In this document: positions 1 to 18,628 of the stretch, piece by piece
How the letters are laid out: each line of letters opens with the position of its first letter
Position numbering within the stretch: the first letter of the stretch is position 1
Virus record (IMG/VR): IMGVR_UViG_2731957842_000007
Location: 1-18,628 of that record
DNA from: a virus
Lineage: Duplodnaviria; Heunggongvirae; Uroviricota; Caudoviricetes
Reading direction: 5' to 3' (one strand)
Length of the DNA stretch: 18,628 nt
Position numbers and translations under genes: made by a program
Notes under the pieces: generated by a model
What the model was told of the DNA's origin: nothing
Databases searched by the model: none
Seen by the model: only the letters and a program-made list of their open reading frames with translations

Positions 1-933
1 ATGGACAACGACAAAATTGATCAACACAGCGACGAAATTGAAGTTGAGAGCGAAGAAAAAGAGCGCGGCAAAAAAATAGAAATAGATGAAGACCGACTCC
101 CCTCCCGGGCGATGGCAATTCATGAGCATATCCGCCAGGATGGTGAAAAAGAGCTGGAACGCGACGCAATGGCGCTACTGTGGTCAGCCATTGCGGCGGG
201 TCTGTCGATGGGCGCTTCGTTACTGGCAAAAGGGATATTTCAAGTCGAACTGGAAGGTGTGCCGGGCAGCTTCTTGCTGGAGAATCTCGGTTATACCTTT
301 GGTTTTATTATCGTCATTATGGCCCGCCAGCAATTATTTACCGAAAATACCGTGACTGCGGTACTACCCGTCATGCAAAAACCGACAATGAGCAACGTCG
401 GCTTACTTATACGGTTATGGGGCGTCGTGCTGCTGGGTAATATTCTCGGGACAGGTATTGCGGCGTGGGCATTTGAATATATGCCTATCTTCAATGAAGA
501 AACTCGCGATGCATTTGTCAAAATCGGCATGGATGTGATGAAGAACACCCCCAGCGAGATGTTTGCCAACGCGATCATTTCCGGCTGGCTGATCGCCACT
601 ATGGTTTGGATGTTTCCTGCAGCGGGTGCGGCAAAGATTGTGGTGATTATATTGATGACCTGGCTTATTGCCCTGGGTGACACCACCCATATCGTGGTCG
701 GTTCTGTTGAAATCCTCTATCTGGTGTTTAACGGTACGCTGCACTGGAGCGATTTCATCTGGCCCTTCGCACTACCTACTTTAGCGGGGAACATCTGCGG
801 CGGCACCTTTATCTTCGCGTTAATGAGTCATGCACAGATTCGTAACGACATGAGCAATAAGCGTAAAGCAGAAGCACGCCAAAAAGCAGAACGTGCGGAA
901 AACATTAAGAAAAATTATAAAAACCCGGCATAA
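1..933 (+). CDS. yfdC: Formate/nitrite transporter (FNT) family inner membrane protein, chromosomal flank
   Basis: Complete 310 aa ORF starting at base 1; hydrophobic multi-pass protein recognised as the FNT-family protein that lies upstream of argW in E. coli. Stop TAA at 931-933. Confidence 0.8.
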   Translation: MDNDKIDQHSDEIEVESEEKERGKKIEIDEDRLPSRAMAIHEHIRQDGEKELERDAMALLWSAIAAGLSMGASLLAKGIFQVELEGVPGSFLLENLGYTFGFIIVIMARQQLFTENTVTAVLPVMQKPTMSNVGLLIRLWGVVLLGNILGTGIAAWAFEYMPIFNEETRDAFVKIGMDVMKNTPSEMFANAIISGWLIATMVWMFPAAGAAKIVVIILMTWLIALGDTTHIVVGSVEILYLVFNGTLHWSDFIWPFALPTLAGNICGGTFIFALMSHAQIRNDMSNKRKAEARQKAERAENIKKNYKNPA

Positions 934-968
934 ATGGCGAGGGTTTAAGCAATCGAGCGGCAGCGTAC

Positions 969-997
969 TTACCCCGCACTCCATTAGCGGGTATACT
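969..997 (+). promoter_or_regulatory. Candidate argW promoter: TATACT -10 hexamer at 992-997 followed by a GC-rich discriminator (GCCGC), weak -35-like TTACCC at 969-974
   Basis: -10-like hexamer lies about 11 nt upstream of the mature tRNA 5' end; the GC-rich discriminator is typical of stable-RNA promoters. Read by eye only. Confidence 0.3.
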
Positions 998-1008
998 CAT
1001 GCCGCATT

Positions 1009-1083
1009 GTCCTCTTAGTTAAATGGATATAACGAGCCCCTCCTAAGGGCTAATTGCAGGTTCGATTCCTGCAGGGGACACCA
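1009..1083 (+). tRNA. argW: tRNA-Arg (anticodon CCU), 75 nt with encoded CCA end
   Basis: Cloverleaf readable in sequence: acceptor stem GTCCTCT/AGGGGAC, anticodon loop CTCCTAA (anticodon CCT), T-arm GCAGG-TTCGATT-CCTGC, 3' CCA. An integrase gene follows 160 bp downstream. Confidence 0.9.
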
Positions 1084-1178
1084 TTTATCAGTTCGCTCTA
1101 ATCCGTATCAGTCCGCAAAATCCCCTGAATATCAAGCCTTCCGTAGATTCACAGTTCGTCATGGTTCGCGTCAGATCG

Positions 1179-1208
1179 TTGACAGCCGCACTCCATGACG
1201 GGTAAAAA
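1179..1208 (+). promoter_or_regulatory. Candidate integrase promoter: TTGACA (1179-1184), 18 bp spacer, TAAAAA (1203-1208)
   Basis: Perfect -35 consensus hexamer with an A/T-rich -10-like hexamer at suitable spacing, 37 bp upstream of the int ATG and within the expected attL arm. Confidence 0.3.
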
Positions 1209-1221
1209 GTGGATAAAATAA

Positions 1222-1245
1222 TTTTACCCACCGGATTTTTACCCA
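1222..1245 (+). repeat. Two direct copies of TTTTACCCA (1222-1230 and 1237-1245), 15 bp apart; the second overlaps the integrase ATG
   Basis: Exact 9 bp direct repeat read in sequence; position between the promoter-like element and the int start suggests recombinase or excisionase binding sites. Confidence 0.4.
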
Positions 1246-2402
1246 TGCTCACCGTTAAGCAGATTGAAGCAGCAAAGCCGAAAGAAAAACCATACCGCCT
1301 TCTCGATGGTAATGGCCTGTACCTTTATGTCCCTGTGTCAGGGAAAAAGGTATGGCAGCTTCGCTACAAGATTGACGGTAAGGAGAAAATCCTGACCGTC
1401 GGAAAATATCCGCTTATGACTTTGCAGGAGGCAAGGGATAAAGCATGGACCGCGAGGAAAGACATCTCGGTTGGCATCGATCCGGTAAAAGCGAAAAAGG
1501 CTTCGTCTAACAACAATTCCTTTAGCGCCATTTACAAGGAATGGTACGAGCACAAGAAGCAAGTCTGGTCAGTAGGCTATGCAACTGAACTTGCCAAAAT
1601 GTTTGATGACGACATTTTACCTATCATCGGCGGCCTTGAAATTCAGGATATTGAGCCTATGCAACTGCTGGAAGTAATCCGCAGGTTTGAAGATCGCGGT
1701 GCAATGGAGCGAGCCAACAAAGCACGCAGAAGATGCGGCGAGGTTTTCCGTTACGCTATTGTCACTGGTAGGGCTAAATATAACCCGGCACCTGACCTTG
1801 CTGACGCCATGAAAGGATACCGCAAGAAGAACTTCCCGTTTCTTCCTGCAGACCAGATCCCTGCATTCAACAAAGCACTGGCAACATTTTCAGGAAGCAT
1901 CGTATCGCTCATTGCGACTAAAGTTTTGCGCTACACAGCACTAAGAACGAAAGAGCTTCGCTCTATGCTATGGAAGAACGTCGATTTTGAAAACAGGATT
2001 ATCACTATCGACGCCAGTGTGATGAAGGGACGCAAAATTCATGTGGTTCCTATGTCAGACCAGGTGGTTGAACTTCTCACTACGCTAAACTCAATCACCA
2101 AACCAGTATCAGAGTTTGTTTTTGCCGGGCGCAACGATAAGAAGAAGCCAATTTGCGAGAACGCTGTACTGCTTGTGATCAAACAAATCGGCTATGAAGG
2201 TCTGGAAAGCGGTCACGGATTCAGGCATGAATTCAGCACGATTATGAACGAGCACGAATGGCCTGCTGATGCTATTGAAGTGCAACTGGCACATGCCAAC
2301 GGCGGATCTGTGCGCGGGATTTACAACCATGCTCAGTATCTCGATAAGCGCAGAGAAGTGATGCAGTGGTGGGCGGATTGGATTGATGAAAAGGTGGAGT
2401 GA
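1245..2402 (+). CDS. intS: Tyrosine site-specific integrase (phage integrase family), 385 aa
   Basis: Starts MLTVKQIEAAKPKEKPYRLLDGNGLYLYVP; C-terminal catalytic region contains R...HGFRHEF...Y motifs. The ORF-track GTG at 1209 is rejected in favour of the ATG at 1245, which gives the expected 385 aa length for the argW-associated integrase. Confidence 0.9.
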   Translation: MLTVKQIEAAKPKEKPYRLLDGNGLYLYVPVSGKKVWQLRYKIDGKEKILTVGKYPLMTLQEARDKAWTARKDISVGIDPVKAKKASSNNNSFSAIYKEWYEHKKQVWSVGYATELAKMFDDDILPIIGGLEIQDIEPMQLLEVIRRFEDRGAMERANKARRRCGEVFRYAIVTGRAKYNPAPDLADAMKGYRKKNFPFLPADQIPAFNKALATFSGSIVSLIATKVLRYTALRTKELRSMLWKNVDFENRIITIDASVMKGRKIHVVPMSDQVVELLTTLNSITKPVSEFVFAGRNDKKKPICENAVLLVIKQIGYEGLESGHGFRHEFSTIMNEHEWPADAIEVQLAHANGGSVRGIYNHAQYLDKRREVMQWWADWIDEKVE

Positions 2403-2417
2403 TCCACCTTTTCTGTT
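2393..2417. terminator. Bidirectional rho-independent terminator between the convergent int and tailspike genes
   Basis: Stem GGTGGA (2393-2398), loop GTGA, stem TCCACC (2403-2408), followed by TTTTCTGTT on the plus strand and preceded by AAAA (a T-run on the minus strand); overlaps the int stop codon. Confidence 0.5.
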
Positions 2418-2419
2418 AA

Positions 2420-4414
2420 TTATTCAGCCTTAGCAAAAGTGGTCATAGTTGTTCCACTGAAAGTGAATGACCTGTCTGTAAGAGTAACATCCTGAATAGC
2501 AAAGTAATCGCCAACACCAGCGCCATTTACATAAAACTCGAATATCTCAGATGTATTTTCCGGAATAATATTATTAGCAATATAACACGTAGATAAAGAA
2601 CCATTTGTTGATGGTAAAGTTCCAAATAGCGTTGCATCCGATGCAGCATATATCGAACTGCTTAAATAAATATTTATATCAACATTACTCTCATAAGTAA
2701 CAATTAAGTACACCCGGTCGTTAACCTTCCACCCTCTGTCTTTTATCTTAGTATTAAGTGATAGCTTGTTAGAACTAGGGGTCGTTACGGTATTAATGGT
2801 TATTTTTGCTCCTATTGAGTTGTATCTGCTTCTGGTTACTGTATTACCAGTATTGTTCATTGTATAAAGGATTGCTCTGCTTTCTGCAAACGTCCTCATA
2901 TTAATCTTGCCTAAACAATCTCCTTCCATAACTTGTGGGCCAGACACAGTTGCACCAATATAACAATTAGTAAATACAGCATGAGCCCTGTTGTCAGTGC
3001 TTGATGCAAGTAATGAAAGTTTAAAGTTGCCCTGATCTGCAATCCAGCAACTATCAACCTTAACTACAGCATCATTGTCAAGAACAACAAACCTTCCTCC
3101 CTCATTGTAATATCCTACAAAAGCATTTACACCGCTTATTTTTACTACTCCATCTGGAACCGTAAAGATATCGCCTTGTATCGCTTCGCCATAGTACCCG
3201 CCAACAATATTGGTCACTCTGGTATTTAAGTACATGCCATGCCCAATGCCGAACTCAAGGTCACATCCAATTAAGCTTAAACCTTCAATAGGGGAAGTAC
3301 CAGAAGCATAAAAGGCATATTCACCGACCTTATTTGATGCAAATCCACAGTTATTGAACGTTACGCGGTTGTTAGCCCCAGCAAGGTGAACTCCGCGATT
3401 TGGCGCAGGAACAAAAGAACAGCAATCATAGGTATTAAGCCAGTCGTTTATAGTATAGAAGTTCGCCACCACGCCATTGATGAAACGACAATTATGGGTT
3501 CTTCCTAGGTGAACATATTGAATTCGGCAAGCATAGTTGGCGATGTTGTTCCCATCAACTGTAACGTGAGAGATAGATGTGCTACGTCTTATAGAGTCAG
3601 TTTCGTAGTACATGTTGACAACTGTCTCTCCAGTGAACCCACTCCCCGCAATAATGAATGACTTCTCAACGCCATCCCCGAATAGGTCAACAGTGCCTAT
3701 TGTTAAATCAACTGGTGACTTAACATAGTAAGTTCCTGCAGGGACAAACAGCCTCTTTCCTGCCGATAAAGCAACTGCTGCAGCAGCATTAAAGCTAGCT
3801 GAGTTATCTGCCGCTGGATCACCAGTAATGGGGAAAAATTGAGCAACAGAAATATAATCTGCTACCGTCACTTCGTACCATGGCAAAGCAGGAGATGACG
3901 GAAGAGTGCCACTACCACCGGTGTAGATTTTATTATTATACCACCACCAGTTATCAACATTAGATAACACCCCCTCCTGCCACACCCCCCCTAACGAGAA
4001 ATCAAGACCGTAAGAAGTAGCTATCTGACTTAATGATAATGTTGCTCCTCTGTCAGAAGCTAATTCTTGCCTTAATTGGTCAGGGTCATACTTCAGCACA
4101 TTAGGAAAATAGAACTGCTGTGCACCATACGCATCATAAACAGCCATAGAATGGCCTTGCACAGTTACGAACTTGGCAATCTGTCCGTTATATACCGGAT
4201 ATCCAGCAGCGTTAATGATGATTGGTTGCGAAACAGGAACGTGAGAGCCGTCTTCGTTCTCCACATAAACCTGAATCTGGTTTTCAGGATTTACAGGGTC
4301 AGTGTCAATTTTACCGATATAAATTTTGCCATTGGCTACGGCTTTAAAAGAACGAGCCATAGTGAAGAGTTGCGAAGGCATGCTTACCACAACATTTGCG
4401 GTGATATCTGACAT
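2420..4414 (-). CDS. Tailspike protein: P22-like N-terminal head-binding domain fused to a divergent C-terminal receptor-binding domain (probable glycan depolymerase)
   Basis: N-terminus [60 protein letters not shown] matches the conserved head-binding domain of P22 gp9-type tailspikes; the remainder has no P22 gp9 similarity I can see. Start placed at ATG 4414 (GGAG 9 nt upstream) rather than the ORF-track start at 4462. Confidence 0.85.
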
Positions 4415-4439
4415 TTCATTGCTCCAGACGAATGATATG

Positions 4440-4462
4440 ATGCAACCATGATGTGGTTGCAT
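4440..4462. promoter_or_regulatory. Palindromic operator-like site ATGCAACCA-TGATG-TGGTTGCAT in the tailspike/mnt divergent intergenic region
   Basis: 9 bp inverted-repeat arms around a 5 bp spacer; overlaps a TTGCAT -35-like hexamer (4457-4462) oriented towards mnt. Fits a ribbon-helix-helix repressor operator. Confidence 0.45.
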
Positions 4463-4535
4463 ACCGAAATGGTACTATTGAGTATTTATCCAGTAGGTTA
4501 CGATGCCATTCCACCCAACTGGTGAGGCATCAAGG

Positions 4536-4802
4536 ATGTACAGCAAATACGACGAGGCGCAGTTTCACTTGAGACTTCCGCATGAACTCCACGCGAAAAT
4601 TAAACAGCGCGCGAAGATGAATAACAGGTCGCTGAACTCAGAGATAATTGCAGCGATTGAAGAATCATTGGCTAAACAAAGCTCTGCATCCGTTTACATT
4701 GACGATGCAGAGCGTATGGCAGAACAACAATCTGATATGGTTAAGAAAATGGTTTTTGAAACGCTTAAGACCATGTATAGCAATAATAAAAAGGAAACAT
4801 AG
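4536..4802 (+). CDS. mnt: Mnt-like ribbon-helix-helix (Arc/MetJ family) repressor, 88 aa
   Basis: FHLRLPHELHAKIKQRAKMNNRSLNSEIIAAIEESL is a ribbon-helix-helix N-terminal fold; C-terminal DAERMAEQQSDMVKKMVFETLK resembles the P22 Mnt C-terminus as I recall it. ATG at 4536 with GGTGAGG 8 nt upstream; ORF-track start 4503 rejected. Confidence 0.7.
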   Translation: MYSKYDEAQFHLRLPHELHAKIKQRAKMNNRSLNSEIIAAIEESLAKQSSASVYIDDAERMAEQQSDMVKKMVFETLKTMYSNNKKET

Positions 4803-4872
4803 AAATCTAGTTTCCGGCTAAAATGGCATTGCCTTCATGATATCCTGTGAAAAACTAAGGAGAGTTAACCAT

Positions 4873-5358
4873 ATGAAAAAATCACTGTTAATTATCCCGC
4901 TTCTGCTGGTTGGATGCGCAAAAGTAAGTGACTATCAAGCAAGTTGCGAACAACGCTATCAAAAGCTTAGCGATATGGCTAATTGCCTTGATGCCAGAGT
5001 GAAGAACGACTCACGCATGGCATCAGCACCAACACCTAAGCTATATGTCCTTGCTGCAAAGATGCTCGGGCAAGGTGTCGATGAAGGCAAGATAAGTGAC
5101 GCACAGGCAAGACTTGAGCTTCAGAATCTTTATGTTCAATTACAAAGCCAAGAACAAGCCCAACAAATAGCACAAAGCCAAGCATTCCAGCAGGCTTTAT
5201 TGAATTATCAGGCTGTAAACACAATGCAAGCGATCGAGCAAAAAGCGAGACAGCCTGTTATAACTCAACCCTATCCAACACGAGTTGACACTTACACAAA
5301 CTGCAATTCAGGATTTGGAAACACCGTCACATGCAACAGTAGCAGCAACATTAGATAA
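4873..5358 (+). CDS. Predicted lipoprotein with Gln-rich C-terminal region, 161 aa; candidate superinfection-exclusion or moron protein
   Basis: MKKSLLIIPLLLVGC has a signal peptide and lipobox (LVGC); strong RBS AAGGAG 10 nt upstream of ATG 4873; occupies the position where P22-like phages carry sieA/immI genes. Confidence 0.7.
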   Translation: MKKSLLIIPLLLVGCAKVSDYQASCEQRYQKLSDMANCLDARVKNDSRMASAPTPKLYVLAAKMLGQGVDEGKISDAQARLELQNLYVQLQSQEQAQQIAQSQAFQQALLNYQAVNTMQAIEQKARQPVITQPYPTRVDTYTNCNSGFGNTVTCNSSSNIR

Positions 5359-5360
5359 AG

Positions 5361-7475
5361 CTATTCATATTCATTCATACCGCTTAACGAGGCGACAATA
5401 CCAGCTCTCGACAAGCGATTGAATTCATCGCTACCAATAGCATCGCGTATTGCTTTTACGGCGGCTTTATTTGCCATAAATCGGCGTTCCGCCGCCGCTA
5501 ATGCTTCTTTACTTCCGCCAGCTCTTACTGCTTTCGTGGCTTCCTGAACTGCTTTCTCTATCGCATATCGGCCGCTACGAGTGGTGGCAATTTTAGATAC
5601 AGCACCTTTTAACCCGGCGCCAACTAAAGCACCTGCGGCAGCGCCTGCAATGCCACCTCCTGCTCCACCAACAATGGCACCTGATGTTGAGTTGGCAATT
5701 GCATTTAACACTGTTGATGTGATGTTGGATAAACCGGCATCCAGATCGCGTAGTACATTGGCAGTTCTCCCTGTTCTTTCAATATACTGCTGAGGTTTCA
5801 CTGCTGCTCTTGCAAGAGTGCCATATACATCAGCAATTCTTCCGAGTTCTGAGGAATATCTGCTAATGGCTTTTACATTTTGTGGGGTAAGTATCCCTGC
5901 GATATGGTTAATTCCTGCTGCATCAGCTTTGCCACCACGTACACCATGCGAGATAGCATCTTGCAACATTGATGATATAGCAGGAACACGCTCTGATTCT
6001 GGCAGCGCGCGGATCATAGAATGGAATCCAGCAGGACCATTAAGACCTTTAGCTGACGATGCTTGAAGAGATTTTACTCCATTCGTAATCAGTGCATCTG
6101 TTGCCAAATCACGCCCAAAAACAGACTCTGCACTCTCTTGTGCGGACAGCCTCGCTTTAGACAGATCATTAGCTTTTTGCCAGTCATCAAAAAATCCGCC
6201 GTTTTCCGCCATTGTGCGCATATCATCAGTAATTGCCCGACGTATTTCCCCTGCTCTCCTTGCCGCATTTGCCTCTCCGCTACGCTTATATTTTTGCTCC
6301 GCATCAGCAAATTTCGCTCTCCATGCTTTCATGCCATCAAATGTTACTCCACCTTGATTGTTTGCCTGAACAAACTGTTTCATTTCAGGAGTAAGCGGTA
6401 TGCCAGCAGATCGCTCTGCCTGAATAACGGCATTACCATTTAGCATTCTTGCTTTTTGATTTGGCATTGTTGACCGCACGTCATCCCATGCCGCGCGCTC
6501 GGCATCCTTCATCTGATCAAGATTTTGAAGAATCCTTTGTTTTATAGCCGCACTTTTTTCTGATGCCGTTCCAGATGCGGCCCCAAATTCATCAAGGTTT
6601 CGACTTAACTTTGATGATATTTCGTTAAATGCTGCCTGATGGGCGTCCTGAACAATTCCTGGTGTTGATGCCAATGCGCCTTCGGCTTGTGCAATTCCAC
6701 GACTTCCAGATCGCATTCCTGGTGTTAATGCGTTTATATCAATTCCAGCAGACTCAGCCGCTTTTGCTACATCTTCGGACACATTAGCGGCCTGACTGGC
6801 AATTGACTGACGCCCAGCACCTGACTTTGCCATCCTGGAAACATCATTAGCAGAATTCAGTGCTGCACCACCAAGAGCCTGTGAAACCCTTGGCGCAATA
6901 ACGCGCCCGACACCTGAAAGAACGCCTTGAGCACCAATATTGATACCACCGTTAATGGCAGCATTTTGTGCAAAATCACCCTCCTGATTTGCAGCATCAG
7001 CAAGAGAACCTGCAATCATGTTTCCTGCGGAACCGATATCTCCAGCGAGCTTTGCTGGCGCTCCAGCAGCTTTTGCCGCTGTGCCAATTGGCAGGAGATA
7101 CCCACCAATTGTTTCACCGGCTTGCGCATAAGGGTCTGTCGGTCGATCGACTGGACGATAGACATCATCCAAAACCTTGGGGCCACCAAGCCCCTGGCTG
7201 ATTGCATTAATCAGACTTGCGCCACCCTGCAATACGTCAAATGGTATGTTTACCAGACCACGGCCAGCCTGTTCTGCAATTTGCCCTGCGCTTTGACCAC
7301 CAGTGAGCCAGTCAGTGGCTTTTCCTACCAGAGATTGTTCTTCTGGCTGCGATTGGTTTTGAGTGGATTGATCACCAGAAGACAGCATCTGAGCAATGCG
7401 ACGTGCTCCCTCAGTATCGCCGGCAGCATCAGCATTCCTTAACGCCGTCATCAACTGTTCGCGACTATAGGCCAT
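5361..7475 (-). CDS. DNA ejection/transfer protein, P22 gp16-like, 704 aa
   Basis: Third gene of a 7-20-16-like ejection operon on the minus strand; Gly/Ala-rich; start overlaps the stop of the upstream gene. Confidence 0.65.
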
Positions 7476-8749
7476 TACTGCCCTCCGAGATATTTATTAA
7501 TCAGGTCATCATCAGAAAGCTGCTGTTGAGACGGTTGTATGTCCTTCCCGTATTTCTGTTGCATACGTTTCTGAGCCATCTCAGTGGTTTTTATGATTGT
7601 TTTGATGGCTGCTCTGGCTGATTTTTCAGACTGATTTGGGGACAAACTACCAATAGCATCCATTACCTTTTGCCCCTCGGCATTACTTAAAGCCCCCATC
7701 CCTTTCATCTGCTGAATGCCAGATAAGAATCCCTGAGATTTCAGTGTGTCAACCAGAGTTTCTGTATCAGCAGCCTCTGTTCCTGGAATGAATCTACTCG
7801 ATAGTGGGTTTAGGTTTGTTCCGAAATATCCAGTGAATCCCGGGCTATTAAGAACTTTTGTAGCCGTCTCTATCGTTCTGGAAAGATTATCCATTCCAGA
7901 GTTGTACGCATCAGCCTTATCTCGCTTTGCCTGCTCCATAGCTTGCTGATTCTGCAATCTCTTGTCCTGCAATTCAGCAAGTTTTAAGGCATTAGTTTCA
8001 TTTGCGATGAGTCTGTCGTATTTCTTGTCCTCTAATTCCATCCGACGAAGATTGACATTTTGTTGCGCAATATTGTTGCTTGCCCACCCTCTGGCATTTG
8101 TCATGTCATTATTACGGATTGTTTCGTTAATTTTTTGCTGATCCTGCTGGCGACCAACCATCTTATCCTGAACAGCAAACGCCTTTTCTGGTCCAAGCGC
8201 ACCGAGAGACATAGTAGTCAGCATGTGTGATAGCTGCTCTGGATTCTGGATACCTGTCTGAATCATCCAGTCAGCATTAGCACCAACGCGATTTAACCTG
8301 TCCTTGTTGTCAGTAATGAATTTGCTGTAGGCTTCCGGTCCCTGAGAAAGAGCGACGTTAGCCCTCATGGCTAAATCGCCCATATCGTTGCGTTGCTGAT
8401 CATTAAGACCGGAAAACGCCTGTTGTGCCTGTGCAACAAACGCTGGATTTTCCTGGGCAAACTTAAATAGTCCCGATGGATCACCAGAAGCCCATGCATC
8501 AGCATGAACCTTATTGAACGCATTAATCGCTTCCTGTTGCTGTTCCTGCTTATAAATATCAGCAACTCCAGCCAGACCACGTAACGCGGTCAGACCAACG
8601 TTATTTGCACCTGAGCGAGCCAGTTCATTGTTTTCGCGGATCAGACCAAGCGTTGCGTTAATGTCGCTTGCCTTTGGCGCATTCTCATTTTGCGTACCGA
8701 TGCCAGCCAGAAAACCACCAGAATTAATACCCTGTTGCCACGTAGCCAT
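7475..8749 (-). CDS. DNA ejection/transfer protein, P22 gp20-like, 424 aa
   Basis: Position between gp7-like and gp16-like genes; Gln-rich low-complexity segments typical of ejection proteins; GGGG RBS upstream of ATG at 8749. Confidence 0.65.
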
Positions 8750-8759
8750 TGATTACCCC

Positions 8760-9452
8760 TTAAAACAACGAGCCAAGCAGACCAAGACCGCCTCCGATCG
8801 CAGCCCCCCACGGAGTTGATGAACCAATTAATTTCGCAAGTCCGGCCCCAGCAATAGCACCAGACGCACCTCCGCCAATAGCAGATTGCATTGCTGATGG
8901 TCTGTTGGCATTTGCCGCTGCAAGAGCCGCACTTTGCTGCGAAATCTGACTCATGTTGTTGGCATATGTCTGCCCGGCGTTTGCCTGACCTTGCAGTGCG
9001 CCAAGACCAATGTTTGCCAGATTCTGGTAGTTGTTCATCTGACCAGACAGCCACTGCTGACCAAGCGTTGGTGCGATTGTTGCTAACTGATTACCGGTTG
9101 CAGTGGAACCCAATCCACCTGTTGCTTCCGCTGCCGCCAGACTCTGATAGCGAGCCTGACCAGCAAGATCTTTGTACTGCTGAGAGTTGTAATACTGGTT
9201 TAGCGCCTGACCTTGCCCATCCAGAGACGATAAGTTCTCGAGGCTGCCGACATACTTCTCAGCCAGAGGAGTAAACGGTTTCAGGTTGTTCATGATGGTG
9301 TTGAACTGCTGATTTTGCAGGTCTGCGGCATACTTCTGAGCTTCTGCTGCATACTTTGCGCTTTTATCAGAACTGCCACCTTTCCCGCCTTTTTCAGGGC
9401 AATAAGGTTCCTCGCCGCGCAGTTTTCTGCCCAGCTTAAATGCATATAACAT
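8760..9452 (-). CDS. DNA ejection protein, P22 gp7-like, 230 aa
   Basis: MLYAFKLGRKLRGEEPYCPEKGGKGGSSDKSAKYAAEAQKYAADLQNQQFNTIMNNLKPF closely matches the P22 gp7 N-terminus as I recall it; length matches gp7 (229 aa). Confidence 0.8.
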   Translation of the reverse strand: MLYAFKLGRKLRGEEPYCPEKGGKGGSSDKSAKYAAEAQKYAADLQNQQFNTIMNNLKPFTPLAEKYVGSLENLSSLDGQGQALNQYYNSQQYKDLAGQARYQSLAAAEATGGLGSTATGNQLATIAPTLGQQWLSGQMNNYQNLANIGLGALQGQANAGQTYANNMSQISQQSAALAAANANRPSAMQSAIGGGASGAIAGAGLAKLIGSSTPWGAAIGGGLGLLGSLF

Positions 9453-9454
9453 GG

Positions 9455-9913
9455 CTATCTCCCGTGATTCAGGAAGTCGATTAGTTCTTCGCGTGTGGCG
9501 CTGTAAAAAGTCACGTCATCCACGCCTTTAAAGTATTTCTTGATGGTTCCTACACGATTAAGGCCAATCATTGCGCAGTAAATCTGCCCGTGGCGGAATT
9601 TGCGTGCGGCGAACGATGTGACGCACTGAACGGTGGTGTTAGTCAGAATGTATCGCCAGAACGCCAGCCCGATTTCCTTGCTGAAGCCACGAACCTCTGG
9701 CAGGTACATGGCGTGGCAATCGAATGTCAGCGGCTGAATCTCCTGATAGTAAACAATGCCGCCAAACTGACCGTACACGTTAACCTCAAAGTAACGGCAT
9801 TCAGGCTTGTAGTCGTATCCATCACCGTTGTTGCTTCCGGCAATAATGTCAGGGTGATTTCCGACTGCTTCGATCAGGTCGATGTTTCGCGTTGGTTTGA
9901 ACTGAATCATCAC
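9455..9913 (-). CDS. P22 gp14-like protein, 152 aa
   Basis: [35 protein letters not shown] matches gp14 of P22-like phages; sits between the needle and gp7 genes as in P22. Confidence 0.7.
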
Positions 9914-10758
9914 TGCTCCGCGATTATCTTGATGGTTGTGGCAGTAAACGCCGCACCATTCGACTGAATGGTTAACGTGCTGCCATTTGTGGCAAGAAAG
10001 CCGTCTTTATCCACGCTGAAGAACGTAGCTAACAAGATGTTATCGGTTGTTGTCGCCGAGTTGCGACTGCTTACCAGTGTGTCAGGAACAGAGCCGGAAA
10101 AGGTTAGCTGCATTGACCTGTTTGCGGTTCCGCTGGGCCACGTCCCGACAATCGACAGCTTGAAGAACAGGGTTTTGTTCTCGTTGAACACAACCATCTT
10201 GTTGTTAACGGTGTCGAAGAATGGTGCCAACGAGCCGGATGACGGCGTGAGCGTTTTCAGCAGGCTAACAAGGTTGGTCGGCGCTGTCGGGATGGTTACT
10301 GATACGCCAGAGTAAACAACCTCTGACTTCTTGCGTGTGGTTGCATACTCCAGAGCATCAATGCGCGTTTCATGGTCTGAAACCTGCGACTCCAGCGACT
10401 GAAGTCTGGTATCAAGCGACGCAATATCGCTTTCATTCTGAGTGATTCGTGTTTCATGTTCCTGAAGAGTTGATTCTGCCTGACTGATTCGCTCCTCATG
10501 ATTAACAAGCGTTGCTTCCGCAGCAGAAATTCGCTGCTCATGGTCAGCGAGAATCACATCCTGCTCATCGTTCCTGACTTGTGCGTCATAAGCGCCCTGT
10601 CCGGCCTCGTTGGCCTTGTTAGCCACGTTACCAACATCAGTGCCCTGTGCGATAACGTAAAGCAGATACGACTGCGAGAAGATATTGCGTGGAAGGACTG
10701 ATGTGTCGAGCCGTGTAGCCTGAATGATTACCGGCACATTGAGATTCGAATCCGCCAT
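9910..10758 (-). CDS. Tail needle protein, P22 gp26-like, with a divergent C-terminal knob domain, 282 aa
   Basis: N-terminus [43 protein letters not shown] matches the conserved gp26 N-terminal domain; central heptad-like repeats ([43 protein letters not shown]) fit the trimeric coiled-coil needle; C-terminal 120 aa differ from P22. Confidence 0.8.
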
Positions 10759-11552
10759 TACTCAATCCTTATCTGAGCGCCAGACAGAGTGACAGGTGAC
10801 TTCGTGATAACGCGCAATTTGAAACCAATGTTTTTCCTGATGCGCCCTACTTTCTTCCACAAAACGCGTTTGTCGTAAACGAACGGTTCATTCTGCTCAA
10901 TCATCTGCTCACGCCCGTAATTGATGCCGTCAGTGGTTGCAGAGAGGAACAGGCGGTCGGCGTACTGAGCTACGCCAGTGGATGATTCCACCTCCAGATC
11001 GAAGCATCTGGCGTTATCCGCTTTGAACAGTGGAGTAAACAGCAGGTGTTCCTGTTGCTTGTCGTACTGGCTGCTGATATCGAACTGCAATTTCCCGGTC
11101 ACGGACTCCAGCTTATCGCCGCACGTTATCTGATTGCCTTCATAAATGAAGTCGATAGCGCGGTACACATCGTCATACAGGCCTGTTTTCAACACACACC
11201 ATTGCGGACCATTGGCGCTTGAAGATGCGTCGTACACGAGGACGTGGCGCGGAAGGTGGATAATCAGCAGTTCATGCGCATCAAATCGCAGCGATTCCAT
11301 CACACCATCAGCCAGTTCATCAGCAGTGTAGGAGCGAAGAATTTTCTCAATGCTCGCGCTGGCGATTGGTGATACCTGACCTGATCCGATGATGTATACA
11401 GACGGCGCACCCGTTGCCGGATTGCTGATAAACGCATACGAATCAGCGAATGGCGTTTTGCAGTAAGTTCCGGCAATGCCTTTCTGCACCATCAGCGATG
11501 GTTGTGCGACATACAAAGCGGCACCATCGGAGGTCAACATGACAGTAGTCAT
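10758..11552 (-). pseudogene. 5'-truncated gp10-like tail accessory gene (C-terminal 264 codons only), at the deletion junction
   Basis: Occupies the gp10 position upstream of gp26; P22 gp10 is about 470 aa but this ORF is 264 aa. The codon immediately upstream of its ATG (11553-11555 on the minus strand) is TAA, and its first codons are antisense to the start of the N-like gene. Confidence 0.6.
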
Positions 11553-11838
11553 TACATATCTGGCTGACGATAACGCCAGAAATCGCCGCAGAGCACGCAG
11601 ACAGGCTCAACGTGAACAGGCAATGCAAGAGCAGCGACTGGCGCGAAAAATTGCGCTAAAGCTCTCTGGTTGCGTCAGAGCAGATAAAGCAGCATCACTC
11701 GGAAGCCTTCGCTGCAAGAAGGCAGAAGAAGTCGAGCGTAAACAGAATCGTATTTACTACCGCAAGCCACGCAGTGAAATGGGTGTGACTTGCTCAGGCC
11801 GCCAGAAAATGAAATTAGGCAGCAAACCACTTATTTGA
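11539..11838 (+). CDS. N-like transcription antiterminator with an arginine-rich motif, 99 aa
   Basis: MTVVITYLADDNARNRRRARRQAQREQ resembles the N-terminal arginine-rich RNA-binding motifs of lambda N and P22 gp24 (which begins MTVITY). GGAGG 5 nt upstream of ATG 11539; first gene of the rightward operon. ORF-track start 11476 rejected. Confidence 0.55.
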   Translation: MTVVITYLADDNARNRRRARRQAQREQAMQEQRLARKIALKLSGCVRADKAASLGSLRCKKAEEVERKQNRIYYRKPRSEMGVTCSGRQKMKLGSKPLI

Positions 11839-11846
11839 GGTGAGAT

Positions 11847-12317
11847 ATGACAAAATCATGGAGCGTACCTTTTCCTGAATCAGAAACTGAACATGATGGA
11901 ATGCCTGTTTTCTGGAGATTCCAGGCGACAGTTGAAGAAGATGGGATAAAAATATTCGCACTTCAATATATAGCTTTTCATCAGACAGAGCATTATGCAT
12001 GGTTGGTTCCTGCGCATTGGATTGTTAATTTTAAACCAGCACCAAATCAGTGGTTACAGGAATGGAAACAAAGGAGAAATAGATATGCAATTAAGAAAGT
12101 AGCAAAAAATGCAGAAAGATCTTTTGCATTCCCAACGAAGAAACTTGCCATTGAGAGTTTATTGCGCCGGAAGAAATACCATTTAATGAGAATCAAACAA
12201 GATTTGGCTGTTGTATCAACTCTTGTTGATGGGATGAAGAATATTGATACATCAACACCAGATATTGAATATAACTTTGGACACAACCAAGAAACAGAAA
12301 ATTGGGTATTCTACTAG
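11847..12317 (+). CDS. Hypothetical protein, 156 aa, in a visibly A+T-rich segment; moron candidate
   Basis: RBS GAGGTGAG before ATG 11847; Trp- and Lys-rich soluble protein with no family I recognise; followed immediately by a terminator. Confidence 0.6.
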   Translation: MTKSWSVPFPESETEHDGMPVFWRFQATVEEDGIKIFALQYIAFHQTEHYAWLVPAHWIVNFKPAPNQWLQEWKQRRNRYAIKKVAKNAERSFAFPTKKLAIESLLRRKKYHLMRIKQDLAVVSTLVDGMKNIDTSTPDIEYNFGHNQETENWVFY

Positions 12318-12341
12318 GCCGCATAGTCGGCCTTTATTTTT
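12317..12341 (+). terminator. Rho-independent terminator after the 156 aa ORF
   Basis: Stem GGCCG (12317-12321), loop CATAGT, stem CGGCC (12328-12332), followed by TTTATTTTT. Confidence 0.6.
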
Positions 12342-12363
12342 GGCATAAACAACAGAGGCTAAC

Positions 12364-12660
12364 ATGGAATTTAAAGGTACTGAAGGTAAGTGGGAAATAA
12401 TGATGGATGGCGATGAGATTAAAATCATCCAGGCAGACTCACTTGAAAATGGCGCAGGCTGGCGTTCGTATATTGCAATCTGTGAGGAAGTTCAATGTAT
12501 TGAAGATGCCAATCTAATAGCGGCAGCACCTGACCTTCTCGAAGCACTTCAGTTATTACTTAAGCAATCCAAAAATAGAACAACGACAACATATCCAGAA
12601 TGGTATGGAGCTGTTAATAAAGGTCTTGCAGCAATCAGCAAGGCTCTGGGAGGTGAATGA
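12364..12660 (+). CDS. Hypothetical protein, 98 aa
   Basis: ORF with an AGAGG RBS-like element upstream; its stop overlaps the start of the next ORF (ATGA), indicating translational coupling. Confidence 0.5.
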   Translation: MEFKGTEGKWEIMMDGDEIKIIQADSLENGAGWRSYIAICEEVQCIEDANLIAAAPDLLEALQLLLKQSKNRTTTTYPEWYGAVNKGLAAISKALGGE

Positions 12661-12869
12661 TGTGCGAGTTTTATGAAGCAGATATCAAACGCCCAGAAAT
12701 GGCAAGTGATGCGACATTACGTGATTACTTCGCTGCTAAGGCTATGGCAGCAATAGTGCGCAGATGGGACGGACATTCCTTTGGCGGTGGACAGAATTCA
12801 CCACAGTACAAAGAATTAGCAGATGATGCCTACTTTATTGCTGATGCCATGCTCAAAGCTCGCGAATAA
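12657..12869 (+). CDS. Hypothetical protein, 70 aa, translationally coupled to the upstream 98 aa ORF
   Basis: ATGA start/stop overlap at 12657-12660; no recognisable family. Confidence 0.45.
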   Translation: MMCEFYEADIKRPEMASDATLRDYFAAKAMAAIVRRWDGHSFGGGQNSPQYKELADDAYFIADAMLKARE

Positions 12870-12964
12870 GCACTGTGTATTCATTCCAACGAGTGAATAC
12901 ACGGAGCAATGTCGCTCGTAACTAAACAGGAGCCGACTTGTTCTGATTATTGGAAATCTTCTTT

Positions 12965-12992
12965 GCCCTCCAGTGTGAGGGCAATTTTTTTT
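12965..12992 (+). terminator. Rho-independent terminator upstream of the coiled-coil gene
   Basis: Stem GCCCTC (12965-12970), loop CAGTGT, stem GAGGGC (12977-12982), followed by AATTTTTTTTT. Confidence 0.55.
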
Positions 12993-13004
12993 GATGGAGG
13001 ATAT

Positions 13005-13973
13005 ATGAGTGAAGTAACAGATTTAGTTGTTATTGAAAAAGCAAATGCAATGACTGTATTTCAGTCTGCCGACCAGATTGAAGAAATCCTTCAAAAGGTA
13101 GAACGTGAAGTTATGTCCTTTGTGCCTGATATCACAACGGCAAAGGGCAGAAAGGAGGTCGCTTCTCTGGCGTATAAAGTTGCGCAGACGAAAACATATC
13201 TCGATGGTCTTGGCAAAGACCTTGTTGCTGAACTGAAGGAAATTCCAAAGCTAATTGATGCCAACCGCAAGACAGTGCGCGATCGCCTTGATGAACTGAA
13301 AGCCAAGGCACGCCAGCCTCTTACTGATTATGAAGAGGAACAGGCGCGGATTAAAGCTGAAGAAGAAGCTAAGGCAGCAGCTGAAGCTCTCGCAAAGCAA
13401 ATTGAGTCTGACCATGAAATAGCGATTTTGATGGATCGCGAATTTGACCGCCAAAGAGAAGAGGCAAGACTCAAAGCGGAGCAGGAAAAGCGAGAGCATG
13501 AAGAACGCTTAAAAAGAGAAGCTGAAGAGAAAGCCAGAGCTGAAGCCGAAGCAAAGGCAAAAGCCGAAATTGAAGCAGCAGCAAGGCGAGAAGCAGAAGC
13601 TAAGGCCGCAGCGGAACGTGCAGAGCGTGAACGCATTGAAGCCGAGCAACGAGCACAGCGCGAAGCAAAAGAGGCAGCAGAACGAGCTGAAAGAGAAAAG
13701 CAGGCAGCAATTGAAGCAGAACGCAGAAAAGCACAGGAGGAGGCTGAACGAATCCGTCGCGAGGTTGAAGCAAAAGAGCAAGCCAGAATAGCAGAAGAAA
13801 AAAGAATCAAGGAAGAAGAAGAGCGTAGAGCAAAGGATAAAGCTCACCGGAAAGAAGTAAATAACAAAATACTTGCTGACCTTATCAAGGTTGGTGCATC
13901 AGAAGATGTTGCTAAAAATATCATAACAGCCATCGTAAAAGGCGAAGTATTCGCAACAAAAATAACCTACTAA
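13005..13973 (+). CDS. Hypothetical coiled-coil protein with a long Glu/Ala/Lys/Arg-rich repetitive central region, 322 aa
   Basis: ATG 13005 preceded by GGAGG; the ORF-track start 12909 lies upstream of the terminator and is rejected. Central 200 aa are AEAKA/EAERR-type repeats; globular N- and C-terminal segments. Confidence 0.6.
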   Translation: MSEVTDLVVIEKANAMTVFQSADQIEEILQKVEREVMSFVPDITTAKGRKEVASLAYKVAQTKTYLDGLGKDLVAELKEIPKLIDANRKTVRDRLDELKAKARQPLTDYEEEQARIKAEEEAKAAAEALAKQIESDHEIAILMDREFDRQREEARLKAEQEKREHEERLKREAEEKARAEAEAKAKAEIEAAARREAEAKAAAERAERERIEAEQRAQREAKEAAERAEREKQAAIEAERRKAQEEAERIRREVEAKEQARIAEEKRIKEEEERRAKDKAHRKEVNNKILADLIKVGASEDVAKNIITAIVKGEVFATKITY

Positions 13974-13997
13974 TAAAACCAACATAAGGAACCACCC

Positions 13998-14129
13998 ATG
14001 ATTTACGCAATCGCGGGAGGAGCTCGCATGGGTGCCTTCCAACTAAATGAATCTTTACTTGAACGAATCACCCGTAAATTACGTGACGGATGGAAAAGAG
14101 TTGAGGTCTTATTATGCGCAATGAAATAG
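13998..14129 (+). CDS. cIII-like small protein (FtsH protease inhibitor family), 43 aa
   Basis: MIYAIAGG...ESLLERITRKLRDGWKR matches the conserved core of lambda CIII as I recall it; AAGGA RBS upstream; located upstream of erf as in lambdoid PL operons. Confidence 0.5.
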   Translation: MIYAIAGGARMGAFQLNESLLERITRKLRDGWKRVEVLLCAMK

Positions 14130-14266
14130 CCATCAATCACCAGATGCTTCGTGCTGCACAGAACAAAGCAGTAATAGCCAGATTTATTGGTGATTCAAAA
14201 ATGTGGCTTGAAGCAAATAAAGCGATGAAATCAGCTATCAACCTTCCGTGGTATCGCAGGAAATGA
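14114..14266 (+). CDS. Kil-like small protein (putative), 50 aa
   Basis: IARFIGDSKMWLEANKAMK resembles the lambda Kil family from memory; start overlaps the cIII-like ORF, and its stop overlaps the next start. Confidence 0.35.
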   Translation: MRNEIAINHQMLRAAQNKAVIARFIGDSKMWLEANKAMKSAINLPWYRRK

Positions 14267-14421
14267 GTTTCACAGATAACTGGTCAGACGAAGAATTCAT
14301 TCGTCAGATGAAAGAATTAATCGGTAACGAAGGAGATATTCATGTCACTTGCAACCACAGTGAAGGAGAGCAAGTTACAGAGACGCATGTACACGCAGAA
14401 AGCTCTCTGGTATCGCCATAA
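14263..14421 (+). CDS. Hypothetical small protein, 52 aa
   Basis: Chained by ATGA overlap to the upstream small ORF and lying directly upstream of erf; no family recognised. Confidence 0.3.
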   Translation: MSFTDNWSDEEFIRQMKELIGNEGDIHVTCNHSEGEQVTETHVHAESSLVSP

Positions 14422-14522
14422 TGGTGACCGCGAAGGAATGCGGGTATGCCTTAATTTGTCCCGAGTCGAAGTATTAAATCAGCGTTATTTCCTTGGGCCG
14501 TGTCCATTCTGAGAACAATCAT

Positions 14523-15128
14523 ATGAGCAAAGAATTTTACGCAAGACTGGCAGCTATTCAGGAGAATCTGAACGCGCCAAAGAATCAGTACAACTCATTC
14601 GGCAAATATAAATACAGAAGCTGCGAAGATATTCTTGAAGGCGTTAAGCCGTTACTGAATGGTCTGTTTTTATCAATCAGCGATGAAGTTGTGTTGATTG
14701 GTGATCGGTATTACGTGAAAGCCACGGCAACTATTACCGATGGCGAAAACAGTCATACGGCAACTGCTCTTGCACGAGAGGAAGAAAGCAAGAAAGGAAT
14801 GGATTCTGCACAAGTTACTGGAGCTACAAGCTCTTATGCGCGCAAGTATTGCCTCAATGGTTTGTTCGGCATTGATGATGCGAAAGATGCAGATACCGAC
14901 GAACATAAACATCAGCAGAACGCAGCAGCAAAGCAATCAAAACCATCACCTACACCTGAACAGGTTCTAAAAGCATTCACTGACGCAGCAATGCAAAAAA
15001 ACACCGTGGAAGAGCTTAAACAGGCGTTCGCCAAAGCGTGGAAGATGCTCGAAGGAACACCGGAGCAGCACAAAGCGCAGGACGTTTACAACATCAGACG
15101 AGACGAATTAGAAGGAGCTGCTGCTTAA
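14523..15128 (+). CDS. erf: Erf-family single-strand annealing recombinase, 201 aa
   Basis: MSKEFYARLAAIQENLNAPKNQYNSFGKYKYRSCEDILEGVKPLLNGLFLSISDEVVLIGDRYYVKATATITDGENSHTA matches P22 Erf as I recall it. ORF-track TTG start at 14493 rejected in favour of ATG 14523. Confidence 0.85.
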   Translation: MSKEFYARLAAIQENLNAPKNQYNSFGKYKYRSCEDILEGVKPLLNGLFLSISDEVVLIGDRYYVKATATITDGENSHTATALAREEESKKGMDSAQVTGATSSYARKYCLNGLFGIDDAKDADTDEHKHQQNAAAKQSKPSPTPEQVLKAFTDAAMQKNTVEELKQAFAKAWKMLEGTPEQHKAQDVYNIRRDELEGAAA

Positions 15129-15511
15129 TGGCACATTCGATTACTGTAAGACTAAACAAGCCCGCAAGAGAGTTTCAGGCCGGGGAAAATATCGGATTCA
15201 ACATCCGTGCTGGCGTTCAGTATTACGATCGCCAGACAAAAAAGAAAGAATGGACAAACTACAGCGCCGTTGTATTTGCCAAGCCGGGAGCGCAAGCGGA
15301 TTACTACCGTAGTGTTCTTGTTGAAGGTGGCATTGTGGAAATTACCGGAGAAAACATCAGGGTTGATGTTTATCAGGGGCAAAATGGTCAATCAATCACT
15401 CTTGAATTACTGAATGCAAAGATTGGATTTGCAACTTCAGGAAACAGCCAACAGCAGCAAAGTAGCAATCATCAAAATCATCCTGAATACGACGATTCAA
15501 TCCCCTTCTAG
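15128..15511 (+). CDS. SSB-like single-stranded DNA-binding protein with an acidic C-terminal ...DDSIPF tail, 127 aa
   Basis: ATG overlaps the erf stop (TAATG); the C-terminus EYDDSIPF matches the conserved SSB tail motif (DDDIPF); the N-terminal region is compatible with an OB fold. ORF-track start 15038 rejected. Confidence 0.6.
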   Translation: MAHSITVRLNKPAREFQAGENIGFNIRAGVQYYDRQTKKKEWTNYSAVVFAKPGAQADYYRSVLVEGGIVEITGENIRVDVYQGQNGQSITLELLNAKIGFATSGNSQQQQSSNHQNHPEYDDSIPF

Positions 15512-15534
15512 ATTAGCAAAATAAGGATTCCATT

Positions 15535-15828
15535 ATGCCAGCGCCTCTGTATGGTGCGGATGACCCGCGCCGCTGTTCCGGCAATTCCGTATCGGAGGTG
15601 CTGGATAAATTCAGGAAAAACTACGACCTGATAATGTCTCTACCGCAGGAAACGAAAGAGGAAAAGGAATTTCGCCATTGTATATGGCTTGCAGAGAAAG
15701 AAGAACGCGAGCGAATTTACCAGACATCAATCCGCCCATTCCGCAAAGCCACATATACCCACTTCCCTGAAATTGACCCGCGCCTGCGTAATTACCGCTC
15801 ACGCTATGGCGCTATCAGTAATGACTGA
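15535..15828 (+). CDS. Hypothetical protein, 97 aa
   Basis: ORF with an AAGGA RBS-like element upstream of ATG 15535; no family recognised. Confidence 0.45.
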
Positions 15829-15838
15829 GGAATTTACC

Positions 15839-16003
15839 ATGAGAGGACTTGCATACAATCCCGGCATTCTTCCGGCAGAAATGATTATTCGCCAACGCGT
15901 AAAGCCAATGCCATCGAGAGAGGAATTGCTTAAGAGAAATTCTTTTCCATCAGTGAATCAAAACAAATATCTGAATGCGATGTTGCGGAGTGGGAAGAAA
16001 TGA
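15839..16003 (+). CDS. Hypothetical small protein, 54 aa (alternative start at 15821)
   Basis: GAGG 8 nt upstream of ATG 15839; its stop overlaps the next start (ATGA at 16000-16003). The 5' part of the ORF-track ORF 15689..16003 overlaps the upstream gene and is rejected. Confidence 0.3.
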
Positions 16004-16476
16004 AACAAATGTCACTAATTGAGATGGATGGATTCCTGAAAGGTAAATGCATCCCCCGAGATTTAAAGGTTAACGAAACAAACGCTGAATATCTGGTGCG
16101 TAAATTTGCTGAAGCGGAGGCCAAGTGCGCGGAGATGGCAGCGGAAAATGCGGGGCTGAAGTCTGGCGCTATGGACGAAATCAAGGTTATCAACCGTGGA
16201 GGGCAGGCATATTGCGTAAAAGATGGAGTGCAAGTTAATCCCATATATGCAAGAGGGTGGAATGATTATCGCGCAAAGTCTATGCAATCAGACACCCCAG
16301 CCACCGATGCTTTCCTGGCTGAAGTCAGGGCTAAGGCGTTTGATGACCTTTGCGCGGCGTTCGTTAAGCACGCGTCGGTGTCCGGGCTGGACGATGGCGA
16401 CTGCGTTACGGTGAAAGAGGCGACTGACGCCCTGCTGCATTGTGCGGAACAGCTTCACAAGGGAGTGCATTCATGA
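16000..16476 (+). CDS. Hypothetical protein, 158 aa
   Basis: Translationally coupled on both sides (ATGA overlaps at 16000 and 16473); no family recognised. Confidence 0.5.
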
Positions 16477-16706
16477 GCAACCTACTACCATGTCCATTCT
16501 GTGGCGGTGCAGCGCACGTTGCCAGCGAAGCAGATCACCCTGAATATGGCTCTGGCGGTCGATTCTATTTCGTTCGATGCGGTACGTGTCGCGCTCAATC
16601 TGGTAGCAAATATGCAGCGCCTGGAAATGACTGCGCGATTTTTTATTCAGAGGTTAGAGCAGAGTGGAATCAACGAGCAAAGGAGGCGAACAGTGAGCAA
16701 GATTGA
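16473..16706 (+). CDS. Lar-family restriction alleviation-like protein, 77 aa
   Basis: [12 protein letters not shown]...CGTC contains the CPFCG-type Cys motif characteristic of Lar-family small proteins; ATG overlaps the upstream stop. ORF-track start 16440 rejected. Confidence 0.5.
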   Translation: MSNLLPCPFCGGAAHVASEADHPEYGSGGRFYFVRCGTCRAQSGSKYAAPGNDCAIFYSEVRAEWNQRAKEANSEQD

Positions 16707-17268
16707 CTATCAGGCACTGCGTGAGGCGGCGCAGAACGCGAAAGATTTAGGTGGGATTAAGAATTACAAGCGAGGCGAGCAAGCTGTTGCCGAATTTGAG
16801 TCCCTGATAACGCCACACATTGTGCTGGCACTGCTGGATGAACGGGAAAGAAACCAGCAATACATCAAACGCCGCGACCAGGAGAACGAGGATATTGCGC
16901 TAACGGTGGGGAAACTGCGTGTTGAGCTGGAAGCCGCAGAGAAGCGCAACGCAAAATTACAAAGCGAGAATGCATACATCCGCAACCGGTACAAAGAACT
17001 GGACCTGTTAATCGGGAAAAACATTCTGGTCATGCAGGCTGCGATTATCGAATGGCAGGCAACTGGCGACGCTAAGAGCGGACTGGCATGGATTTATAAC
17101 ACACTGTTTGGCCCTGGCGAATTGCCGGACGAATCTGAGAAAGATGCTCAGGCCTACTTTAATCGCAAATATGCACCGATTGACGAAAAGCTTATGGAGC
17201 TTCACAAGTGGTTTTGGGAACAAAGTGAAGCCGAGCGCGCCGCCGGCATTCGCATCAAAGGAGAGTGA
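16693..17268 (+). CDS. Hypothetical coiled-coil protein (possibly Ead/Ea22-like), 191 aa, GTG start
   Basis: AGGAGG 6 nt upstream of GTG 16693; the ORF-track start at 16501 would overlap the Lar-like gene for 200 bp and is rejected. Confidence 0.5.
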   Translation: MSKIDYQALREAAQNAKDLGGIKNYKRGEQAVAEFESLITPHIVLALLDERERNQQYIKRRDQENEDIALTVGKLRVELEAAEKRNAKLQSENAYIRNRYKELDLLIGKNILVMQAAIIEWQATGDAKSGLAWIYNTLFGPGELPDESEKDAQAYFNRKYAPIDEKLMELHKWFWEQSEAERAAGIRIKGE

Positions 17269-17269
17269 T

Positions 17270-17920
17270 ATGAGCACTATCACTAAAGAACGTATCGAAT
17301 TGTTCATTAAATCCCCGCTTGAAAACGGACTTACTCGTGGCGAACAAATGGAACTGGCACGAATTGCACTGGCATCACTGGAACGCGAACTGATTCGCCA
17401 CGAGCATGCCAAATGGTCTGACTCCACATTTGGCTGCGTTGGCCCTATTGGTCCGCTGAAACATCTCTCAAAAGAGGCACTGGAAGCCGCAGCCGAACCA
17501 GACGATCTTAGCGAGTGGGCTGATATGCAGTTTCTGTTGTGGGATGCACAGCGCCGTGCTGGCATCAGCGATGCTGAAATTACCGCTGCTATGGAAGATA
17601 AATTGAAGATCAACATGGAGCGCCAGTGGCCTGAGCCAAAAGATGGTGAGCCTCGCTTGCACATTAAAGAACCCGGCAACTATCCGGTAACTCCGGATGG
17701 TTGGATAAGCTGTAGTGAGCGAATGCCTGAAAAGAATCGGAACGTGCTTATTTCGGTGAATTTCGATAGCTCTCTGGTTGAACCGCTAATATGCTCCGCA
17801 CGCTATACCGGAAGCACCTTTCGGCGCGGAGATGCAACGATTAAGCCGGGTAATGGTATTGAGCAAGCAACTCACTGGATGCCGCTACCGGAACCGCCGC
17901 AGGAGGTAAACCGTGGCTAA
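17270..17920 (+). CDS. DUF551-like phage protein, 216 aa
   Basis: AAAGGAGAG RBS, ATG 2 nt after the upstream stop; C-terminus ...PDGWISCSERMPE...THWMPLPEPP resembles the DUF551 signature. ORF-track start 17108 rejected. Confidence 0.55.
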   Translation: MSTITKERIELFIKSPLENGLTRGEQMELARIALASLERELIRHEHAKWSDSTFGCVGPIGPLKHLSKEALEAAAEPDDLSEWADMQFLLWDAQRRAGISDAEITAAMEDKLKINMERQWPEPKDGEPRLHIKEPGNYPVTPDGWISCSERMPEKNRNVLISVNFDSSLVEPLICSARYTGSTFRRGDATIKPGNGIEQATHWMPLPEPPQEVNRG

Positions 17921-17982
17921 CCTGCAACTTGCCGTCAAAGGTGAATAACAATCCTCGCACTCGCGGGGATTTCTTTTATCTG

Positions 17983-18007
17983 AACTCGCTACGGCGAGTT
18001 TTGTTTT
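17983..18007 (+). terminator. Rho-independent terminator
   Basis: Stem AACTCGC (17983-17989), loop TACG, stem GCGAGTT (17994-18000), followed by TTGTTTT. Confidence 0.55.
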
Positions 18008-18019
18008 ATGGAGATGATT

Positions 18020-18319
18020 ATGGCCTGTTCAACATTCAACCCTCTAACGTTACAGAAATACCAGACAGACCCTGAAGATTTATGCTCACTGTGTGGCGGA
18101 AATCATGGCAAAGCCGCCATGATCGAATGTAAGGACAAAATCCACATATGCCTTAATTGCGTTGATGTCCTCGTTGATATCAAAAATGAAAGAGAAGATA
18201 AAAAGCGTAGCGAGGCTATTCGCGCCTTAGATTCATGGATGCGAGATGGGTATAGTGCTGCGCAAATTTATGACTTCGCAATATCAAAAGGCGAAATACC
18301 AGGAGTGCGCATCGAATAA
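18020..18319 (+). CDS. Hypothetical Cys-rich (CxxC...CxxC, putative zinc-binding) small protein, 99 aa
   Basis: GGAG 6 nt upstream of ATG 18020 (alternative in-frame ATGs at 18008 and 18014); motifs CSLCGG and CLNC. Confidence 0.45.
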   Translation: MACSTFNPLTLQKYQTDPEDLCSLCGGNHGKAAMIECKDKIHICLNCVDVLVDIKNEREDKKRSEAIRALDSWMRDGYSAAQIYDFAISKGEIPGVRIE

Positions 18320-18361
18320 GACGTAACCAATATTCGAATTGAAGAACTGAAAGAACACCAA

Positions 18362-18383
18362 GCCGCCTGATGGCGGTTTTTTA
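18362..18383 (+). terminator. Rho-independent terminator upstream of the excisionase gene
   Basis: Stem GCCGCC (18362-18367), loop TGAT, stem GGCGGT (18372-18377), followed by TTTTTTATT. Confidence 0.6.
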
Positions 18384-18392
18384 TTGCCTGAT

Positions 18393-18408
18393 TTGCAGGT
18401 TCGATTCC
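18393..18408 (+). repeat. 16 bp exact copy of the argW T-arm segment (TTGCAGGTTCGATTCC; identical to 1054-1069)
   Basis: Exact 16/16 direct repeat of tRNA positions 1054-1069; the flanks diverge and the T-stem cannot form, so it is a fragment, not a tRNA. Confidence 0.5.
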
Positions 18409-18427
18409 CTATTCGGAGATAGCACTC

Positions 18428-18628
18428 ATGCAACACGAACTACAGCCTGATTCACTGGTTGATTTGAAATTCATCATGGCCGATACTGGCTTCGGTAAAA
18501 CCTTCATCTATGACCGGATTAAGTCCGGCGACCTGCCAAAAGCCAAAGTTATCCACGGGCGAGCAAGATGGTTATATCGTGACCATTGTGAATTCAAAAA
18601 TAAGCTCTTAAGCCGCGCCAATGGGTAA
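18428..18628 (+). CDS. torI: Excisionase / TorI-like recombination directionality factor, 66 aa
   Basis: 66 aa ORF MQHELQPDSLVDLKFIMADTGFGKTFIYDRIKSGDLPKAKVIHGRARW..., recognised as the KplE1 TorI/Xis family; last gene of the rightward operon, at the prophage end opposite int. Confidence 0.75.
   Translation: MQHELQPDSLVDLKFIMADTGFGKTFIYDRIKSGDLPKAKVIHGRARWLYRDHCEFKNKLLSRANG

Follow-up and report, generated by a model that had tools for sequence, protein, structure and literature searches.

A cluster of candidate IntS arm sites at the intS promoter, in a highly probable attL region of a KplE1/HK620-type prophage at argW

The window (the whole stretch of DNA analysed, 18,628 nt) has the order yfdC-argW-intS...torI, and its first 2.5 kb match the yfdC-argW-intS region of Escherichia coli (Table 1). 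In the complete E. coli genomes, the tRNA side was found in all 5426 of 5426 and intS in ∼1860. The intS gene reads away from the tRNA gene, and its promoter sits inside attL, between the core and the ATG. Its product contains the Pfam domains Arm-DNA-bind_3 (residues 2-86, E = 2e-25), Phage_int_M and Phage_integrase; residues 1-86, the arm-binding domain, are 100% identical to those of K-12 IntS. The interval from intS to torI is occupied by a defective P22-like prophage, with genes for a tailspike, ejection proteins and a needle, a head-closure gene that is truncated, and some early genes. The published K-12 study (Panis et al., PLoS Genet 2010, PMC2951348) names the 16-nt sequence CTGCAGGGGACACCAT as the duplicated KplE1 core. 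When a second core, and hence attR, was sought across the window, none was found, the window ending at the torI stop codon; since the core is present only once, attR would sit just past the window end. In VG48B2, the closest genome, a second core copy does follow torI.

Insertion at argW, the 16-nt core, the direction of intS, the 2 + 3 layout of the TorI sites and the presence of the cognate IntS and TorI are all as in the KplE1/HK620-type argW module. Positions 1069-1247 very probably represent the attL of a prophage of this type, recombination arm and integrase-gene control region in one. The first-pass annotation had proposed an attL arm of a KplE1-family prophage, a reading borne out by argW, the core, the IntS/TorI pair and the sequence identity with K-12. 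The prophage remnant retains an intact recombination module (intS, torI and attL) and could probably still excise, provided that the attR beyond the window is intact. For annotation purposes, attL fixes the left end of the prophage.

Table 1. Features of the attL region and of the associated recombination genes, in window coordinates
Feature	Position	Strand	Basis and remarks
argW, tRNA-Arg(CCT), integration target	1009-1083	+	ARAGORN; Rfam tRNA, 63.4 bits; K-12 argW annotation
attL core CTGCAGGGGACACCAT, 16 nt, crossover region	1069-1084	+	Sole copy in the window
TorI sites I1, I2	1087-1114	+	Cores GTTCG 1091-1095 and GTCCG 1111-1115; repeat TATCAGTTCGC / TATCAGTCCGC; published block 2464409-2464436 (PMC2951348)
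TorI sites I3, I4, I5	1150-1177	+	Cores GTTCG 1154-1158, GTTCG 1164-1168 and GATCG 1174-1178; published block 2464472-2464499 (PMC2951348)
PintS -35 hexamer TTGACA	1179-1184	+	6/6 consensus; matches the published K-12 -35
PintS -10 hexamer TAAAAA	1203-1208	+	4/6 consensus; 18-nt spacer 1185-1202
Arm-type copy a, GGGTAAAAA, over the -10	1200-1208	+	Minus-strand 9-mer TTTTACCCG at 1199-1207; fits the published description of P'1 (autorepression site)
Arm-type copy b, TGGATAAAA, one mismatch, spans the start site	1210-1218	+	Minus-strand reading TTTTATCCA
intS transcription start sites T/A	1214/1215	+	K-12 primer extension mapped onto the window; -31/-30 from the ATG
Arm-type copy c, TGGGTAAAA (plus strand TTTTACCCA)	1222-1230	-	First repeat of the first-pass annotation; +8 to +16 of the transcript (+1 = A1215)
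Probable Shine-Dalgarno GGA, 9 nt 5' of the ATG	1233-1235	+	RBS annotation of Sf6 record X59553; CGGA invariant in the phage alignment
Arm-type copy d, TGGGTAAAA (plus strand TTTTACCCA)	1237-1245	-	Second repeat of the first-pass annotation; +23 to +31; last base is the A of ATG 1245-1247
intS, tyrosine integrase, 385 aa	1245-2402	+ (same strand as the tRNA)	382/385 identical to K-12 IntS
torI, excisionase (RDF)	18428-18628	+	Product 66/66 identical to K-12 TorI

The alignment with the K-12 argW-intS region that had been suggested as a check on the locus proved gap-free: positions 1000-1270 differ from strain MG1655 by six SNPs, all located within 1099-1170, and the stretch 1172-1270, which covers the -35, the -10, the start sites and the four arm-type copies, is base-for-base identical. 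Three of the six SNPs affect I2, I3 and I5, each time outside the core, and here the window has the HK620/Sf6 alleles. Given this alignment, with the A of the ATG at 2464567, window coordinates equal published coordinates minus 2463322. The attL clone used in K-12 extends from -223 to +64 relative to the ATG (2464344-2464630; PMC2951348), and the attL substrate of the in vitro excision assays reaches window position 1268, as deduced from the primer sequences, so that it takes in all four arm-type copies.

The K-12 promoter PintS has been described as a -35 TTGACA and a -10 TAaAAa; mutation of the TAAAAA region left the promoter dead, and primer extension yielded two starts, at T and A, at 2464536/2464537 (PMC2951348). 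The window bases at the corresponding positions 1214 and 1215 are likewise T and A. Hexamers, spacing (within 16-18 bp) and start position are those of a sigma-70 promoter, A1215 being 7 nt past the -10. The perfect TTGACA with a -10 at 18 bp that had been picked out from the letters is therefore the real intS promoter, as the K-12 primer extension was performed on identical sequence. TTGACA by itself is no more frequent than expected by chance (8 occurrences in the window versus 13.3 expected); the composite TTGACA-N18-TAAAAA, in contrast, was obtained in 0 of 200 shuffles, which places it beyond chance. The PintS -10 is without the usual final T, and its spacer is of 18 nt.

Regulation of this promoter has been studied in K-12. 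In that work, a pattL-gfp fusion gave 6368 units without IntS, 1270 units with IntS, and 1201 units when TorI was overproduced in an intS background, i.e. ∼5-fold repression by each of the two proteins (PMC2951348). This agrees with the proposal of the first-pass annotation that the int promoter overlaps attL and is repressed by the integrase and by TorI. All P' sites are stated to contain TAAA, and autorepression by IntS was attributed to P'1, the site overlapping the -10. Single mutations at P' sites other than P'1 still allowed 4.0- to 5.2-fold repression, while those changes in P'1 that altered IntS binding also cut or abolished promoter activity (PMC2951348). Mutation of either I4 or I5, which adjoin the -35, abolished repression by TorI, these being the only two TorI sites needed for it. 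The authors of that study concluded that repression results from IntS bound close to the -10 and from TorI bound close to the -35 (PMC2951348). From the identity of the sequences, we infer that the promoter, its starts, both repressions and the roles of I4, I5 and the -10 site would hold in the present strain too. The sequences of the P' sites were also sought in other papers citing KplE1, none of which gives them.

The first-pass annotation had pointed to two exact 9-bp repeats of TTTTACCCA, the second of them over the ATG; both are present as described, with a period of 15. It had missed two further copies on the opposite strand, at 1199-1207 and 1210-1218. Taken together, the motif (T)GGGTAAAA occurs four times in 47 bp, twice forward and twice inverted, giving the plus-strand layout GGGTAAAAA-g-TGGATAAAA-taa-TTTTACCCA-ccggat-TTTTACCCA-TG. 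Exact GGGTAAAA is found three times in the 18.6-kb window, always within 1200-1244; the fourth copy, with one mismatch, lies at 1211-1218. Pairs of GGGTAAAA within 60 bp were seen in 0 of 300 random sequences, so that the cluster too exceeds chance. The 9-mer repeat taken by itself is not significant, since a random sequence of 18.6 kb contains ∼2.2 cases of an exact 9-mer recurring within 30 bp and the window contains 4 independent ones; the case for arm sites therefore rests on the cluster, on the copies in attR and on conservation. As regards attR, two further copies of GGGTAAAA, 11-12 bp apart and overlapping the RDF stop codon, are found in the attR/P arm of each of K-12, VG48B2 and HK620, and the GGGTAAAA pair recurs in the P arm of four phages of Klebsiella and Erwinia. 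The window itself ends in AATGGGTAA, whose last six bases, GGGTAA, open the first arm-type copy of attR before the window end interrupts it.

Conservation was analysed in a distant set of Klebsiella and Erwinia phages, ∼75% identical in the region, and in a wider set of 15 sequences that adds enterobacterial prophage loci. Invariant in the Klebsiella and Erwinia phages are TTGACAGCC, CGGGTAAAAA, TTTACCC (both copies), CGGA and TTTTACCCATG, the intervening sequence being variable, and the alignment of 15 sequences gave the same conserved blocks. Considered copy by copy, a shows CGGGTAAAAA invariant in the distant phages and GGGTAAA across the wider set; b reads GGGTAAA or GAGTAAA in the relatives; TTTACCC of c is invariant in four distant phages; and TTTTACCCATG of d is invariant in the phage alignment. 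The TorI-site pentamers are also conserved in the distant relatives, the first four cores being invariant and the fifth varying in its middle bases in the Klebsiella/Erwinia phages; in the window, the last of these sites abuts the -35. All 15 of the 15 genomic relatives scanned lie at tRNA-Arg(CCT). The -35 TTGACA is invariant in both alignments and present in 20 of the 23 upstream regions listed, the other three being loci with TTGACG or TTGACT. These belong to a class in which the recognisable copies read GGGCAT/ATGCCC and not GGGTAAA/TTTACCC (Tatumella punctata, Izhakiella capsodis and Xenorhabdus budapestensis). In this GGGCAT class the RDF-type repeats differ too, the equivalent of copy d is ATGCCCAC followed by ATG, and the -35, the 18-nt spacer and a CATATT in the first copy are kept. 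In all relatives examined, including the three with a switched motif, a -10-like hexamer (TAAAAA, TAAATT or CATATT) lies within the first arm copy at an 18-nt spacing. Residues N23, Y26, Q38, T51 and K54 of the arm-binding domain separate the motif classes, with only three class-B sequences and a separation confounded by ancestry. The Xenorhabdus relatives are without one arm copy and without CCGGA. Within E. coli, the 89-bp promoter/arm block 1172-1260 was found in 1895 of 5426 complete genomes (about a third), 1054 records being 100% identical.

Occurrence of a motif in the two arms and in either orientation is what characterises arm-type sites; those bound by TorI differ in sequence and are confined to one arm. 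In addition, the motif is distinct from the core, the integrase has an arm-binding domain, and the copies are conserved or change together while the spacers drift. We infer from motif identity, distribution and conservation that copies c and d, the two repeats first noticed, would be arm sites for IntS.

These data are consistent with the following scheme. RNA polymerase would use TTGACA and TAAAAA and start at 1214/1215, producing a leader of 30-31 nt. The N-terminal arm-binding domain of IntS would recognise (T)GGGTAAAA, at four copies in attL and at two in attR, at the torI end. The arm copies would serve mainly to hold IntS on the arm, bridging to the core at 1069-1084 when the complexes for excision and integration form. 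With the -10 hexamer lying within copy a, IntS bound there would exclude RNA polymerase, leading to ∼5-fold negative autoregulation and keeping intS expression low and steady. TorI at I4/I5 would block the -35, with ∼5-fold repression, and during excision TorI at I1-I5 would bend the DNA. An IHF site with at most one mismatch was searched for in the spacer between I2 and I3 and was not found, and a 2010 abstract in Virology is said to describe attL as being without a functional IHF site. Over the whole window, 17 IHF-like matches were counted, below the 23.9 expected by chance; the one near-match in the region of the repeats, at 1203-1215 on the minus strand, overlaps copies a and b and was discarded as a candidate.

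Two other readings concern the promoter and the excisionase. Exactly the pair ATGACG (1195-1200) and AATAAT (1217-1222) is annotated in the Sf6 record X59553 of 1991, and if this were the working intS promoter the repeats would lie at the start site. The pair was indeed the sole promoter-like match of a consensus scan over 900-1500 (9/12, 16-nt spacer); that scan, however, demands a T at the last -10 position, so TTGACA/TAAAAA is absent from its output, and one such site is the level obtained with shuffled sequences (mean 1.1). The K-12 start at 1214/1215 lies upstream of AATAAT, and mutation of the TAAAAA region abolishes promoter activity (PMC2951348). In the relatives, moreover, ATGACG is replaced by TTTGGC or TTAAGC and AATAAT by AACTAC or AATAAA, while TTGACA and the 18-nt spacing are conserved, all of which makes this promoter very unlikely. 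That the TTTTACCCA repeats might instead be bound by TorI would fit the usual form of RDF sites, namely short direct repeats in a single arm, and TorI does repress PintS (PMC2951348). Nevertheless, TorI has its published sites in the GTTCG/GTCCG/GATCG blocks (1087-1114 and 1150-1177), and it is the mutation of I4/I5 that abolishes the repression (PMC2951348). The TTTTACCCA motif occurs in both orientations and also in attR, there without any GTTCG block, and in the relatives the arm motif set and the TorI motif set are distinct sequences; binding of TorI to the repeats is accordingly an even poorer prospect than the alternative promoter.

It could also be considered that the repeats act in the RNA, a leader structure or a bound factor controlling intS translation, or that the conservation reflects a protein. 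Copies c and d are both transcribed (+8 to +31) and lie one on either side of the likely Shine-Dalgarno, the second of them reaching the ATG. Folding of the leader together with the early coding sequence, however, is no better than that of its shuffles (-5.3 kcal/mol, z = 0.55), the Rfam search returned the tRNA only, the complementary copies at 1200-1208 are upstream of the start site and thus outside the RNA, the same motif in the non-transcribed attR argues for a DNA site, and the Xenorhabdus relatives that lack one copy and CCGGA speak against a role at the RNA level. Translational control through these repeats is therefore as improbable as use of ATGACG/AATAAT. As for a protein, a minus-strand ORF of 54 aa spans 1088-1252, an equivalent gene, gp28, is annotated in the Klebsiella phage vB_Kpn_Chronis, and the relatives have stop-free minus-strand stretches of 35-58 codons. 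Yet the variable columns are spread evenly over the codon positions (38, 39 and 40 of 55), indels of a single base are present within the ORF, and the conservation takes the form of short blocks coinciding with the repeat motifs and does not follow the reading frame. The chance that a small protein explains the conservation is close to negligible.

Arm-type binding of IntS thus being the preferred reading of the repeats, their place in the control of intS has to be considered separately. The first-pass annotation regarded them as candidate binding sites for that control. That they are binding sites is supported by the integrase arm-type motif; they are not sites for TorI, and individually they are not the operators, as the P' mutants kept repression. 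Since single P' mutants other than P'1 remained repressed, the repeats would mainly serve intasome assembly; a regulatory role for copies c and d is unproven, and the context in which they have been demonstrated is recombination. The leader copies c and d might still form, with the forward copies a and b, a redundant and cooperative IntS operator; it might clamp the forward pair to the inverted pair or close a small loop between them, or it might present a roadblock to polymerase immediately 5' of the ATG. Mutating one site at a time would leave an operator role of this kind, which we regard as possible though rather unlikely, hidden. If it were true, the position of the last copy right at the start codon, conserved even in relatives whose motif differs, would be a selected regulatory feature.

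The feature as a whole is real, functional and already known, a textbook example of its kind, the identical DNA having been dissected experimentally in K-12. By showing the -10 within the first arm copy, at a constant spacing of 18 nt, in all the relatives examined, the comparison lends modest support to the published view that an integrase promoter lying within attL is autoregulated.

When compared with KplE1 (CPS-53), the present element has the same tRNA, the same 16-nt core and the same five TorI pentamer cores, TorI being 100% and IntS 99% identical; the prophage behind intS is nevertheless a different and larger P22-like remnant, that of K-12 being of 10 kb. The P' arm in the attP of HK620 and Sf6 (Lederbergvirus) is 97% identical to the window, and the P-arm copies of these phages overlap the RDF stop codon. 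The HK620 GenBank record contains attP repeat_regions at the equivalents of 1199-1220 and 1220-1245, and a promoter at that of 1179-1228; the Sf6 record differs in annotating another -35/-10 pair from that of K-12 PintS. In these free phages the arm belongs to attP, and phage DNA takes the place of the tRNA half. The P' arm of lambda attP (P'1-P'3) likewise contains several short arm-type sites, distinct from the core and bound by the N-terminal domain of the integrase, and the sites for its RDF are direct repeats, as for TorI. Unlike the lambda P' arm, the arm described here has four copies, two forward and two inverted; and lambda int has PI and PL as its promoters, with no autoregulation through attL, whereas here the promoter is inside the arm. 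IntS, with its Arm-DNA-bind_3 domain, is presumably a P4-like integrase. In the satellite phage P4, as discussed in the K-12 study, Int controls its own gene by binding close to the start site of int, and expression is also reduced by the RDF (Vis), a situation like that of IntS and TorI; the action proposed for Vis is on the mRNA, that of TorI being on DNA adjoining the -35 (PMC2951348).

The window ends on the stop codon of torI, the excisionase (recombination directionality factor, RDF) gene, as AAT GGG TAA. In related genomes the last six of these bases, GGGTAA, open the first attR copy of the arm-type motif GGGTAAA. The RDF stop codon and an integrase site therefore share bases, an arrangement kept in HK620 as well as in four phages of Klebsiella and Erwinia. 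Upstream, ∼20 nt 5′ of torI, lies an exact duplicate of a 16-mer from the T-arm of argW, TTGCAGGTTCGATTCC, which contains the pentamer GTTCG and is immediately preceded by a hairpin and T-run. A second match to TTGCAGGTTCGATTCC arose in none of 200 shuffles, and K-12, the closest genome (VG48B2) and HK620 also carry this copy. In the GenBank record of HK620, a cII-activated 'phage integration' promoter is annotated at the equivalent position.

Features of the window and of related integrase loci
Feature	Position
argW T-arm 16-mer	1054-1069
Duplicate of the 16-mer	18393-18408
Hairpin and T-run	18359-18386
Last six bases (GGGTAA), ending in the torI stop codon	18623-18628
One-mismatch arm-motif copy in intS	1615-1623 (within 1613-1623)
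Prophage remnant	2420-18628
Truncated head-closure gene	10758-11552
Differences from K-12 in attL	1099, 1100, 1108, 1138, 1150, 1170
Switched motif (Tatumella punctata, L018; Izhakiella capsodis, L025; Xenorhabdus budapestensis, L029)	∼70 nt before integrase ATG

Three relatives, likewise located at tRNA-Arg(CCT) and with integrases 58–72% identical to IntS, have the arm motif GTGGGCAT in place of GGGTAAA (L018, L025 and L029). Their RDF-type repeats differ too (e.g. GTAAAC), and the promoter-in-arm layout is unchanged. Motif class tracks arm-domain residues 23, 26, 38, 51 and 54, an association confounded by ancestry, with just three loci in the switched class. The loci of Xenorhabdus littoralis (L020) and X. 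hominickii (L022) have just three arm copies upstream of the integrase ATG, two forward and one inverted; the last is separated from the ATG by a single base and CCGGA is missing, so that, judged from the sequence, the integrase leader would be very short and would have no obvious Shine-Dalgarno. In the X. hominickii locus, a long tandem array, (AAATCCCTT)n, also separates the tRNA from the RDF-type sites.

The copy of the arm motif inside intS, TTTTACCTA, probably arose by chance, as the window would be expected to hold about four matches with one mismatch; in the GenBank record of HK620 the corresponding position is marked as an additional attP repeat.

What remains of the prophage, ∼17.5 kb, is defective and P22-like (Lederbergvirus-type). 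The remnant retains the tailspike, the ejection proteins and the needle, together with some early genes; its head-closure gene is truncated, the profile match spanning only positions 214–470 of 486, and it lacks capsid, terminase, lysis and immunity genes. No complete E. coli genome covered at least 80% of the window.

When attL was compared with that of K-12, six differences were seen, none of which hits a GTTCG-type pentamer; those at 1108, 1150 and 1170 occupy non-core positions of TorI sites I2, I3 and I5, respectively. The window has the same alleles as Sf6 at 1138, 1150 and 1170, and HK620 shares two of these.

Follow-up and report, generated by a model that had tools for sequence, protein, structure and literature searches.

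Why should a prophage that has lost the means of building heads still carry an intact tailspike gene, and which host glycan would that tailspike recognise? Both questions arise near one end of an 18,628-nt stretch of viral DNA (positions 1 to 18,628 of IMG/VR record IMGVR_UViG_2731957842_000007, here called the window). A sequence-only reading of the window had claimed an intact gene at 2420-4414, joining a P22-type head-binding domain to an unrelated receptor-binding domain that might target an uncharacterised polysaccharide, and had raised the question of a host function for it.

A tailspike gene in a defective P22-like prophage

The ORF call and the translation agree on the gene: a single intact ORF fills 2420-4414 exactly, running on the minus strand from an ATG at 4414 to the stop codon at 2420-2422 (Table 1). 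The protein is identical to WP_001280408.1 of Escherichia coli UMNF18, the two genes lying one synonymous base apart, and matches phrog_7173 ('tail spike protein') with E 6e-193; NCBIfam holds no family for it. Copies of the gene are under purifying selection (pN/pS 0.11-0.26, on few substitutions). With a Head_binding domain, a place in the late operon and a central beta-helix, it has every testable attribute of a P22-like tailspike, and we identify it as a previously uncharacterised protein of a P22-like (Lederbergvirus-type) temperate phage.

The prophage spans the window from argW to torI at the window end, with the gene order gp10'-gp26-gp14-gp7-gp20-gp16-orf173-mnt-tailspike-int-argW. 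The same order occurs in complete form in E. coli ST12468, the tailspike being the last gene of a P22-type late operon and adjoining the attachment site and integrase; the int/argW layout is also alike in UMNF18 and VG48B2. The genes arc and ant, present in VG48B2 and ST12468, are absent from the window, and orf173 occupies the position of sieA in ST12468. Genes for coat, portal, scaffold, terminase, lysis, replication and a repressor are all absent from the window prophage, and it cannot make heads, lyse, replicate or repress. This upholds the earlier claim that it is unable to build heads, the head genes being absent between a truncated gp10 and a truncated N-like antiterminator gene. The former covers only positions 212-469 of the PF11134 profile, with homology ending at 11534, and the latter covers positions 51-170 of phrog_271, with homology starting at 11633; past it, the PL-operon genes erf, abc2 and ead/ea22 are kept. 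When the whole window was compared with complete genomes, no match exceeded 73% coverage.

The tailspike gene is flanked by two sequence signals. Downstream, between the convergent tailspike and int genes, a hairpin with an 11-bp stem is a likely bidirectional terminator. Upstream, the 88-bp gap between the tailspike and the divergent mnt-like gene holds a perfect 7-bp inverted repeat (TGCAACC-N7-GGTTGCA, window 4441-4461, minus strand), 27 nt before the ATG, that could serve as an operator or form a hairpin in RNA. Homology to the prophages containing arc and ant stops at 4428, so the repeat belongs to the mnt-tailspike arrangement common to the window and UMNF18.

Table 1. Positions of the tailspike gene, its domains and neighbouring prophage features in the window
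Feature	Position	Strand	Basis or remark
tRNA-Arg(CCT), argW	1009-1083		tRNA call; with the integrase marks the attL end
IntS-type integrase	1209..2402	+	Pfam integrase domains; convergent with tailspike
Hairpin with 11-bp stem	2388..2413	.	Between convergent int and tailspike; terminator-like site
Tailspike CDS	2420..4414	-	664 aa plus stop; ORF call and translation
C-terminal beta-sandwich, residues ~516-664	2423..2869	-	AlphaFold2 strands 518-647, pLDDT >90
Right-handed parallel beta-helix, presumed glycan-binding/depolymerase domain, residues ~185-515	2870..3862	-	
Codons of D385 and E387 (CDxEF) and E410 (YxGE), candidate catalytic residues	3185..3262	-	Family conservation; AlphaFold2 strand positions
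Conserved adaptor module, residues 114-180	3875..4075	-	Short helical neck, then small Trp-rich beta domain
P22/Sf6-type head-binding (virion anchor) domain, residues 1-113	4076..4414	-	PF09008 Head_binding
Ribosome-binding site GGAG	4422..4425	-	8 nt upstream of the ATG; read from sequence
Mnt/Arc-type repressor gene	4503..4802	+	PF03869 and PF11423; divergent from tailspike
orf173 (173 aa), intact ORF	4837-5358	+	phrog_6067; between mnt and gp16
gp16	5361-7475	-	Pfam and PHROG
gp20	7475-8749	-	Pfam and PHROG
gp7	8760-9452	-	Pfam and PHROG
gp14	9455-9913	-	Pfam and PHROG
Sf6-type tail needle gp26	9910-10758	-	Pfam and PHROG
Truncated gp10 (C-terminal half) and deletion junction to truncated N-like antiterminator gene	10758..11633	.	
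PL-operon ORF (354 aa), intact	12909-13973	+	phrog_1376/21365; annotated elsewhere as TolA-like or coiled-coil

Anchor, beta-helix and C-terminal domain

Residues 1-113 match PF09008 over its full length (profile positions 1-113 of 113; E 2.8e-67; 224.5 bits vs. a cutoff of 24), as expected from the head-binding domain that the sequence-only reading had proposed. The near-identity to P22 gp9 that it reported for the first 110 residues does not stand: identity is 85/112 (76%) to P22 gp9, and 104/113 (92%) to Sf6 gp14. Judged by these values the anchor is of P22 type, in its Sf6/HK620 flavour, and it would dock the trimer onto the tail hub. In comparisons with PDB sequences the match to P22 gp9 ends at about residue 120, which agrees with the earlier remark that no similarity to that protein extends past the N-terminus.

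The beta-helix had been guessed from amino acid composition, and structure prediction, Pfam and Foldseek now agree on it. PF12708 (Pect-lyase_RHGA_epim) scores 37.1 bits at residues 194-311, above its curated cutoff of 27. An AlphaFold2 monomer model, for which 73 sequences were aligned, reaches pLDDT >90 over almost all of residues 180-664; short strands recur in it at regular intervals, as in a parallel beta-helix, and a beta-sandwich follows at the end. The head-binding part was poorly modelled because few such sequences were in the alignment. Foldseek against the PDB returned CBA120 TSP4 (E 5.5e-13), Depo32, K2-2 TSP, CBA120 TSP2 and the Sf6, P22 and HK620 tailspikes, so that the suggested comparison with known tailspike depolymerases gives matches at the level of fold only, with 12-18% identity. 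The last ~150 residues match CBM29 modules (E ~1e-4, TM 0.5-0.55 on target). In the mechanism that we propose, residues ~185-515 would bind a host surface polysaccharide and most likely cleave it, and residues ~516-664 form a C-terminal beta-sandwich.

Three acidic residues are suggestive as active-site candidates: D385, E387 and E410 are D/E in 90%, 91% and 97% of 68 family members, and lie on adjacent predicted strands (385-389 and 407-412). Further conserved acidic positions in these relatives are D273, D499 and D647. We regard it as very improbable that the beta-helix only binds its glycan, or modifies it (e.g., by deacetylation), without depolymerising it. Such a role would be compatible with candidate residues that were placed by strand position and not by catalytic geometry, but the conservation of all three on adjacent strands and the predominance of enzymes among the structural neighbours argue for cleavage, as does the fact, established for P22, Sf6 and HK620, that P22-like virions must cleave their way past the O-antigen before they arrive at the membrane.

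Neither the PDB nor a set of 50,697 phage records contained a close relative of the receptor-binding domain, let alone a characterised tailspike nearly identical to it. By tblastn, the C-terminal 544 residues had only a 27% partial match in those records, to a tail protein of phage Bas96, and no characterised homologue exceeded ~30% identity. In a representative library of 1.84 billion proteins, 116 are related to the receptor-binding part at E<=1e-3, and 19 of them at E<=1e-30, the sole one above 50% identity being P0005 (~57-58%); its own 90% cluster contains 64 sequences on 32 contigs, and every named one is from E. coli. Receptor-binding subtypes have been delimited at >=30% amino acid identity over the receptor-binding domain (PMC10408124). 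Identity to Sf6 gp14, P22 gp9 and the HK620 tailspike lies below that value (by BLAST; 12-18% in structural alignments), and on this basis the domain is a new subtype of a well-known kind. A colanic-acid specificity, indicated by a match to phrog_8280, was rejected: the match vanishes once the head-binding domain is removed, after which only phrog_7173 stays.

A conserved module between anchor and receptor-binding domain

Two details of the sequence-only reading gave way in the alignments, namely that everything after about residue 110 is one domain and that the swap joint lies simply at that point. Residues 114-180 form a separate and highly conserved module (~65 residues) that is nearly invariant in proteins differing at both ends, and that is present in P0005-P0028. 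At least four types of anchor are joined to it (Head_binding, phiV10-type, PF18668 Tail_spike_N and PF03906 T7-fibre), P0005 carries it without a Pfam-recognised anchor, and two unrelated C-terminal kinds follow it: family A, to which the window tailspike belongs, and family B (P0016-P0026). At the DNA level, matches to the tailspike genes of other E. coli strains end at nucleotide 521 (residue 174), and the match to the tailspike gene of strain ETEC4090 begins at nucleotide 363 (residue 121). With breakpoints thus at ~residue 121 and at ~174-180, and the module between them, both of its edges act as recombination joints.

Modelled separately (pLDDT 73), the module shows a beta unit of five strands together with its helical neck. 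It has no Pfam family, a search up to E 10 with the module and with the last 146 residues having returned nothing meaningful, and its sole tblastn match in the 50,697 phage records, at 49%, is in Erwinia phage MIF8. Residues 114-180 would act as a portable link that joins anchors to receptor-binding domains. It is possible, though we would not count on it, that the module is an undescribed portable domain, a universal joint through which at least four anchor types exchange receptor-binding cassettes, and that it may also bind carbohydrate via exposed tryptophans. If so, its occurrence on two C-terminal domains, unrelated to each other and each restricted to O141 genomes (see below), would reflect a shared first-contact function and not common descent alone. 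The module also provides a concrete, testable recombination joint in temperate phages; conserved flanking motifs have been described for lytic genera only (PMC10408124).

The gene for P0005 lies at L012:8001-10058, on a 47-kb Logan contig (ERR11010922) that also has replication genes, following a tape-measure gene and three unannotated genes. Its place beside a tape-measure gene in a phage-like contig indicates that the cassette occurs in a long-tailed phage as well.

Association with serogroup O141

The full receptor-binding DNA was found in 7 of 5,426 complete E. coli genomes and the O141 wzy gene in 14 of them. Five genomes have both, namely ST12468, VG48B2, P13-6 (O141:H4), ETEC1716 and ETEC4090 (Fisher p ~1e-12, a value possibly inflated by clonal relatedness among the three porcine ETEC O141 strains). 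These five O141 carriers represent four genomic contexts, so that more than a single clone with a single insertion is involved. The gene lies at sbcB-dacD in ST12468, whose O-antigen cluster is annotated as O141, in a prophage at ybhC-ybhB in P13-6, and in a prophage at argW in VG48B2 (O141). In ETEC4090 the cassette from residue ~121 onward is fused to a Uetakevirus (phiV10/TL-2011b-type) anchor in a phiV10-type prophage.

The ETEC4090 tailspike (WP_230905452.1) is the closest counterpart on a foreign anchor: from ~121 to the end its DNA is 98.8% identical, and its host is likewise O141, whereas its anchor is of phiV10/TL-2011b type (78-82% identity) and not Head_binding. The sequence-only reading had called the window gene a module swap, and rightly so: a P22-type anchor is joined there to an unrelated beta-helix, and the same cassette on a phiV10-type anchor is direct evidence of module swapping. 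At L008:16652-16786, ETEC4090 also retains the 3' end of a P22-type integrase gene, which over ~140 nt is identical to what follows the tailspike gene in the window; this fragment is a scar of the cassette transfer.

Tailspike specificity has been assigned elsewhere on the grounds that serogroup stays conserved across transfers between phage genera, the C-terminal domain tracking serogroup and the anchor tracking phage genus (Pas et al. 2023, PMC10408124). Here O141 is the serogroup of five of the seven carriers, and it was kept on transfer to the phiV10-type anchor of ETEC4090. We make a putative but well-founded assignment to O141 on this host association, which points away from the uncharacterised polysaccharide first proposed as target and towards the O141 O-antigen, whose structure has been published (Farnback et al. 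1998, cited in the review of E. coli O-antigens PMC7685785). A literature search found no O141-specific tailspike by title or abstract, and the 14 serogroups to which PMC10408124 assigns such proteins do not include O141, a term missing from its main text.

The two remaining carriers, ET245 and UMNF18 (O147), likely acquired the prophage first and switched O-antigen later, an order that we infer from their close ties to O141 strains. ET245 has HisA/F/H/IE identical to those of ST12468 and the prophage at the same position, together with a different, IS1-flanked O cluster. UMNF18 has a heavily decayed prophage at argW, the site used in O141 strain VG48B2, and its tailspike DNA is 99.7% identical (megablast) to that of O141:H4 strain P13-6. 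In both non-O141 carriers wzzB is broken, by an internal stop in UMNF18 (L006:6431-7408) and by an IS1 insertion in ET245 (L007:20215-21969); in ET245 an IS1 beside galF stands ahead of the O cluster as well.

The link is to strains, not to a purified glycan, so the tailspike might instead recognise another glycan travelling with O141 strains, such as a K-type capsule or a variant O-acetylated by a prophage acyltransferase. K85 antigens are classically paired with porcine O141. The family-B C-terminal domain, which follows the same adaptor module, likewise occurs in O141 genomes only, so that a cause other than the beta-helix could underlie the association, and three strains carry both families, which would make sense if their glycans or linkages differ. 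Acyltransferase genes moreover adjoin the tailspike/int remnants of two prophages, in P13-6 and 2017.04.03CC. Against this, the O141 carriers have varied origins (human blood, a farm environment in Switzerland, French and Belgian pigs), a diversity that makes a shared capsule type less likely than the O cluster that is seen directly, and O-antigen is the typical target of P22-like and phiV10-like phages with such an anchor (PMC10408124). We therefore consider a different glycan unlikely, and retain the O141 O-antigen as the favoured substrate.

The acyltransferase-family genes lie just past the tailspike/int remnant (P13-6, L009:24067-25182; 2017.04.03CC, L011:7423-8522), the position where Sf6 carries its O-antigen acetylase. 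They are missing from the window, and may bring about seroconversion by acting on O141.

Porcine oedema disease and post-weaning diarrhoea count O141 among their classical serogroups, and pigs or swine were the source of 6 of the 13 O141 strains among the complete genomes, four of these six being named ETEC. If validated, an O141 tailspike could be used for serogroup typing, in engineered tailocins or phages, and for O-antigen stripping; the O104:H4 prophage tailspike of PMC3303846 is a precedent for such use.

Why the gene is intact

Related prophages have lost their head genes through four different, non-nested deletions, each sparing the attL-proximal tail and injection genes: the junctions join N' to gp10' in the window, cro' to gp7' in UMNF18, a PL-operon gene to coat' in VG48B2, and terminase' to needle' in P13-6. 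Neighbouring genes have been hit as well, int by a frameshift in UMNF18 and an internal stop in P13-6, and gp16 by a frameshift in UMNF18 and an IS2 insertion in P13-6. The receptor-binding part differs by only 0-1 nucleotides among the window, UMNF18 and P13-6. In ST12468 the gene is 98.6% identical, and comes last in a P22-like prophage that is apparently complete and free of pseudogenes.

A promoter scan of 2300-5400 found fewer sites than in shuffled controls, and no sigma-70-like site on the minus strand upstream of the tailspike; the Q/late-promoter and antiterminator region has been deleted from the window prophage. The window copy is thus probably not expressed.

Could the tailspike have been domesticated, that is, kept for the benefit of the bacterium, for instance to trim its own or its competitors' O-antigen or to arm another particle? 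Its ORF is intact after each of at least four non-nested head-gene deletions, while int and gp16 beside it were inactivated in UMNF18 and P13-6. This pattern fits selection, but is equally well accounted for by the end position of the gene, the youth of the remnants and the small number of inactivating hits. A gene at the extreme attL end is seldom reached by central deletions, and by our estimate about two inactivating hits over ~8 kb would miss a 2-kb gene about half the time. The copies are so nearly identical that their intactness is uninformative, and a family-B tailspike has in fact been cut by an IS3 in 2017.04.03CC. The host function that had been raised for the gene is further disfavoured by the near-identical gene in the apparently complete ST12468 phage and by the lack of a promoter-like site with the late-promoter region gone, and the difference of a single synonymous base between window and UMNF18 means that decay has had no time to act. 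Recent decay explains the intact tailspike better than a host function, and we rate domestication as quite unlikely. Under recent decay, the deletion between gp10 and N would have stranded the window copy not long ago.

We hold it to be probable, taking all parts together, that the protein is a four-part tailspike (anchor, adaptor module, beta-helix and beta-sandwich), that it recognises and cleaves the O141 O-antigen, and that it persists in the window as part of a recently stranded prophage remnant.

Comparison with known tailspikes

The adaptor module is the sole feature of this protein that goes beyond textbook tailspike modularity; otherwise it is a textbook case. Sf6 gp14, an endorhamnosidase (PDB 2vbe, 7sg7), has the same plan of anchor, neck, beta-helix and C-terminal domain, and its gene adjoins an argW-type integrase. 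Past residue 113, however, there is no significant BLAST identity to it except for a weak 172-residue stretch over the first helix rungs (Sf6 gp14 161-338 vs. tailspike 188-359, E 1.2e-3), and the structural match is at the level of fold only (Foldseek E 4.7e-7, 13% identity). Sf6 gp14 also lacks the Trp-rich adaptor module, and its glycan is the S. flexneri O-antigen. P22 gp9, likewise an endorhamnosidase (PDB 2xc1, 1lkt), shares the beta-helix plan, in which the window protein would also be a trimer, and the late-operon place after gp16 and immI; it differs in having no sequence similarity after ~120 (Foldseek E 1.4e-6, TM ~0.19) and no adaptor module.

Other structural neighbours are more distant, with CBA120 TSP2/TSP4, Klebsiella Depo32, K2-2 TSP, Geobacillus virus E2 ORF18 and AlgE4/RbmB-type enzymes showing 10-19% identity only. 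Their substrates and mechanisms differ (hydrolases, lyases and epimerases among them), and they are no guide to specificity. The tail spike proteins of Enterobacter hormaechei (P0007-P0015, whose anchors are PF18668 or PF03906) are homologous throughout the beta-helix and C-terminal domain at ~29% identity, a level at which glycan specificity is presumably different; P0005 is likewise homologous throughout, at 57%. These proteins and P0005 differ from the window tailspike in anchor, host and phage morphotype, yet all of them match its adaptor module nearly residue for residue.

Follow-up and report, generated by a model that had tools for sequence, protein, structure and literature searches.

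The window analysed here, a stretch of 18,628 nucleotides, contains the integrase-proximal arm of a temperate P22/Sf6-like phage that has integrated into the tRNA-Arg gene argW of E. coli, and the locus is a cryptic remnant (Table 1). The att-bounded element spans ~17.6 kb, nearly all of it inside the window. The parent contig L008 has a second copy of the 16-nt attL core, 74 nt past the end of the window, and the same repeat is also present after torI in strain VG48B2. The features of site-specific tRNA integration are all present, namely argW, the 16-nt direct repeat, and IntS and TorI/Xis-like genes at opposite ends. The integrase has an exact protein match on record in other E. coli.

Pfam and PHROG scans, together with tblastn, detected no coat, scaffold, portal or terminase gene between the two att repeats, which bears out the initial annotation of a prophage unable to make capsids. 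Lysis, replication, repressor, gp4, gp23 and cro genes are likewise missing between attL and attR. The hallmarks of P4, PICI and cf-PICI satellites are absent, as no primase or replication gene, repressor, terS or capsid-remodelling gene was found when all ORFs were searched with Pfam, PHROG and PADLOC. The tRNA was the sole match in the Rfam scan, in which a sar-like RNA was not found. PADLOC identified no defence system, its sole match being that of an Ead/Ea22-like ORF to the DpdH model. The only pseudogene in the element is gp10, which carries a single lesion.

Table 1. Features of the window and the evidence for each
Feature	Position	Strand	Evidence and remarks
tRNA-Arg(CCT) argW	1009..1083	+	ARAGORN and Rfam
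attL core, 16 nt	1069-1084		CTGCAGGGGACACCAT, argW 3' end
IntS-type tyrosine integrase, 385 aa, intact	1245..2402	+	Pfam Arm-DNA-bind_3, Phage_int_M, Phage_integrase
GC-rich, terminator-like hairpin between convergent int and tailspike	2388..2413		Consensus scan only
Tailspike, 664 aa	2420..4414	-	Pfam Head_binding PF09008, E = 2.8e-67, aa 1-113
Pmnt-like promoter match (CTGACA, 17 nt, AATGAT), then near-perfect palindrome	4408..4462	+	TGCAACCAtgatgTGGTTGCA; promoter scan, sequence reading
Mnt-like ribbon-helix-helix repressor, 99 aa	4503..4802	+	Pfam Arc and Repressor_Mnt
Lipoprotein-like moron, 161 aa	4873..5358	+	MKKSLLIIPLLLVGC lipobox-like N-terminus; PHROG 6067, unknown function
gp16-like ejection protein, 704 aa, intact	5361..7475	-	PHROG 770 'DNA transfer protein'; PF26808 on called gene
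gp20-like ejection protein, 424 aa, intact	7475..8749	-	Pfam Inj_translocase
gp7-like ejection protein, 230 aa, intact	8760..9452	-	Pfam P22_gp7
gp14-like assembly protein, 151 aa, intact	9455..9910	-	Pfam DUF2824
gp26 tail needle, Sf6-type knob, 282 aa, intact	9910..10758	-	Pfam Phage_tail_NK
gp10 remnant, C-terminal ~255 codons	10758..11526	-	Pfam Phage_stabilise, positions 212-469 of 469
Deletion junction	11525..11528		gp10 sequence meets N-upstream sequence; three-way alignment
N-like antiterminator gene, 99 aa	11539..11838	+	PHROG 271
Rest of early-left (PL) operon, now promoterless	11847..18628	+	PHROGs
SSB-like gene and Ead/Ea22-like genes	within 11847..18628	+	PL operon
erf	14493-15128	+	PHROGs; PL operon
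abc2	15535-15828	+	PHROGs; PL operon
TorI/Xis-like excisionase	18428-18628	+	PHROGs; PL operon

Tail and DNA-ejection genes

The gp14-gp7-gp20-gp16 block and the gp26 needle lie in canonical P22-like order, as identified by Pfam and PHROG. The initial annotation described uninterrupted reading frames for the tailspike, gp16, gp20, gp7, gp14 and gp26, and we confirmed that these minus-strand genes contain no internal stops. The sensible start contexts and coupled overlaps that it reported are also present, with a Shine-Dalgarno motif before each start and three overlapping junctions (TAATG/TGATG-type stop/start overlaps at gp10'/gp26, gp26/gp14 and gp20/gp16). Truncation is indeed limited to gp10, of which only the C-terminal part of the Pfam profile is left (Table 1). 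The intact genes have the lengths of their orthologues elsewhere, and length-matched orthologues occur in prophages that still have head genes (gp20 in L006, L009-L013 and L015; the tailspike in L017).

Identical copies of the gp20, gp7, gp14 and tailspike proteins exist elsewhere, those of gp20 and the tailspike including some in prophages with head genes. Identical gp20 protein is found on 15 contigs, with head genes in seven of the ten that were listed, and the window's gene differs from those contigs' copies by three synonymous changes. The gp16 gene is 99% identical to that of L009, a prophage with head genes, and gp26 is 96-97% identical to its counterparts in L012 and L001. Nucleotide identity reaches 100% for gp7 with L007 and L014, and for gp14 with the VG48B2 copy. 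The identical tailspike protein is on 12 contigs, including L017, in which the coat-to-tailspike late operon is present. The gp26 needle requires gp10, and gp7, gp20 and gp16 are loaded into procapsids, so the retained set is not self-sufficient.

Tailspike, mnt and moron

The tailspike N-terminus is a P22/Sf6-type head-binding domain, with PDB matches to the Sf6 and P22 tailspike N-domains. A 680-aa version of the ORF, opening at 4462, has a spurious N-terminal extension. PDB sequence matches are confined to aa 1-122, with none for the receptor domain, and this pectate-lyase-like domain gave no tblastn match in 50,697 phage records. Judged by sequence, the receptor domain appears to be one without a characterised relative in PDB sequences or phage records.

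The mnt gene directly adjoins the tailspike, with no arc or ant gene, and the functional phages Sf101 and IME10 have the same mnt-tailspike junction at 98% identity. A search of 4415-4502 for a tailspike-specific, Pant-like promoter returned only the mnt-direction match and the palindrome, which is a candidate Mnt operator. The moron gave no Pfam or PADLOC match; its DNA is 94% identical to phages Gally and vB_EcoP-720R6.

An intact tailspike ORF with a domain of pectate-lyase-like catalytic fold might be read as an enzyme retained on its own for glycanase action on the surface polysaccharide of the host or a competitor, the ejection genes hitch-hiking. We find this very improbable, as the N-terminus has no signal peptide by inspection, no tailspike-specific promoter is predicted, and the holin and endolysin genes are deleted, leaving the protein no way out of the cell. 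The tailspike is present in all remnants found via tail proteins, but the search route explains that, and the remnant of strain 119 no longer has a tailspike although its gp20, gp7 and gp14 are still there.

A single junction between gp10 and N

The gp10 remnant aligns by tblastn to aa 215-472 of intact gp10, and the N-terminal ~210 codons are deleted. The alignment places a single break at 11526/11527, with a 2-nt microhomology, the dinucleotide CA. Searches of E. coli genomes gave N-side flank matches that start at 11525 and gp10-side flank matches that stop at 11526-11534. The break sets gp10 head-to-head against the N antiterminator gene at its ribosome-binding site, and PL, PR, gp23 and the late promoter are absent. 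The N gene, whose exact protein is on record, retains its Shine-Dalgarno motif and has lost PL, OL and nutL. In KSC207 a repressor gene and an intergenic region of ~300 nt lie directly upstream of N, a stretch that is missing here. Relative to relatives of 38-40 kb, the missing DNA would amount to ~22 kb. Within the remaining PL operon, gene calls on an identical contig also place cIII and kil, and the naming of its genes drew in addition on the annotation of the related VG48B2 element.

The junction creates a 264-aa 'gp10' ORF that opens with ~8 codons antisense to the N gene and has no Shine-Dalgarno motif. No exact protein is on record for this chimeric ORF because gene callers skip it; sister contigs were traced instead by their gp16, gp20 and tailspike proteins.

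The source is a draft short-read assembly, and a Logan contig from SRR2070767 ends before the junction, as might be seen if the join were an assembly artefact and the true prophage complete. This is highly improbable. The two sides share just 2 nt, so repeat collapse cannot create the join, and the contig is recorded in four samples and runs unbroken from host flank to host flank with its att repeats.

Distribution and age of the deletion

Over its full 18,628 nt the window matches MIVK01000048.1 (four samples) at 100% identity, and this clonal set of assemblies, the source contig lineage, is the only place where the junction was seen. None of the 5426 complete E. coli genomes carries it, and a search for it as a 31-nt pattern found no copy in GTDB species representatives, JGI metagenomes or IMG/VR viral contigs. 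Vertical inheritance across divergent host lineages was not observed, the junction being present in one identical contig lineage only. Among four sampled genomes that share a 100% identical 1083-nt yfdC-argW segment, argW is empty in three. The initial annotation gave a recent deletion as one of two explanations; the clean junction, its clonal distribution, the empty argW site in most sampled genomes with the identical flank, and the identical proteins and DNA elsewhere support it.

The observed anatomy, the junction with its restricted distribution, and the identity to other prophages' copies, some with head genes, are best explained by one recent illegitimate-recombination deletion of ~22 kb, which very probably crippled the prophage and left the late genes intact through recency, with nothing to indicate selective retention. 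The ends of the deletion would lie at codon ~210 of gp10 and 12 nt before the start codon of N. The genes lost would be gp4, coat, scaffold, portal, the two terminase subunits, the lysis cassette and gp23, the late activator, together with the late promoter; the nin and replication genes, cro, the c2 repressor and PL/OL/nutL would have gone as well. What is left would be two arms without promoters that point away from each other, one the tail end of the late operon (gp10', gp26, gp14, gp7, gp20, gp16 and tailspike) and the other the PL operon, N through xis. A deletion of this kind would be viable because the repressor and both early promoters go together, and their joint loss would leave the left end free to fall anywhere in the silenced late operon. 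Recency would account for the intact state of the retained late genes, which most likely are not transcribed and evolve neutrally, and which would be expected to decay as in older argW remnants. The sole genes expressed are likely to be int, mnt and the lipoprotein moron.

Selection and expression of the retained module

The second explanation, selection to keep the module, came with dN/dS as its proposed check, which we ran. Compared with other prophages, pN/pS was 0.03-0.12 in every gene, the gp10 fragment included, and this non-functional fragment itself gave 0.03-0.08. The measure is not diagnostic of selection because the dead fragment scores as low as the intact genes. Changes private to the window number 45 synonymous to 12 non-synonymous (4 to 2 in gp10'); together with the low pN/pS of dead gp10', these ratios indicate that the substitution pattern predates the deletion. 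The copies of the remnant are all identical, with no diversity from which to gauge post-deletion selection, and the low pN/pS reflects earlier phage history.

P22-like late operons, including the tailspike, need Q/gp23 antitermination from the late promoter (PMC2629481). A crude consensus scan, which could miss weak or non-sigma-70 promoters and read-through, found no promoter-like site on the minus strand of 2447-12000. With the late promoter, gp23, PR and PL lost and no minus-strand promoter predicted, nothing is left for a co-resident phage to trans-activate. Means of independent expression or release likewise appear to be lacking, as the deletion took the late promoter, gp23 and the lysis genes, and the consensus scan predicts no substitute.

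A survey of contigs by tail proteins was rejected as evidence of retention because its search route guarantees tail genes, and a spread sample anchored on the host yfdC-argW flank, comprising 20 genomes, took its place. All three P22-like argW elements in this sample are capsid-less, each with a damaged tail/ejection module. Between them, these older remnants show gp20 interrupted by IS100, gp26 cut short, and the tailspike and gp16 lost. In UMNF18, gp16 is frameshifted.

These observations bear on whether selection keeps the module, either as a reservoir that lets superinfecting P22-like phages acquire a new tailspike or ejection-protein alleles by recombination, or as a source of tailspikes for the capsids of a co-resident phage. 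Homologous flanks for recombination are available, since the DNA of the head-binding domain is ~90-94% identical to many P22-like phages and that of gp16-gp14 is 97-98% identical. The tailspike allele, seen in at least five prophage contexts and at two integration sites, evidently moves by recombination. Temperate phages are on record as acquiring DNA from defective prophages (PMC3945230), and incomplete prophages are statistically enriched in tail-fibre genes (PMC7744054), an enrichment that some take as a sign of host benefit. We nevertheless regard selective maintenance as unlikely. Rescue by recombination profits the phage, not the host, and works without any selection on the remnant; trans-activation has no late promoter or activator target left to act on; the junction is confined to one clone; older remnants break or lose these very genes; and UMNF18 has its frameshifted gp16. 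Selective retention of the tail/ejection module is thus unsupported, with the loss of promoter and activator and the decay of older remnants as mechanistic evidence against it. A more general proposal, that capsid-less P22-like remnants beside IntS form a recurrent host-range reservoir, in which the silent tailspike and ejection cassette is captured by superinfecting P22-like phages through recombination or supplies tailspikes in trans on co-infection, is also quite improbable. Homologous exchange would then use the head-binding domain, which is conserved, and the gp16-gp14 flanks, and if this were true, remnants would shape phage host range in E. coli populations though each is short-lived.

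Under the preferred reading of a recent deletion, the locus is a textbook lambdoid inactivation, in which one deletion takes the repressor, the lethal core and both early promoters. Phage genes that look intact within a remnant are not to be taken as domestication. The truncated gp10 serves as an internal control, showing that low dN/dS among prophage copies mirrors the phage past and not host selection. The importance of the locus lies mainly in its correct annotation.

Comparison with known remnants and phages

The element is an ordinary cryptic prophage. The capsid-less remnants of VG48B2, UMNF18, ETEC4075, strain 119, Z1323CEC0015 and the L007/L014 and L018/L019 types have likewise had the head, lysis and regulatory core deleted. 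They too retain late genes near the attachment-site end (beside intS in argW elements), and in them the repressor is either kept or lost along with its promoters. Each has its own junction, unlike that of the window, and in other remnants the deletions end at various points of the late operon, namely at coat aa 250, the 3' end of coat, gp26 aa 238 and gp7 aa 110. A search of the 5426 complete genomes for the L019 and L007 junctions found neither. IS elements, secondary deletions or a frameshift are present in VG48B2, UMNF18 and the three remnants from the spread sample, and in four of these five they lie within the tail/ejection module; the window's copy is free of such damage. CPS-53 (KpLE1) of E. 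coli K-12 and other argW remnants share the site and the IntS/TorI ends and are defective by internal loss; CPS-53 is far more decayed than the window's element, with no P22-type tail/ejection genes left.

Phages of the Sf6/CUS-3/HK620/Sf101 type, Lederbergvirus relatives at argW, have the same late gene order (gp10, gp26, gp14, gp7, gp20, gp16, moron region, tailspike). They share with the window the Sf6-type knob, the kind of head-binding domain and an IntS at the tailspike end, with 88-95% DNA identity over the common parts. Compared with these phages, the window is without ~22 kb (gp4, coat, scaffold, portal, terminase, lysis, gp23, replication, cro/c2 and PL), and the receptor part of its tailspike has no counterpart in the 50,697 phage records. 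The element is thus a remnant of the P22-like (Sf6/CUS-3 type) group and not a functional member of it.

Organization of the element and state of its late genes

The minus-strand late block of the window was assigned unambiguously by Pfam and PHROG, and everything from 11539 to the window end lies on the plus strand as a lambdoid early-left operon, whose small genes include cIII and kil as called on the identical contig. The last 16 nt of the argW 3' end (CTGCAGGGGACACCAT, 1069–1084) are repeated 74 nt past the window end in the parent contig, so the window holds essentially the whole att-bounded element of ~17.6 kb. An Ead/Ea22-like ORF (16501–17268, +) matched the PADLOC model 'DpdH' over ~100 residues (E = 3e-36), probably as a shared domain and not as a defence gene.

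Features of the argW element and its flank
Feature	Position	Strand	Remark
Host gene yfdC	1–933		window start
tRNA-Arg(CCT) argW	1009–1083		
IntS-type integrase	1245–2402	+	
Tailspike	4414–2420	−	Pfam/PHROG
Mnt-like repressor	4503–4802	+	between gp16 and tailspike
Lipoprotein-like moron, 161 aa	4873–5358	+	between gp16 and tailspike
gp16	7475–5361	−	Pfam/PHROG
gp20	8749–7475	−	Pfam/PHROG
gp7	9452–8760	−	Pfam/PHROG
gp14	9910–9455	−	Pfam/PHROG
gp26 needle, Sf6-type	10758–9910	−	Pfam/PHROG
gp10, C-terminal part	10758 to ~11526	−	Pfam/PHROG
Early-left operon	11539 to end	+	N-like antiterminator, small genes, erf, SSB-like gene, abc2, Ead/Ea22-like genes
TorI/Xis-like excisionase	18428–18628	+	

All named late genes are uninterrupted frames, as the initial annotation had stated, with lengths equal or near to those of their orthologues. 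gp20 (424 aa), gp7 (230 aa), gp14 (151 aa), gp26 (282 aa) and the tailspike (664 aa) are the same in both, and gp16 has 704 aa against 702–703 aa; for gp20 and the tailspike, the comparison includes prophages with head genes (L006, L009–L013, L015 and L017). Each named gene has a Shine-Dalgarno motif, and TAATG/TGATG-type stop/start overlaps couple gp10′/gp26, gp26/gp14 and gp20/gp16, where gp10′ is the truncated gp10 fragment. The 680-aa tailspike ORF of the mechanical ORF list begins with 16 spurious codons, the true start being 4414. The gp10 truncation is equally clear, as the fragment covers only positions 212–469 of the 469-position Phage_stabilise profile, and the listed 264-aa ORF, which has no ribosome-binding site, starts with ~8 codons read antisense to the N gene. 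Capsid-making capacity is gone, with no coat, scaffold, portal, terminase or gp4 gene in the element. The observation of an intact module in a capsid-less prophage is thus confirmed; two explanations had been offered for it, a recent deletion or selection to keep the module.

A single deletion removed the core of the prophage

Alignment of the window to an intact gp10 (from E. coli VG48B2) and an intact c2–PL–N region (from KSC207) placed a single junction at 11526/11527, with gp10 to the left and the right side starting 12 nt upstream of the N start codon. At the crossover the parents have only the dinucleotide CA in common, as is characteristic of illegitimate recombination. Compared with relatives of 38–40 kb, ~22 kb is absent. 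Lost structural genes are the N-terminal half of gp10, gp4, coat, scaffold, portal and both terminase subunits, together with the lysis genes, gp23 and the late promoter, nin and the replication genes, and cro, c2 and PL/OL/nutL. The two surviving arms diverge from the junction and both lack their promoter. In P22-like phages, Q/gp23 antitermination activates the late operon, and transcription that begins at the late promoter includes the tailspike (PMC2629481). With this promoter lost and a consensus scan finding no minus-strand promoter-like site from 2447 to 12000, the retained late genes are likely silent, and a late activator supplied by a co-resident phage would find no target in the window.

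Age and distribution of the deletion

The window is 100% identical over 18,628 bases to MIVK01000048.1 (GCA_001748545.1), a contig recorded in four samples. The junction (31-mer ACAAAGCGGCACCATCGGAGGTCAACATGAC) was found elsewhere in 0 of 5426 complete E. coli genomes and was absent from GTDB species representatives, JGI metagenomes and IMG/VR. The yfdC–argW segment (window 1–1083) is 100% identical in four sampled complete genomes, with argW empty in three and occupied by CPS-53 in the other. Identical flanks with a mostly empty argW indicate that both the arrival of the phage and its later crippling took place in a very shallow host lineage.

The late genes have near-identical copies in other prophages. 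The gp20 protein is identical on 15 contigs, with complete head modules in 7 of the 10 shown, and the gene differs from copies adjoining head genes by three synonymous changes. At the nucleotide level, gp7 is 100% identical to that of the L007 and L014 remnants and gp14 to that of VG48B2, and L017, a prophage whose late operon is present from coat to tailspike, encodes the identical tailspike protein. At E. coli substitution rates, a 9-kb neutral stretch would wait centuries for any substitution and far longer for a disruptive one, so the intact frames would need no selective explanation.

Substitution patterns in the module

Nei–Gojobori proportions were calculated per gene between the window and 10–12 other prophages. 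The pN/pS values were low (0.03–0.12) for tailspike, gp16, gp20, gp7, gp14 and gp26, and equally low (0.03–0.08) for gp10′, which cannot be functional. Because the dead fragment scores as low as the intact genes, the purifying signature was inherited from the functional-phage era. Changes private to the window lineage relative to ~20 other loci comprised 45 synonymous and 12 non-synonymous, the counts for gp10′ being 4 and 2. All copies of the window remnant are identical, with zero post-deletion diversity, and comparisons among mosaic copies in different prophages are uninformative about selection acting on it.

Other remnants and the fate of P22-like prophages at argW

Contigs found via identical tail proteins held several more capsid-less remnants, with a different deletion end in each: coat aa 250 in VG48B2, DnaB′ joined to the coat 3' end in L007/L014, gp7 aa 110 in UMNF18, and gp26 aa 238 joined to xis at the ybhC–bioA site in L018/L019/L023. 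The junctions of two of these remnants were tested and both were absent from all 5426 complete genomes. Having been found via tail genes, these remnants cannot show preferential tail-gene retention.

A spread sample of 20 complete genomes was anchored on the host yfdC–argW flank. Twelve had no integrated element at argW, one had CPS-53, two had other IntS phages and two other islands; P22-like elements were present in 3/20. All three lack capsid genes, have integrase-proximal late genes and carry damage within the tail/ejection module. In ETEC4075, gp26 and gp4 are truncated and gp14, gp7 and gp20 are not annotated; strain 119 has lost tailspike and gp16 and has a truncated gp26; Z1323CEC0015 has IS100 in gp20 and a truncated gp7. 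The architecture of the window is therefore the usual fate of P22-like prophages at argW; the module decays after prophage death, and deletion ends cut genes without respecting any functional unit.

Among remnants with readable regulatory ends, UMNF18 and L007 have retained the repressor, and the window, VG48B2 and L019 have lost it along with PL and PR, as lysogen viability presumably requires. With attP between int and xis, as in this phage group, the tail end of the late operon adjoins int at one prophage edge and the lethal and regulatory core is mid-prophage, a geometry that explains why integrase-proximal late genes survive in remnants. On sequence grounds, the one-clone junction and the near-identical genes elsewhere support a recent deletion; selection to keep the module is not supported, given the lost late promoter and the decay of remnants.

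Several of these loci have features of their own. In UMNF18 (L016, AGTD01000001.1, 7371–9598), gp7 breaks off at aa ~110, with the c2 repressor gene adjoining, and the intergenic stretch by c2 may still contain PR, directed into gp7′–gp20–gp16–tailspike. A change cluster with a 1-nt deletion shifts the frame of its gp16, through real decay or an old-assembly error. L019 (CAJSTM010000031.1, 3147–13170) is a composite remnant, with a lambda-type int and xis fused to gp26 at one end and a split IntS-type integrase beside tailspike at the other. It shares its tail arm with the UMNF18 argW remnant at 99.8% identity, suggesting that recombination has carried this arm between prophages at different sites. 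In VG48B2 (L001, 4245–24986), the yfdC–argW flank up to intS (1208 nt) is 100% identical to the window and intS differs by only three synonymous changes. The remnant itself is a different mosaic, with gp7 79% identical, ant and arc present, a coat′ junction, and insertions of IS421 and IS2; two different phages may have entered near-identical hosts, or recombination in place was extensive.

An HNH/NUMOD4 homing-endonuclease gene lies just upstream of gp10 in L007 and L010 (both 6048–8139), L011 (5551–7642), L014 (1992–4083) and L017 (1838–3929). A 34-codon duplicate of the 5' end of gp10 flanks this gene, with 93.8% identity across the 32 codons that align, and in L011 gp10 is followed by a second HNH gene. 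Homing endonucleases seem to have invaded the tail-hub genes here.

Potential uses of the module

In P22, gp4, gp10 and gp26 add in sequence to the portal once the head is filled, gp14 assists the incorporation of gp7, gp20 and gp16 into procapsids, and tailspikes bind the completed tail hub. Without gp4, intact gp10 and a capsid, the window module would assemble into nothing, and, unlike myovirus and siphovirus tails, it would be unable to form a tailocin. An extracellular enzymatic role of the tailspike would be without a route, since no signal peptide was seen by inspection and the lysis genes are gone. With neither a target for a late-activator signal nor an assembly route, the tail set would not be a usable unit. 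Passive use by other phages via homologous recombination is possible. The head-binding domain and gp16–gp14 are 90–98% identical to many relatives, one identical 664-aa tailspike allele occurs at two integration sites (argW and ybhC–bioA) in five or more prophage contexts, and phages acquiring DNA from defective prophages are documented (PMC3945230). Such capture requires no selection on the remnant.

The tailspike, mnt and moron region

The receptor-binding part of the tailspike (aa ~119–664, window 2420–4060) gave only a weak Pfam match to Pect-lyase_RHGA_epim; tblastn against 50,697 phage records gave no match, and neither did sequence comparison with the PDB. mnt adjoins the tailspike gene, with arc and ant absent (window 4408–4802), and a near-perfect palindrome, TGCAACCAtgatgTGGTTGCA (~4441–4461), separates a Pmnt-like promoter match from the mnt start. 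Sf101 and IME10, both functional phages, have this arrangement at 98% identity. Their mnt-like gene is annotated 'partition protein ATPase', as is PHROG 795, a label that looks like a misannotation. The 161-aa moron, oriented opposite to the late genes, has a lipoprotein-type signal (MKKSLLIIPLLLVGC) and occupies the position of sieA in P22. It falls in PHROG 6067 (unknown function), its DNA is 94% identical in phages Gally and vB_EcoP-720R6, and Pfam and PADLOC scans gave no match. The protein may be a moron expressed by the lysogen, perhaps acting in superinfection exclusion.

Comparison with known systems

The window element is a defective member of the Sf6/CUS-3/HK620/Sf101 group of P22-like phages. 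It is comparable to CPS-53 of K-12, also at argW, but much younger. As a general pattern, incomplete prophages are enriched in tail-fibre and integrase genes and have lost replication, packaging and lysis (PMC7744054). The window element departs in nothing from this published pattern and is of a kind already known.

Follow-up and report, generated by a model that had tools for sequence, protein, structure and literature searches.

A lone mnt gene divergent from a P22-like tailspike gene: candidate operator and probable tailspike leader hairpin

Introduction

What does an Mnt repressor regulate in a phage that has neither arc nor ant? The role of mnt without these two partners has been an acknowledged loose end of P22-like phage biology since 2008. 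Villafane et al. named the region between gene 16 and gene 9 the "ant moron" and suggested that it may control read-through into the tailspike gene, with Mnt and Arc possibly involved (PMC2629481). Ant morons with mnt only occur in ST64T, ST104, Para1, and phage L (PMC2629481; Zaworski et al. 2020, PMC8022706), and mnt of phage L has been discussed as a possible functionless remnant (PMC8022706). An orphan mnt next to the tailspike gene is an already described, common arrangement, and the idea that it has acquired a new role, including tailspike control, has also been published (PMC2629481, PMC8022706). In this study, we analyzed such a locus in an 18,628-nucleotide stretch of DNA (the window). 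Two of the leads that emerged are strong purifying selection on the orphan mnt and a specificity class of its own, for which the operator can be predicted. Current concepts are unchanged; the main gain is a corrected operator assignment and an experimental handle.

A defective P22-like prophage

The window contains the following genes.

1-933: host gene yfdC, at the start of the window
1009-1083: tRNA-Arg(CCT) gene argW
1209-2402: IntS-like integrase gene
2420-4414, minus strand: tailspike gene (664 aa), start codon ATG at 4414-4412
4536-4802, plus strand: mnt homologue (88 aa), Arc-type ribbon-helix-helix domain and Mnt tetramerisation helix
4873-5358, plus strand: lipoprotein gene (161 aa), lipobox LLVGC, phrog_6067
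Beyond the lipoprotein gene, all minus strand: homologues of genes 16, 20, 7, 14, and 26 and a 5'-truncated gene 10

After the integrase gene, the window enters a P22-like (Lederbergvirus) prophage. The tailspike combines a P22-type head-binding domain (Pfam Head_binding, 2.8e-67) with a pectate-lyase-like receptor domain. Gene 10 (head closure; region 10758-11838) lacks its first ~213 codons and, at a junction near 11525, abuts a 5'-truncated gene 24/N-like ORF, beyond which lie early-left genes including erf and abc2. The loss reaches from gene 4 back as far as the immC repressor and takes in most of the genome between gene 10 and gene 24, and the prophage is defective because the immC repressor and the replication, lysis, terminase, and head genes are missing. 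The junction of gene 10 with gene 24 was present in none of 5426 complete E. coli genomes. With the immC repressor and the late activator removed by this deletion, the unit formed by mnt and the lipoprotein gene is likely the only one to be expressed in the prophage.

Beside the integrase gene, only 18 nt lie between the stop codons of the integrase and tailspike genes (2402-2420). Relatives carry an O-antigen acyltransferase or another conversion gene at this spot (e.g., L005, the FORC_041 prophage segment, at 16848-17840, and the O-acetyltransferase of Sf101).

An mnt homologue without arc and ant

The mnt homologue has the location and orientation of mnt in P22: it is flanked by homologues of gene 16 and gene 9 and runs counter to the late operon. 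Its product is 47% identical to P22 Mnt and has the same two parts. The N-terminal Arc-like ribbon-helix-helix domain matched Pfam PF03869 (8.4e-15) and PDB 1MNT (5.7e-19), and the C-terminal tetramerisation helix (residues 56-83) matched PF11423 (Repressor_Mnt, 4e-12) and PDB 1QEY (1.2e-6). The preliminary description of this DNA, made from the sequence alone, had named an Mnt-like ribbon-helix-helix gene divergent from the tailspike gene and without arc or ant partners, and it was right on all three points. The detection of both Mnt domains confirms the first and the opposite strands of the two genes the second. As for the third, a tblastn search of the 18.6-kb window yielded no homologue of arc, ant, rha, or c2. 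Neither arc nor ant occurs anywhere in the genome of the viable phage Sf101, which has the same junction, and no Rfam match to sar was obtained.

The start codon is ATG 4536, preceded by the ribosome-binding site GGTGAGG (4521-4527), and the intergenic region extends over 4415-4535 when counted from the true tailspike start. We rejected a start at 4503, since RefSeq gives 88 aa for the protein in a relative and a stop closes the upstream frame in the divergent relative L278. The recognition strand of the protein reads QFHLR.

The immI region of P22 has arc and ant downstream of a promoter, Pant, that is overlapped by Omnt. In the window, arc, sar, and ant are absent, the Pant equivalent is degenerate, and the Pmnt spacer has 15 nt. 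With mnt as its sole immI gene, the interval from gene 16 to the tailspike gene instead conforms to the Mnt-only ant moron. The morons of ST64T, ST104, Para1, and phage L likewise carry a lone mnt, accompanied by at most one small gene of unknown function. Candidate partners were discarded. Rha is a poor stand-in antirepressor, because rha also occurs in P22-like phages whose immI is complete and has no operator in its vicinity, and both the small "antirepressor" of VSe13 and the 139-aa gene of Gally are absent from the window.

A candidate operator at the position of Omnt

Three features lie immediately upstream of mnt.

4462-4474, centre 4468: candidate Mnt operator TACC-GAAAT-GGTA (extended, ATACC..GGTAC, 4461-4475), positional homologue of P22 Omnt
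4478-4504, plus strand: Pmnt-like promoter, -35 TTGAGT (4478-4483), 15-nt spacer, -10 TACGAT (4499-4504)
4502-4531: inverted repeat GATGCC...GGCATC enclosing the mnt Shine-Dalgarno GGTGAGG (4521-4527), predicted to fold

A comparison with Omnt had been proposed as a check on the operator. We aligned the regulatory regions of P22, ST64T, Gally, VSe13, and the window, and the Omnt-equivalent position and geometry fall on TACC-N5-GGTA. The annotated P22 Omnt is AGGTCCACGGTGGACCT, with GTCC-N5-GGAC boxes; counted from its centre, the Pmnt -35 TTGAGA begins 10 nt away. The window site is likewise an inverted repeat with boxes at +/-3 to 6, and its centre also lies 10 nt from TTGAGT (4478). One base separates it from this -35, so the Mnt-family arrangement, in which an inverted repeat directly precedes the -35 of the repressor's own promoter, can be read from the sequence. 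The Pmnt-like promoter is homologous by alignment to Pmnt of P22 (TTGAGA-17-TATCAT) and ST64T (TTGTGG-17-TATGAT). Its spacer is 2 bp shorter in the window lineage than in VSe13, ST64T, and P22, and the strength of the putative Pmnt is uncertain because a 15-nt spacer is poor for sigma-70.

We sorted ~190 fetched loci by the recognition strand of their Mnt proteins, and three classes were obtained.

HFNFR: 28 loci, all with arc and ant; boxes GTCC/GGAC
QFNLR: 16 loci, all orphans; boxes GACC/GGTC
QFHLR: 122 loci, none adjacent to arc or ant; boxes TACC/GGTA

The operator boxes covary with the recognition strand across these classes. P22 Mnt (HFNFR) thus differs from the window protein in its boxes, GTCC as against TACC, the latter flanking a non-symmetric centre. 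P22 Arc has a recognition strand (QFNLR) nearly identical to that of the window protein, with the same residue numbering, and its operator TAGA-N5-TCTA shares the geometry of TACC-N5-GGTA but not its boxes; Arc is, however, a 53-aa dimer without the C-terminal domain of Mnt. The ST64T-type morons belong to the QFNLR class, with the operator AGACCACGGTGGTCT, a 17-nt Pmnt spacer, and a P22-type leader hairpin (described below). Their operator abuts Pmnt (seen in L207), as does the candidate operator of the window. The window is unlike them in its QFHLR class, its different leader hairpin, and its lipoprotein gene.

Within the QFHLR class, the arms are constant and the centre is variable across Escherichia, Salmonella, Buttiauxella, Serratia, and metagenomes. 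The centres are GAAAT, TAAAT, and GAAAC in E. coli and Salmonella, AAAAT in Buttiauxella (within perfect GTACC/GGTAC arms), TAAAC in Serratia, and GTTAA in one metagenomic relative. The metagenome search pattern specified only the right arm and pieces of the promoter; it was too loose, with only 28 genuine loci among those returned, and the TACC left arm is present in all 28. In the window, TACC-N5-GGTA occurs once, against 0.07 expected by chance. Some features call for caution. The arms have just 4-5 bp, the symmetry of the site is below that of Omnt, and the tailspike-proximal arm is mutated (TACA, TATC, TGCC, or TAAC) in ~13 of 100 fetched window-type leaders despite an intact mnt. Judged by position, geometry, and covariation, TACC-N5-GGTA at 4462-4474 is most likely the Mnt operator.

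The segment between the operator and the start codon may hold a second regulatory element, the GATGCC/GGCATC repeat. The window and Salmonella phage VSe13 show 100% identity over the mnt 5' region at 4499-4535, TACGATGCCATTCCACCCAACTGGTGAGGCATCAAGG, although synonymous sites in the adjacent coding sequence are saturated.

In a Citrobacter sp. locus (L212, 3900-4240), mnt has a stop at codon 5 and the right arm of the operator is also mutated, from GGTA to AGTA; here, repressor and site appear to have decayed together.

Possible targets of Mnt

We propose that the ORF at 4536-4802 encodes a working tetrameric Mnt-family repressor of a separate specificity class, QFHLR, which in the sampled loci is almost always lone and divergent from a Lederbergvirus tailspike gene. 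Binding at 4462-4474 would set the level of mnt transcription. It would also set that of the lipoprotein gene, which begins after a gap of 70 bp in which the terminator scan found no terminator, and co-transcription of the two genes is probable on this layout. Mnt bound at this site would also stand in the path of late-operon transcripts heading for the tailspike gene. Most likely, Mnt regulates its own unit, which the prophage would express and which may or may not include the lipoprotein gene. Taken together, a repressor that acts on its own promoter from 4462-4474, beside a palindrome that would act as a leader RNA hairpin (see below), is the explanation we consider best, and we give it about an even chance of being correct.

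The lipoprotein gene has no Pfam or NCBIfam family match, and its product has a Q-rich middle. It occupies the position of sieA in P22 and is a candidate for a prophage-expressed surface or exclusion factor. Since 64 of the 122 QFHLR loci do not have this gene, it is not a conserved Mnt target.

The preliminary description had suggested that Mnt may have been rewired to regulate tailspike and/or lipoprotein expression. The lipoprotein part of this suggestion stands insofar as co-transcription with mnt is probable; control at a tailspike promoter is not supported. A consensus scan for promoters and terminators covered 4200-5500. Its output comprised two plus-strand promoter matches of 9/12, where ~3 are expected by chance, and no minus-strand promoter directed toward the tailspike gene; the Pmnt-like site was not reported owing to its 15-nt spacer. 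At the position that Pant has in P22, we read a degenerate ATGGCA-15-TAAATA in the window. Repression of the tailspike gene at the promoter level is therefore unsupported. One of the matches, CTGACA-17-AATGAT at 4408-4436 on the plus strand (9/12), overlaps the tailspike start codon, and the transcription start predicted from it lies inside the palindrome. It could be an alternative mnt promoter.

The most interesting remaining alternative is that Mnt acts on transcription passing through the locus. Bound at 4462-4474, the repressor would, together with convergent transcription from Pmnt, limit read-through of late-operon polymerases from Plate into the tailspike gene. Tailspike dosage would then be tuned, and the tailspike gene would be silent in lysogens. 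In every orphan locus, the operator separates the tailspike gene from the late genes, which is consistent with such a block, as is the retention of a QFHLR mnt by the tailspike gene even beside a full immI region (in the contig L138). The control of gene 9 read-through suggested for the P22 ant moron, with Mnt and Arc as possible participants (PMC2629481), points the same way. Against it, Sf6, HK620, and other P22-like phages do without any mnt, and antiterminated late transcription complexes may pass such blocks. On balance, we think a block on tailspike read-through unlikely.

The palindrome in the tailspike leader

The most conspicuous repeat of the intergenic region lies on the tailspike side of the candidate operator.

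4440-4462, minus strand: 23-bp palindrome ATGCAACCA-TGATG-TGGTTGCAT, 9-nt arms 100% complementary
4422-4425, minus strand: tailspike Shine-Dalgarno GGAG, within TCTGGAGCAA (4419-4428), which is conserved in 191 tailspike leaders

In the preliminary description, this palindrome was reported to overlap a TTGCAT and was taken for the operator of Mnt, and regulation of the tailspike gene, of the mnt-lipoprotein unit, or of both from divergent promoters would follow from that. The observation is accurate. The 9-nt arms are perfect, the overlapping TTGCAT lies at 4457-4462, and the palindrome is single in the window, where 0.01 would be expected by chance. An operator function would also fit with the AACC...GGTT inside it, which resembles the TACC/GGTA boxes, and with its position just downstream of the promoter-like match at 4408-4436.

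The distribution of the palindrome argues against this function. The perfect form is rare, being found in 3 of 100 window-type leaders fetched, a set that includes some contigs fetched twice. In 63 of these 100 the right arm reads TGATTGCAT and is asymmetric, and none of 17 metagenomic copies has the perfect palindrome. The commoner allele in relatives has A in place of G4456, which gives a G.U pair on the minus strand. The palindrome is absent from VSe13, L034, L050, L051, L081, and L083, which have the identical recognition strand MYSKYDEAQFHLR and a different mosaic upstream, and likewise from the QFHLR loci L209 and L211. In an Escherichia sp. locus (L208), it is replaced by ATTCAAT-N9-ATTGAAT, with two pairs changed on both sides; the DNA-binding domain and TACC-N5-GGTA are unchanged. 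The six former loci and L208 all retain TACC-N5-GGTA. Furthermore, the ACC/GGT boxes inside the palindrome are spaced by N7, not by the N5 of all Arc and Mnt operators compared, and the degenerate Pant equivalent and the lack of a minus-strand promoter in the scan also speak against the proposal. Absent or compensatorily rewritten in loci with the same DNA-binding domain, the palindrome is unlikely to be the Mnt operator, and we regard regulation of the divergent genes through it as quite improbable. The site to mutate is TACC-N5-GGTA, not the conspicuous palindrome.

The two elements belong to different modules because mosaic joints fall between them: in L046 the palindrome is present and the operator is missing, and the reverse holds for VSe13-type loci. 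The palindrome would thus be part of a tailspike leader module that is separate from the mnt module.

Read as RNA, the palindrome would form a stem of 9 bp closed by a loop of 5 nt, and 11 nt would separate it from TCTGGAGCAA downstream. Single changes are nearly all C-to-U on the tailspike-sense strand, where G.U pairing is kept; the opposite strand loses the pair. Of the cells of the window-type hairpin, 96.3% pair on the tailspike-sense strand, a value reached by 18 of 500 shuffles. Pair 18:28 occurs as U.G, U-A, and C-G, and three stem changes break a pair. The statistics of the hairpins are modest, and their sequences closely related; with so little variation, the shuffle tests on the window-type hairpin are weakly significant.

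In P22 and most relatives, the gene 9 leader (annotated as "bsq1 boundary sequence" in CUS-3) holds a hairpin of 7 bp, CCGUAGC-CAU-GCUGCGG, which is unrelated to that of the window and precedes TCTGGAGCAA by 12 nt. It is 94.5% paired, with a covariation score reached by only 5 of 500 shuffles. The 20:30 pair is most often U.G, a pair that forms solely on the tailspike-sense strand. The P22 stem-loop is GC-rich, whereas that of the window is AU-rich, and they are not homologous; both have G.U pairs that form on the tailspike-sense strand only and both stand 11-12 nt upstream of TCTGGAGCAA. The occurrence of two non-homologous stem-loops at the same place, each biased toward the tailspike-sense strand, suggests an RNA element of the tailspike leader. 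From these sequence comparisons, an RNA hairpin of the tailspike-sense leader is the more likely identity of the palindrome.

An intrinsic terminator was dismissed, since neither strand has a T-run and the terminator scan did not report the site. A search of 4200-5000 with the Rfam 15 covariance models gave no match at E <= 1, and we found no described function for the leader stem-loop of the window or of P22. The stem-loop may affect the stability, processing, or translation of the leader, for example as a stabilizing 5' stem-loop after processing, as a processing site, or through a translational effect. A conserved, strand-specific stem-loop in tailspike leaders may in this way affect tailspike dosage.

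A bolder proposal is that the tailspike gene is accompanied by a control unit of its own, made up of the QFHLR Mnt, TACC-N5-GGTA, and the leader stem-loop, and that this unit remains next to it even where immI is complete. The repressor would block or interfere with read-through into the tailspike gene, setting its level or silencing it, and the hairpin would give the mRNA a stable, processed 5' end. If this reading is true, an immunity-type repressor has been co-opted for the regulation of a structural gene. We think it unlikely.

P22 itself (L004) has two copies of the leader segment AAAATTCACCGTAGCCAYGCT, at 5042-5070 and 5150-5180, one after the ant terminator and one before gene 9. The ~80 bp between them hold another palindrome, GACCTACAAAAAAATTGTAGGTC. 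Most relatives have a single copy of the segment.

Distribution of and selection on the orphan mnt

Two viable phages, Sf101 and IME10, share the mnt-tailspike junction at ~98% identity, and related forms occur in phages Gally, vB_EcoP-720R6, and VSe13. We found the intergenic region together with mnt, at >=80% coverage, in 255 of 5426 complete E. coli genomes, in which window-type mnt is annotated as "Arc family DNA-binding protein". Strains of O26:H11 are among the carriers. A literature search found nothing linking Sf101 with Mnt.

Purifying selection on the mnt DNA-binding domain is strong. A comparison of this domain (codons 1-45) in the window and in VSe13 gives a dN of 0.077 and a dS of ~2 (saturated). 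Within the window type, mnt dN/dS is ~0.1, and the overall range is ~0.04-0.1. The ORF is intact in 120 of 121 loci that share the same N-terminus.

P22 Mnt acts in trans on incoming phage. By analogy, the orphan Mnt could protect the lysogen by shutting off antirepressor promoters with a cognate operator in related phages, whether superinfecting or co-resident, and strong purifying selection in a locus without a cis target gene would then be understandable. The search for such targets does not favor this role. None of the 122 QFHLR loci has arc or ant beside TACC-N5-GGTA, and no additional site that could serve as a trans target occurs in the window, in the FORC_041 prophage segment (L005), or in the whole Sf101 genome; in each of the latter two, as in the window, the site is single. 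Recurrent matches in 1.7 Mb of related loci lie inside the coding sequence of gene 16 and arc-like genes (NGRSINTEMV motif) and were set aside as coding coincidences, and the ant operon of L138 is under its own, different regulators. We consider a role in trans very improbable.

That mnt is a decaying, functionless leftover of immI after the loss of arc and ant, as raised for phage L (PMC8022706) and as the degenerate Pant equivalent, the 15-nt Pmnt spacer, and the defective state of the host prophage might suggest, is the least probable explanation of all, since its DNA-binding domain is under strong purifying selection, the gene is nearly always intact, mnt and its operator are conserved together across genera, and viable phages (Sf101 and IME10) carry it. 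The self-regulating repressor proposed above is preferred.

The preliminary description had seen the locus as an immI region from which only mnt remains. The absence of arc and ant is as described, and the picture is nevertheless too simple. L138, a CUS-3-like contig, keeps a full second-immunity region (two mnt-like genes, arc, ant, and an extra ant-like gene) and, between this region and the tailspike gene, a QFHLR mnt divergent from the latter. QFHLR mnt genes behave like a module that stays with the tailspike gene. In L138 (7309-10281), the QFHLR mnt is the third mnt, the two mnt-like genes are in tandem, and the tailspike is a K1-type endosialidase.

Follow-up and report, generated by a model that had tools for sequence, protein, structure and literature searches.

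A lipoprotein gene between mnt and gene 16 of P22-like prophages: a candidate envelope superinfection-exclusion factor

The window analyzed in this study, a stretch of 18,628 nucleotides (positions 1 to 18,628 of IMG/VR virus record IMGVR_UViG_2731957842_000007), carries tRNA-Arg(CCU) (argW) and intS on its left side and contains a P22-like prophage at argW, a deletion remnant whose late promoter region is gone. On the minus strand, a tailspike gene (2420–4414) was assigned based on the FORC_041 annotation and a Pfam Head_binding domain starting at residue 17 of the ORF; the frame is open to 4462, and homologues start at 4414. It is followed on the plus strand by the gene of an Mnt/Arc-family ribbon-helix-helix repressor (4503–4802; Pfam Arc 1e-14, Repressor_Mnt 4e-12; FORC_041 annotation), whose RefSeq homologues begin at the ATG equivalent to 4536. 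This mnt gene lies directly 5' of, and on the same strand as, a gene encoding a lipoprotein of 161 amino acids including the signal peptide (4873–5358, plus strand; TAA at 5356–5358). Homologues of gp16, gp20 and gp7 are located 3' of the lipoprotein gene on the minus strand, the first being a mosaic allele of a gp16-type DNA-transfer (ejection) protein of 704 amino acids (5361–7475; phrog_770, E 7e-217), whose similarity to P22 gp16 (68% identity) is limited to residues 48–202. A preliminary description of the locus had placed the lipoprotein gene between mnt and the ejection genes, and this position is borne out.

The longest ORF at the lipoprotein locus spans 4837–5358 (173 amino acids); the true start is ATG 4873, as backed by the MKK start present in all homologues. 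A Shine-Dalgarno sequence, AAGGAGAG (4857–4864, plus strand), lies 5' of this ATG, and DNA homology with other prophages starts no earlier than 4856–4866, near the same codon. The signal peptide MKKSLLIIPLLLVG, together with the lipobox cysteine Cys15 (4873–4917, plus strand; TGC at 4915–4917), reads MKK-SLLIIPLL-LVG-C15 and thereby combines a basic n-region, a hydrophobic h-region and a lipobox within the first ~35 residues. The LVGC lipobox recognized earlier (LLVG before C15) conforms to the PROSITE-style rule (PS51257-type) [LVI][ASTVI][GAS]C, as do 32/32 sequences of alignment A1, in which Cys15 is invariant, and 67/78 of the wider alignment A5. By inspection of the sequence, residues 5–14 ahead of Cys15 form the sole hydrophobic stretch, the remainder being hydrophilic. 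The +2 residue is Ala in the window protein and A, V or T across the family, never Asp. Based on the E. coli +2 rule, Ala at this position predicts targeting to the outer membrane via Lol, and we infer an outer-membrane location for the lipoprotein.

For the mature part, the AlphaFold (AF2) model (pLDDT 88) comprises a helical head, a 51-residue helix and a hairpin; this value was reached with a 78-sequence alignment including distant members, and close homologues only gave a pLDDT of 63. The head domain (residues 16–98; 4918–5166, plus strand; alignments A1, A3 and A5) is modelled with pLDDT 93–98 and contains the invariant Cys25 and Cys38. The model, alignment A3 and residue composition delimit the single long helix (residues 76–126; 5098–5250, plus strand). 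A Gln-rich C-terminal half had been pointed out before, and residues 85–135 are indeed 29% Gln. Heptad analysis of the long helix revealed no clear coiled-coil register, and we therefore make no claim of an oligomer. In the C-terminal beta hairpin (residues 140–158; 5290–5346, plus strand; AF2 strands 140–146 and 152–158), Cys144 and Cys154 face each other across the strands. Cys154 is invariant in A1, and both residues are at least 90% conserved in A3 and A5; a C144–C154 disulfide is predicted to lock the hairpin, and the conserved Cys pairs in general would form disulfides. Structure comparison against PDB and BFVD revealed no known structural relative of the model, and the fold as predicted offers no clue to the mechanism.

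At the family level, the protein matches the phrog_6067 HMM over its full length (E 1e-109; residues 1–161 vs profile positions 1–161 of 161), a family annotated as function unknown. The 94 homologue clusters cover about a dozen Enterobacterales genera, including plant, insect and environmental ones, and the RefSeq family entries WP_000749286, WP_000749287 and WP_000749290 are named “hypothetical protein” or “lipoprotein”. The LF82 member (WP_000749287) shares 94% DNA identity with the window gene, and identity reaches 99% for the two nearest protein clusters. Scans of the lipoprotein against Pfam, NCBIfam and PADLOC matched no family or defence model, and a literature search found no paper on it. 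A match to GspK reached 18.7 bits vs a cut-off of 130 and was regarded as compositional; one database entry called “GspK” is probably mis-annotated from the same compositional cause.

Comparisons of E. coli-type alleles gave dN/dS values of 0.04–0.08 in four of five cases; the fifth, O104 vs O26, gave 0.22 on few differing sites (dS 0.06). A comparison with the Serratia allele yielded a pN of 0.12 with synonymous sites saturated (pS 0.87). The lipoprotein gene is real and under strong purifying selection. Both this conservation past synonymous saturation across genera and the low dN/dS in most close comparisons speak against the notion that the gene is a host-chromosome envelope lipoprotein carried along passively, with no selected role in phage or lysogen. 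Such passive carriage could draw on the wider family of ~125–190 aa lipoproteins, in which 244 representatives (profile search, E<=1e-3) share the head domain and the C-terminal Cys hairpin; some of these lie in chromosomal surroundings unrelated to phages. However, the P22-like subfamily has its own extension, a ~30-aa insertion that forms the Gln-rich distal part of the helix (alignment A3), the slot is kept in about a dozen genera, and the cassette moves between prophages with different neighbours, so that we regard passive carriage as highly improbable.

Distant members of the wider family were found beside a small terminase and an MmeI restriction-modification gene, on a P4-like integrase-primase element adjoining a T5orf172 protein, and next to a TIR + STAND pair. 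Two distant homologues are located among ordinary chromosomal genes, suggesting that the ancestral role may be physiological. A profile search of genome contigs with a narrower alignment gave two loci only.

Within P22-like prophages, blastn homology blocks are confined to the stretch from 4856–4866 to 5357–5358, beginning at 4856 for Gally, the prophage of LF82, and at 4866 for O104:H4. The cassette thus reaches from the Shine-Dalgarno sequence, which marks its left edge, to the stop codon. Among 5426 complete E. coli genomes, 186 carry the lipoprotein gene, at 190 places compared to 880 places of gp7 (~22% of P22-like prophage places), and HS1-type sieA occurs in 21, making the lipoprotein gene about nine times commoner; five of 50,697 phage records contain it. 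It is therefore a discrete insertion absent from many relatives, as expected of a moron. Four E. coli genomes hold two places matching the gene, which, if these are separate prophages, runs contrary to an exclusion of like phages. Its carriers include the pathogens O104:H4, O26:H11 and adherent-invasive LF82, and it has stayed intact in deletion remnants (the window prophage and Serratia). It was found beside at least six different gp16 types; in P22-like (pro)phages, gp16 always lies on one side of it and the tailspike/immI region on the other, a position kept in Escherichia, Salmonella phage VSe13, Proteus, Morganella, Yersinia and Serratia. Overall, the lipoprotein gene constitutes a self-contained accessory cassette of the gene 16–gene 9 region, which has been described as the hypervariable “ant moron” of P22-like phages.

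The preliminary description had further read the convergent stops as forcing the two transcripts to overlap with no room for a terminator. The stops are indeed 2 nt apart (lipoprotein TAA at 5356–5358, gp16 TAG at 5361–5363 on the reverse strand), and our scan found neither a terminator nor a terminator-like hairpin at the joint. RNA folding over the joint was not better than shuffles on either strand (z −1.6 and +0.4), a hairpin at 5571–5588 is within chance expectation in the promoter/terminator scan and folding, and Rfam gave no match in 4000–6000. The spacing itself was over-read: relatives show a 4-nt overlap or gaps of 2, 9, 14, 18, 22, 90 and ~198 nt, and the 2-nt spacer (5359–5360) arises because the mosaic joint coincides exactly with the stop codon, many E. 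coli matches ending at 5357–5358. The tight stop spacing is incidental. Absence of a terminator is expected, since this stretch is part of the late operon, whose downstream end, the tailspike gene, is reached only by transcription through the lipoprotein and mnt genes. The late transcript of P22 likewise crosses this region to reach its tailspike gene, and P22 sieA has the same terminator-less arrangement. As the late promoter region is deleted in the window, an overlap of two transcripts is moot there.

Upstream, the scan detected neither a terminator between mnt and the lipoprotein gene nor a consensus sigma-70 site from the mnt stop up to ATG 4873; co-transcription with mnt is probable for the window allele. 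Sequences 5' of the gene vary from allele to allele and are not conserved. Morons may also be recognized by a promoter and terminator of their own, a pair that the scan did not detect around the lipoprotein gene.

The slot is the one in which P22-like phages carry sieA, as had been proposed: P22 sieA and HS1 sieA occupy it in the same orientation, at 22 and 21 nt from gene 16, respectively. The likeness extends to the convergent position immediately 3' of gene 16 inside the “ant moron”, to size (161 aa vs 162–212 aa for SieA types A, B and C), to the envelope location predicted for the lipoprotein, to expression from the prophage at a modest level (for a homologue of the lipoprotein), and to several enterobacterial genera in common. 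Moreover, sieA was neither annotated nor called in the slot in any of 12 distinct phage/prophage contexts inspected.

In spite of the shared slot, the lipoprotein is, at the sequence level, not a SieA homologue. BLASTP against P22 SieA gave no alignment at E<=100, and the FxRYPxEAxxFNK motif of P22 SieA (FGRYPGEANGFNK) and HS1 SieA (FNRYPGEARKFNK) does not occur in the window protein. SieA spans the inner membrane as a polytopic protein with 3–4 transmembrane helices and no signal peptide, the motif being cytoplasmic (PMC10883804), and its exclusion activity has been demonstrated (Leavitt et al. 2024, PMC10883804). The lipoprotein, in contrast, is a candidate only and differs by its cleavable lipoprotein signal, soluble helical domain, conserved Cys pairs and predicted outer-membrane tether; instead of an integral-membrane architecture, soluble helices and a hairpin are modelled. 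With a single N-terminal hydrophobic stretch where SieA has 3–4 transmembrane helices, a very divergent SieA was rejected. Two further identities fare no better. The ribbon-helix-helix gene directly 5' resembles an antitoxin-toxin layout, but Morganella, Gally and Serratia either lack mnt or carry it at a distance from the gene, which argues against a toxin partner of Mnt. A virion component is contradicted by the strand, opposite to that of the virion genes, and by the distribution of the gene, which is missing in P22 and in roughly three quarters of the P22-like prophages of E. coli. The gene is hence not structural, a finding on which the preliminary description had made its exclusion proposal depend. 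A spanin or other lysis component was discarded because the gene lies outside the lysis cassette and its product is far larger than an Rz1-type o-spanin. The predicted secretion of the product also disfavours this group of alternatives, which together retain a barely appreciable probability.

Expression was assessed for LF82_138, the 94%-identical homologue in the LF82 prophage Gally, based on published RNA-seq; all figures refer to this homologue and not to the window gene. In LB, LF82_138 reached 70 vs a prophage median of 15.6 (4.5-fold), the second-highest gene after c2, and was left out by the RNA-seq authors' 5-fold cut-off. While it was transcribed in the LF82 lysogen, gp16, gp20 and gp7 were at background, the late genes being silent, and mnt was low in LB. 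Transcription in the lysogen independent of the surrounding operon, a further mark of morons, was thus observed for the LF82 homologue only. Its log2 signal was ~6.1 in LB, ~8 under non-macrophage conditions at 1 h and 6 h, and 10.3 in macrophages at 1 h, corresponding to a ~16-fold increase in macrophages.

This rise, from ~6.1 to 10.3, would equally fit a host-fitness or virulence moron, i.e. an envelope change that benefits the lysogen with no direct effect on incoming phages, for example through stress tolerance, intramacrophage survival or serum/antimicrobial-peptide resistance like that of lambda Bor. The presence of the gene in O104:H4, O26:H11 and LF82, its intact state in defective remnants no longer able to make phage, and the distant relatives among ordinary chromosomal genes point in the same direction. 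However, co-induction in macrophages extends over the entire right end of Gally, with mnt, the tailspike gene and two hypothetical genes among those affected, so the LF82_138 signal may be regional rather than gene-specific. The prophage discussion of an LF82 in vivo CRISPRi preprint singles out other Gally genes and not LF82_138, a weak negative, and LF82_138 identifiers are absent from one supplementary file of that preprint. In addition, the family also occurs in plant, insect and environmental Enterobacterales, and a fitness role leaves the sieA slot beside ejection and receptor-binding genes unexplained. We consider a host-fitness moron possible, albeit rather unlikely.

The uninduced state of these lysogens also bears on a role in the lytic cycle, in which the lipoprotein would protect progeny from ejecting into debris or infected cells in the style of T5 Llp, or would aid envelope disruption. 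The gene lies near tailspike and ejection genes, comparable to llp in T5, which adjoins the receptor-binding gene, and sieA itself, weakly transcribed in lysogens, is up-regulated on induction. Nevertheless, the lipoprotein gene runs antisense to the late operon, whose transcription would be expected to interfere with the gene and not to express it, and the homologue is transcribed without induction. Its location outside the lysis cassette and its size, which already spoke against a spanin, apply here as well, and most P22-like phages lack the gene. A lytic-cycle accessory is accordingly an improbable reading.

Several small phage lipoproteins provide points of comparison. T5 Llp and phi80/N15/HK022 Cor are outer-membrane lipoproteins that block the FhuA receptor; like the window protein as predicted, they are small, phage-encoded and located at the inner leaflet of the outer membrane, with genes near receptor-binding genes, and they serve as a model for phage exclusion by a periplasm-facing lipoprotein. 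They differ in showing no detectable homology with the window lipoprotein, which is about twice their size, and in targeting the protein receptor of the carrier phage, whereas the primary receptor of P22-like phages is O-antigen. Llp is made early in lytic infection; the lipoprotein gene is antisense to the late operon, with its homologue expressed in the lysogen. Since neither homology nor fold matched SieA, PADLOC models or solved structures, nothing ties the lipoprotein to Llp or Cor in this comparison, whose PDB set may or may not include Llp/Cor structures. Because LPS alone has been reported to trigger in vitro DNA ejection by P22 and HK620, blocking a protein receptor in the outer membrane, as Llp does, is not an obvious way to act against P22-like phages. 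Lambda Bor is likewise a prophage-expressed outer-membrane lipoprotein on a discrete cassette, and in the same LF82 data set it is induced in macrophage culture medium (DMEM). It shares no homology with the lipoprotein and occupies another genomic position, adjoining the lysis genes of lambdoid phages.

Weighing these lines of evidence, we tentatively propose envelope superinfection exclusion as the most likely role, with the lipoprotein acting as a non-homologous functional replacement of SieA. The match with sieA in slot and orientation and the lack of sieA in the 12 contexts make the gene a candidate for this role, as do its conserved position, the lipobox, expression of the homologue from a prophage, purifying selection, retention in deletion remnants and the defence-flavoured or mobile neighbourhoods of distant family members; the strongest expression, in macrophages, suits a host-fitness role equally well. 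As we envisage exclusion, the lipoprotein would be produced in the lysogenic state from its own or the mnt promoter, not from the late operon, exported, lipid-modified at Cys15 and sorted by Lol to the outer membrane, facing the periplasm. At this site, it would display the disulfide-stabilised helical head, a helix of ~75 Å (an estimate for 51 residues) and the predicted disulfide-locked hairpin tip. From the outer-membrane/periplasmic side, it could then hinder incoming phages in using their receptor or in assembling their gp7/gp20/gp16 DNA-delivery conduit. A more far-reaching and doubtful extension is that it represents a new exclusion class, an outer-membrane-tethered periplasmic “probe” that blocks the podophage ejection conduit and complements the inner-membrane SieA, and that mobile elements from several bacterial phyla have drawn on the wider 244-cluster family for envelope defence.

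The gene 16–gene 9 stretch is a classic hypervariable accessory region, of which only SieA and the immI genes have been studied so far. If the lipoprotein aided intracellular survival instead, a prophage reported to carry no moron would have one that went unnoticed. Exclusion, if true, would account for the self-protection of most P22-like lysogens that lack sieA, add an outer-membrane/periplasmic route to the known inner-membrane one, and bear on predicting the phage susceptibility of pathogenic E. coli.

The plus-strand gene at 4873-5358 encodes a protein of 161 aa with a lipoprotein signal, as the preliminary description had proposed. The longest open reading frame begins at 4837, but the true start is the ATG at 4873; all homologues begin with MKK and DNA homology with other prophages sets in only from 4856-4866; a Shine-Dalgarno sequence (AAGGAGAG, 4857-4864) lies upstream of this ATG. 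The N-terminus, MKK-SLLIIPLL-LVG-C15, satisfies a PROSITE-type lipobox rule, as do those of all aligned family members (32/32), in which Cys15 is invariant. Position +2 holds A, V or T but in no case Asp, which under the E. coli +2 rule predicts an outer-membrane lipoprotein. Cys25, Cys38 and Cys154 are also invariant and Cys144 nearly so, and glutamine makes up 29% of residues 85-135.

The protein matches phrog_6067, a group of unknown function, over its full length (E 1e-109). At 90% identity, its homologues form 94 clusters, of which the named ones belong exclusively to Enterobacterales (Escherichia, Citrobacter, Serratia, Klebsiella aerogenes, Cronobacter, Yersinia, Pectobacterium, Morganella, Providencia, Tatumella and Symbiopectobacterium); Proteus and Salmonella are represented additionally among the phage records. 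The Cronobacter dublinensis homologue (cluster P0023) is labelled “general secretion pathway protein GspK” at NCBI, which is probably a mis-annotation, the window protein scoring a sub-threshold 18.7 bits against the GspK model (cut-off 130). Nei-Gojobori estimates gave a dN/dS of 0.04-0.08 in four of five E. coli-type allele pairs (dS 0.14-0.28) and 0.22 in the fifth (O104 versus O26), which has few differing sites (dS 0.06); compared to the Serratia allele, pN was 0.12 at saturated synonymous sites (pS 0.87). The gene is therefore real and under selection. That it is a passive passenger is very unlikely, and we rate this below a role in either superinfection exclusion or host fitness. Against the O26 and O104:H4 alleles, the last 26 codons (5278-5358) showed a pS of 0.54 and a pN of 0, the remainder of the gene a pS of 0.02-0.13, and E. 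coli matches often end at position 473 of 486. This pattern points to a recombination breakpoint within the 3' end that would have left the protein sequence intact.

The window, a piece of E. coli chromosome, starts with yfdC (1-933) and the tRNA-Arg(CCU) gene argW (1009-1083), followed by the intS integrase (1209-2402) and P22-like (Lederbergvirus-type) prophage genes. The tailspike gene (2420-4414, minus strand) and the Mnt/Arc ribbon-helix-helix repressor gene (4503/4536-4802, plus strand) are divergent, and the intergenic stretch between them contains a perfect 9-bp inverted repeat (ATGCAACCA-N5-TGGTTGCAT, 4440-4462). Arc and ant are missing from this variant of the region, and the repeat is a candidate for the operator bound by the Mnt-like repressor. 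Beyond the lipoprotein gene, the minus strand carries the ejection protein genes gp16 (5361-7475), gp20 (7475-8749) and gp7 (8760-9452).

As already suggested in the preliminary description, the lipoprotein gene occupies the slot of the superinfection exclusion gene sieA. The P22 gene 16 has its end at 13313, and the convergent sieA (13336-13830) is 22 nt away; sieA has a promoter of its own, and the co-directional mnt lies upstream of it. In E. coli HS, prophage HS1 carries a 212-aa gene convergent with gp16 at a distance of 21 nt. Because of its expected position and its SieA motif, we take this gene as the type B sieA described by Leavitt et al. (PMC10883804). The lipoprotein gene has the same position and orientation in the window and in every relative examined (phages Gally and Brookers; E. 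coli FORC_041, O104:H4, LF82, O26 and CFSAN064035; Serratia, Yersinia, Morganella and the further relative L026), and sieA was neither annotated nor called in the slot of any of these lipoprotein-bearing contexts. The region has been described as hypervariable, with ten types among sixteen genomes. Of the 66 P22-like phages sequenced, sieA is present in only 22 (PMC10883804). SieA proteins are polytopic inner-membrane proteins with three to four transmembrane helices and a cytoplasmic FxRYPxEAxxFNK motif (PMC10883804), whereas the window protein has neither this architecture nor the motif and gave no BLASTP alignment to P22 SieA. A SieA homologue is thus highly improbable, as are, taken together with it, a toxin and a structural component. 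If the lipoprotein does the same job as SieA, it would be a non-homologous replacement acting from another compartment.

Pairwise blastn confined the block shared with relatives to the stretch from 4856-4866 through 5357-5358, and many E. coli matches to the region end precisely at 5357-5358. These edges define the gene as a discrete mosaic cassette, whose joint with the variable gp16 allele is placed at the lipoprotein stop codon. At least six gp16 types were found alongside, with lengths between 614 and 922 aa and in some cases an SLT domain; the gene is not coupled to one particular ejection protein. The window gp16 is itself a mosaic, with 68% identity to P22 gp16 over residues 48-202 and no significant similarity to it in the other ~500 residues; the 704-aa window-type gp16 has a 68%-identical DNA homologue in a Serratia remnant. 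In E. coli CFSAN064035 (L014, 3617-5143) the region is rearranged: the lipoprotein gene shares its start with an overlapping transglycosylase pseudogene and is followed by some 95 nt from the 3' end of a window-type gp16, an mnt fragment and a 922-aa gp16 with an SLT domain.

The two stop codons, TAA at 5356-5358 and the gp16 TAG at 5361-5363 on the reverse strand, are indeed separated by 2 nt. This spacing is incidental, as the gap amounts to 2 nt also in FORC_041, 9 nt in Morganella, 14 nt in O104:H4 and O26, 18 nt in Serratia, 22 nt in Brookers, 90 nt in Gally/LF82 and about 198 nt in Yersinia, while L026 shows a 4-nt overlap. It had further been argued that there is no room for a terminator and that the two transcripts must overlap. 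A scan found no terminator-like element at the joint, RNA folding across it was no better than in shuffled controls on either strand (z -1.6 and +0.4), and Rfam returned nothing in 4000-6000. Near the gene, a single terminator-like hairpin was found (GCCGCTACGAGTGGTGGC then AATTTTAGAT, 5571-5588, plus strand); it lies 210 nt past the stop, inside gp16 on its antisense strand, and does not exceed chance expectation (one found versus 1.7 in shuffles). The late strand of intact relatives carries the tailspike gene on the far side of the cassette; given the course of P22 late transcription and the published layout, late transcription must cross the cassette antisense, and the absence of a terminator is thus expected. 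The overlap of transcripts does not apply to the window strain, which appears to have lost the region of the late promoter.

Beyond gp7, the minus strand carries DUF2824, an Sf6-type needle and a gp10 fragment (10758-11552), which covers Pfam model positions 212-469 of 469 and lacks the first ~211 residues. From about 11525 to the window end at 18628, the plus strand carries early-left genes: a TolA-like gene with hypothetical genes, kil, cIII, erf (14493-15128), abc2 (15535-15828), an Ead/Ea22 gene and one for a dATP/dGTP pyrophosphohydrolase with DUF551. The stretch of prophage in the window contains no genes for head, terminase, lysis, Q/gp23, replication, cro or c2, the order to be expected had these been deleted. 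The prophage is an internal-deletion remnant with gp10 joined to early-left genes at about 11525, a junction spanned by none of 5426 complete E. coli genomes. Despite the deletion, the lipoprotein reading frame is intact and 99% identical to its two nearest clusters, the larger of which has 871 member sequences. A degraded P22-like remnant in Serratia marcescens (L005, L006) retains only the tailspike, a Bro-N protein, an intact lipoprotein gene and, in L006, a truncated gp16. Unrelated DNA polymerase A, SNF2 and integrase genes follow the remnant, which is a second instance of the gene outliving the phage. Megablast against the 5426 genomes, whose sensitivity makes all counts lower bounds, placed the gene in at least 186 genomes (190 places), the P22-like prophage marker gp7 in at least 844 (880 places) and HS1-type sieA in at least 21 (21 places); the lipoprotein gene is thus present at about 22% of the places with a P22-like prophage in E. 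coli. Among 50,697 phage records, only five encode the protein (Gally, vB_EcoP-720R6, VSe13, MS2 LVA and Brookers).

Pfam, NCBIfam and PADLOC hold no family for the window protein. A profile search of 1.84 billion representative proteins yielded 244 at E <= 1e-3; those inspected measure about 125-190 aa (one 231 aa), and most share the lipobox, a YQxxCE...C motif, a KLYxLxA...GxxS[DE]x[DE]A[RK]xxLQxxY helix region and a C-terminal TTxCxxxGxxxxC hairpin, with a Gln-rich helix extension seen in the P22-like subfamily. Structure prediction from a shallow alignment was poor (pLDDT 63), and an alignment of 78 sequences including distant members gave a model with a pLDDT of 88. In the latter, short helices (18-28, 32-45, 47-51, 53-70) form a head bearing the Cys25/Cys38 pair, followed by a single helix of 51 residues (76-126) and a beta hairpin (strands 140-146 and 152-158) with Cys144 and Cys154 as cross-strand partners; the disulfides would be periplasmic. 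Since the long helix showed no clear heptad register, we do not claim a coiled-coil oligomer. Distant members occur beside uvrC and EarP in an ordinary chromosomal context, near PEP carboxylase in Desulfatitalea, and in an element from Burkholderiales that also encodes a small terminase, a polyvalent ART/LPD38 protein and MmeI-type restriction-modification. At further loci (L022 and L023, from a metagenome, and L017 and L018) they immediately precede genes for a TIR-domain protein and an nSTAND/WD40 protein, or lie inside an integrase-AlpA-primase (P4-like) element beside a T5orf172 protein. These P4-like and TIR/nSTAND neighbourhoods are possible defence islands. Overall the contexts are suggestive of mobile or defence settings for the wider family, but the sample is small and mixed.

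Expression was assessed from published RNA-seq data on the Gally prophage of strain LF82 (Misson et al. 2023, PMC9928086, S1 Table), whose allele LF82_138 (GALLYPH_13) shares 94% DNA identity with the window gene. This near-identical allele is transcribed in the prophage state: in overnight LB its normalised count was 70.2, 4.5-fold over the prophage median of 15.6 and second in the prophage behind the c2 repressor (727). The authors concluded that Gally carries no moron; LF82_138 was left out because it fell below their 5-fold cut-off (78.1). As log2(fpkm+5), it reached 6.3/6.0 in LB (mnt 3.9/3.6), 7.9-8.2 in non-macrophage samples at 1 h and 6 h, and 10.3/10.3 and 8.7/8.5 in macrophages at 1 h and 6 h, respectively. 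This macrophage induction, the presence in pathogen genomes and the chromosomal relatives speak for a host-fitness or virulence moron, a role that we rank second and consider possible but doubtful. Across all ten samples, gp16, gp20 and gp7 stayed at 2.3-4.2. An accessory role in the lytic cycle is unlikely, and less likely than exclusion or a fitness role. Given the much lower level of mnt in LB, the Gally allele must have its own promoter; the gene between mnt and the lipoprotein gene is oriented oppositely in Gally. The intervening gene, absent from the window, is GALLYPH_14 (LF82_139; 4447-4866 of the Gally locus), which encodes 139 aa of unknown function on the late strand and is very strongly expressed in macrophages and in the 1 h and 6 h non-macrophage samples (log2 about 9.4-11). 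In the window, the lipoprotein gene directly follows mnt after 70 nt in which neither a terminator nor a consensus promoter was found, which makes co-transcription with mnt likely. sieA is likewise weakly transcribed in lysogens.

Superinfection exclusion at the envelope is the role that we tentatively place first, given the equivalence to the sieA slot, the lack of a detected sieA in the same slot, the neighbouring genes for ejection and receptor binding, the expression in lysogens and the gene's retention in remnants. However, the predicted fold offers no clue to a mechanism, and four genomes each have two places matching the gene by megablast. Moreover, LPS alone reportedly triggers ejection of P22 and HK620 in vitro; blocking an outer-membrane protein in the manner of Llp is therefore no obvious route against P22-like phages.

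Databases already list the family under the names “hypothetical protein” or “lipoprotein”, and there are good descriptions of how variable the region is; a literature search found no paper on the lipoprotein. It is best described as a prophage accessory envelope protein in the sieA slot that is non-homologous to SieA, an easily testable lead rather than a surprise.

Follow-up and report, generated by a model that had tools for sequence, protein, structure and literature searches.

Gene content and boundaries of the argW element

The window, by which we mean the whole 18,628-nucleotide stretch analysed, comes from the yfdC–argW–dsdC locus of E. coli VL2874 (draft genome JTFE01), where a 17.6-kb prophage remnant of the Sf6/HK620 type (Lederbergvirus, P22-like) is integrated at argW. 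The integration target, a tRNA-Arg(CCU) gene, was located at 1009..1083 on the plus strand by ARAGORN and by the Rfam tRNA model. Two copies of a 16-bp att core, CTGCAGGGGACACCAT, bracket the remnant: attL lies at 1069-1084, in the 3' end of argW, and attR at 18702-18717 on the source contig, 74 bp past the end of the window, with dsdC, dsdX and dsdA directly beyond. The core is identical to the core region of Sf6 attP, and the att arms are 86/89 and near-identical matches to the Sf6 attP flanks. An insertion into the 3' end of argW that leaves a copy of the core on either side is what an IntS/TorI module is expected to produce, and the genes agree. An intact intS-type integrase of 385 amino acids (1245..2402, plus strand; Pfam Phage_integrase, Phage_int_M and Arm-DNA-bind_3) is transcribed away from argW and adjoins the tailspike gene, while torI, encoding a 66-residue excisionase (18428-18628, plus strand; identified by translation and phrog_66), sits at the opposite end by attR, as in the KplE1-type layout. 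The integrase region is 96.9% identical in DNA sequence to the attP-int region of Sf6, and its position matches that of the annotated intS in E. coli A3. On the same grounds we rejected a P22-style layout, in which int would close the early-left operon.

The distal part of the late operon is retained on the minus strand at 2420..10758, as recognized by Pfam matches (Head_binding, Inj_translocase, P22_gp7, DUF2824, Phage_tail_NK) and by gene calls on the source contig, which include Phage_P22_gp16. It consists of the tailspike gene (2420-4414/4462), gp16 (5361-7475), gp20 (7475-8749), gp7 (8760-9452), gp14 (9455-9910) and gp26, a tail needle of the Sf6 type (9910-10758). Together with the gp10 fragment described below, the Pfam-defined gene order is gp10-gp26-gp14-gp7-gp20-gp16-tailspike, that of a P22-like tail/ejection module, and the DNA identity of these genes to Sf6 and to the E. 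coli A3 prophage is 92-98%. A plus-strand gene of the Arc/Mnt family in Pfam (4536-4802) is embedded in the operon, as is an ORF of 161 amino acids.

On the other side, what remains of the early-left operon runs on the plus strand from 11847 to 18628 (Pfam ERF and Anti-RecBCD_p2; source-contig gene calls with Pfam). It starts with three small ORFs from 11847, followed by a tL2A-like terminator at 12963-12984, found by a terminator scan at a position homologous to the annotated tL2A of Sf6, and by a homologue of Sf6 gene 33 (13005-13973). The operon also holds cIII and kil, erf (14523-15128, Pfam ERF), abc2 (15535-15828, Pfam Anti-RecBCD_p2), and DUF2737, Lar-like, Ead/Ea22 and DUF551 genes, all on the plus strand. 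With the exception of the gp10 fragment, every remaining ORF in the element is uninterrupted and has the length of its intact homologues.

Missing are the genes that lie between gp10 and N in a P22-like phage, as the sequence-only reading of this DNA had claimed. Pfam, PHROG and the gene calls on the source contig revealed no gene for head, lysis, replication or immunity functions anywhere in the element; terminase, portal, scaffold, coat, gp4, full-length gp10, lysis genes, Q, replication genes and repressor/cro are all absent between attL and attR. The element is closed by attL in argW and by attR, followed by dsdC; head and replication genes therefore cannot sit elsewhere on it, which disposes of an observation that the earlier reading had named as fatal to its own interpretation. 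Because the virion and life-cycle gene set is missing and gp10 is cut to residues 218-472, the element is a defective remnant and not a functional member of Lederbergvirus.

The gp10 fragment, the N leader and their junction

The late operon ends, as first proposed, in a gp10 gene of 264 codons that is truncated at its 5' end (minus-strand ORF 10758-11552). The ORF matches Pfam Phage_stabilise at profile positions 212-469 of 469 only (E=3e-160) and phrog_578, "head closure Hc3", at positions 214-470 of 486. Profiles, megablast and ungapped registers agree that the genuine gp10 sequence, 10758..11526, encodes residues 218-472 of the 472-residue gp10, which is the head-closure (tail hub) protein known in Sf6 as gp8. 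Megablast matches to Sf6 gene 8, HK620 and more than 1,800 E. coli records end at 11526-11534. A gp10 that is naturally short was rejected, given the start of the profile matches near 212-214 and the lengths of the homologues inspected, all of which fall between 465 and 472 amino acids; full-length homologues have 472, so the intact phages with a gp10 of about 264 residues that might have refuted the truncation did not materialize.

The first nine codons of the ORF (11527..11552, minus strand; MTTVMLTSD) are an accidental 5' extension. They are antisense to the ribosome-binding site of N and to N codons 1-5, so that the claim that the first gp10 codons are the reverse complement of the start of N applies to codons 1-9 and extends to the N ribosome-binding site as well. 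Codon 10 is the first true gp10 sequence and corresponds to gp10 residue 218. In-frame ATGs occur at both 11552 and 11540. The CATG at 11538-11541 does provide an ATG on both strands, and it is the start of the gp10 fragment called in GenBank (260 aa, KRR59537.1); the 264-codon version begins at 11552, four codons upstream, and does not share its start with N. The in-frame TAA said to precede this ATG is not there: the TAA of GTAATG is out of frame, and the reading frame is open upstream as far as a TGA at 11609-11607, 18 codons before ATG-11552. Direct reading of the sequence revealed nothing like a Shine-Dalgarno sequence before either ATG. In exact look-ups the 264-residue product had no match, and the 260-residue version matched a single contig, the source. 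The "DNA stabilization protein" of 260 or 264 residues is a pseudogene.

The plus-strand gene that meets it, 11539..11838, encodes a full-length N-like antiterminator of 99 amino acids (phrog_271, E=7e-37), equal in length and start to the annotated N of vB_EcoP-611R6. An arginine-rich motif, NARNRRRARRQAQR, characteristic of N proteins, lies near the N terminus at about residues 12-25. From 11525 onward the DNA is 98.5% identical to the "antitermination protein N" region of vB_EcoP-611R6. Only 12-14 nucleotides of the N leader remain (11527..11538), including GGAGG at 11529-11533, five bases ahead of the N ATG, as had been noted. The leader in 611R6 extends about 300 nucleotides further upstream and carries operator/promoter-like sequence and, about 190-235 nucleotides upstream of N, a boxA-like GCTCTTTAA and a hairpin. 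None of this was recovered in the window: a boxA pattern search of its entire length returned 0 matches, a promoter and terminator scan found no promoter-like site upstream of N, and an Rfam scan found no element except the argW tRNA. N is thus without pL, nutL or boxA, in accordance with the sequence-only reading, and is an orphan with neither promoter nor target.

The two parental sequences abut in the interval 11523..11534. We mapped the junction with a three-way alignment and with ungapped registers set against the N leader of 611R6 and four alleles of gp10; the breakpoints were located by comparison with Sf6, HK620, 611R6 and A3, an alignment that the earlier reading had called for. Antisense homology to gp10 extends up to 11526 and homology to the N leader begins at 11525, with no intervening sequence, which places the crossover within a shared CA at 11525-11526. 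Across 11525-11534, 8 of 10 positions agree between the two parents, and over the slightly longer stretch 11523-11534, 9 of 12 do; random pairs of positions drawn from the intact comparator score at least 9/12 in just 0.29% of cases (p about 0.003). Exact homology at the crossover is 2 bp only. Because the exact overlap is so short, the label "microhomology-mediated" rests on the 8/10 match, which was recognized post hoc.

An origin of the junction by IS-mediated deletion was rejected: neither a transposase nor an IS sequence or scar is present in the window or at the junction, though such elements do play a part in some relatives. Megablast against 5,426 complete E. coli genomes yielded no record that spans the junction, and exact searches of GTDB representative genomes and of JGI metagenome contigs each gave 0 matches. 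The junction is carried by one strain only, from a single draft assembly, with no second occurrence in the collections searched.

Origin of the junction

With high probability, the interval 10758-11860 marks where an Sf6/HK620-type prophage at argW suffered an internal deletion. The flanks are collinear and correctly oriented relative to Sf6, vB_EcoP-611R6 and the intact prophage of E. coli A3; the similarity between the joined sequences is a short patch, and no IS element or site-specific recombination site lies at the junction. These are the features of a short-homology (illegitimate) deletion. The extent of the loss can be read from E. coli A3 (NZ_CP195960.1), whose intact 39.4-kb prophage at argW has some 30 genes on about 18.3 kb opposite the gap. 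These comprise the N-terminal half of gp10, gp4, coat, scaffold, portal and both terminase subunits, along with lysis genes, Q, the nin region, replication genes, cII, cro and cI. On the Sf6 map the gap is about 20.9 kb.

In this event, illegitimate joining linked gp10 codon 217/218 to a point 14 nucleotides upstream of the N start across the 2-bp exact overlap (8/10 when imperfect matches are counted). About 18 kb was removed, from the N-terminal half of gp10 through the head genes, terminase, lysis, Q and pR', nin and the replication genes, and with it went cII, cro, pL/oL, nutL and the repressor. What is left is a cryptic prophage made up of attL-intS, the distal genes of the tail/ejection module up to the gp10 pseudogene, a promoterless N without nut, the remaining early-left genes, and torI-attR. 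The position of the right endpoint, between pL/nutL and N, makes sense if loss of the repressor is survivable only when pL and pR are also removed.

Such an element should be unable to make particles, replicate or lyse its host. Both large operons would be transcriptionally orphaned and the remaining genes silent, the late operon because pR' and Q are lost, and the early-left operon because pL and nutL are lost while a terminator of the tL type remains. Excision may still be possible, as it is for the K-12 remnant KplE1, since no damage is apparent in intS, torI or either att site.

A single deletion joining the tail module to the early-left module, as the sequence-only reading had envisaged, is supported by the collinear flanks and the abutting homologies, and is the simplest reading; nested successive deletions would leave the same final junction. 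That several deletions or rearrangements produced the present junction in succession is improbable, but it has precedent in argW relatives with multiple lesions per prophage, such as H3 with two junctions and VG48B2 with a deletion plus IS421 and IS2. Against it, no residue of the missing 18 kb is left, the junction bears no IS or IS scar, and all other genes are intact, which makes one event the most economical account.

It is less probable still that the remnant is not inert, either as an excisable 17.6-kb island of spare parts, given intact attL-intS and torI-attR ends and surviving ORFs without interruptions, or through low-level production of a C-terminal gp10 fragment that poisons tail-hub assembly of related superinfecting phages. 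The sequence offers no support for expression of the gp10 fragment, which lacks both a promoter and a ribosome-binding site. If the spare-parts version were true, Sf6/HK620-type phages could gain tailspike and ejection genes by recombination, with altered host range as a consequence.

Two further explanations have very little probability. An assembly artefact that fused two prophage fragments in JTFE01, the strain really carrying an intact prophage, would account for a junction found on one contig only in public collections and derived from a draft assembly. However, the two sides share just 2 exact bases (8/10 overall), far too few for a merge in a k-mer graph; the orientation and order of the flanks fit a simple deletion within one att-bounded element at the correct chromosomal locus; and analogous but different internal deletions at argW occur in finished genomes. 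Alternatively, the short gp10 might be natural and functional, and the element a functional mosaic, satellite-like, that retains its tail and recombination modules and is mobilized by a helper phage. Intact intS, torI and att cores and the uninterrupted remaining ORFs are compatible with this, but the match of the gp10 fragment to the family profile starts midway along it, and the 5' end of the fragment consists of antisense N sequence that supplies no ribosome-binding site. The pac site of P22-like phages is carried in the small terminase gene, and that gene was deleted along with everything else that packaging needs. The restriction of the junction to one strain, and the unrelated random deletions in neighbouring genomes, as expected under neutral decay, also speak against it.

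Comparison with other argW prophages and related phages

Internal deletion of a P22-like prophage at argW is also seen in E. coli VG48B2, H3, O104:H4 2011C-3493 and 2020CK-00188. All four resemble the window in what they have lost, a central region with head, lysis, replication or immunity genes, and in what they keep, the tail and early-left ends. Each genome has endpoints of its own, and IS elements take part in some of the deletions but not in the junction described here: in VG48B2 a truncated coat gene is joined to the gene-33 homologue and IS421 and IS2 are also present; in H3 gp10 is joined to endolysin and a second junction links partial Q and dnaB; in O104:H4 2011C-3493 an IS1-associated junction adjoins a DUF2560 gene; and in 2020CK-00188 gp10 is joined to a fragment of a replication gene. 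The deletions in other E. coli are independent events. Because different, independent deletions recur at this locus, the junction in VL2874 is an instance of routine prophage decay and, with the other argW-dsdC cases, illustrates how P22-like prophages decay: the central lethal region is lost and the att-proximal modules survive. Beyond the correct annotation of the 17.6-kb block as a dead prophage remnant its significance is small, although a breakpoint mapped this precisely could serve to mark the strain or lineage of E. coli VL2874.

The intact prophage of A3 has its locus, flanking genes and module order in common with the remnant. Identity between the two is 97.7% over yfdC-intS and gp16-gp26 (5376-10357) and 97.8% over gene 33-abc2; what sets them apart is the 18.3-kb segment, with its roughly 30 genes, that is absent from the remnant. 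Sf6 and HK620 likewise have the same gene order, the Sf6-type needle knob and the att core, with 88-98% DNA identity over gp8(gp10)-gp9-gp10-gp11, attP-int, torI and gene 33-cIII-kil. Unlike the remnant, Sf6 is a complete phage of 39 kb. Its N (gene 37) is of the lambda type, and it carries oac; the N allele of the window is a different one, closest to that of vB_EcoP-611R6, and no O-antigen modification gene is present there.

The nearest parallel among remnants is KplE1 (CPS-53) of E. coli K-12, which has the argW-dsdC site and the IntS/TorI module in common with the window. KplE1 is about 10 kb in size, has a different cargo and is not known to carry a P22-type tail module; the window remnant has 17.6 kb, an intact tail/ejection module, an early-left operon and a single clean junction. 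In both elements intS is transcribed away from argW and torI lies by attR, and both are defective, lacking an immunity module (PMC2951348). In KplE1 the intS promoter overlaps attL, TorI acts as the excision factor, and the element is excisable though a remnant (PMC2951348).

Breakpoints of the gp10'/N junction

Our analysis supports the interpretation, offered in the sequence-only reading, that the join between gp10' (the retained 3' fragment of gp10, minus strand) and the plus-strand antiterminator gene N is the scar of an internal deletion in a P22-like prophage. Positions 10300-12400 were searched by megablast against phage genomes and 5426 complete E. coli genomes. The many matches on the gp10 side all stop at 11526-11534, the N side matches phage vB_EcoP-611R6 (611R6) at 98.5% from 11525 on, and no record in these sets spans the junction. 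Base-by-base registers of the window with the 611R6 N leader and with gp10 alleles from four sources, Sf6 and the E. coli strains 47-1826, S10 and VG48B2, place the breakpoints at 11526 on the gp10 side, up to which the window tracks gp10, and at 11525, where the N leader starts; the crossover is a CA common to both parents (11525-11526).

Between 11525 and 11534 the two parents share 8 of 10 bases (CAnCGGnGGT), and over 11523-11534 they share 9 of 12. Among 200,000 position pairs drawn at random from the intact comparator, 0.29% gave a match of at least 9/12 across the join, for a test window picked after the data had been seen. The similarity is consistent with short-homology illegitimate recombination. 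Nested multiple deletions would lead to the same final form as a single event, and we consider such a history improbable. That the join is an assembly chimera is very unlikely indeed, as only two exact bases are common to both sides and the join lies within a coherent, att-bounded element.

The gp10 fragment and the N gene

The 264-codon gp10' open reading frame (10758-11552, minus strand; translation MTTVMLTSDGAALYVAQPSLMVQ...) aligns with positions 212-469 of 469 in the Pfam profile Phage_stabilise (E = 3e-160), the C-terminal part only, and with 214-470 of 486 in PHROG 578 ("head closure Hc3"), bearing out its description as a gp10-position frame without its N-terminal part. Residues 218-472 are kept in Sf6 gene 8 coordinates, the join following codon 217, and the gp10' stop overlaps the start of the Sf6-type tail needle gene. 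The first gp10' codons had been described as antisense to the start of N; this is confirmed, and it extends over codons 1-9, which are antisense N sequence and not gp10. Two in-frame ATGs are present on the minus strand, at 11552 (264 codons) and, from CATG, at 11540 (260 codons, the GenBank form, KRR59537.1), and inspection of the sequence found a Shine-Dalgarno before neither. As to the suggestion that CATG serves as the start on both strands, the ATG at 11540 exists, but it yields the 260-codon form, the 264-codon frame starting at 11552. The supposed in-frame TAA before the start did not hold up: the TAA in GTAATG belongs to another frame, and the gp10' frame is open upstream as far as a TGA at 11609-11607. 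We infer that gp10' is a pseudogene.

N (11539-11838, plus strand; 99 aa) was rightly recognised as an N-like gene with a GGAGG ribosome-binding site: it matches PHROG 271 (E = 7e-37), GGAGG lies upstream at 11529-11533, and its length and start are those of the annotated N of 611R6. Just 14 nt of its leader remain 5' of the ATG. N opens with a near-palindrome, ATGACAGTAGTCAT (11539-11552), which accounts for the antisense ATG codons and for the resemblance of the truncated gp10 frame to a complete ORF. N is also mosaic: the 5' part, where the arginine-rich motif is encoded, has matches in few phages only (611R6, phi367, phi296), and many Stx-converting phages, e.g. 933W, share the 3' end and the 156-aa ORF downstream of it at 98-99%.

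Extent of the element and of the loss

Contig JTFE01000024.1 of E. coli VL2874 contains a stretch identical to the window. The window begins with the host gene yfdC, followed by argW (tRNA-Arg(CCU)) and an intS-type integrase gene transcribed away from the tRNA, and ends with the excisionase gene torI; dsdC, dsdX and dsdA lie within ~200 bp beyond torI on the contig. One copy of a 16-bp core, CTGCAGGGGACACCAT, lies at 1069-1084 and a second one 74 bp past the window end; the flanks are almost identical to the attP arms of Sf6. Because core copies stand at both ends, the element is a 17,633-bp unit closed on both sides. The tail needle gene (9910-10758, minus strand; Pfam Phage_tail_NK) is followed downstream, on the same strand, by gp14, gp7, gp20, gp16 and a tailspike with a P22 head-binding domain. 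The recombination module is of the IntS/TorI type known from KplE1, HK620, Sf6 and CUS-3, in which intS is served by a promoter of its own that overlaps attL, and the excision factor is encoded at the opposite prophage end (PMC2951348); this layout explains why the integrase lies beside the tailspike and not at the end of the early-left operon.

The intS and tailspike stops are 17 bp apart (2402-2420) with no O-antigen-modifying gene between them, whereas this interval holds oac in Sf6, an acyltransferase in the O104:H4 prophage and three small ORFs in E. coli A3. At 18366-18408, just upstream of torI, a hairpin resembling a terminator, with a T-run (CCGCCTGATGGCGGTTTTTT), precedes 16 nt (TTGCAGGTTCGATTCC) that exactly repeat the argW T-arm sequence at 1054-1069; this copy may be left over from a tRNA fragment, or it may match the generic T-arm consensus by chance. 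In a chromosome record of E. coli GPEC60-33-648 (NZ_CM142764.1; L007, 8045-9652) torI adjoins intS and the two are not at opposite prophage ends; the order early-left operon, torI, intS, tailspike resembles that of attP. This suggests that the prophage is tandem or permuted, that it integrated by another route, or that there is a problem with the assembly.

The intact prophage of E. coli A3 at the same locus is 39.4 kb core to core and 97-98% identical to much of the window. The gap corresponds to A3 locus positions 14873 to about 33153 (~18.3 kb) and holds the N-terminal half of gp10, gp4, a WDGH-domain gene, coat, scaffold, portal and both terminase subunits; small ORFs, lysis genes, Q and nin genes; and helicase and replication initiator, cII, cro and a LexA-family repressor. 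The corresponding stretch of the Sf6 map measures ~20.9 kb and also takes in pL/oL, nutL, pR and pR'/qut. Both maps agree with the proposed loss of head, lysis, replication and immunity genes by deletion, and the two flanks, which abut by their 5' ends, are oriented as in the product of a simple internal deletion of such a prophage. A deletion removing the repressor would be survivable in the cell only if pL and pR also went, and the junction deletion removes both.

Predicted silence and comparison with other argW prophages

A pattern search found no boxA in the whole window, a promoter/terminator scan of the window found no promoter-like site upstream of N, and an Rfam scan of the window returned nothing except the tRNA; the reported lack of a PL promoter or nut site before N is thereby upheld. 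611R6 has an operator/promoter-like sequence and a boxA-like GCTCTTTAA with adjacent hairpin 190-330 nt upstream of N, a region entirely missing here. A terminator-like hairpin at 12963-12984 occupies the position homologous to the annotated tL2A of Sf6, and even a stray transcript would therefore get as far as cIII, kil, erf and abc2 only with N and nut. The remnant of the late operon lacks Q and pR'. N thus appears to be an orphan gene, and both large modules are probably silent. With intS, torI and the two att sites apparently intact, the element may still be excisable, as KplE1 is (PMC2951348). That it is a functional satellite, or that the gp10 fragment is expressed, is very unlikely: no expression signals support either reading, and the junction occurs in one strain only.

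The junction was found in none of the 5426 complete E. coli genomes, the GTDB representative genomes or the JGI metagenome contigs, and the exact 260-aa gp10' product occurs in one contig only. In four other E. coli genomes a P22-like prophage at argW-dsdC has a central-region deletion, a different one each time: coat' joined to a gene-33 homologue, with IS421 and IS2, in VG48B2; gp10 joined to endolysin, plus a Q'/dnaB' junction, in H3; an IS1-associated loss from lysis through N in O104:H4 2011C-3493; and gp10 joined to a replication-gene fragment in 2020CK-00188. This pattern suggests recurrent independent decay at argW-dsdC, with a survivorship bias for the two att-proximal modules. Because other E. 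coli carry different internal deletions at the same site, we read the VL2874 element as a previously undescribed, though ordinary, defective prophage, its junction a further example of a common process of decay, and do not see in it a new kind of element.

Follow-up and report, generated by a model that had tools for sequence, protein, structure and literature searches.

Organization of the N-to-cIII interval

The 18,628-nucleotide window analysed here carries, between an N antiterminator gene and cIII, three small open reading frames on the + strand: ORF A (11847–12317, 156 aa), ORF B (12364–12660, 98 aa) and ORF C (12657–12869, 70 aa). An earlier note, made from the letters of the window, had placed three ORFs here, and it is borne out. 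The cluster is followed by a hairpin (12875–12902), by a segment that resembles PreS, a small RNA of phage lambda, and has an intrinsic terminator at its end, and by a gene for a coiled-coil 'TolA-like' protein; cIII, Kil, Erf and Abc2 are found downstream.

The N gene (11539–11838, + strand, 99 aa; phrog_271, E = 6.8e-37, with a weak match to Pfam N_peptide) matches the DNA of CUS-3 N at 96% identity across its entire length and looks complete, but it is without pL and nutL. The prophage is a remnant at argW. Homology to E. coli prophages, which runs through the late gene gp10 on the − strand, stops at 11534, and homology to the CUS-3 N region begins at 11525, 14 nt before the N ATG; the deletion junction (11525–11534, unstranded) thus joins a truncated gp10 gene, whose ORF covers just positions 212–469 of the 469-position Pfam Phage_stabilise profile, to N. 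Because this fusion removed pL and nutL, the early-left operon is probably silent in this window, and the cluster is probably the cargo of a decaying prophage.

At the other end, the 'TolA-like' gene (13005–13973, + strand, 322 aa) has a GGAGG Shine–Dalgarno sequence ahead of its ATG at 13005, and 969-nt genes are annotated for it in Bas106 and mEp043. A 354-aa ORF called from 12909 is an artefact that reads through the small RNA, the true start being 13005. A small ORF at 12909 (MSLVTKQ...) was also rejected as coding: the Salmonella versions have ATA in place of its ATG, and this stretch is small RNA.

ORF A, a widespread gene next to N

ORF A starts 8 nt past the N stop codon and matches phrog_1636 over residues 1–156 of 156 (E = 2.7e-112). 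Its protein is 100% identical to L0079 of 933W and to its counterparts in many Stx phages, and 99.4% identical to gp45 of HK97, so that in sequence it is no different from these; against 933W there are no nonsynonymous changes (pS 0.044). Beside N, it occurs in 593 of 5426 complete E. coli genomes (11%) and in most Stx phages. With a GC content of 0.365, against 0.497 for N and 0.46 for the whole early-left region, ORF A, which had been noted as lying in an A+T-rich segment, is the most A+T-rich gene in the window. The composition shift then read across the cluster holds for ORF A and not for ORFs B (0.418) and C (0.455), neither of which is compositionally unusual.

A three-stranded sheet comes first, then a conserved, strongly basic segment (KKVAK..ERSFAFP.K..A.ESLLRRKKYH) that runs into a long helix. 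When the ORF A alignment was used in a deep HMM search, it gathered a remote superfamily of proteins of ~130–155 aa with 100 representatives, and Pfam and PHROGs scans of 57 of these returned no annotation. The AF2 model of ORF A (pLDDT 67, moderate) had no fold match in the PDB or BFVD, which at this pLDDT is weak evidence, and in the literature searched no paper on L0079 or HK97 gp45, on their function or otherwise, was found.

In the window, in 933W and in Bas106, ORF A lies directly after N and ahead of the first terminator; it is absent from lambda, P22, CUS-3 and mEp043. In Pectobacterium it sits at the far end of the operon, adjoining xis and int. Since a terminator follows ORF A immediately, transcription would stop there without N, and ORF A could be immediate-early, with a regulatory role of its own. 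In Stx phages and HK97 it could be an undescribed immediate-early effector made with N before antitermination.

ORFs B and C, a coupled pair of exchangeable members

ORF B very likely belongs to the XkdD/Y8K6 family (Pfam PF27050, Phage_P22_Y8K6; P22 orf78; phrog_1273), to judge from three kinds of sequence evidence: homologues at 60–98% identity carry a precomputed PF27050 match, PGAP labels DNA 100% identical to ORF B as 'XkdD/Y8K6 family', and ORF B is 46.5% identical to ST104 orf18, whose record describes it as similar to P22 orf78. The family is internally mosaic, with conserved anchors and exchanged modules, and has an invariant helical-hairpin core, LIAAAPDLLEALQ ... AAISKALG. ORF B has these anchors in common with P22 orf78 (Y8K6_BPP22) and, like it, lies between ral and gene 17 or cIII in the pL operon, but differs from it in the alleles of its N-terminal beta module and of its inter-helix segment. 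The strictly virulent Klebsiella phage KpS8 (Vequintavirinae) has a full-length family member. The AF2 model of ORF B (pLDDT 72, likewise moderate) gave no informative fold match, again weak evidence, and the literature searched yielded no function study of PF27050 or P22 orf78.

ORF C matches phrog_2201 (E = 1.2e-19) over profile positions 156–215 of 226 only: it carries the conserved C-terminal domain of that family, with the core LRDYFAAKAM...AYxIADAMLKAR, and has a variant N-terminus without the usual GGPAFP motif. Among 427 homologues no Pfam domain was seen except in one fusion to a Lambda_CIII domain. The translational coupling proposed earlier for the 98- and 70-aa pair is upheld by a 4-nt overlap (ATGA, 12657–12660) and by a GGAGGTGA Shine–Dalgarno sequence within the last codons of ORF B. 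Overlapping small genes are common in phage operons and are not specific to toxin–antitoxin pairs.

The two genes recur together, as a B-like and C-like pair, in Bas106, Sf101 and Salmonella prophages, and they also occur apart. In mEp043, and in Salmonella prophages recorded in 355 collection blocks, ORF B has no C beside it, and ORF C is found without B in Enterobacter prophages and one Yersinia phage; 106 E. coli genomes carry this B allele and 8 carry this C allele. The small ORF coupled to B is one of three unrelated kinds, namely C, a 52-aa ORF or a 42-aa ORF.

Selection on the three ORFs and searches for known functions

All three ORFs are conserved across genera, and purifying selection acts on them: in all comparisons with diverged homologues pN falls well short of pS, and dN/dS is 0.1–0.5 where dS is unsaturated, saturation of dS affecting five comparisons. 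The same alleles are carried by the viable phages Bas106, Dewey, HK97 and 933W. Few residues are invariant in any of the three, and a catalytic-type motif is absent.

Whereas the ORFs had been described as unrecognised, each falls in a catalogued family (phrog_1636, very likely PF27050, and phrog_2201, respectively), none of which has an assigned function. HMM and structure checks of the kind that had been proposed returned no defence, toxin or antitoxin match: none of the three ORFs gave an informative hit in Pfam, NCBIfam or PADLOC, the sole match in PADLOC-DB 2.0 being one of ORF A to Cas1_II (E = 0.018, 12 bits), which is noise. The Pfam models for Ral, Abc2 and similar proteins did not match any of the three, and searches of PDB sequences with single sequences and with profiles gave noise only and no solved structure.

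A conserved boundary hairpin and a small RNA flank the B/C cassette

The terminator-like hairpin behind ORF A (12316–12343, + strand) reads AGGCCG-CATAGT-CGGCCT and then TTTATTTTT; its stem-loop (12316–12333) overlaps the A stop codon and is followed by a T-rich tail, beyond which ORF B starts after ~20 nt. Positions 12316–12356 recur with 100% identity in CUS-3 behind another gene, and the hairpin is also found behind ral in Sf101 and, in a weaker form, behind ral in lambda; it is, by these comparisons, a shared boundary sequence. Terminator-like sites in 11000–14600 (6, against 3.9 ± 1.7 in shuffles) are not significantly more numerous than expected, and the two terminators cited earlier are supported by conservation, not by site count.

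The second hairpin (12875–12902, + strand), directly 3' of the C stop codon and directly 5' of the PreS-like segment, is present as had been reported, but with a 12-bp stem and a 4-nt loop rather than a 9-bp stem. Its structure is kept while its sequence is not: three variants retain the stem with both sides of 9 of 12 pairs changed, and pairing holds in 99% of cells in the variants versus 35–46% in slid controls. The surrounding segment, 12866–13010, folds with z = −5.4.

Positions 12870–12984 correspond to lambda 34045–33931, the ral–ea10 spacer, at 114 of 115 positions, the sole mismatch being at 12983. It is between ral and ea10 that lambda LPR1/PreS maps, with its 3' end at tL2a; this RNA is ~88 nt long and processed to ~68 nt, is made in the lytic cycle only, binds Hfq, increases translation of dnaN (the host sliding clamp) and is conserved, according to its authors, at 92% or more (bioRxiv 10.1101/2024.10.31.621285). 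The segment at 12905–12992 (+ strand; its 5' end is inferred from the published length) is identical to lambda 34010–33923 at 86 of 88 positions. This identity of 97.7%, above the authors' 92%, together with the same GC-rich stem and poly-U 3' end and the same early-left location upstream of the gene preceding cIII, marks it as a homologue of the published PreS. Its 3' end is a tL2a homologue (12963–12992, + strand) with an 8-bp stem, a 6-nt loop and then T8. In lambda PreS follows ral directly and precedes ea10/ssb, whereas here it follows the B/C cassette and precedes the 'TolA-like' gene.

The element was found in 2148 of 5426 E. coli genomes, and an Rfam scan of the region identified no family. 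Expression of PreS in this prophage is doubtful because pL is deleted. Of other known small RNAs, AgvB/AsxR (anti-sRNAs) and the Pas group were ruled out, as they map to the late PR'/Q region. An analogy, with no sequence match, is offered by DicF of the Qin prophage dicB operon, which is matured from a transcript of the lambdoid early-left type and ends at an intrinsic terminator; PreS is likewise an operon-embedded small RNA with such an end. A reading of the CGCTCGTAA motif as a boxA-like antitermination site, suggested by resemblance, was set aside.

The flanking terminators of the earlier note are therefore sites that do exist, at 12316–12333 and 12963–12984, but the hairpin and the second terminator belong to the PreS/tL2a element: the stretch read as flanking terminators is a small RNA gene, and the 354-aa ORF call crosses it.

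A hypervariable slot in the early-left operon

The hotspot character ascribed to the N-to-cIII interval is supported by the loci compared, in which this hypervariable slot holds ral, sieB, an HNH endonuclease, a pentapeptide-repeat protein, DUF7666 or ssb/ea10, as well as A, B and C in varying combinations. CUS-3 and lambda join 12316–12356 straight to 12870 onward, and mEp043 has 12317–12662 and 12904 onward in common with the window and another gene after B. Alignment thus shows B/C as a cassette inserted between the first terminator and the PreS element, which are contiguous in lambda and CUS-3.

Moron status, which had been suggested from composition, terminators and position, is not supported. 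A sigma-70 consensus scan, which weak or non-canonical sites within upstream genes could escape, picked up 3 sites in 3.6 kb where 5.4 are expected, with no promoter ahead of A, B or C, and the 8-nt gap between N and A, the ~20-nt gap between the terminator tail and B, and the B/C overlap leave no room for one. One site with 9 of 12 matches lies within ORF C, at 12788–12816. In every locus examined, across genera, the three genes share the strand of N, cIII, kil and erf and are collinear with them. Morons (Juhala et al. 2000; for example HK97 gp15 and lambda lom/bor) resemble the cluster in foreign composition, which applies to A only (0.365 against 0.46 for the operon; B and C are not distinct), in a terminator after the gene, and in presence or absence between otherwise similar phages. 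Terminators do follow A and the B/C cassette with its small RNA, but both also occur in phages without these genes. Morons, moreover, have their own promoter, whereas A, B and C appear to be in-line genes of a repressor-controlled early operon, so that expression from a repressed prophage is not expected.

Interpretation of the cluster

The interval is probably an ordinary mosaic of the N-dependent pL operon of a P22-like lambdoid prophage, with A, B and C as host-directed early proteins, a reading that we hold with modest confidence. It is built from modules that can be exchanged separately and that meet at short conserved linkers, in the order A with its terminator-like hairpin, B, the coupled C, and the conserved hairpin with PreS ending at tL2a. 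In an intact phage, A, B and C would be made at infection or induction, from pL transcripts carried through the terminators by N, and would be small non-enzymatic proteins that bind targets in the host or in competitors rather than act as a defence expressed in the lysogen. The same slot and operon hold genes with known early host-directed functions (Ral, gene 17, Kil, CIII and Abc2). Lambda Ral, P22 gene 17, Abc2 and Kil provide the favoured functional analogy, being likewise small, non-essential, encoded in the same operon and on the same strand, and exchanged as cassettes, but they resemble A, B and C neither in sequence nor in fold. An anti-defence or host-takeover role is our preferred guess.

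Position alone cannot separate anti-defence from defence, since in P22-like phages the slot also holds sieB, a lysogen-expressed exclusion gene. That at least one of A, B and C is a defence made in the lysogen, by superinfection exclusion or abortive infection in the manner of sieB or rex, would suit this hotspot position, the foreign composition of A with a terminator behind it, and the persistence of intact A, B and C alleles within a prophage remnant, although intact ORFs in a remnant fit a recent deletion as well as they fit selection. Defence, which the earlier note had named beside anti-defence as most likely at this place, is argued against by PADLOC matches that do not rise above noise, by the genes' alignment with a repressed pL operon and the lack of promoter fits or matches upstream, and by the occurrence of the B family in the virulent phage KpS8; PreS, which that transcript includes, is reported from lambda as a product of the lytic cycle alone (bioRxiv 10.1101/2024.10.31.621285). 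We regard lysogen defence as distinctly unlikely. Still less can be said for B and C as a small toxin–antitoxin-like or abortive-infection pair, as had also been proposed: their small size, 4-nt overlap, translational coupling and recurrence as a pair would fit, but each occurs without the other, their allele counts in E. coli genomes are unequal (106 and 8), B is coupled to one or another of three small proteins that are unrelated, and neither B nor C matches a toxin, antitoxin or DNA-binding family in Pfam, NCBIfam or PADLOC. This reading is very improbable.

For ORF A, the place directly after N and ahead of the first terminator, and the basic segment running from a sheet into a long helix, would also suit a nucleic-acid-binding regulator of phage early development, housekeeping in type, immediate-early with N and not directed at the host. 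ORF A is dispensable, however, given that lambda, P22, CUS-3 and mEp043 do without it, it lies beside xis and int in Pectobacterium, and no DNA- or RNA-binding family or fold was matched; such a role is accordingly unlikely. That the ORFs are non-functional remnants or chance reading frames could be argued from the defective state of the prophage and its lost pL, yet their conservation across genera, the selection values given above and the same alleles in Bas106, Dewey, HK97 and 933W make this extremely improbable.

Within the preferred reading of host-directed early genes, a more specific and rather speculative version, to which we give a low probability, is that the invariant core of B, its swappable modules and the interchangeable coupled ORF together form a modular two-protein counter-defence or host-takeover device. 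The variable parts would then set target specificity in an arms race. The idea of A as an undescribed immediate-early effector is a separate one, of equally low probability.

As a discovery the cluster matters little, since its components are already known from public phage genomes, family catalogues and a published small RNA; its use is in correcting the flanking-terminator reading and the 354-aa ORF call. Two leads follow from it. One is ORF A (933W L0079/HK97 gp45), widespread beside N; the other is the XkdD/Y8K6 family, present in temperate and virulent phages and unusual in the way it combines conserved anchors with swapped modules. Tractable phages such as HK97, Bas106 and mEp043 make both inexpensive to follow up.

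A cluster of three genes and an sRNA gene between N and cIII

The interval 11847-12992, between N and cIII, had been described in an earlier note as an unrecognised, moron-like cluster and a candidate for defence or anti-defence functions. The underlying observation is sound and the cluster is an ordinary one: its components are already known, as uncharacterised database families together with one characterised sRNA. ORFs A (11847-12317, 156 aa), B (12364-12660, 98 aa) and C (12657-12869, 70 aa), all on the plus strand, are present exactly as described, and B and C are coupled by an ATGA overlap, the final codons of B supplying a GGAGGTGA ribosome-binding site. For each of the three, pN lies far below pS in all comparisons with diverged homologues (from Salmonella, Cronobacter, Pectobacterium, Yersinia, Enterobacter and one Klebsiella phage), with dN/dS of 0.1-0.5 in those comparisons in which dS was not saturated, and A differs from its 933W counterpart only synonymously. 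A, B and C are thus all real genes, and since all three already stand in databases, in uncharacterised families, ‘unrecognised’ does not describe them.

The reported A+T-rich segment corresponds to A (GC 0.365, the lowest of the window's genes) and does not extend to B (0.418) or C (0.455), which resemble the operon (0.46). A terminator scan picked up the terminator after A (12316-12343; AGGCCG/CGGCCT followed by TTTATTTTT). Searches of A, B and C against PADLOC, NCBIfam and solved structures (by sequence) gave no matches; the defining features of a known defence system were looked for and not found.

A and B belong to widespread uncharacterised families

The A protein is a full-length member of phrog_1636, 100% identical to L0079 of 933W and to the product of the same gene in dozens of Stx1/Stx2 phages, and 99.4% identical to HK97 gp45; at the DNA level, the gene is carried by 593 of 5426 complete E. 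coli genomes, in up to four copies per genome. Searched as a profile against 1.8 billion representatives, A proved to belong to a wider superfamily of proteins of ~130-155 aa that have in common a beta-hairpin motif and a basic helix (KR.xK..SRFA..TKE.A...L..RK..Q..HLKR); of the 57 superfamily representatives scanned, none belonged to any Pfam family or to a PHROG with an annotation. The AlphaFold model of A (pLDDT 67) combines a three-stranded sheet with several short helices and one long helix (residues 98-131). In a Pectobacterium odoriferum locus (L019), a 63% identical homologue (3501-3977) does not adjoin N but occupies the distal end of the operon, directly ahead of xis and int.

B very likely belongs to Pfam PF27050 (‘Phage_P22_Y8K6’), an assignment based on close homologues and conserved motifs rather than on B's own model score; a newer PGAP label is ‘XkdD/Y8K6 family phage-associated protein’. 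This family includes the uncharacterised 8.6-kDa P22 orf78 protein, encoded between ral and gene 17. Its anchors (FKGTxGxW, (E/D)A.LIAAAPDLLEALQ and AAISKALGxE) are invariant, and the segments between them are exchanged as modules. The model of B combines a low-confidence beta meander with a confident helical hairpin, and a fold search with it returned generic helical hairpins as sole matches. The virulent Vequintavirinae phage KpS8 also has a full-length family member, gp030. In this rV5-like Klebsiella phage (locus L021), gp030 (1504-1761) has nucleotide-metabolism genes as neighbours (NrdA-like, PnuC-like and NMN adenylyltransferase).

Pairing of B and C is recurrent but not obligate

C has the C-terminal domain that is conserved in phrog_2201 (LRDYFAAKAM...AYxIADAMLKAR) and, at its N-terminus, lacks the GGPAFP motif of most relatives. 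Adjacent B and C genes are found again in Bas106 (B 41% identical, C identical), Sf101 and Salmonella prophages. B occurs without C in mEp043 and many Salmonella prophages, and C without B in Enterobacter prophages and one Yersinia phage; the window's B allele is present in 106 E. coli genomes, versus 8 for its C allele. The pairing is therefore recurrent, not obligate. Each of the seven lambdoid loci inspected has a small ORF whose translation is coupled to the 3' end of B; across these loci the ORF takes three unrelated forms, namely C, a 52-aa protein (mEp043) and a 42-aa ORF (ST104, Salmonella). These unrelated partners and the non-obligate pairing argue against the toxin-antitoxin-like pair suggested earlier, for which neither co-inheritance nor family homology was found, and leave open a looser arrangement of B with a variable partner. 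The unrelated small ORFs of P22-like Salmonella phages and mEp043 overlap the stop codon of the B homologue as C does (L004, 2279-2407; L007, 4294-4422; L003, 2297-2455) and encode 42 aa (MMEINKEQ...) or 52 aa; the 42-aa ORF is unannotated in ST104.

The region after C encodes a homologue of the lambda sRNA PreS

Alignment across E. coli and Salmonella phages identifies the region after C as a conserved element. The hairpin at 12875-12902 exists, with a stem of 12 bp rather than the 9 bp claimed, and occurs in three unrelated sequence versions that each retain the 12-bp stem: 9 of the 12 pairs differ in both partners, and the paired fraction of cells is 99%, versus 35-46% when partner columns were slid as a control. 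The hairpin may serve in RNA processing or stability. The version is independent of the upstream gene, ST104 and the Salmonella locus L007 having the same 42-aa ORF and different hairpins. The following ~90 nt are nearly invariant up to the second terminator (12963-12992; 8-bp stem, then T8), also picked up by the terminator scan, and the hairpin/PreS element is present in 2148 of 5426 E. coli genomes, lambda lysogens among them.

Positions 12870-12984 match the lambda ral-ea10 spacer (34045-33931) at 114 of 115 positions, the sole mismatch (12983) affecting the final base pair of the terminator stem. An Hfq-dependent sRNA, LPR1, renamed PreS, has been mapped to this spacer; it is ~88 nt long, is processed to ~68 nt, has its 3' end at the early-left terminator tL2a, is confined to the lytic cycle, raises dnaN translation and represses alaS, and deleting it cuts the plaque yield from spontaneous induction two- to four-fold (10.1101/2024.10.31.621285; 2024 preprint). 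Given the spacer match and the published map, the hairpin and second terminator are not mere flanks of the cluster, but a processing-site-like hairpin and the PreS gene (12905-12992, plus strand). Counting 88 nt back from the T-run would put the 5' end near 12905, which is also a mosaic joint in mEp043, ST104 and Salmonella.

A 354-aa ORF from 12909 was rejected, as its ATG lies inside the PreS homologue and the ORF runs through the sRNA; this ATG is ATA in Salmonella versions, and the true start of the coiled-coil gene (13005-13973, 322 aa) is 13005. A 32-aa ORF annotated in Bas106 uses the same ATG. The coiled-coil protein has no Pfam match; elsewhere it is annotated ‘TolA’ or ‘cell envelope biogenesis protein’, and a phage HF4s record calls it similar to phi80 Agt (‘Gam antitoxin’).

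Likely expression pattern in intact phages and in the remnant

A promoter of its own, the defining feature of a moron, was not found in the cluster: a sigma-70 consensus scan detected none upstream of A, B or C, and there is no room for any. The sole plus-strand promoter-like site of the cluster (12788-12816; TGGACA, 17-nt spacer, AAGAAT; 9/12 matches) lies inside C, directed at the hairpin and PreS, and is probably due to chance, since 3 sites were found in the 3.6 kb scanned versus 5.4 expected. All homologues examined are early-left operon genes in the same orientation, and together with the lack of promoters this makes transcription from pL, the early-left promoter, the most likely mode of expression; N would most likely carry pL transcripts through the terminators during infection or induction, and A, since it precedes the first terminator, could already be transcribed ahead of antitermination. 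Considering the known functions of this operon (Ral, gene 17, Kil, CIII, Abc2 and PreS), the occurrence of the B family in a virulent phage and the absence of an enzyme-like conservation pattern from A, B and C, we infer that these would be small binding proteins acting on host or competitor targets in lytic growth; an anti-defence or host-takeover role is plausible.

The window itself is part of an E. coli chromosome and lies at the argW (KplE1/CPS-53) integration site; in it, yfdC (1-933), tRNA-Arg(CCT) (1009-1083) and intS (1209-2402) are followed by P22-like late genes on the minus strand (tailspike, DNA-transfer/ejection proteins, tail needle and gp10) and then by the plus-strand early-left operon (N, A/B/C, cIII, kil, erf, abc2 and ead/Ea22). 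The gp10 gene (10758-11552, minus strand) is truncated, lacking its first ~211 codons, and its ORF matches the Pfam model (469 positions) at 212-469 only. Homology to other prophages on the gp10 side stops at 11534, and homology to the CUS-3 N region runs from 11525 onward, 14 nt ahead of the N start codon. The truncation and these limits show that a single deletion took out the remaining head genes together with the lysis, replication and immunity regions, pL and nutL, and joined gp10' to a complete, promoterless N gene (11539-11838), leaving a prophage remnant. The junction (11525-11534) contains a possible 10-nt homology overlap between the two sides. Because pL and nutL are lost, expression of A, B and C from the window's own prophage is unlikely.

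The first terminator-like segment (12316-12356) runs almost directly into the hairpin and PreS in lambda and CUS-3; in the window, a 513-nt B/C cassette separates them. The module boundaries, at 11849 (the end of the N module, just past the ATG of the next gene), 12316 and 12356, ~12628 to 12662, and 12870 and 12904, are short shared linkers, as is usual for lambdoid mosaics.

Follow-up and report, generated by a model that had tools for sequence, protein, structure and literature searches.

Intrinsic terminators of a probable lambdoid early-left operon in a defective KplE1-like prophage from which PL and nutL appear to have been deleted

Background

Are the hairpins that interrupt the gene array behind an N-like antiterminator gene in this prophage segment the terminators of a lambdoid early-left (PL) operon, and what would become of them when promoter and nut site are missing? 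The window that we analysed (the whole stretch of 18,628 nt, IMG/VR record IMGVR_UViG_2731957842_000007, Caudoviricetes) was described in an earlier note, made from the letters alone, as carrying four such terminators in the manner of the lambda tL arrangement; the note supposed that PL and nutL had been lost and that the control of excision might have changed as a consequence. In lambda, the PL operon starts with N, followed by the co-directional cIII, kil, recombination genes and xis with intrinsic terminators between them, and the window shows the same order. Lambda keeps PL and nutL, whereas the window is without both. Other differences are the recombination module (P22-type erf/abc2 in the window versus exo/bet/gam in lambda) and the extra cassettes between the terminators T1 and T2 of the window, which lambda does not have.

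Results

A defective prophage at argW

The window represents a defective prophage of the KplE1 type, integrated at argW, whose intS and torI genes are intact (Table 1). It combines an integrase gene next to the tRNA-Arg(CCU) gene with a TorI-type recombination directionality factor (RDF) at the other end; the window stops at the torI stop codon and attR would fall past its end. This placing of integrase and RDF at opposite prophage ends is the known architecture of the argW module (PMC2951348), is also found in HK620, and belongs to a phage group in which excision of KplE1 needs only TorI in trans and the transcription of int and the RDF gene is uncoupled (PMC2951348). With attP between the two genes, int does not follow xis in this group.

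KplE1 (CPS-53) of E. coli K-12 is likewise defective at argW, with intS by attL and torI by attR, and likewise lacks the immunity and early regulatory region. It is 98% identical to the window over yfdC-argW-intS (positions 1-2410) and over torI. The interiors differ: K-12 has yfdG-yfdT, whereas the window has P22-type tail and ejection genes and an early-left operon running from N to abc2, and neither N nor PreS, T1-T3 or the T4 hairpin, all present in the window, occurs in the K-12 element. The phages HK620, Sf6, CUS-3 and HF4s (Lederbergvirus) are complete, and relative to them some 20 kb are missing here from between N and gp10. The N allele of the window is that of HK620 (99.5% DNA identity over 206 nt) and HF4s (98.6% over 283 nt), and the region from T4 to torI is 99.7% identical to HK620, which also has the same tL2A element.

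Table 1. Position of the features of the window; fold energies are given in the text
Feature	Position	Strand	Remarks
tRNA-Arg(CCU) argW, attachment side (attL)	1009..1083	+	ARAGORN; Rfam tRNA 63.4 bits
intS-type integrase, intact, 385 aa	1245..2402	+	PHROG 1 E 2e-79; 98% DNA identity to K-12 CPS-53 intS
Gene 10, 3' part, P22/Sf6-type (head closure Hc3)	10758..11534	-	lacks ~213 N-terminal codons
Putative deletion junction	11525..11534		imperfect microhomology
N-type antiterminator, intact, 99 aa	11539..11838	+	arginine-rich motif NARNRRRARRQAQRE, residues ~12-25; own Shine-Dalgarno retained
phrog_1636 ORF	11847..12317	+	ends at T1; ORF map, PHROG
T1, predicted intrinsic terminator	12316..12341	+	6-bp stem 12316-12333 (AGGCCG/CGGCCT), tail TTATTTTT
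Two small ORFs (phrog_1273, phrog_2201)	12364..12869	+	between T1 and the PreS element
Orthologue of the lambda ral-ea10 spacer with LPR1/PreS sRNA	12870..12992	+	sRNA ~88 nt (~12905-12992); ends in T2 = lambda tL2a
T2, predicted terminator	stem 12963-12984, U-tract to 12992	+	arms TTGCCCTC/GAGGGCAA, then eight T
TolA-like coiled-coil protein, 322 aa	13005..13973	+	phrog_1376; 'TolA' or 'antitoxin' in relatives
cIII and kil homologues	13998..14266	+	phrog_550, phrog_2055
erf recombinase	14523..15128	+	Pfam ERF E 2e-44
abc2 anti-RecBCD	15535..15828	+	Pfam PF11043 E 6e-65
T3a, predicted intrinsic terminator	17950..17979, stem 17950-17971	+	9-bp stem, tail TCTTTTAT
T3b, predicted intrinsic terminator	17982..18009, stem 17982-18001	+	8-bp stem, tail TGTTTTAT
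phrog_3680 ORF	18020..18319	+	zinc-ribbon-like CxxC motifs; cassette bracketed by T3a/b and T4
T4, predicted intrinsic terminator	18360..18387, stem 18360-18379	+	directly 5' of torI; tail TTTATTGC
Putative cII-activated 'phage integration' promoter	18383..18421	+	HK620 annotation only; TTGC-N5-TTGC at 18384-18396; carried over from HK620 features 1664-1702 and 1689-1701 (stretch 99.7% identical)
torI-type excisionase, intact, 66 aa	18428..18628	+	98.4% DNA identity to K-12 torI

A deletion joins gp10 to N

The gene that precedes N on the opposite strand is a truncated gene 10, of which residues 8-264 correspond to positions 214-470 of the 486 in PHROG 578. The homology to gp10 of HK620 and Sf6 ends at 11526-11534, and the matches to N-bearing phages begin at 11523-11525, 14 nt before the ATG of N, so that the two abut. 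In a three-way alignment the window reads ATCGGAGGTC at the junction, the gp10 side AACGGTGGTT and the N-upstream side ATCGGAGGTC. These observations support a deletion of about 20 kb, with one end near codon 214 of gp10 and the other 14 nt ahead of the N ATG, by which PL, nutL, cI, cro and cII would have been lost together with the genes for replication, lysis and the head; the loss of PL and nutL that the earlier note had supposed is thus borne out. That so much is missing from the prophage, some 20 kb with cII and the genes for replication, lysis and the head, which leaves it grossly defective, had gone unremarked there. We did not find the junction in the relatives, in 5,426 complete E. 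coli genomes, in the GTDB representative genomes or in IMG/VR, and an exact-protein look-up with the truncated gp10 ORF gave no match. All early-left ORFs from N to torI are still intact, which points either to a recent deletion or to something that keeps them so.

N without its nut site

By its sequence, the operon opens with a genuine homologue of N (PHROG 271, 'anti-termination protein N-like', E 6.8e-37; 19.7 bits with Pfam N_peptide, below the cutoff of 27.9), 100% identical to the N of locus L007. Both this N-like first gene and its arginine-rich motif, as noted earlier, are real. The predicted terminators all lie downstream of this gene and point the same way.

In 74 of 76 relatives that share the N allele, a boxA (GCTCTTTAAC) was found 148-602 nt upstream of N, and in every boxA-bearing segment inspected a boxB (CCCGCCGAAATGCGGG) came next. 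On neither strand of the whole window did the cognate boxB have a match with up to 3 mismatches; boxA, with up to 2 mismatches, had 19 matches on both strands versus 18 expected, which is chance level, and no exact boxA-like match with inspected downstream sequence was followed by a boxB-like hairpin. A nut site, for which the earlier note had pointed to 11400..12400, is missing there as well as from the rest of the window, and the terminators have neither nut site nor PL upstream on the same transcript, both being deleted.

Sigma-70-like sites with at least 8 of 12 consensus positions were absent from the 840 nt upstream of N, from the junction, and from the surroundings of T1, T3 and T4, where only about 10-40 nt separate terminator and start codon. 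A 9/12 site is present at 12788-12816, upstream of PreS. In total the window has 8 promoter-like sites versus 26 in shuffled sequences, fewer than expected. Consensus scans such as these may miss promoters that are weak, need an activator or use a sigma factor other than sigma-70, and transcripts of the late genes that read into the operon from the antisense side are a further possible source of RNA.

Five hairpins on the sense strand

Using a strict definition (six or more pairs, four or more of them G-C, loops of 3-8 nt, and five or more T among 8 nt) we identified five terminators on the sense strand of the operon (11539-18628), starting at 12316, 12963, 17950, 17982 and 18360, and none on the antisense strand. 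In 300 dinucleotide-preserving shuffles of the operon the mean was 0.25 (sd 0.5, maximum 3). All five combine a G+C-rich hairpin with a U-tract and are intergenic on the ORF map, as expected for terminators of a lambdoid PL operon; T3a and T3b form a tandem pair. The ORF map likewise upholds the co-directional gene array. The four terminators reported before (12317-12341, 12965-12992, 17983-18007 and 18362-18383) are all present, with coordinates right to within 1-2 nt; T3a (17950-17971), the fifth, had been overlooked.

The folding energies support T3a (-16.8 kcal/mol, z -5.8), T3b (-11.9 kcal/mol, z -4.2), T2 (-13.2 kcal/mol, z -3.2) and T4 (-13.0 kcal/mol, z -2.7). T1 is the weakest of the five (-10.6 kcal/mol, z -1.5), with 15 of 200 shuffles folding equally well, and no fold was found for its lambda counterpart; T1 may thus terminate poorly. 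Searching Rfam with the whole window at gathering thresholds and with 11400-18628 by E-value yielded only argW and sub-threshold noise (e.g. STnc130, 25 bits versus a cutoff of 55, and Leu_leader, 21 versus 50), so that no curated family covers the hairpins.

The hairpin elements are 92-99% conserved in lambda, HK620, HF4s and dozens of viral contigs. The T1 hairpin was found in 40 related loci (up to 4 substitutions allowed) and T3a in 80. The only compensatory pair among the hairpins is a C-G to T-A change in T3b, in 2 loci; variation in T2 is biased to the loop, and the other variants are in loops, are wobble-compatible or break terminal stem pairs, in sequences too alike for a covariation test.

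Relation to lambda and HK620 terminators

At the sequence level the comparison with the lambda tL arrangement holds. T2 corresponds to tL2a of lambda and to the hairpin labelled tL2A in the RefSeq record of HK620. T3a/T3b (17945-18018) correspond to lambda 29361-29288 and T4 (18319-18390) to lambda 29169-29098, both with 97% identity and both just upstream of xis; T3b and T4 are the same sequences as the lambda terminators t4 and t5 that were predicted by ARNold in 2014 (PMC4195576). The 3' half and tail of T1 correspond to lambda 34087-34055, directly past the ral stop codon. The HK620 record (NC_002730) annotates PL, nutL, N, tL1, tL2A-D and tL3 in the homologous operon; for tL2B-D and tL3 we identified no convincing hairpin counterparts in the window, including the surroundings of 15935-15947. 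HF4s has all the elements of the window in the same order on a single genome, namely N, a T1-like hairpin, PreS/T2, T3a/b, T4 and xis, and in addition carries nutL ahead of N.

T2 as the end of the PreS/LPR1 element

T2 does not stand alone. In lambda, tL2a is an experimentally described termination site of the early-left operon and forms the 3' end of LPR1/PreS, an Hfq-dependent sRNA of the ral-ea10 spacer that is made from this operon in the lytic cycle (10.1101/2024.10.31.621285). Positions 12870-13004 correspond to lambda 34045-33911 with 95.6% identity over 135 nt, flanks included, and T2 with the 93 nt upstream shows zero differences across about 113 nt (~12870-12983). The element at 12870-12992 falls within the conservation limits used for LPR1 in that paper (at least 92% identity and at most 3 gaps). 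Terminator hairpin and poly-U, operon and orientation are shared with lambda; only the base of the terminator and the U-tract differ slightly (GGGCAATTTTTTTT here versus GGGCGATTTTTTAT in lambda). The flanks are different: two small ORFs upstream and the TolA-like gene downstream here versus ral and ea10 in lambda, the small ORFs being absent from both lambda and HF4s, with about 10 nt separating T1 from PreS there.

The element folds at -46.1 kcal/mol (z -5.3). In the centroid structure of 12905-12992 an unpaired stretch precedes a terminal hairpin with 8 U, in line with the G+C-rich 3' hairpin, poly-U tail and unpaired seed region of PreS. It is present in 79-81 of 86 loci, whatever the flanking genes. 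Expression of PreS from this prophage, as a discrete Hfq-bound RNA of ~88/68 nt, is doubtful, because in lambda it is driven by PL, which has been lost here. The Pas sRNAs of EPEC prophages were considered as the identity of 12870-12992 and rejected, as these adjoin lysis, Q and structural genes and not the early-left operon. That T2 coincides with the 3' end of a characterised sRNA had been overlooked before.

Discussion

The hairpins are, very probably, genuine rho-independent terminators, inherited with the early-left (PL) operon from a lambdoid phage of the P22/HK620 kind. Following the lambda paradigm, RNA polymerase starting at PL in an intact phage would transcribe nutL (boxA and boxB), the arginine-rich motif of N would bind boxB and, together with the Nus factors of the host, would make the polymerase resistant to termination. 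It would then pass T1, T2 (tL2a), T3a/T3b and T4 and reach erf and the excisionase gene; in the intact relatives, the hairpins would thus terminate transcription and N would suppress them. T2 would have a second role, documented in lambda, in which it supplies the Hfq-dependent LPR1/PreS with its 3' hairpin and poly-U. In the window the deletion of PL, nutL and the repressor and cII genes, along with the replication, lysis and head genes, would have orphaned N, leaving it without cognate nut RNA or a recognisable promoter. As PL and nutL are deleted, N-dependent override could not operate and the five terminators would act as unconditional barriers. Since nut site and PL are gone, the hairpins would be members of a PL operon by descent, in a regulatory circuit that is broken here. 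The expected outcome is a silent early-left operon, PreS, erf and torI included, and a KplE1-like element that would remain fixed at argW unless TorI were supplied in another way.

For this account as a whole, i.e. inherited terminators, N/nut-dependent read-through and a circuit broken by deletion, we estimate a probability of roughly 85%. It is built on what our analysis shows: hairpins that are biased to the sense strand and orthologous to those of lambda and HK620, an N gene identified as such, a deletion junction and no nut site; the present silence of the operon would follow by analogy with lambda. Altered control of excision, as proposed in the earlier note, is plausible, and the expression of erf and torI might be affected by the same analogy.

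Chance inverted repeats in AT-rich spacers have next to no probability as an explanation. T1 taken by itself would fit, given its z of -1.5, but the five sites against an expected 0.25 ± 0.5, none of them antisense and all of them intergenic, and their conservation in phages and viral contigs argue against it; the orthology to lambda and the shuffle statistics refute this explanation. A more serious, though doubtful, possibility is that the hairpins act mainly as modules for RNA 3' ends and sRNAs and not as polarity checkpoints, T2 making and stabilising PreS and the others shielding processed mRNA segments from 3' exonucleases. The match of T2 and its upstream 93 nt to lambda, free of differences over about 113 nt, the retention of the element among varying neighbours and the fold far better than that of shuffles all agree with such a role, as does the finding that LPR1 of lambda is bound by Hfq and regulates dnaN and alaS (10.1101/2024.10.31.621285). 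This role complements that of a checkpoint, however, since the same work equates the 3' end of LPR1 with the early-left terminator tL2a; moreover, no sRNA is known for T1, T3a/b and T4, which also have no Rfam match, and PreS has no documented promoter here now that PL is deleted.

The hairpin spacers could also have been kept chiefly as linkers, that is, as boundary sequences for the exchange of cassettes between lambdoid phages, with termination incidental. Homology between the mosaic phages indeed begins or stops exactly at the hairpin elements: HK620, HF4s and lambda all have the start of PreS immediately behind the stop codon at 12870, the similarity of different phages breaks off as soon as the U-tract of T4 has ended, between common T3 and T4 flanks phrog_3680 is found here and orf55 in lambda, and the CUS-3 record annotates 'boundary sequences'. 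We nevertheless consider it unlikely, as it leaves the strand bias of five versus zero, the U-tracts and the loop-biased variation of T2 unexplained, and tL2a is a termination site by experiment (10.1101/2024.10.31.621285).

It is quite improbable, too, that cryptic or internal promoters still drive what is left of the operon, with the terminators dividing it into units and torI and excision remaining inducible. The intact ORFs from N to torI and the 9/12 site upstream of PreS would be in line with this, HK620 has an annotated promoter directly upstream of its torI homologue, and Menouni et al. (PNAS, 2013) reportedly found that inhibition of Rho induces torI transcription and KplE1 excision. 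Yet the annotated HK620 promoter depends on cII, which is deleted here, promoter-like sites were found neither at the junction nor in the short gaps that separate T1, T3b and T4 from the start codons behind them, and such sites are scarcer in the window than in shuffled sequences. A domesticated operon, in which PreS and possibly N and erf would be transcribed from a cryptic promoter (e.g. that at 12788-12816), the remnant would constitutively tune dnaN and alaS via Hfq, and T3a/T3b/T4 would silence torI and so fix the remnant, is highly speculative and very unlikely.

Earlier descriptions of lambda and HK620 already cover the terminators, the logic of N and nut and the PreS sRNA; this is ordinary, known biology, and our findings have little import beyond correct annotation; T2, for instance, is better annotated as the PreS/tL2a element than as an anonymous terminator. 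The locus does present a clean natural case in which one microhomology-mediated deletion appears to have severed a lambdoid early-left operon from PL and nutL. Its five constitutive terminators, with a stack of three directly ahead of torI, would offer a simple explanation for the remnant staying put.

Terminator hairpins in the early-left operon

The earlier note had reported four hairpin-plus-T-tract sites within the rightward early-left operon, and this observation was confirmed: all four were recovered by a consensus scan, at most 1-2 nt off the reported coordinates, together with a fifth terminator, T3a, immediately 5' of T3b. Strict criteria (a stem of 6 or more pairs with 4 or more G-C pairs, a loop of 3-8 nt and a tract with 5 or more T in 8 nt) left 5 sites on the sense strand of the operon, exactly T1, T2, T3a, T3b and T4 and all intergenic, and 0 on the antisense strand; 300 dinucleotide-preserving shuffles yielded a mean of 0.25 +/- 0.5 sites (maximum 3). 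Chance inverted repeats as the origin of the hairpins were ruled out by these shuffle counts and by orthology to lambda. T1 is the weakest of the five. The hairpin sequences are near-identical among relatives and thus give little covariation signal, with one compensatory change (C-G to T-A, in T3b) and other variants mostly in loops or terminal pairs.

Features of the window, with predicted folding of the terminators and of the PreS element
Feature	Position	Strand	Fold (kcal/mol)	z	Remark
yfdC-like ORF					left end of window
tRNA-Arg(CCU), argW	1009-1083				left end of window
intS-type integrase	1245-2402				left end of window
11-bp perfect hairpin	2388-2413				between convergent integrase and tailspike genes
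P22/Sf6-type late genes (tailspike, gp16, gp20, gp7, gp14, tail needle gp26, gp10)	right of intS	minus
Arc/Mnt-like ORF (99 aa), phrog_6067 ORF (173 aa)	4503-5358	plus			between tailspike and gp16
Tightly packed array (N-type antiterminator, cIII, kil, erf, abc2, torI-type excisionase)	11539 to window end	plus			early-left operon
T1	12316	plus	-10.6	-1.5
Two small ORFs (phrog_1273, phrog_2201)	12364-12869				exactly between T1 and PreS element
Sigma-70-like site	12788-12816				TGGACA-17 nt-AAGAAT, 9/12
PreS element (123 nt)	12870-12992		-46.1	-5.3	ends in T2
T2	12963	plus	-13.2	-3.2
T3a	17950-17971	plus	-16.8	-5.8
T3b	17982	plus	-11.9	-4.2
phrog_3680 ORF	18020-18319				CxxC...CxxC motifs, between T3a/b and T4
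T4	18360	plus	-13.0	-2.7

Relation to phage lambda and the PreS element

A BLAST comparison of the operon with phage lambda was decisive for the identity of the elements. T3a/T3b (17945-18018) correspond to lambda 29361-29288 (97%), between ea8.5 and orf55, and T4 (18319-18390) to lambda 29169-29098 (97%), just 5' of xis; the lambda counterparts fold as terminators as well, and the T3b and T4 sequences are the predicted terminators t4 and t5 of the lambda exo-xis region (PMC4195576). For T1, the match to lambda (34087-34055) covers the 3' half and the tail and lies directly after the ral stop codon, where the hairpin fold is no longer formed in the lambda version; the full hairpin has matches in 40 related loci at no more than 4 substitutions. 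At the sequence level, the lambda tL arrangement proposed earlier thus holds for T2, T3a/b and T4 and in part for T1.

The region 12870-13004 matches lambda 34045-33911 (95.6%), the ral-ea10 spacer, with zero differences from 12870 to about 12983 (about 113 nt). To this spacer a 2024 preprint mapped the Hfq-dependent sRNA LPR1/PreS, an RNA of ~88 nt processed to ~68 nt that is derived from the early-left operon during the lytic cycle, activates dnaN and represses alaS, and whose 3' hairpin and poly-U form the termination site tL2a (10.1101/2024.10.31.621285). The same hairpin as T2 is labelled 'tL2A' in the HK620 RefSeq record. The highly structured, non-coding PreS element is kept with hardly any change in 79-81 of 86 collected loci, irrespective of the flanking genes, and has no feature in current genome annotations (RefSeq, Rfam). 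Initiation at the sigma-70-like site, which lies within a 70-aa ORF ~55 nt 5' of the element, might in theory produce an RNA of ~170 nt that does not need PL and stops at T2.

The N gene and the nut site

The first ORF of the operon (99 aa) belongs to PHROG 271 ('anti-termination protein N-like', E 6.8e-37), is 100% identical to the N protein of an IMG/VR contig and carries the motif NARNRRRARRQAQRE; a Pfam N_peptide match was below cutoff. Its C-terminus resembles that of lambda N. Of the 76 relatives that share this N allele, 74 have boxA (GCTCTTTAAC) 148-602 nt 5' of N, and in every boxA-bearing upstream segment inspected a boxB hairpin (CCCGCCGAAATGCGGG) follows after 14 nt. A single genome, HF4s, contains in order nutL, N, a T1-like hairpin, PreS/T2, T3a/b, T4 and xis, which places all five terminators downstream of nutL in an intact phage. 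With up to 3 mismatches allowed, the window contained no boxB-like sequence, and decamers resembling boxA occurred at chance frequency only.

Prophage type and deletion junction

The gene layout is shared with HK620, Sf6, CUS-3 and KplE1-type prophages at argW, in which attL carries int and attR the excisionase (HK620 record; PMC2951348); the window stops with its last gene, that of the torI-type excisionase. The yfdC-argW-intS stretch is 98% identical to that of E. coli K-12. The hairpin next to the integrase gene looks like a bidirectional terminator; K-12 CPS-53 (the cryptic prophage KplE1) and HF4s carry gtrABC/yfdGHI O-antigen modification genes at this position, which are absent from the window. 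The ORF pair between tailspike and gp16 looks like a remnant of the immI-type region of a P22-like phage.

Similarity to N-bearing phages starts 14 nt 5' of the N start codon, at 11525, and similarity to HK620/Sf6 gp10 stops, from the opposite side, at 11526-11534; in a three-way alignment the joint shows an imperfect microhomology of 10 nt. The orientation fits a simple deletion inside one prophage, which on the HK620 map (7659 to 27158) amounts to ~19.5 kb. Gone with it are nutL, PL, cI, cro and cII, the genes for replication and lysis together with nin and Q, those for terminase, portal, scaffold, coat and gp4, and the 5' 40% of the head closure gene gp10 (its first ~213 codons). A search for sigma-70-like sites scoring at least 8/12 found none in the 840 nt before N and none in the gaps that separate each terminator from the next start codon. 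The junction had no match in 5,426 complete E. coli genomes, GTDB representatives and IMG/VR. The joint (11525-11552) also creates an artefactual 264-aa minus-strand ORF, with its ATG at 11552 within the N coding region and reading into the truncated gp10 frame, which gene callers may list as a real gene in head-to-head overlap with N.

Probable function of the terminators and control of excision

Intact relatives most likely use the textbook N/nutL circuit established in lambda. In these relatives the terminators would make the distal early-left genes dependent on N, with PreS as an extra output of T2; the circuit has been summarised for xis and int (PMC2951348). The hairpins can also be read as parts of an sRNA module, which is true for T2 and complements the checkpoint role, or as borders for cassette exchange. 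The latter has real support, as homology blocks start and stop at the hairpin spacers and cassettes differ in the T1-PreS and T3-T4 intervals. In lambda and HF4s a gap of only ~10 nt separates T1 from PreS, and the two small ORFs that lie between them in the window are thus an apparent cassette insertion at a terminator/sRNA boundary, and the T3a/b-T4 slot holds orf55 in lambda but the phrog_3680 ORF here. In other phages different genes follow once the T4 U-tract ends. In a comparison of L003 (E. coli K-12) 11180-11310 with window 18319-18428, KplE1 has torI and the preceding 50 nt in common with the window but lacks the T4 hairpin, the homology starting at the T-tract (window 18378). A role as exchange borders nevertheless leaves the strand bias and the U-tracts unexplained. 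The interpretation given in the earlier note is essentially right.

In the remnant, with PL, nutL and cII gone, N would be unable to act and the terminators would be unconditional, and the early-left operon, PreS and torI included, is probably silent. The HK620 record annotates, by analogy, a cII-activated promoter right after T4 (equivalent to 18383-18421); the cII that it needs is gone from the window. Within 18383-18428, transcription from this promoter (TTGC-N5-TTGC) would start at or after the torI Shine-Dalgarno; if so, such transcripts might, speculatively, allow expression of int, which lies downstream in the phage form, while yielding little TorI. Rho-dependent silencing is said to hold torI off in KplE1, as reportedly described by Menouni et al. 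in 2013. For KplE1 excision, TorI in trans is sufficient (PMC2951348). Altered excision control, as suggested before, is a reasonable proposal. The elements and the circuit have all been described already for lambda and HK620; nothing is new at this locus except the deletion, a unique one, which has left N, PreS and the terminators as orphans in a defective KplE1-like prophage.

Follow-up and report, generated by a model that had tools for sequence, protein, structure and literature searches.

The recombination genes in the 18,628-nt stretch of viral DNA analyzed here (the window) are best read as a PL-operon module of the HK97/CUS-3/Sf101 type, built on a presumed Erf-SSB partnership, which is now a recent and probably silent orphan of a defective prophage, neither working nor domesticated; we give this reading a probability of roughly 0.85. 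Judged from its sequence, the region makes up the distal part of a lambdoid early-left (PL) operon of that type. It belongs to an already catalogued type of lambdoid module and is ordinary rather than new: its parts, the divergent SSB included, have been named in the literature and carry little weight as a discovery. The cassette is also among the commonest lambdoid recombination cassettes, with at least 80% of the block present in 559 of the 5,426 complete E. coli genomes (about 10%).

Seven tightly packed plus-strand genes, cIII, kil, orf52, orf56, erf, an SSB-like gene and abc2, occupy positions 13998-15828 of the window (Table 1). All seven reading frames are intact and near-identical to their counterparts in plaque-forming phages; for six of the proteins, identity to phage versions is 95-100%. 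At the DNA level, 36 phage records match the module at 96-98% identity along its entire length. Sf101, CUS-3, HK97, HK022, mEp213 and Stx phages match the block at this level, with the same annotated gene order. The Pfam and PHROG matches of the module ORFs range from E = 4e-15 to 6e-65, with the scores for cIII, Kil, ERF and Abc2 far exceeding the Pfam cutoffs; on these sequence grounds, they are not chance ORFs.

Table 1. Features of the module and of the DNA upstream of it; positions are those of the window.
Feature	Position (nt)	Strand	Description
Deletion junction	11525-11534		10-bp overlap of two homologies: gp10 (head-closure) ends at 11534, N-leader starts at 11525
N antiterminator gene	11539-11838	+	intact, 99 aa; phrog_271 E = 1.2e-37
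Terminator-like hairpin	12316-12333	+	tL-type position between N and the module; consensus scan
Second terminator-like hairpin	12963-12984	+	upstream of a TolA-like gene and cIII; 8-bp stem with 5 G-C pairs, then T8
cIII	13998-14129	+	43 aa, predicted FtsH protease inhibitor (lysogeny factor); PF02061 Lambda_CIII E = 4e-15
kil	14114-14266	+	50 aa, predicted cell-division (FtsZ) inhibitor; PF06301 Lambda_Kil E = 1.7e-20
orf52	14263-14421	+	52 aa, small acidic protein, HK022 gp42 / HK75 gp33 family; phrog_2123 E = 6.6e-42
orf56	14342-14512	+	56 aa, HK620 HkaM family, precedes the annealing-protein gene; phrog_1723 E = 9.4e-36
erf	14523-15128	+	single-strand annealing protein; PF04404 ERF E = 2.1e-44
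Erf C-terminal three-helix domain	~14958-15122	+	aa ~146-200; model pLDDT 91
SSB-like gene	15128-15511	+	127 aa, HK97 gp40 type ('SSB-1b'); OB-fold core, Q-rich linker, acidic EYDDSIPF tip
abc2	15535-15828	+	anti-RecBCD protein; PF11043 Anti-RecBCD_p2 E = 6.2e-65

The initial annotation had placed the module at 13998-15511, with a chain of overlapping small ORFs leading into erf. Its gene calls held, and the chain and the overlapping start and stop codons that it described are all seen in the sequence. The chain is real but consists of four genes (cIII, kil, orf52 and orf56) rather than two, and the downstream end was wrong, since abc2, which had been missed, also belongs to the module. The small ORFs, on whose conservation the proposal had been staked beforehand, are conserved in related phages. 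The genes erf, SSB-like and abc2 are contiguous, separated by gaps of -1 to 23 nt, in the order found in HK97, HK544 and CUS-3, and the recombination genes lie contiguously downstream of cIII and kil, as the lambdoid Rec module class requires (PMC12315714). A Rfam scan of the whole window at the gathering threshold matched a tRNA as its sole hit, with no cIII thermosensor and no other RNA family.

The peptide that had been called cIII-like is borne out by its match to the Lambda_CIII profile (56 bits against a cutoff of 25.7; phrog_550 E = 1.6e-20). It is 100% identical to the cIII proteins of CUS-3 and HK544 and 72% identical to P22 C3, its gene is preceded by the Shine-Dalgarno sequence AAGGA, and its conserved central amphipathic segment, ESLLERITRKLRDGWKR at residues 18-34, is identical in the cIII of HK75 and CUS-3. 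Lambda CIII inhibits FtsH, by which CII is stabilized (PMC1838920); cII itself is gone from the present prophage. The possible Kil-like peptide proved to be 100% identical to the Kil of HK97, HK75 and CUS-3 (72.6 bits against a PF06301 cutoff of 27.6; phrog_2055 E = 1.2e-35). In lambda, Kil blocks assembly of the FtsZ ring and filamentation results (PMC3961180). The two genes overlap by 16 nt, and their order, cIII followed by kil, is shared with HK97, HK75, CUS-3 and P22.

The profile search likewise confirmed the erf call (151.6 bits against a PF04404 cutoff of 25, over residues 5-143), and the protein is 100% identical to the Erf of HK97 and HK544 and 75% identical to that of P22. Its ATG start fits the P22/HK97 N-terminus MSKEFYARL; a TTG at 14493 would lengthen the ORF but is not the start that is annotated. 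As had been described, the erf stop codon TAA (15126-15128) overlaps the ATG of the SSB-like gene (15128-15130), giving TAATG at 15126-15130. By analogy with a single model, P22 Erf, the protein would be a ring oligomer that anneals complementary single-stranded DNA. Abc2 matches PF11043 over all of the profile (positions 1-97 of 97; 215.9 bits against a cutoff of 25; phrog_656 E = 4e-55) and is 95% identical to P22 Abc2.

The carrier of the module is a ~17.5-kb defective HK620/CUS-3-like prophage at argW, tRNA-Arg(CCU), flanked by yfdC, the tRNA-Arg gene and intS on the left and by torI on the right. Its earlier description as a head-less prophage was apt: the element between argW/intS and torI is devoid of capsid, portal, terminase, lysis, replication and repressor genes, and the structural genes left are those for tail, ejection and needle, together with a 5'-truncated gene 10. 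A strain-specific deletion fused the middle of this head-closure gene to a point 14 nt upstream of N and took away the head, lysis, replication and immunity (repressor) genes along with PL and nutL; the operators are absent as well. In the HK620 annotation, N is preceded by nutL at about 110-150 nt and by PL at about 190-220 nt; since the phage homology here begins 14 nt before N, both elements are gone. N itself retains the arginine-rich motif and is 98-99% identical to the N proteins of CUS-3 and vB_EcoP-611R6. The gp10/N junction was found in none of the 5,426 complete E. coli genomes.

Because PL and nutL have been deleted, the module is probably transcriptionally silent in the present prophage. 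The initial annotation's idea of a residual recombineering-like activity is weakened by this loss and by the lack of promoter-like sites upstream. Expression from PL under N antitermination, which concerns the regulatory context and not the identity of the genes, does not apply here. Consensus scans returned no promoter-like site on the plus strand between 9500 and 11600 and no convincing replacement promoter, though such scans overlook weak, non-sigma-70 and activator-dependent promoters. The weak plus-strand promoter-like sites that do occur, at 12788-12816 and 14269-14296, could be taken to favor a different reading, namely that expression of the orphan continues, by read-through or from some cryptic promoter, and that the host has domesticated it to gain RecA-independent annealing recombination, to modulate RecBCD or to arrest division through Kil when stressed. 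We consider this unlikely. Shuffled sequence contains more promoter-like matches (7.7 ± 2.6 vs 3 here, and 2.0 vs 0), and while read-through from antisense late-gene DNA may occur, two terminator-like hairpins precede the module; tL terminators are annotated in the corresponding interval of HK620, HK97 and HK75. All seven ORFs and N are intact and have ribosome-binding sites, but N has been left without a nut site, and a junction unique among 5,426 complete genomes leaves little time for selection. For the same reason, the intactness of the genes probably reflects recency rather than selection. Other defective prophages do contribute kil-like and recombination genes, for example recET and kilR of Rac; in a related argW prophage, that of strain VG48B2, IS2 splits erf and the SSB-like gene has been lost. 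A recent, probably silent orphan thus remains our preferred reading, and finding genes intact in a defective prophage is no reason to call them active: here neither the promoter nor the nut site is left.

The SSB-like protein shares 95-99% identity with HK97 gp40 and with the homologues of gp40 in HK544 and CUS-3. A 2025 survey of lambdoid Rec modules classes HK97 gp40 as 'SSB-1b' and describes proteins of this type as without experimental study (PMC12315714). Sequence models of the SSB family miss the protein: it has no Pfam match at E ≤ 0.1, it misses the threshold of TIGR00621 (16.4 bits against a cutoff of 53.95), and its nearest PDB SSB is found at E = 0.04 with the single sequence and E = 0.43 with a profile. 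Because Pfam and NCBIfam miss the SSB-1b type, its members carry the RefSeq label 'hypothetical protein' in hundreds of genomes, and SSB-1b is in this sense an annotation gap. Structure prediction, on the other hand, confidently gives an OB fold, for which SSB and PriB supply all of the best structural matches, and hhalign aligns the protein to canonical SSB with a probability of 90% (E = 1.5e-6). In that alignment Y32, W42, F50 and Y82 fall on the ssDNA-stacking residues W40, W54, F60 and W88 of E. coli SSB; among 33 homologues F50 is invariant and Y32 and W42 are nearly so. Residues 108-121, with pLDDT <50, form a predicted disordered linker, and the architecture of the SSB-1b family is accordingly a core, a linker of variable length and a conserved D-D-x-I-P-F tip. 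The SSB-like call therefore stands as regards the OB fold in structure prediction and the DDSIPF tail, but SSB family sequence models (Pfam, NCBIfam) do not recover it. P22 Abc1 was considered as a homologue and rejected, as it has no similarity to the protein.

The tip reads ...SIPF in 86 of 87 near-identical copies. The reference gp40 of HK97 is frameshifted and has no IPF tip; this loss, if real, would mean that the tip is dispensable for laboratory phage growth. A scan of viral contigs for SSB-1b relatives gave 80 near-identical copies, which served for haplotype counts and not for distant synteny. More distant homologues (47-72% identity) begin at or beside the stop codon of an annealing-protein gene, and the annealing proteins preceding them are of mutually unrelated types: Erf, HK75-type and Sak4/AAA_24. 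Coupling to unrelated types speaks for a task that the SSB-like protein and the annealing protein have in common. It also bears on the idea that the protein is mainly a decoy, whose host-like DDSIPF tip titrates ExoI, RecQ, PriA and RecO, or interacts with a defence that senses phage SSBs. The tip is indeed close to the DDDIPF of E. coli SSB and is kept across the SSB-1b family, some homologues having the exact host sequence PMDFDDDIPF, and phage SSBs are reportedly sensed by a retron-associated OLD defence system, according to work cited in bioRxiv 10.64898/2026.07.10.737580. However, the OB core retains the aromatic DNA-stacking positions of SSB, which a pure tip decoy would not need, and the gene is translationally coupled with annealing-protein genes of several unrelated types; we find a mainly decoy function quite improbable. 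The two roles, decoy and recombination cofactor, are nonetheless compatible and not mutually exclusive.

In an intact phage, N acts at nutL to make transcripts from PL resistant to terminators, and the whole block is expressed from them; Abc2 binds and redirects RecBCD, and Erf rings anneal the resulting single-stranded DNA. We infer by analogy that the SSB-like protein binds single-stranded DNA and contacts Erf. Specifically, it would coat the DNA and pass it to Erf through its ...DDSIPF tip, as suggested by HK620, where SSB stimulates Sak4 through the C-terminal tip (Hutinet et al. 2018, PMC5928155). The overlapping erf stop and SSB start codons would couple translation, so that the two partners would stay balanced.

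Tentatively, we suggest that the last ~55 residues of Erf (EQVLKAFTDAAMQKNTVEELKQAFAKAWKMLEGTPEQHKAQDVYNIRRDELEG), a predicted three-helix bundle, may be a portable adaptor that docks annealing proteins on the acidic C-terminal tip of SSB, whether that of the host or of the phage. The domain is common to Sak4-like and other annealing proteins, and it ends proteins with unrelated cores, among them P22-type Erf, other ERF cores, HK75-type proteins and Sak4/AAA_24 ATPases. In a locus-based HMM search that sampled diverse SSB-1b loci, a domain-bearing annealing protein was encoded immediately upstream of SSB-1b at 9 of the 11 loci with a ...[IP]PF tip and at none of the 5 without it (Fisher's exact p ~0.005, with phylogeny uncontrolled). 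A Foldseek search of the PDB with this small helical bundle gave nothing significant (best E = 0.95) and no Red-beta C-terminal domain entries, while database searches with the 61-62-aa domain alone returned just close Erf fragments or 20 hits and are uninformative on domain shuffling. If the domain is indeed a shared adaptor for the SSB tip, it would help in choosing annealing-protein/SSB pairs for recombineering in new hosts.

The two small genes between kil and erf are close to their phage counterparts. The start of orf52 forms an ATGA overlap with the kil stop, and the gene sits in the position of P22 arf; its product is 98% identical to the CUS-3 version and 92% identical to HK75 gp33, and its N-terminal 21 aa are found again after kil in other phages, with a C-terminal tail that varies between alleles. 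The overlap of orf56 with orf52 is 80 nt long, in the +1 frame, and variation is concentrated at codon position 3 of the orf56 frame. The orf56 protein is 100% identical to its CUS-3 version and 33% identical to HK620 HkaM (E = 1.6e-9), and in phages of Erwinia, Enterobacter and Salmonella, homologues at 48-79% identity are encoded immediately ahead of Sak4-like or HNH+Erf genes. P22 Arf was rejected as a homologue of either: it falls in a different PHROG (phrog_2445), has no BLAST match to orf56 and shares with orf52 a weak SDEEFI motif alone (47% over 17 aa, E = 0.005), and by similarity it is a positional analogue only.

That orf52 and orf56 form one protein through a programmed +1 ribosomal frameshift, or that one of the frames is noncoding, is very improbable. 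In its favor, HK97 gp42 is a single 83-aa fusion of an N-terminal part from orf52 with a C-terminal part from orf56, its gene differing in length by 2 nt, and 14 of 16 variants in the 80-nt overlap alter the orf52 protein, whose tail differs between alleles. Against it, orf56 has its own ATG with AAGGAG 7 nt ahead of it and is free-standing in phages without orf52, occurring as HkaM in HK620. Neither frame is interrupted in 42 of 46 haplotypes, at a fixed length of 287 nt, the fused HK97 arrangement was seen once in those 46, and HK75 gp33, the homologue of orf52, gives its own phenotype when expressed. HK75 gp33 has recently been reported as a trigger of the P2 OLD defence system. As annotated, its gene also spans the first 30 codons of an unannotated orf56 homologue.

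The closest known systems are the cIII-kil-gp42-erf-gp40-abc2 segments of HK97, HK022, CUS-3 and Sf101, which have the same genes, order and overlaps as the present module and from which it differs in that PL, nutL and the repressor have been lost by deletion. The HK97 reference copy differs in two further respects, its orf52 and orf56 being fused and its SSB tip frameshifted. Segments of this class combine an annealing protein, an SSB and an anti-RecBCD protein, with no nuclease (PMC12315714).

The c3-kil-arf-erf-abc1-abc2 operon of P22 is alike in position and logic, with Erf 75%, Abc2 95% and C3 72% identical, and it is in P22 that the functions of Erf and Abc2 have been established both genetically and biochemically. 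P22 has abc1 in place of the SSB-like gene and arf (phrog_2445) in the position of orf52 and orf56, and its Kil is unrelated in sequence to the present one. HK75, which might have served as a direct model, was set aside: the core of its 'Erf' differs, its SSB is a canonical 168-aa SSB, and it shares only kil, orf52/orf56, abc2 and the Erf C-terminal domain with the present module.

A like architecture is found in HK620, where hkaM-sak4-ssb-abc2 runs from a small leader gene through an annealing protein and its cognate SSB (acidic ...PPF tip) to Abc2 (PMC5928155). HK620 also shares its integrase and attachment-site type (IntS/TorI at argW) with the present prophage. However, its annealing protein is the RecA-core ATPase Sak4 and not Erf, and its SSB belongs to a different family (DUF669, 'SSB-2') rather than to the OB proteins of HK97 gp40 type. 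E. coli Ssb (PF00436, TIGR00621) has, like the present protein, an OB fold, four stacking aromatics, a Gln-rich disordered linker and a D-D-x-I-P-F tip; the present protein, at 127 aa, is far shorter, and its similarity falls under every curated threshold.

As for the carrier, the CPS-53/KplE1 element of E. coli K-12 occupies the same argW site and has the same unusual layout, intS and torI lying at opposite ends, and both are defective P22-like remnants. KplE1 is ~10 kb long and, to our knowledge, has no erf/SSB module, whereas the present element, at ~17.5 kb, retains tail genes and the left operon.

The block at 13998-15828 is a series of tightly packed, overlapping ORFs on the plus strand, including the TAATG at 15126-15130 that joins the erf stop to the start of the SSB-like gene, and its gene identities, order and overlaps are established here. 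The cIII-like, Kil-like and Erf calls of the initial annotation are borne out by Pfam matches far above the curated thresholds (Lambda_CIII, E = 4e-15; Lambda_Kil, E = 1.7e-20; and ERF, the profile search proposed there as a check, E = 2.1e-44), and abc2 likewise matches Anti-RecBCD_p2 (E = 6.2e-65). PHROGs are consistent with Pfam on these four genes, and place orf52 in phrog_2123, orf56 in phrog_1723 and the SSB-like gene in phrog_44, 'single strand DNA binding protein' (E = 1.8e-28). The module had been given as 13998-15511; the genes assigned to that interval are there, but its end point is too early, since abc2, one gene further, also belongs to the module. The start of erf is the ATG giving MSKEFYARL, matching P22 and HK97, and not the TTG at 14493. 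Shine-Dalgarno sequences are recognisable upstream of cIII, kil, orf56 (AAGGAG), the SSB-like gene (GAAGGAG) and abc2.

Features of the module and its surroundings (window positions unless a collected locus is named)
Feature	Position	Strand	Size	Remarks
P22-like late genes	intS-11552	-		tailspike; gp16-, gp20- and gp7-type ejection proteins; gp14; Sf6-type needle
Head-closure gene 10 fragment	intS-11552	-		without first ~213 codons
N	11539-11838	+	99 aa	intact gene, arginine-rich motif included; 14 nt after junction
Terminator-like hairpin	12316-12333			between N and cIII
Terminator-like hairpin	12963-12984			between N and cIII
cIII	13998-14129	+	43 aa	100% identity to CUS-3 and HK544
kil	14114-14266	+	50 aa	overlaps cIII by 16 nt; 100% identity to HK97, HK75 and CUS-3
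orf52	14263-14421	+	52 aa	ATGA overlap with kil stop
orf56	14342-14512	+	56 aa	80-nt overlap with orf52, +1 frame
erf	14523-15128	+	201 aa	10-nt gap to orf56; 100% identity to HK97 and HK544, 75% to P22
Erf C-terminal domain	~14958-15122			Erf residues ~146-200; confidently modelled three-helix bundle, pLDDT 91
SSB-like gene	15128-15511	+	127 aa	C-terminus ...EYDDSIPF; 99% identity to HK544, 98% to CUS-3, 95% to HK97 gp40
abc2	15535-15828	+	97 aa	23-nt gap to SSB-like gene; 95% identity to P22
Domain copies elsewhere	L007 2676-2843; L094 2834-3001; L104 and L105 ~2330-2500			

A lack of conservation of the small ORFs in related phages had been named as what would speak against the module; both orf52 and orf56 are conserved. 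For orf56, tblastn finds 69 phage records with identities from 100% down to 48%, and the divergent homologues are free-standing genes that directly precede the gene for the annealing protein, whichever kind that is: for example, a Sak4-like ATPase in both Erwinia phage 59 and Enterobacter phage MII_001, and HNH and Erf in a Salmonella phage. It also matches HkaM, the first gene of the HK620 module, labelled 'unknown function' (33% identity over 51 residues, E = 1.6e-9). Orf52 is 92% identical to HK75 gp33, and its residues 1-21 recur after kil in other phages. Among 46 haplotypes of the 287-nt interval spanning the two ORFs, both frames are open in 42, and the two-ORF layout at a fixed length of 287 nt is kept in 45. 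The exception is HK97, where because of a 2-nt length difference gp42 (83 aa; locus L002, NC_002167, 2652-2903 vs window 14263-14512) joins the N-terminal part of orf52 to the C-terminal part of orf56. Within the 80-nt overlap, 10 of 16 variants are synonymous for orf56 and only 2 of 16 for orf52; in the orf56-only part, 25 of the 39 variants lie at third codon positions. There is good support for orf56 as a gene, and the data support orf52 as coding for about its first 45 residues, with a tail free to vary. According to a 2026 preprint, HK75 gp33 on its own is enough to make the P2 OLD defence protein toxic, and the authors propose that gp33 manipulates RecBCD. As annotated, gp33 (HK75 locus L004, 1722-1892) spans the first 30 codons of a second gene, an intact orf56/HkaM homologue that lacks an annotation (1801-1971), so a gp33 clone carries that part of it as well.

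Curated sequence models miss the SSB-like protein: it has no Pfam match, it scores 16.4 bits against TIGR00621 (cutoff 53.95), and its nearest PDB sequence match, an SSB, is found at E = 0.04 with a single sequence and 0.43 with a profile. Structure prediction is positive. The AlphaFold2 model (33 homologues) has a mean pLDDT of 84.9, above 90 at residues 1-100, with a disordered stretch at residues 108-121, and the top 50 Foldseek matches in the PDB are SSB and PriB chains only (E from 3e-5, probability 1.0). Against canonical SSBs, a profile-profile alignment reaches 90% probability (E = 1.5e-6) and pairs Y32, W42, F50 and Y82 with E. coli W40, W54, F60 and W88, residues that established structural work shows to stack on ssDNA. 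In the family alignment the core is invariant, the Gln/Pro-rich linker varies widely in length and the D-D-x-I-P-F tip is conserved, reading ...SIPF in 86 of 87 near-identical copies. By its modelled fold and its architecture the protein belongs to the SSB superfamily, outside the curated SSB sequence family. The initial annotation had made its SSB assignment depend on an OB fold in structure prediction, and the assignment holds, with an OB-fold model, SSB and PriB as PDB neighbours and a conserved tip.

The reference HK97 gp40 ends ...YDDSNPILI, not ...YDDSIPF (L002 ~3885-3908 vs window 15488-15511), through one added C four codons before the stop, with the IPF tip kept in 86 of 87 other copies. 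Either the 2000 reference has a sequencing error here or the laboratory phage has truly lost the tip. HK97 gp40 received the name 'SSB-1b' in a 2025 survey of 325 lambdoid phages (Genome Research, PMC12315714), which describes it as an SSB on the basis of its predicted fold, with hardly any similarity in sequence to known SSBs and as yet unstudied in experiments; the Rec modules in which it sits are built from functions for SSB, nuclease, strand annealing and anti-RecBCD. At least 80% of the module block is found in 559 of 5,426 complete E. coli genomes, where the RefSeq label for the SSB-like gene is 'hypothetical protein'; this SSB-1b annotation gap is one residual value of the finding.

In tblastn against the collected loci, Erf gives matches to its last ~55 residues only, at 51-52% identity, and these are the C-termini of Sak4-like/AAA_24 ATPases of Erwinia phage 59 and a Leminorella prophage. 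Alignment shows that the domain is common to P22 Erf and HK75-type proteins too, in more diverged form, and it is found on unrelated cores (Sak4/AAA_24, HK75-type, other ERF). An HMM of the domain was run against diverse SSB-1b loci. Where the ...[IP]PF tip is present, a domain-bearing annealing protein lies directly upstream in 9 of 11 loci; where it is absent, in 0 of 5, the neighbours there being short ERF proteins without the domain, RecT and YqaJ, or no annealing protein. By Fisher's exact test p is ~0.005, for loci that are not phylogenetically independent, and every tip-less locus is from a distant metagenomic phage. A portable SSB-tip adaptor would fit this pattern, and the idea is cheap to test. 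Foldseek found no significant structural neighbour of the domain, and the Red-beta C-terminal domain was not among the matches.

The window begins in yfdC, followed by tRNA-Arg(CCU) (1009-1083) and intS, with torI at the end. The late genes left on the minus strand are those for tail, ejection and needle, plus the gene 10 fragment; the head genes are deleted, as the description of a head-less prophage implied. Sequence homologous to gp10 runs up to 11534, and that matching the phage N leader sets in at 11525 (context 10758-11838); this 10-bp overlap is typical of illegitimate recombination. In HK620, nutL lies ~110-150 nt and PL ~190-220 nt upstream of N; given how close the junction is to N here, PL, the operators, nutL and everything from the repressor through the head genes have been deleted, and the module has demonstrably lost both its native promoter and its nut site. 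The gp10/N junction occurs in 0 of the 5,426 E. coli genomes, which marks the deletion as private and probably as recent; this would account for the intact ORFs without selection.

A sister argW prophage in E. coli VG48B2 (L003 17373-22744) is the same element in independent decay: the capsid gene carries IS421, erf is interrupted by IS2, and deletion has taken the SSB-like gene together with most of abc2. In the present window, an immI-like region separating the tailspike gene from the ejection genes holds an Arc/Mnt-type ribbon-helix-helix repressor gene (4503-4802) and a 173-aa ORF (4837-5358); no antirepressor gene is seen in this copy of the element, unlike in the VG48B2 prophage. Downstream of abc2 (16440-16706, 16000-16476, 16501-17268) are a Lar-like restriction-alleviation protein (Pfam E = 1.9e-9) and ead/Ea22-like proteins, and the right end (18428-18628) encodes a TorI-type excisionase.

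No promoter-like site is present on the plus strand in the 2 kb upstream of N, and downstream of N there are only two weak promoter matches, fewer than in shuffled sequence. With two terminator-like hairpins also in the path, we infer that the block is silent in this genome; intact ORFs in a defective prophage call for caution, as intact does not mean expressed. The longest ORF at 12909-13973 (354 aa) codes for a coiled, 'TolA-like' protein rich in Glu, Ala, Lys and Arg (phrog_1376), whose family match begins at residue 33; the second hairpin, a strong one, lies within the first 32 codons of the ORF, and the ATG at 13005 is probably the true start.

Proteins of the Erf family anneal ssDNA. The SSB-like protein would, by analogy, coat ssDNA, its tip recruiting or stimulating Erf, and the TAATG overlap may couple translation of the two genes. 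The HK620 SSB uses its tip to stimulate Sak4 (PMC5928155). As for the families of the other products, FtsH is the target that CIII inhibits (PMC1838920), Kil prevents FtsZ from assembling (PMC3961180) and Abc2 binds and redirects RecBCD (PMC9836394).

The DNA at 13900-15600 is matched by 373 phage records, 36 of them with at least 80% query coverage. The full-length matches listed are 96-98% identical (Sf101, CUS-3, phiv205-1, Stx1a phages, mEp213, mEp043, HK633 and HK544), and in HK97, HK106 and HK022 the match begins at kil. The annotated order in the matching phages is the same: cIII, kil, two small hypothetical genes, erf, a hypothetical or 'ssb' gene, and abc2. P22 Arf occupies the position of orf52/orf56 but belongs to a different PHROG, and has only the SDEEFI motif in common with orf52. 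HK620 and K-12 CPS-53/KplE1 sit at argW with int and xis split, as this element does. The module is already known: it is a standard HK97/CUS-3-type cIII-kil-Rec module, carried in a recently truncated prophage.

Follow-up and report, generated by a model that had tools for sequence, protein, structure and literature searches.

A Lar-family gene among the early-left accessory genes of a P22/Sf6-like prophage with a deletion

The prophage and its coupled gene string

The window, that is, the whole stretch of 18,628 nucleotides of DNA that was analysed, is a P22/Sf6-like prophage at argW that carries a deletion. The genes and sites around the Lar-family gene, together with those that mark the left end of the prophage, are the following.

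1–933: host flank with yfdC (formate/nitrite transporter family)
1009–1083: tRNA-Arg (CCT), at the attachment site
1209–2402: IntS-type integrase gene
16000–16476, + strand: upstream gene (open reading frame) of 158 aa, PHROG 614, named EaE in HF4s, with a TPATDA-type motif; its stop shares an ATGA with the Lar ATG
16473–16706, + strand: Lar-family gene, identified by its open reading frame, Pfam PF14354, PHROG 599, codon-position bias and an identical PGAP gene model
16680–16686, + strand: AAGGAGG ribosome-binding site for the Ead/Ea22 gene, read from the sequence, within the Lar coding sequence and 6 nt before GTG 16693
16693–17268, + strand: Ead/Ea22-like gene of 191 aa with a GTG start and a 14-nt overlap with the Lar ORF (Pfam PF13935, E 3.1e-21; same start in PGAP)
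17270–17920, + strand: dATP/dGTP pyrophosphohydrolase-DUF551 fusion gene, last of the coupled string (Pfam PF04447, E 5.2e-42; PF04448, E 5.9e-22)
17950–18001, + strand: two terminator-like hairpins that end the coupled string (consensus scan)
18008–18319, + strand: Cys-rich ORF of 103 aa, PHROG 3680, 95% identical to Sf6 gp19, with terminator-like hairpins on both sides
18428–18628, + strand: TorI-like excisionase gene, PHROG 66; the equivalent is annotated torI in E. coli and Sf6

The − strand genes encode the tailspike, gp16, gp20, gp7, gp14, gp26 and a fragment of gp10. The + strand, from about position 11539, carries an N-like gene, several PHROG families of no assigned function, and genes for a TolA-like coiled-coil protein and for arf-like, Erf and ssb-like proteins; it continues with abc2, DUF2737, the PHROG 614 gene, the Lar gene, Ead/Ea22, the pyrophosphohydrolase-DUF551 gene, the Cys-rich ORF and the TorI-like excisionase. 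The Lar gene is part of the accessory (ea) region of the early-left operon, with the recombination genes (erf, ssb-like, abc2) on one side of it and the excisionase on the other. Its placement by the initial annotation in an accessory region next to the excisionase was borne out, the gene being upstream of the TorI-like xis. The xis gene itself stands at the opposite end of the prophage from the integrase, where dsdC adjoins in E. coli VG48B2, and the order of yfdC, tRNA-Arg and IntS at one end and xis at the other is that of a KplE1/CPS-53-type prophage.

The deletion can be placed precisely. The gp10 fragment (10758–11552, − strand) covers just positions 212–469 of its Pfam model and meets the N-like antiterminator gene (11525–11838, + strand, ATG at 11539). 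The gp10 and N-like homologies overlap by about 10 bp at 11525–11534, which suggests a microhomology-mediated deletion. This gp10/N-like junction was found in no complete E. coli genome and in no GTDB representative genome. The head, lysis, replication and immunity regions, as well as PL/nutL, are absent from the window; because the prophage has lost PL/nutL and the immunity region, expression of the Lar gene in this particular prophage is uncertain.

The Lar-family ORF runs on the + strand from the ATG at 16473 to the TGA at 16704–16706 and encodes a product of 77 aa. The initial annotation had described an ORF at 16473–16706 with CPFCGG and CGTC motifs, coupled to both neighbours by ATGA and GTG overlaps, and we found the description exact: CPFCGG occupies residues 7–12 (nt 16491–16508) and CGTC residues 36–39 (nt 16578–16589), the ATGA is shared with the ORF at 16000–16476, and GTG 16693 lies 14 nt inside the Lar ORF. 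The pyrophosphohydrolase-DUF551 gene starts 1 nt after the Ead stop. Since successive genes overlap or nearly abut, the term coupled string is accurate for these genes. A consensus scan detected neither promoter-like nor terminator-like sites on the + strand between 14296 and 17950. When 15500–18628 was searched for repeats, only short, chance-like two-copy matches were obtained; with Rfam, a tRNA alone reached the gathering threshold, and two matches at chance level (E about 0.4–0.8) fell in 15500–18628.

The Lar ORF is a genuine gene. A competing reading of this DNA, that the Lar region is the N-terminal part of a long Ead/EaD protein translated in another frame from GTG 16501 and contains no separate gene, draws on the fact that this frame is open through 17268 in the window and in close relatives, and on the HF4s and Salfasec13b records, in which a long Ead/EaD is annotated from an upstream GTG equivalent to window position 16501. 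The comparison with divergent homologs speaks against it. At 48–73% protein identity, third codon positions of the Lar frame take most of the substitutions (23, 19 and 54 at positions 1, 2 and 3 against a Serratia prophage; 20, 10 and 42 against a metagenomic phage), and the frame is conserved as protein, whereas the two other forward frames of the region contain 2–14 stops in divergent homologs and the long EaD frame is broken by 2–5 of them. Besides, when translation is taken to begin at GTG 16693, which the strong AAGGAGG precedes, the Pfam Ead_Ea22 model sets in at residue 2 of the product, and the three-gene model of PGAP (NCBI) at the 99% identical locus of E. coli H6 has the same starts, with Lar and the short Ead as separate genes. 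The third-position excess, the stops in the other frames and the start of the Ead_Ea22 model mark the Lar frame as coding and the long EaD start as an over-extension; the long reading frame was rejected on the codon statistics and the stops, and we regard it as extremely improbable. The Lar ORF is missing from the annotation of HF4s (2501–2734 of the examined locus), ST104, HK106, UAB_Phi20, Phi75, S149 and Bp96115, and the codon statistics and the PGAP model indicate mis-annotation in phage records without it.

Family membership and predicted fold of the protein

The Lar-family assignment was examined with a Pfam HMM search, the check named beforehand in the initial annotation. PF14354 (Lar_restr_allev) matched residues 3–69 over essentially the full model (positions 2–58 of 58) with 38.5 bits and E 1.4e-9, above the gathering cut-off of 28.6 bits, and PHROG 599, the Lar-like restriction alleviation protein, matched with E 8e-13. 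We conclude that the window protein is almost certainly a member of the Lar family (PF14354). At narrower levels the picture differs. On TIGR03655 of NCBIfam (anti_R_Lar) the protein scored 29.4 bits, below the curated cut-off of 39.6, and four of its relatives scored 30.2–41.7 bits, only one of them (41.7) above the cut-off; the RalR equivalog NF007260, with a cut-off of 113 bits, gave no match at E <= 0.01. For calibration, Rac RalR/Lar scores 53.5 on PF14354, 55.3 on TIGR03655 and 166 on NF007260. The sequence comparisons therefore support a Lar assignment that holds at the Pfam level, not at the level of the narrower NCBIfam Lar family or of the RalR equivalog.

In a pairwise alignment RalR was 26% identical to the window protein over 42 residues. 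With hhalign, a profile built from 12 close relatives matched RalR residues 3–57 with 96.3% probability and E 1.6e-9, and an exhaustive profile search collected 1739 clusters (at 50% identity) with E <= 0.001. The conserved elements of the protein are the following.

16491–16502, + strand: first putative zinc knuckle, C7-P-F-C10, read from the sequence; invariant in alignments of 12 and 113 relatives
16578–16589, + strand: second putative zinc knuckle, C36-G-T-C39; invariant in the alignments of 12 and 113 relatives
16632–16634, + strand: fifth cysteine, C54, in a GNDC motif; at least 90% conserved in the alignments of 12 and 113 relatives
16665–16676, + strand: W65-N-Q-R68 motif of the C-terminal helix, aligned by hhalign to WNKR of RalR

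In the WNxR motif, W is invariant among 113 longer relatives and N and R are at least 90% conserved, and 78 of 162 collected proteins contain a G[ND][DE]C motif. Relative to RalR, the window protein has an insertion of 9 residues between the knuckles and another, split into 2+7 residues, before the C-terminal helix. The fifth cysteine falls within the latter; RalR and Sf6 gp20 are without it. By sequence, two insertions and a conserved fifth Cys set the protein in a distinct branch of the Lar family. The charge differs as well, the window protein being slightly acidic (pI 5.6, net −2) and RalR basic (pI 9.1, net +5).

An AlphaFold2 model (pLDDT 81) has three beta strands followed by a C-terminal helix at residues 55–76, and the CGTC knuckle forms the turn between strands 30–36 and 42–48. 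The protein is accordingly modelled as a four-cysteine zinc ribbon with three beta strands and a C-terminal WNxR helix, and it presumably binds zinc. The best matches of the model in a library of viral structures, which holds predicted structures only, were predicted Lar proteins (TM 0.82, E 3.7e-5). Among solved structures no significant match was obtained by sequence or by fold, the best PDB hit in Foldseek having E 0.2 and TM about 0.35, and none of the solved structures represents the Lar family. There were non-significant likenesses of residues 21–58 to the zinc site of methionine-R-sulfoxide reductase B (MsrB; PDB 3cez, E 0.5–1.2) and, in Foldseek, to Yippee/Mis18 and the thalidomide-binding domain of cereblon (E 0.3–1, TM about 0.3). 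All of these probably reflect just the common CxxC...CxxC hairpin.

Half of the 150 WNxR-bearing relatives (75) have at least 60 extra C-terminal residues, mostly without a known domain. The 113 longer relatives matched solely the Lar domain, other zinc-finger models or, in 2 cases, DUF551, which is the sole recurrent non-zinc partner domain among Lar relatives. Fusion partners were considered as a guide to function and proved uninformative.

Distribution of the gene and variation of its neighbours

The gene is already known as an ordinary annotated accessory gene of P22-like phages. An identical protein is present in NCBI and UniRef and has been seen on 479 contigs; its UniRef name is 'Lar family restriction alleviation protein', and NCBI gives the same name to the 97% identical P0002. 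The gene occurs in 47 of 5426 complete E. coli genomes at 95–99.1% DNA identity, and among the matches listed for these genomes the RefSeq name is in every case 'Lar family restriction alleviation protein'. Among sequenced phages, HF4s encodes a 100% identical protein, the ORF being unannotated there, and ST104, Phi75, UAB_Phi20, HK106 and Salfasec13b encode proteins of 96–97% identity, the last of which is annotated as Lar-like (Salfasec13b_033). The NCBI proteins P0001 and P0002 and those of HF4s and Salfasec13b have 96–100% protein identity and the same flanking overlaps, with no difference of substance from the window. The RefSeq name is correct; the result confirms routine annotation and in this respect has little practical weight.

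The genes that surround Lar vary. It had been proposed that Lar forms an anti-restriction or accessory cassette with the downstream DUF551 and Cys-rich ORFs, and this part of the initial annotation was not supported: on 73 viral contigs with Lar relatives, tblastn found no homolog of the DUF551 segment or of the Cys-rich ORF within 4 kb, nor of xis, abc2 or erf. A conserved cassette was rejected after 11 neighbour proteins had been searched by tblastn on these 73 contigs: outside the closest relatives, none of them co-occurred with Lar. A homolog of the upstream 158-aa gene is present on 4 of the 73 contigs and directly abuts Lar in the three closest relatives. After Lar, HF4s has EaD and EaA, Salfasec13b has PHROGs 250, 667 and 625, and a Serratia prophage has an HNH endonuclease gene; in one metagenomic phage the Lar gene is located in the nin region after DnaB, and in E. 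coli VG48B2 a DUF7446 gene occupies the Lar slot. Within the window itself, two terminator-like hairpins set the Cys-rich ORF apart from the coupled string.

A weak link between the two exists elsewhere: Lar and DUF551 are fused in single proteins, in Vibrio phage K248 (3001–3378 of the examined locus) and in a metagenomic protein (P0026). Judging from such sequences, DUF551 seems to be a C-terminal module shared promiscuously among ea-region genes. The C-terminal end of Sf6 gp20, PQEVNHG, resembles the PQEVNRG end of the window DUF551 protein.

The upstream gene provides a second weak link. Its product carries a TPATDAxLAxxRA-type motif (window 16294–16332), and such a motif recurs in the product of the gene that overlaps the start of Lar in three independent enterobacterial contexts (the window, and 3603–4004 and 3574–4008 of two further examined loci), Serratia and metagenome sequences among them; these proteins are otherwise just 24–32% identical. 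The TPATDA gene and Lar could form a conserved pair, or what is shared could be a module spread by recombination. Many ea-region proteins (PHROGs 368, 492 and 614) have this motif module, so the pairing may simply result from mosaic recombination.

Possible functions of the Lar-family protein

The closest functional reference is Rac Lar/RalR of E. coli K-12 (b1348, 64 aa), which belongs to the same Pfam family and shares the CPFCG...CxxC knuckles and the WNxR helix. Its gene has an analogous place, between recT and xisR, as the window Lar gene has between the recombination genes and xis. The two proteins differ in the 9-residue and split 2+7-residue insertions and the fifth Cys of the window protein, and in charge, RalR being basic and the window protein acidic to neutral. 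It has been reported that EcoKI restriction is stronger once Lar is removed, and the belief is that de novo methylation by the type IA enzyme proceeds faster with Lar or lambda Ral (PMC3177214; PMC12707154). A phenotype of alleviated restriction and enhanced modification in type IA systems is known for Rac Lar alone (King and Murray 1995, as cited in PMC4041452 and PMC3177214). RalR is also reported to be a non-specific DNase toxin that is neutralised by the sRNA RalA (PMC4041452), and in phage Bas63 a Lar homolog proved conditionally important, the hosts concerned having no intact type I systems (PMC11482910).

Two other phage proteins are useful for comparison. Sf6 gp20 (2237–2539 of the examined locus) has a Lar domain with 29% identity and is encoded in the ea region of Sf6, a close relative of the prophage. 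Its gene follows Ead/Ea22, in the slot that the pyrophosphohydrolase-DUF551 gene takes in the window, and not in that of the window Lar gene; the protein is basic, with no fifth Cys and with a C-terminal extension of 45 residues. Lambda/P22 Ral possibly produces the same phenotype (type IA alleviation by faster de novo methylation, early from PL) but has no sequence relationship to the window protein. Ral is not known to be a Cys4 protein. Ral and RalR are treated as unrelated in the RalR paper (PMC4041452). The Ral families in Pfam were matched neither by the window protein nor by the 26 other window ORFs that were scanned.

By analogy with these systems, our best explanation overall is that a Lar-family gene stands in an early-left accessory string and most likely acts as an early anti-restriction factor, a combination that we favour by a slight degree over its being wrong. 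The anti-restriction function of the protein, considered by itself, is tentative and has a little less than an even chance. In an intact phage, the accessory string including Lar would presumably be expressed early and made immediately after infection or induction. The window protein would then serve as an early anti-restriction factor in the manner of Rac Lar, and its action, modelled on Rac Lar and similar to that of lambda Ral, would consist of alleviation of EcoKI (type IA) restriction and enhanced de novo methylation of unmodified DNA. It is from this analogy that we infer any action on type I restriction-modification enzymes. An early anti-restriction role is plausible because the window is without a lambda-type Ral. 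This explanation is weakened by the 26% identity over 42 aa to RalR, the TIGR03655 miss, the insertions, the fifth Cys and the different charge, and also by the reports that RalR is a DNase toxin and that the Bas63 Lar homolog mattered without intact type I systems.

Two other readings of the protein were considered. In the first, the protein has the Lar zinc-ribbon fold but is directed at something other than a type I restriction-modification enzyme. This could be a different defence system (e.g., type IV restriction) or some other factor of host or phage; the protein could also be a general binding module with variable partner domains. The distinct branch with its two insertions, conserved fifth Cys and near-neutral charge as compared to the basic RalR speaks for this reading, as do the TIGR03655 score below the cut-off, the 75 of 150 WNxR relatives with at least 60 extra C-terminal residues and DUF551 as their sole recurrent non-zinc partner, the Lar paralogs in different slots of the ea and nin regions, and the Bas63 homolog (PMC11482910). 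However, nothing positive points to any alternative target: the PADLOC defence models gave no match for Lar, there is no significant match to a solved structure, and the sole functional data in the Lar family point to type IA restriction-modification. We consider a different target rather unlikely. Homology to RalR, which is reported as a non-specific endonuclease with a toxicity that the sRNA RalA counteracts (PMC4041452), would also allow the window protein to be a RalR-type DNase toxin that cuts DNA non-specifically, either as a type I toxin or as a factor degrading host DNA.

Several results bear on the toxin reading. The RalR equivalog NF007260, on which RalR obtains 166 bits, did not match the window protein. 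RalR has its ralA partner in Rac; with RalR/RalA as the model, an antitoxin sRNA complementary over about 16 nt to the mRNA of the toxin was sought, and anywhere in the window, which is what the search covered (an unrelated sRNA outside it is possible), there was no RalA-like sequence and no antisense match of at least 13 nt to the Lar mRNA. In blastn, the ralA/ralR region of Rac gave only an 18-nt match to the window, in the CPFCG-coding stretch, and a RalA-like antitoxin partner was rejected for the window. Nothing in Rfam corresponds to an antitoxin sRNA. No promoter-like site lies near Lar on either strand, a scan of 11300–18628 having given just three, all below 14300. The protein is slightly acidic, in contrast to RalR, and sequenced phages (HF4s, ST104, HK106 and Salfasec13b) carry it at 96–100% protein identity inside a polycistronic early operon. 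On account of the missing RalA-like sequence, antisense match, Rfam match and promoter, of a protein that is not basic, and of the position of the gene within a phage early operon, we rank the toxin reading low, as quite improbable.

The preferred reading, an early anti-restriction factor, concerns one protein, and the findings also bear on the family as a whole. More than 1700 sequence clusters carry the 'restriction alleviation' label on the strength of one distant protein whose function is disputed (anti-restriction or DNase toxin), and the widespread five-Cys branch bears on how far this label can be trusted. It is conceivable, although in our estimate unlikely, that this branch (GNDC, two insertions, near-neutral charge) differs in function from Rac Lar and is a counter-defence or host-takeover module with a non-type-I target. 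The five-Cys Lar may work with the TPATDA-motif protein, whose gene overlaps its start, and also with DUF551, to which it is fused in Vibrio phage K248 and P0026.

Other genes near Lar have features of their own. As an enzyme of the nucleotide pool encoded among the early-left accessory genes, the pyrophosphohydrolase could itself bear on counter-defence. Residues 80–178 of the Ead/Ea22-like protein, its C-terminal half (window 16930–17226), match the PADLOC model 'DpdH' (PDLC02890) with E 1.8e-36; DpdH is listed under the Dpd 7-deazaguanine DNA-modification defence system, and the match is either a functional link or phage-derived sequence in the model. The Cys-rich ORF has a weak likeness, below threshold, to the C4 zinc finger of ClpX (E 0.015 in Pfam and 0.002 in NCBIfam), and a further hairpin at 18360–18379 on its other side gives it a moron-like arrangement.
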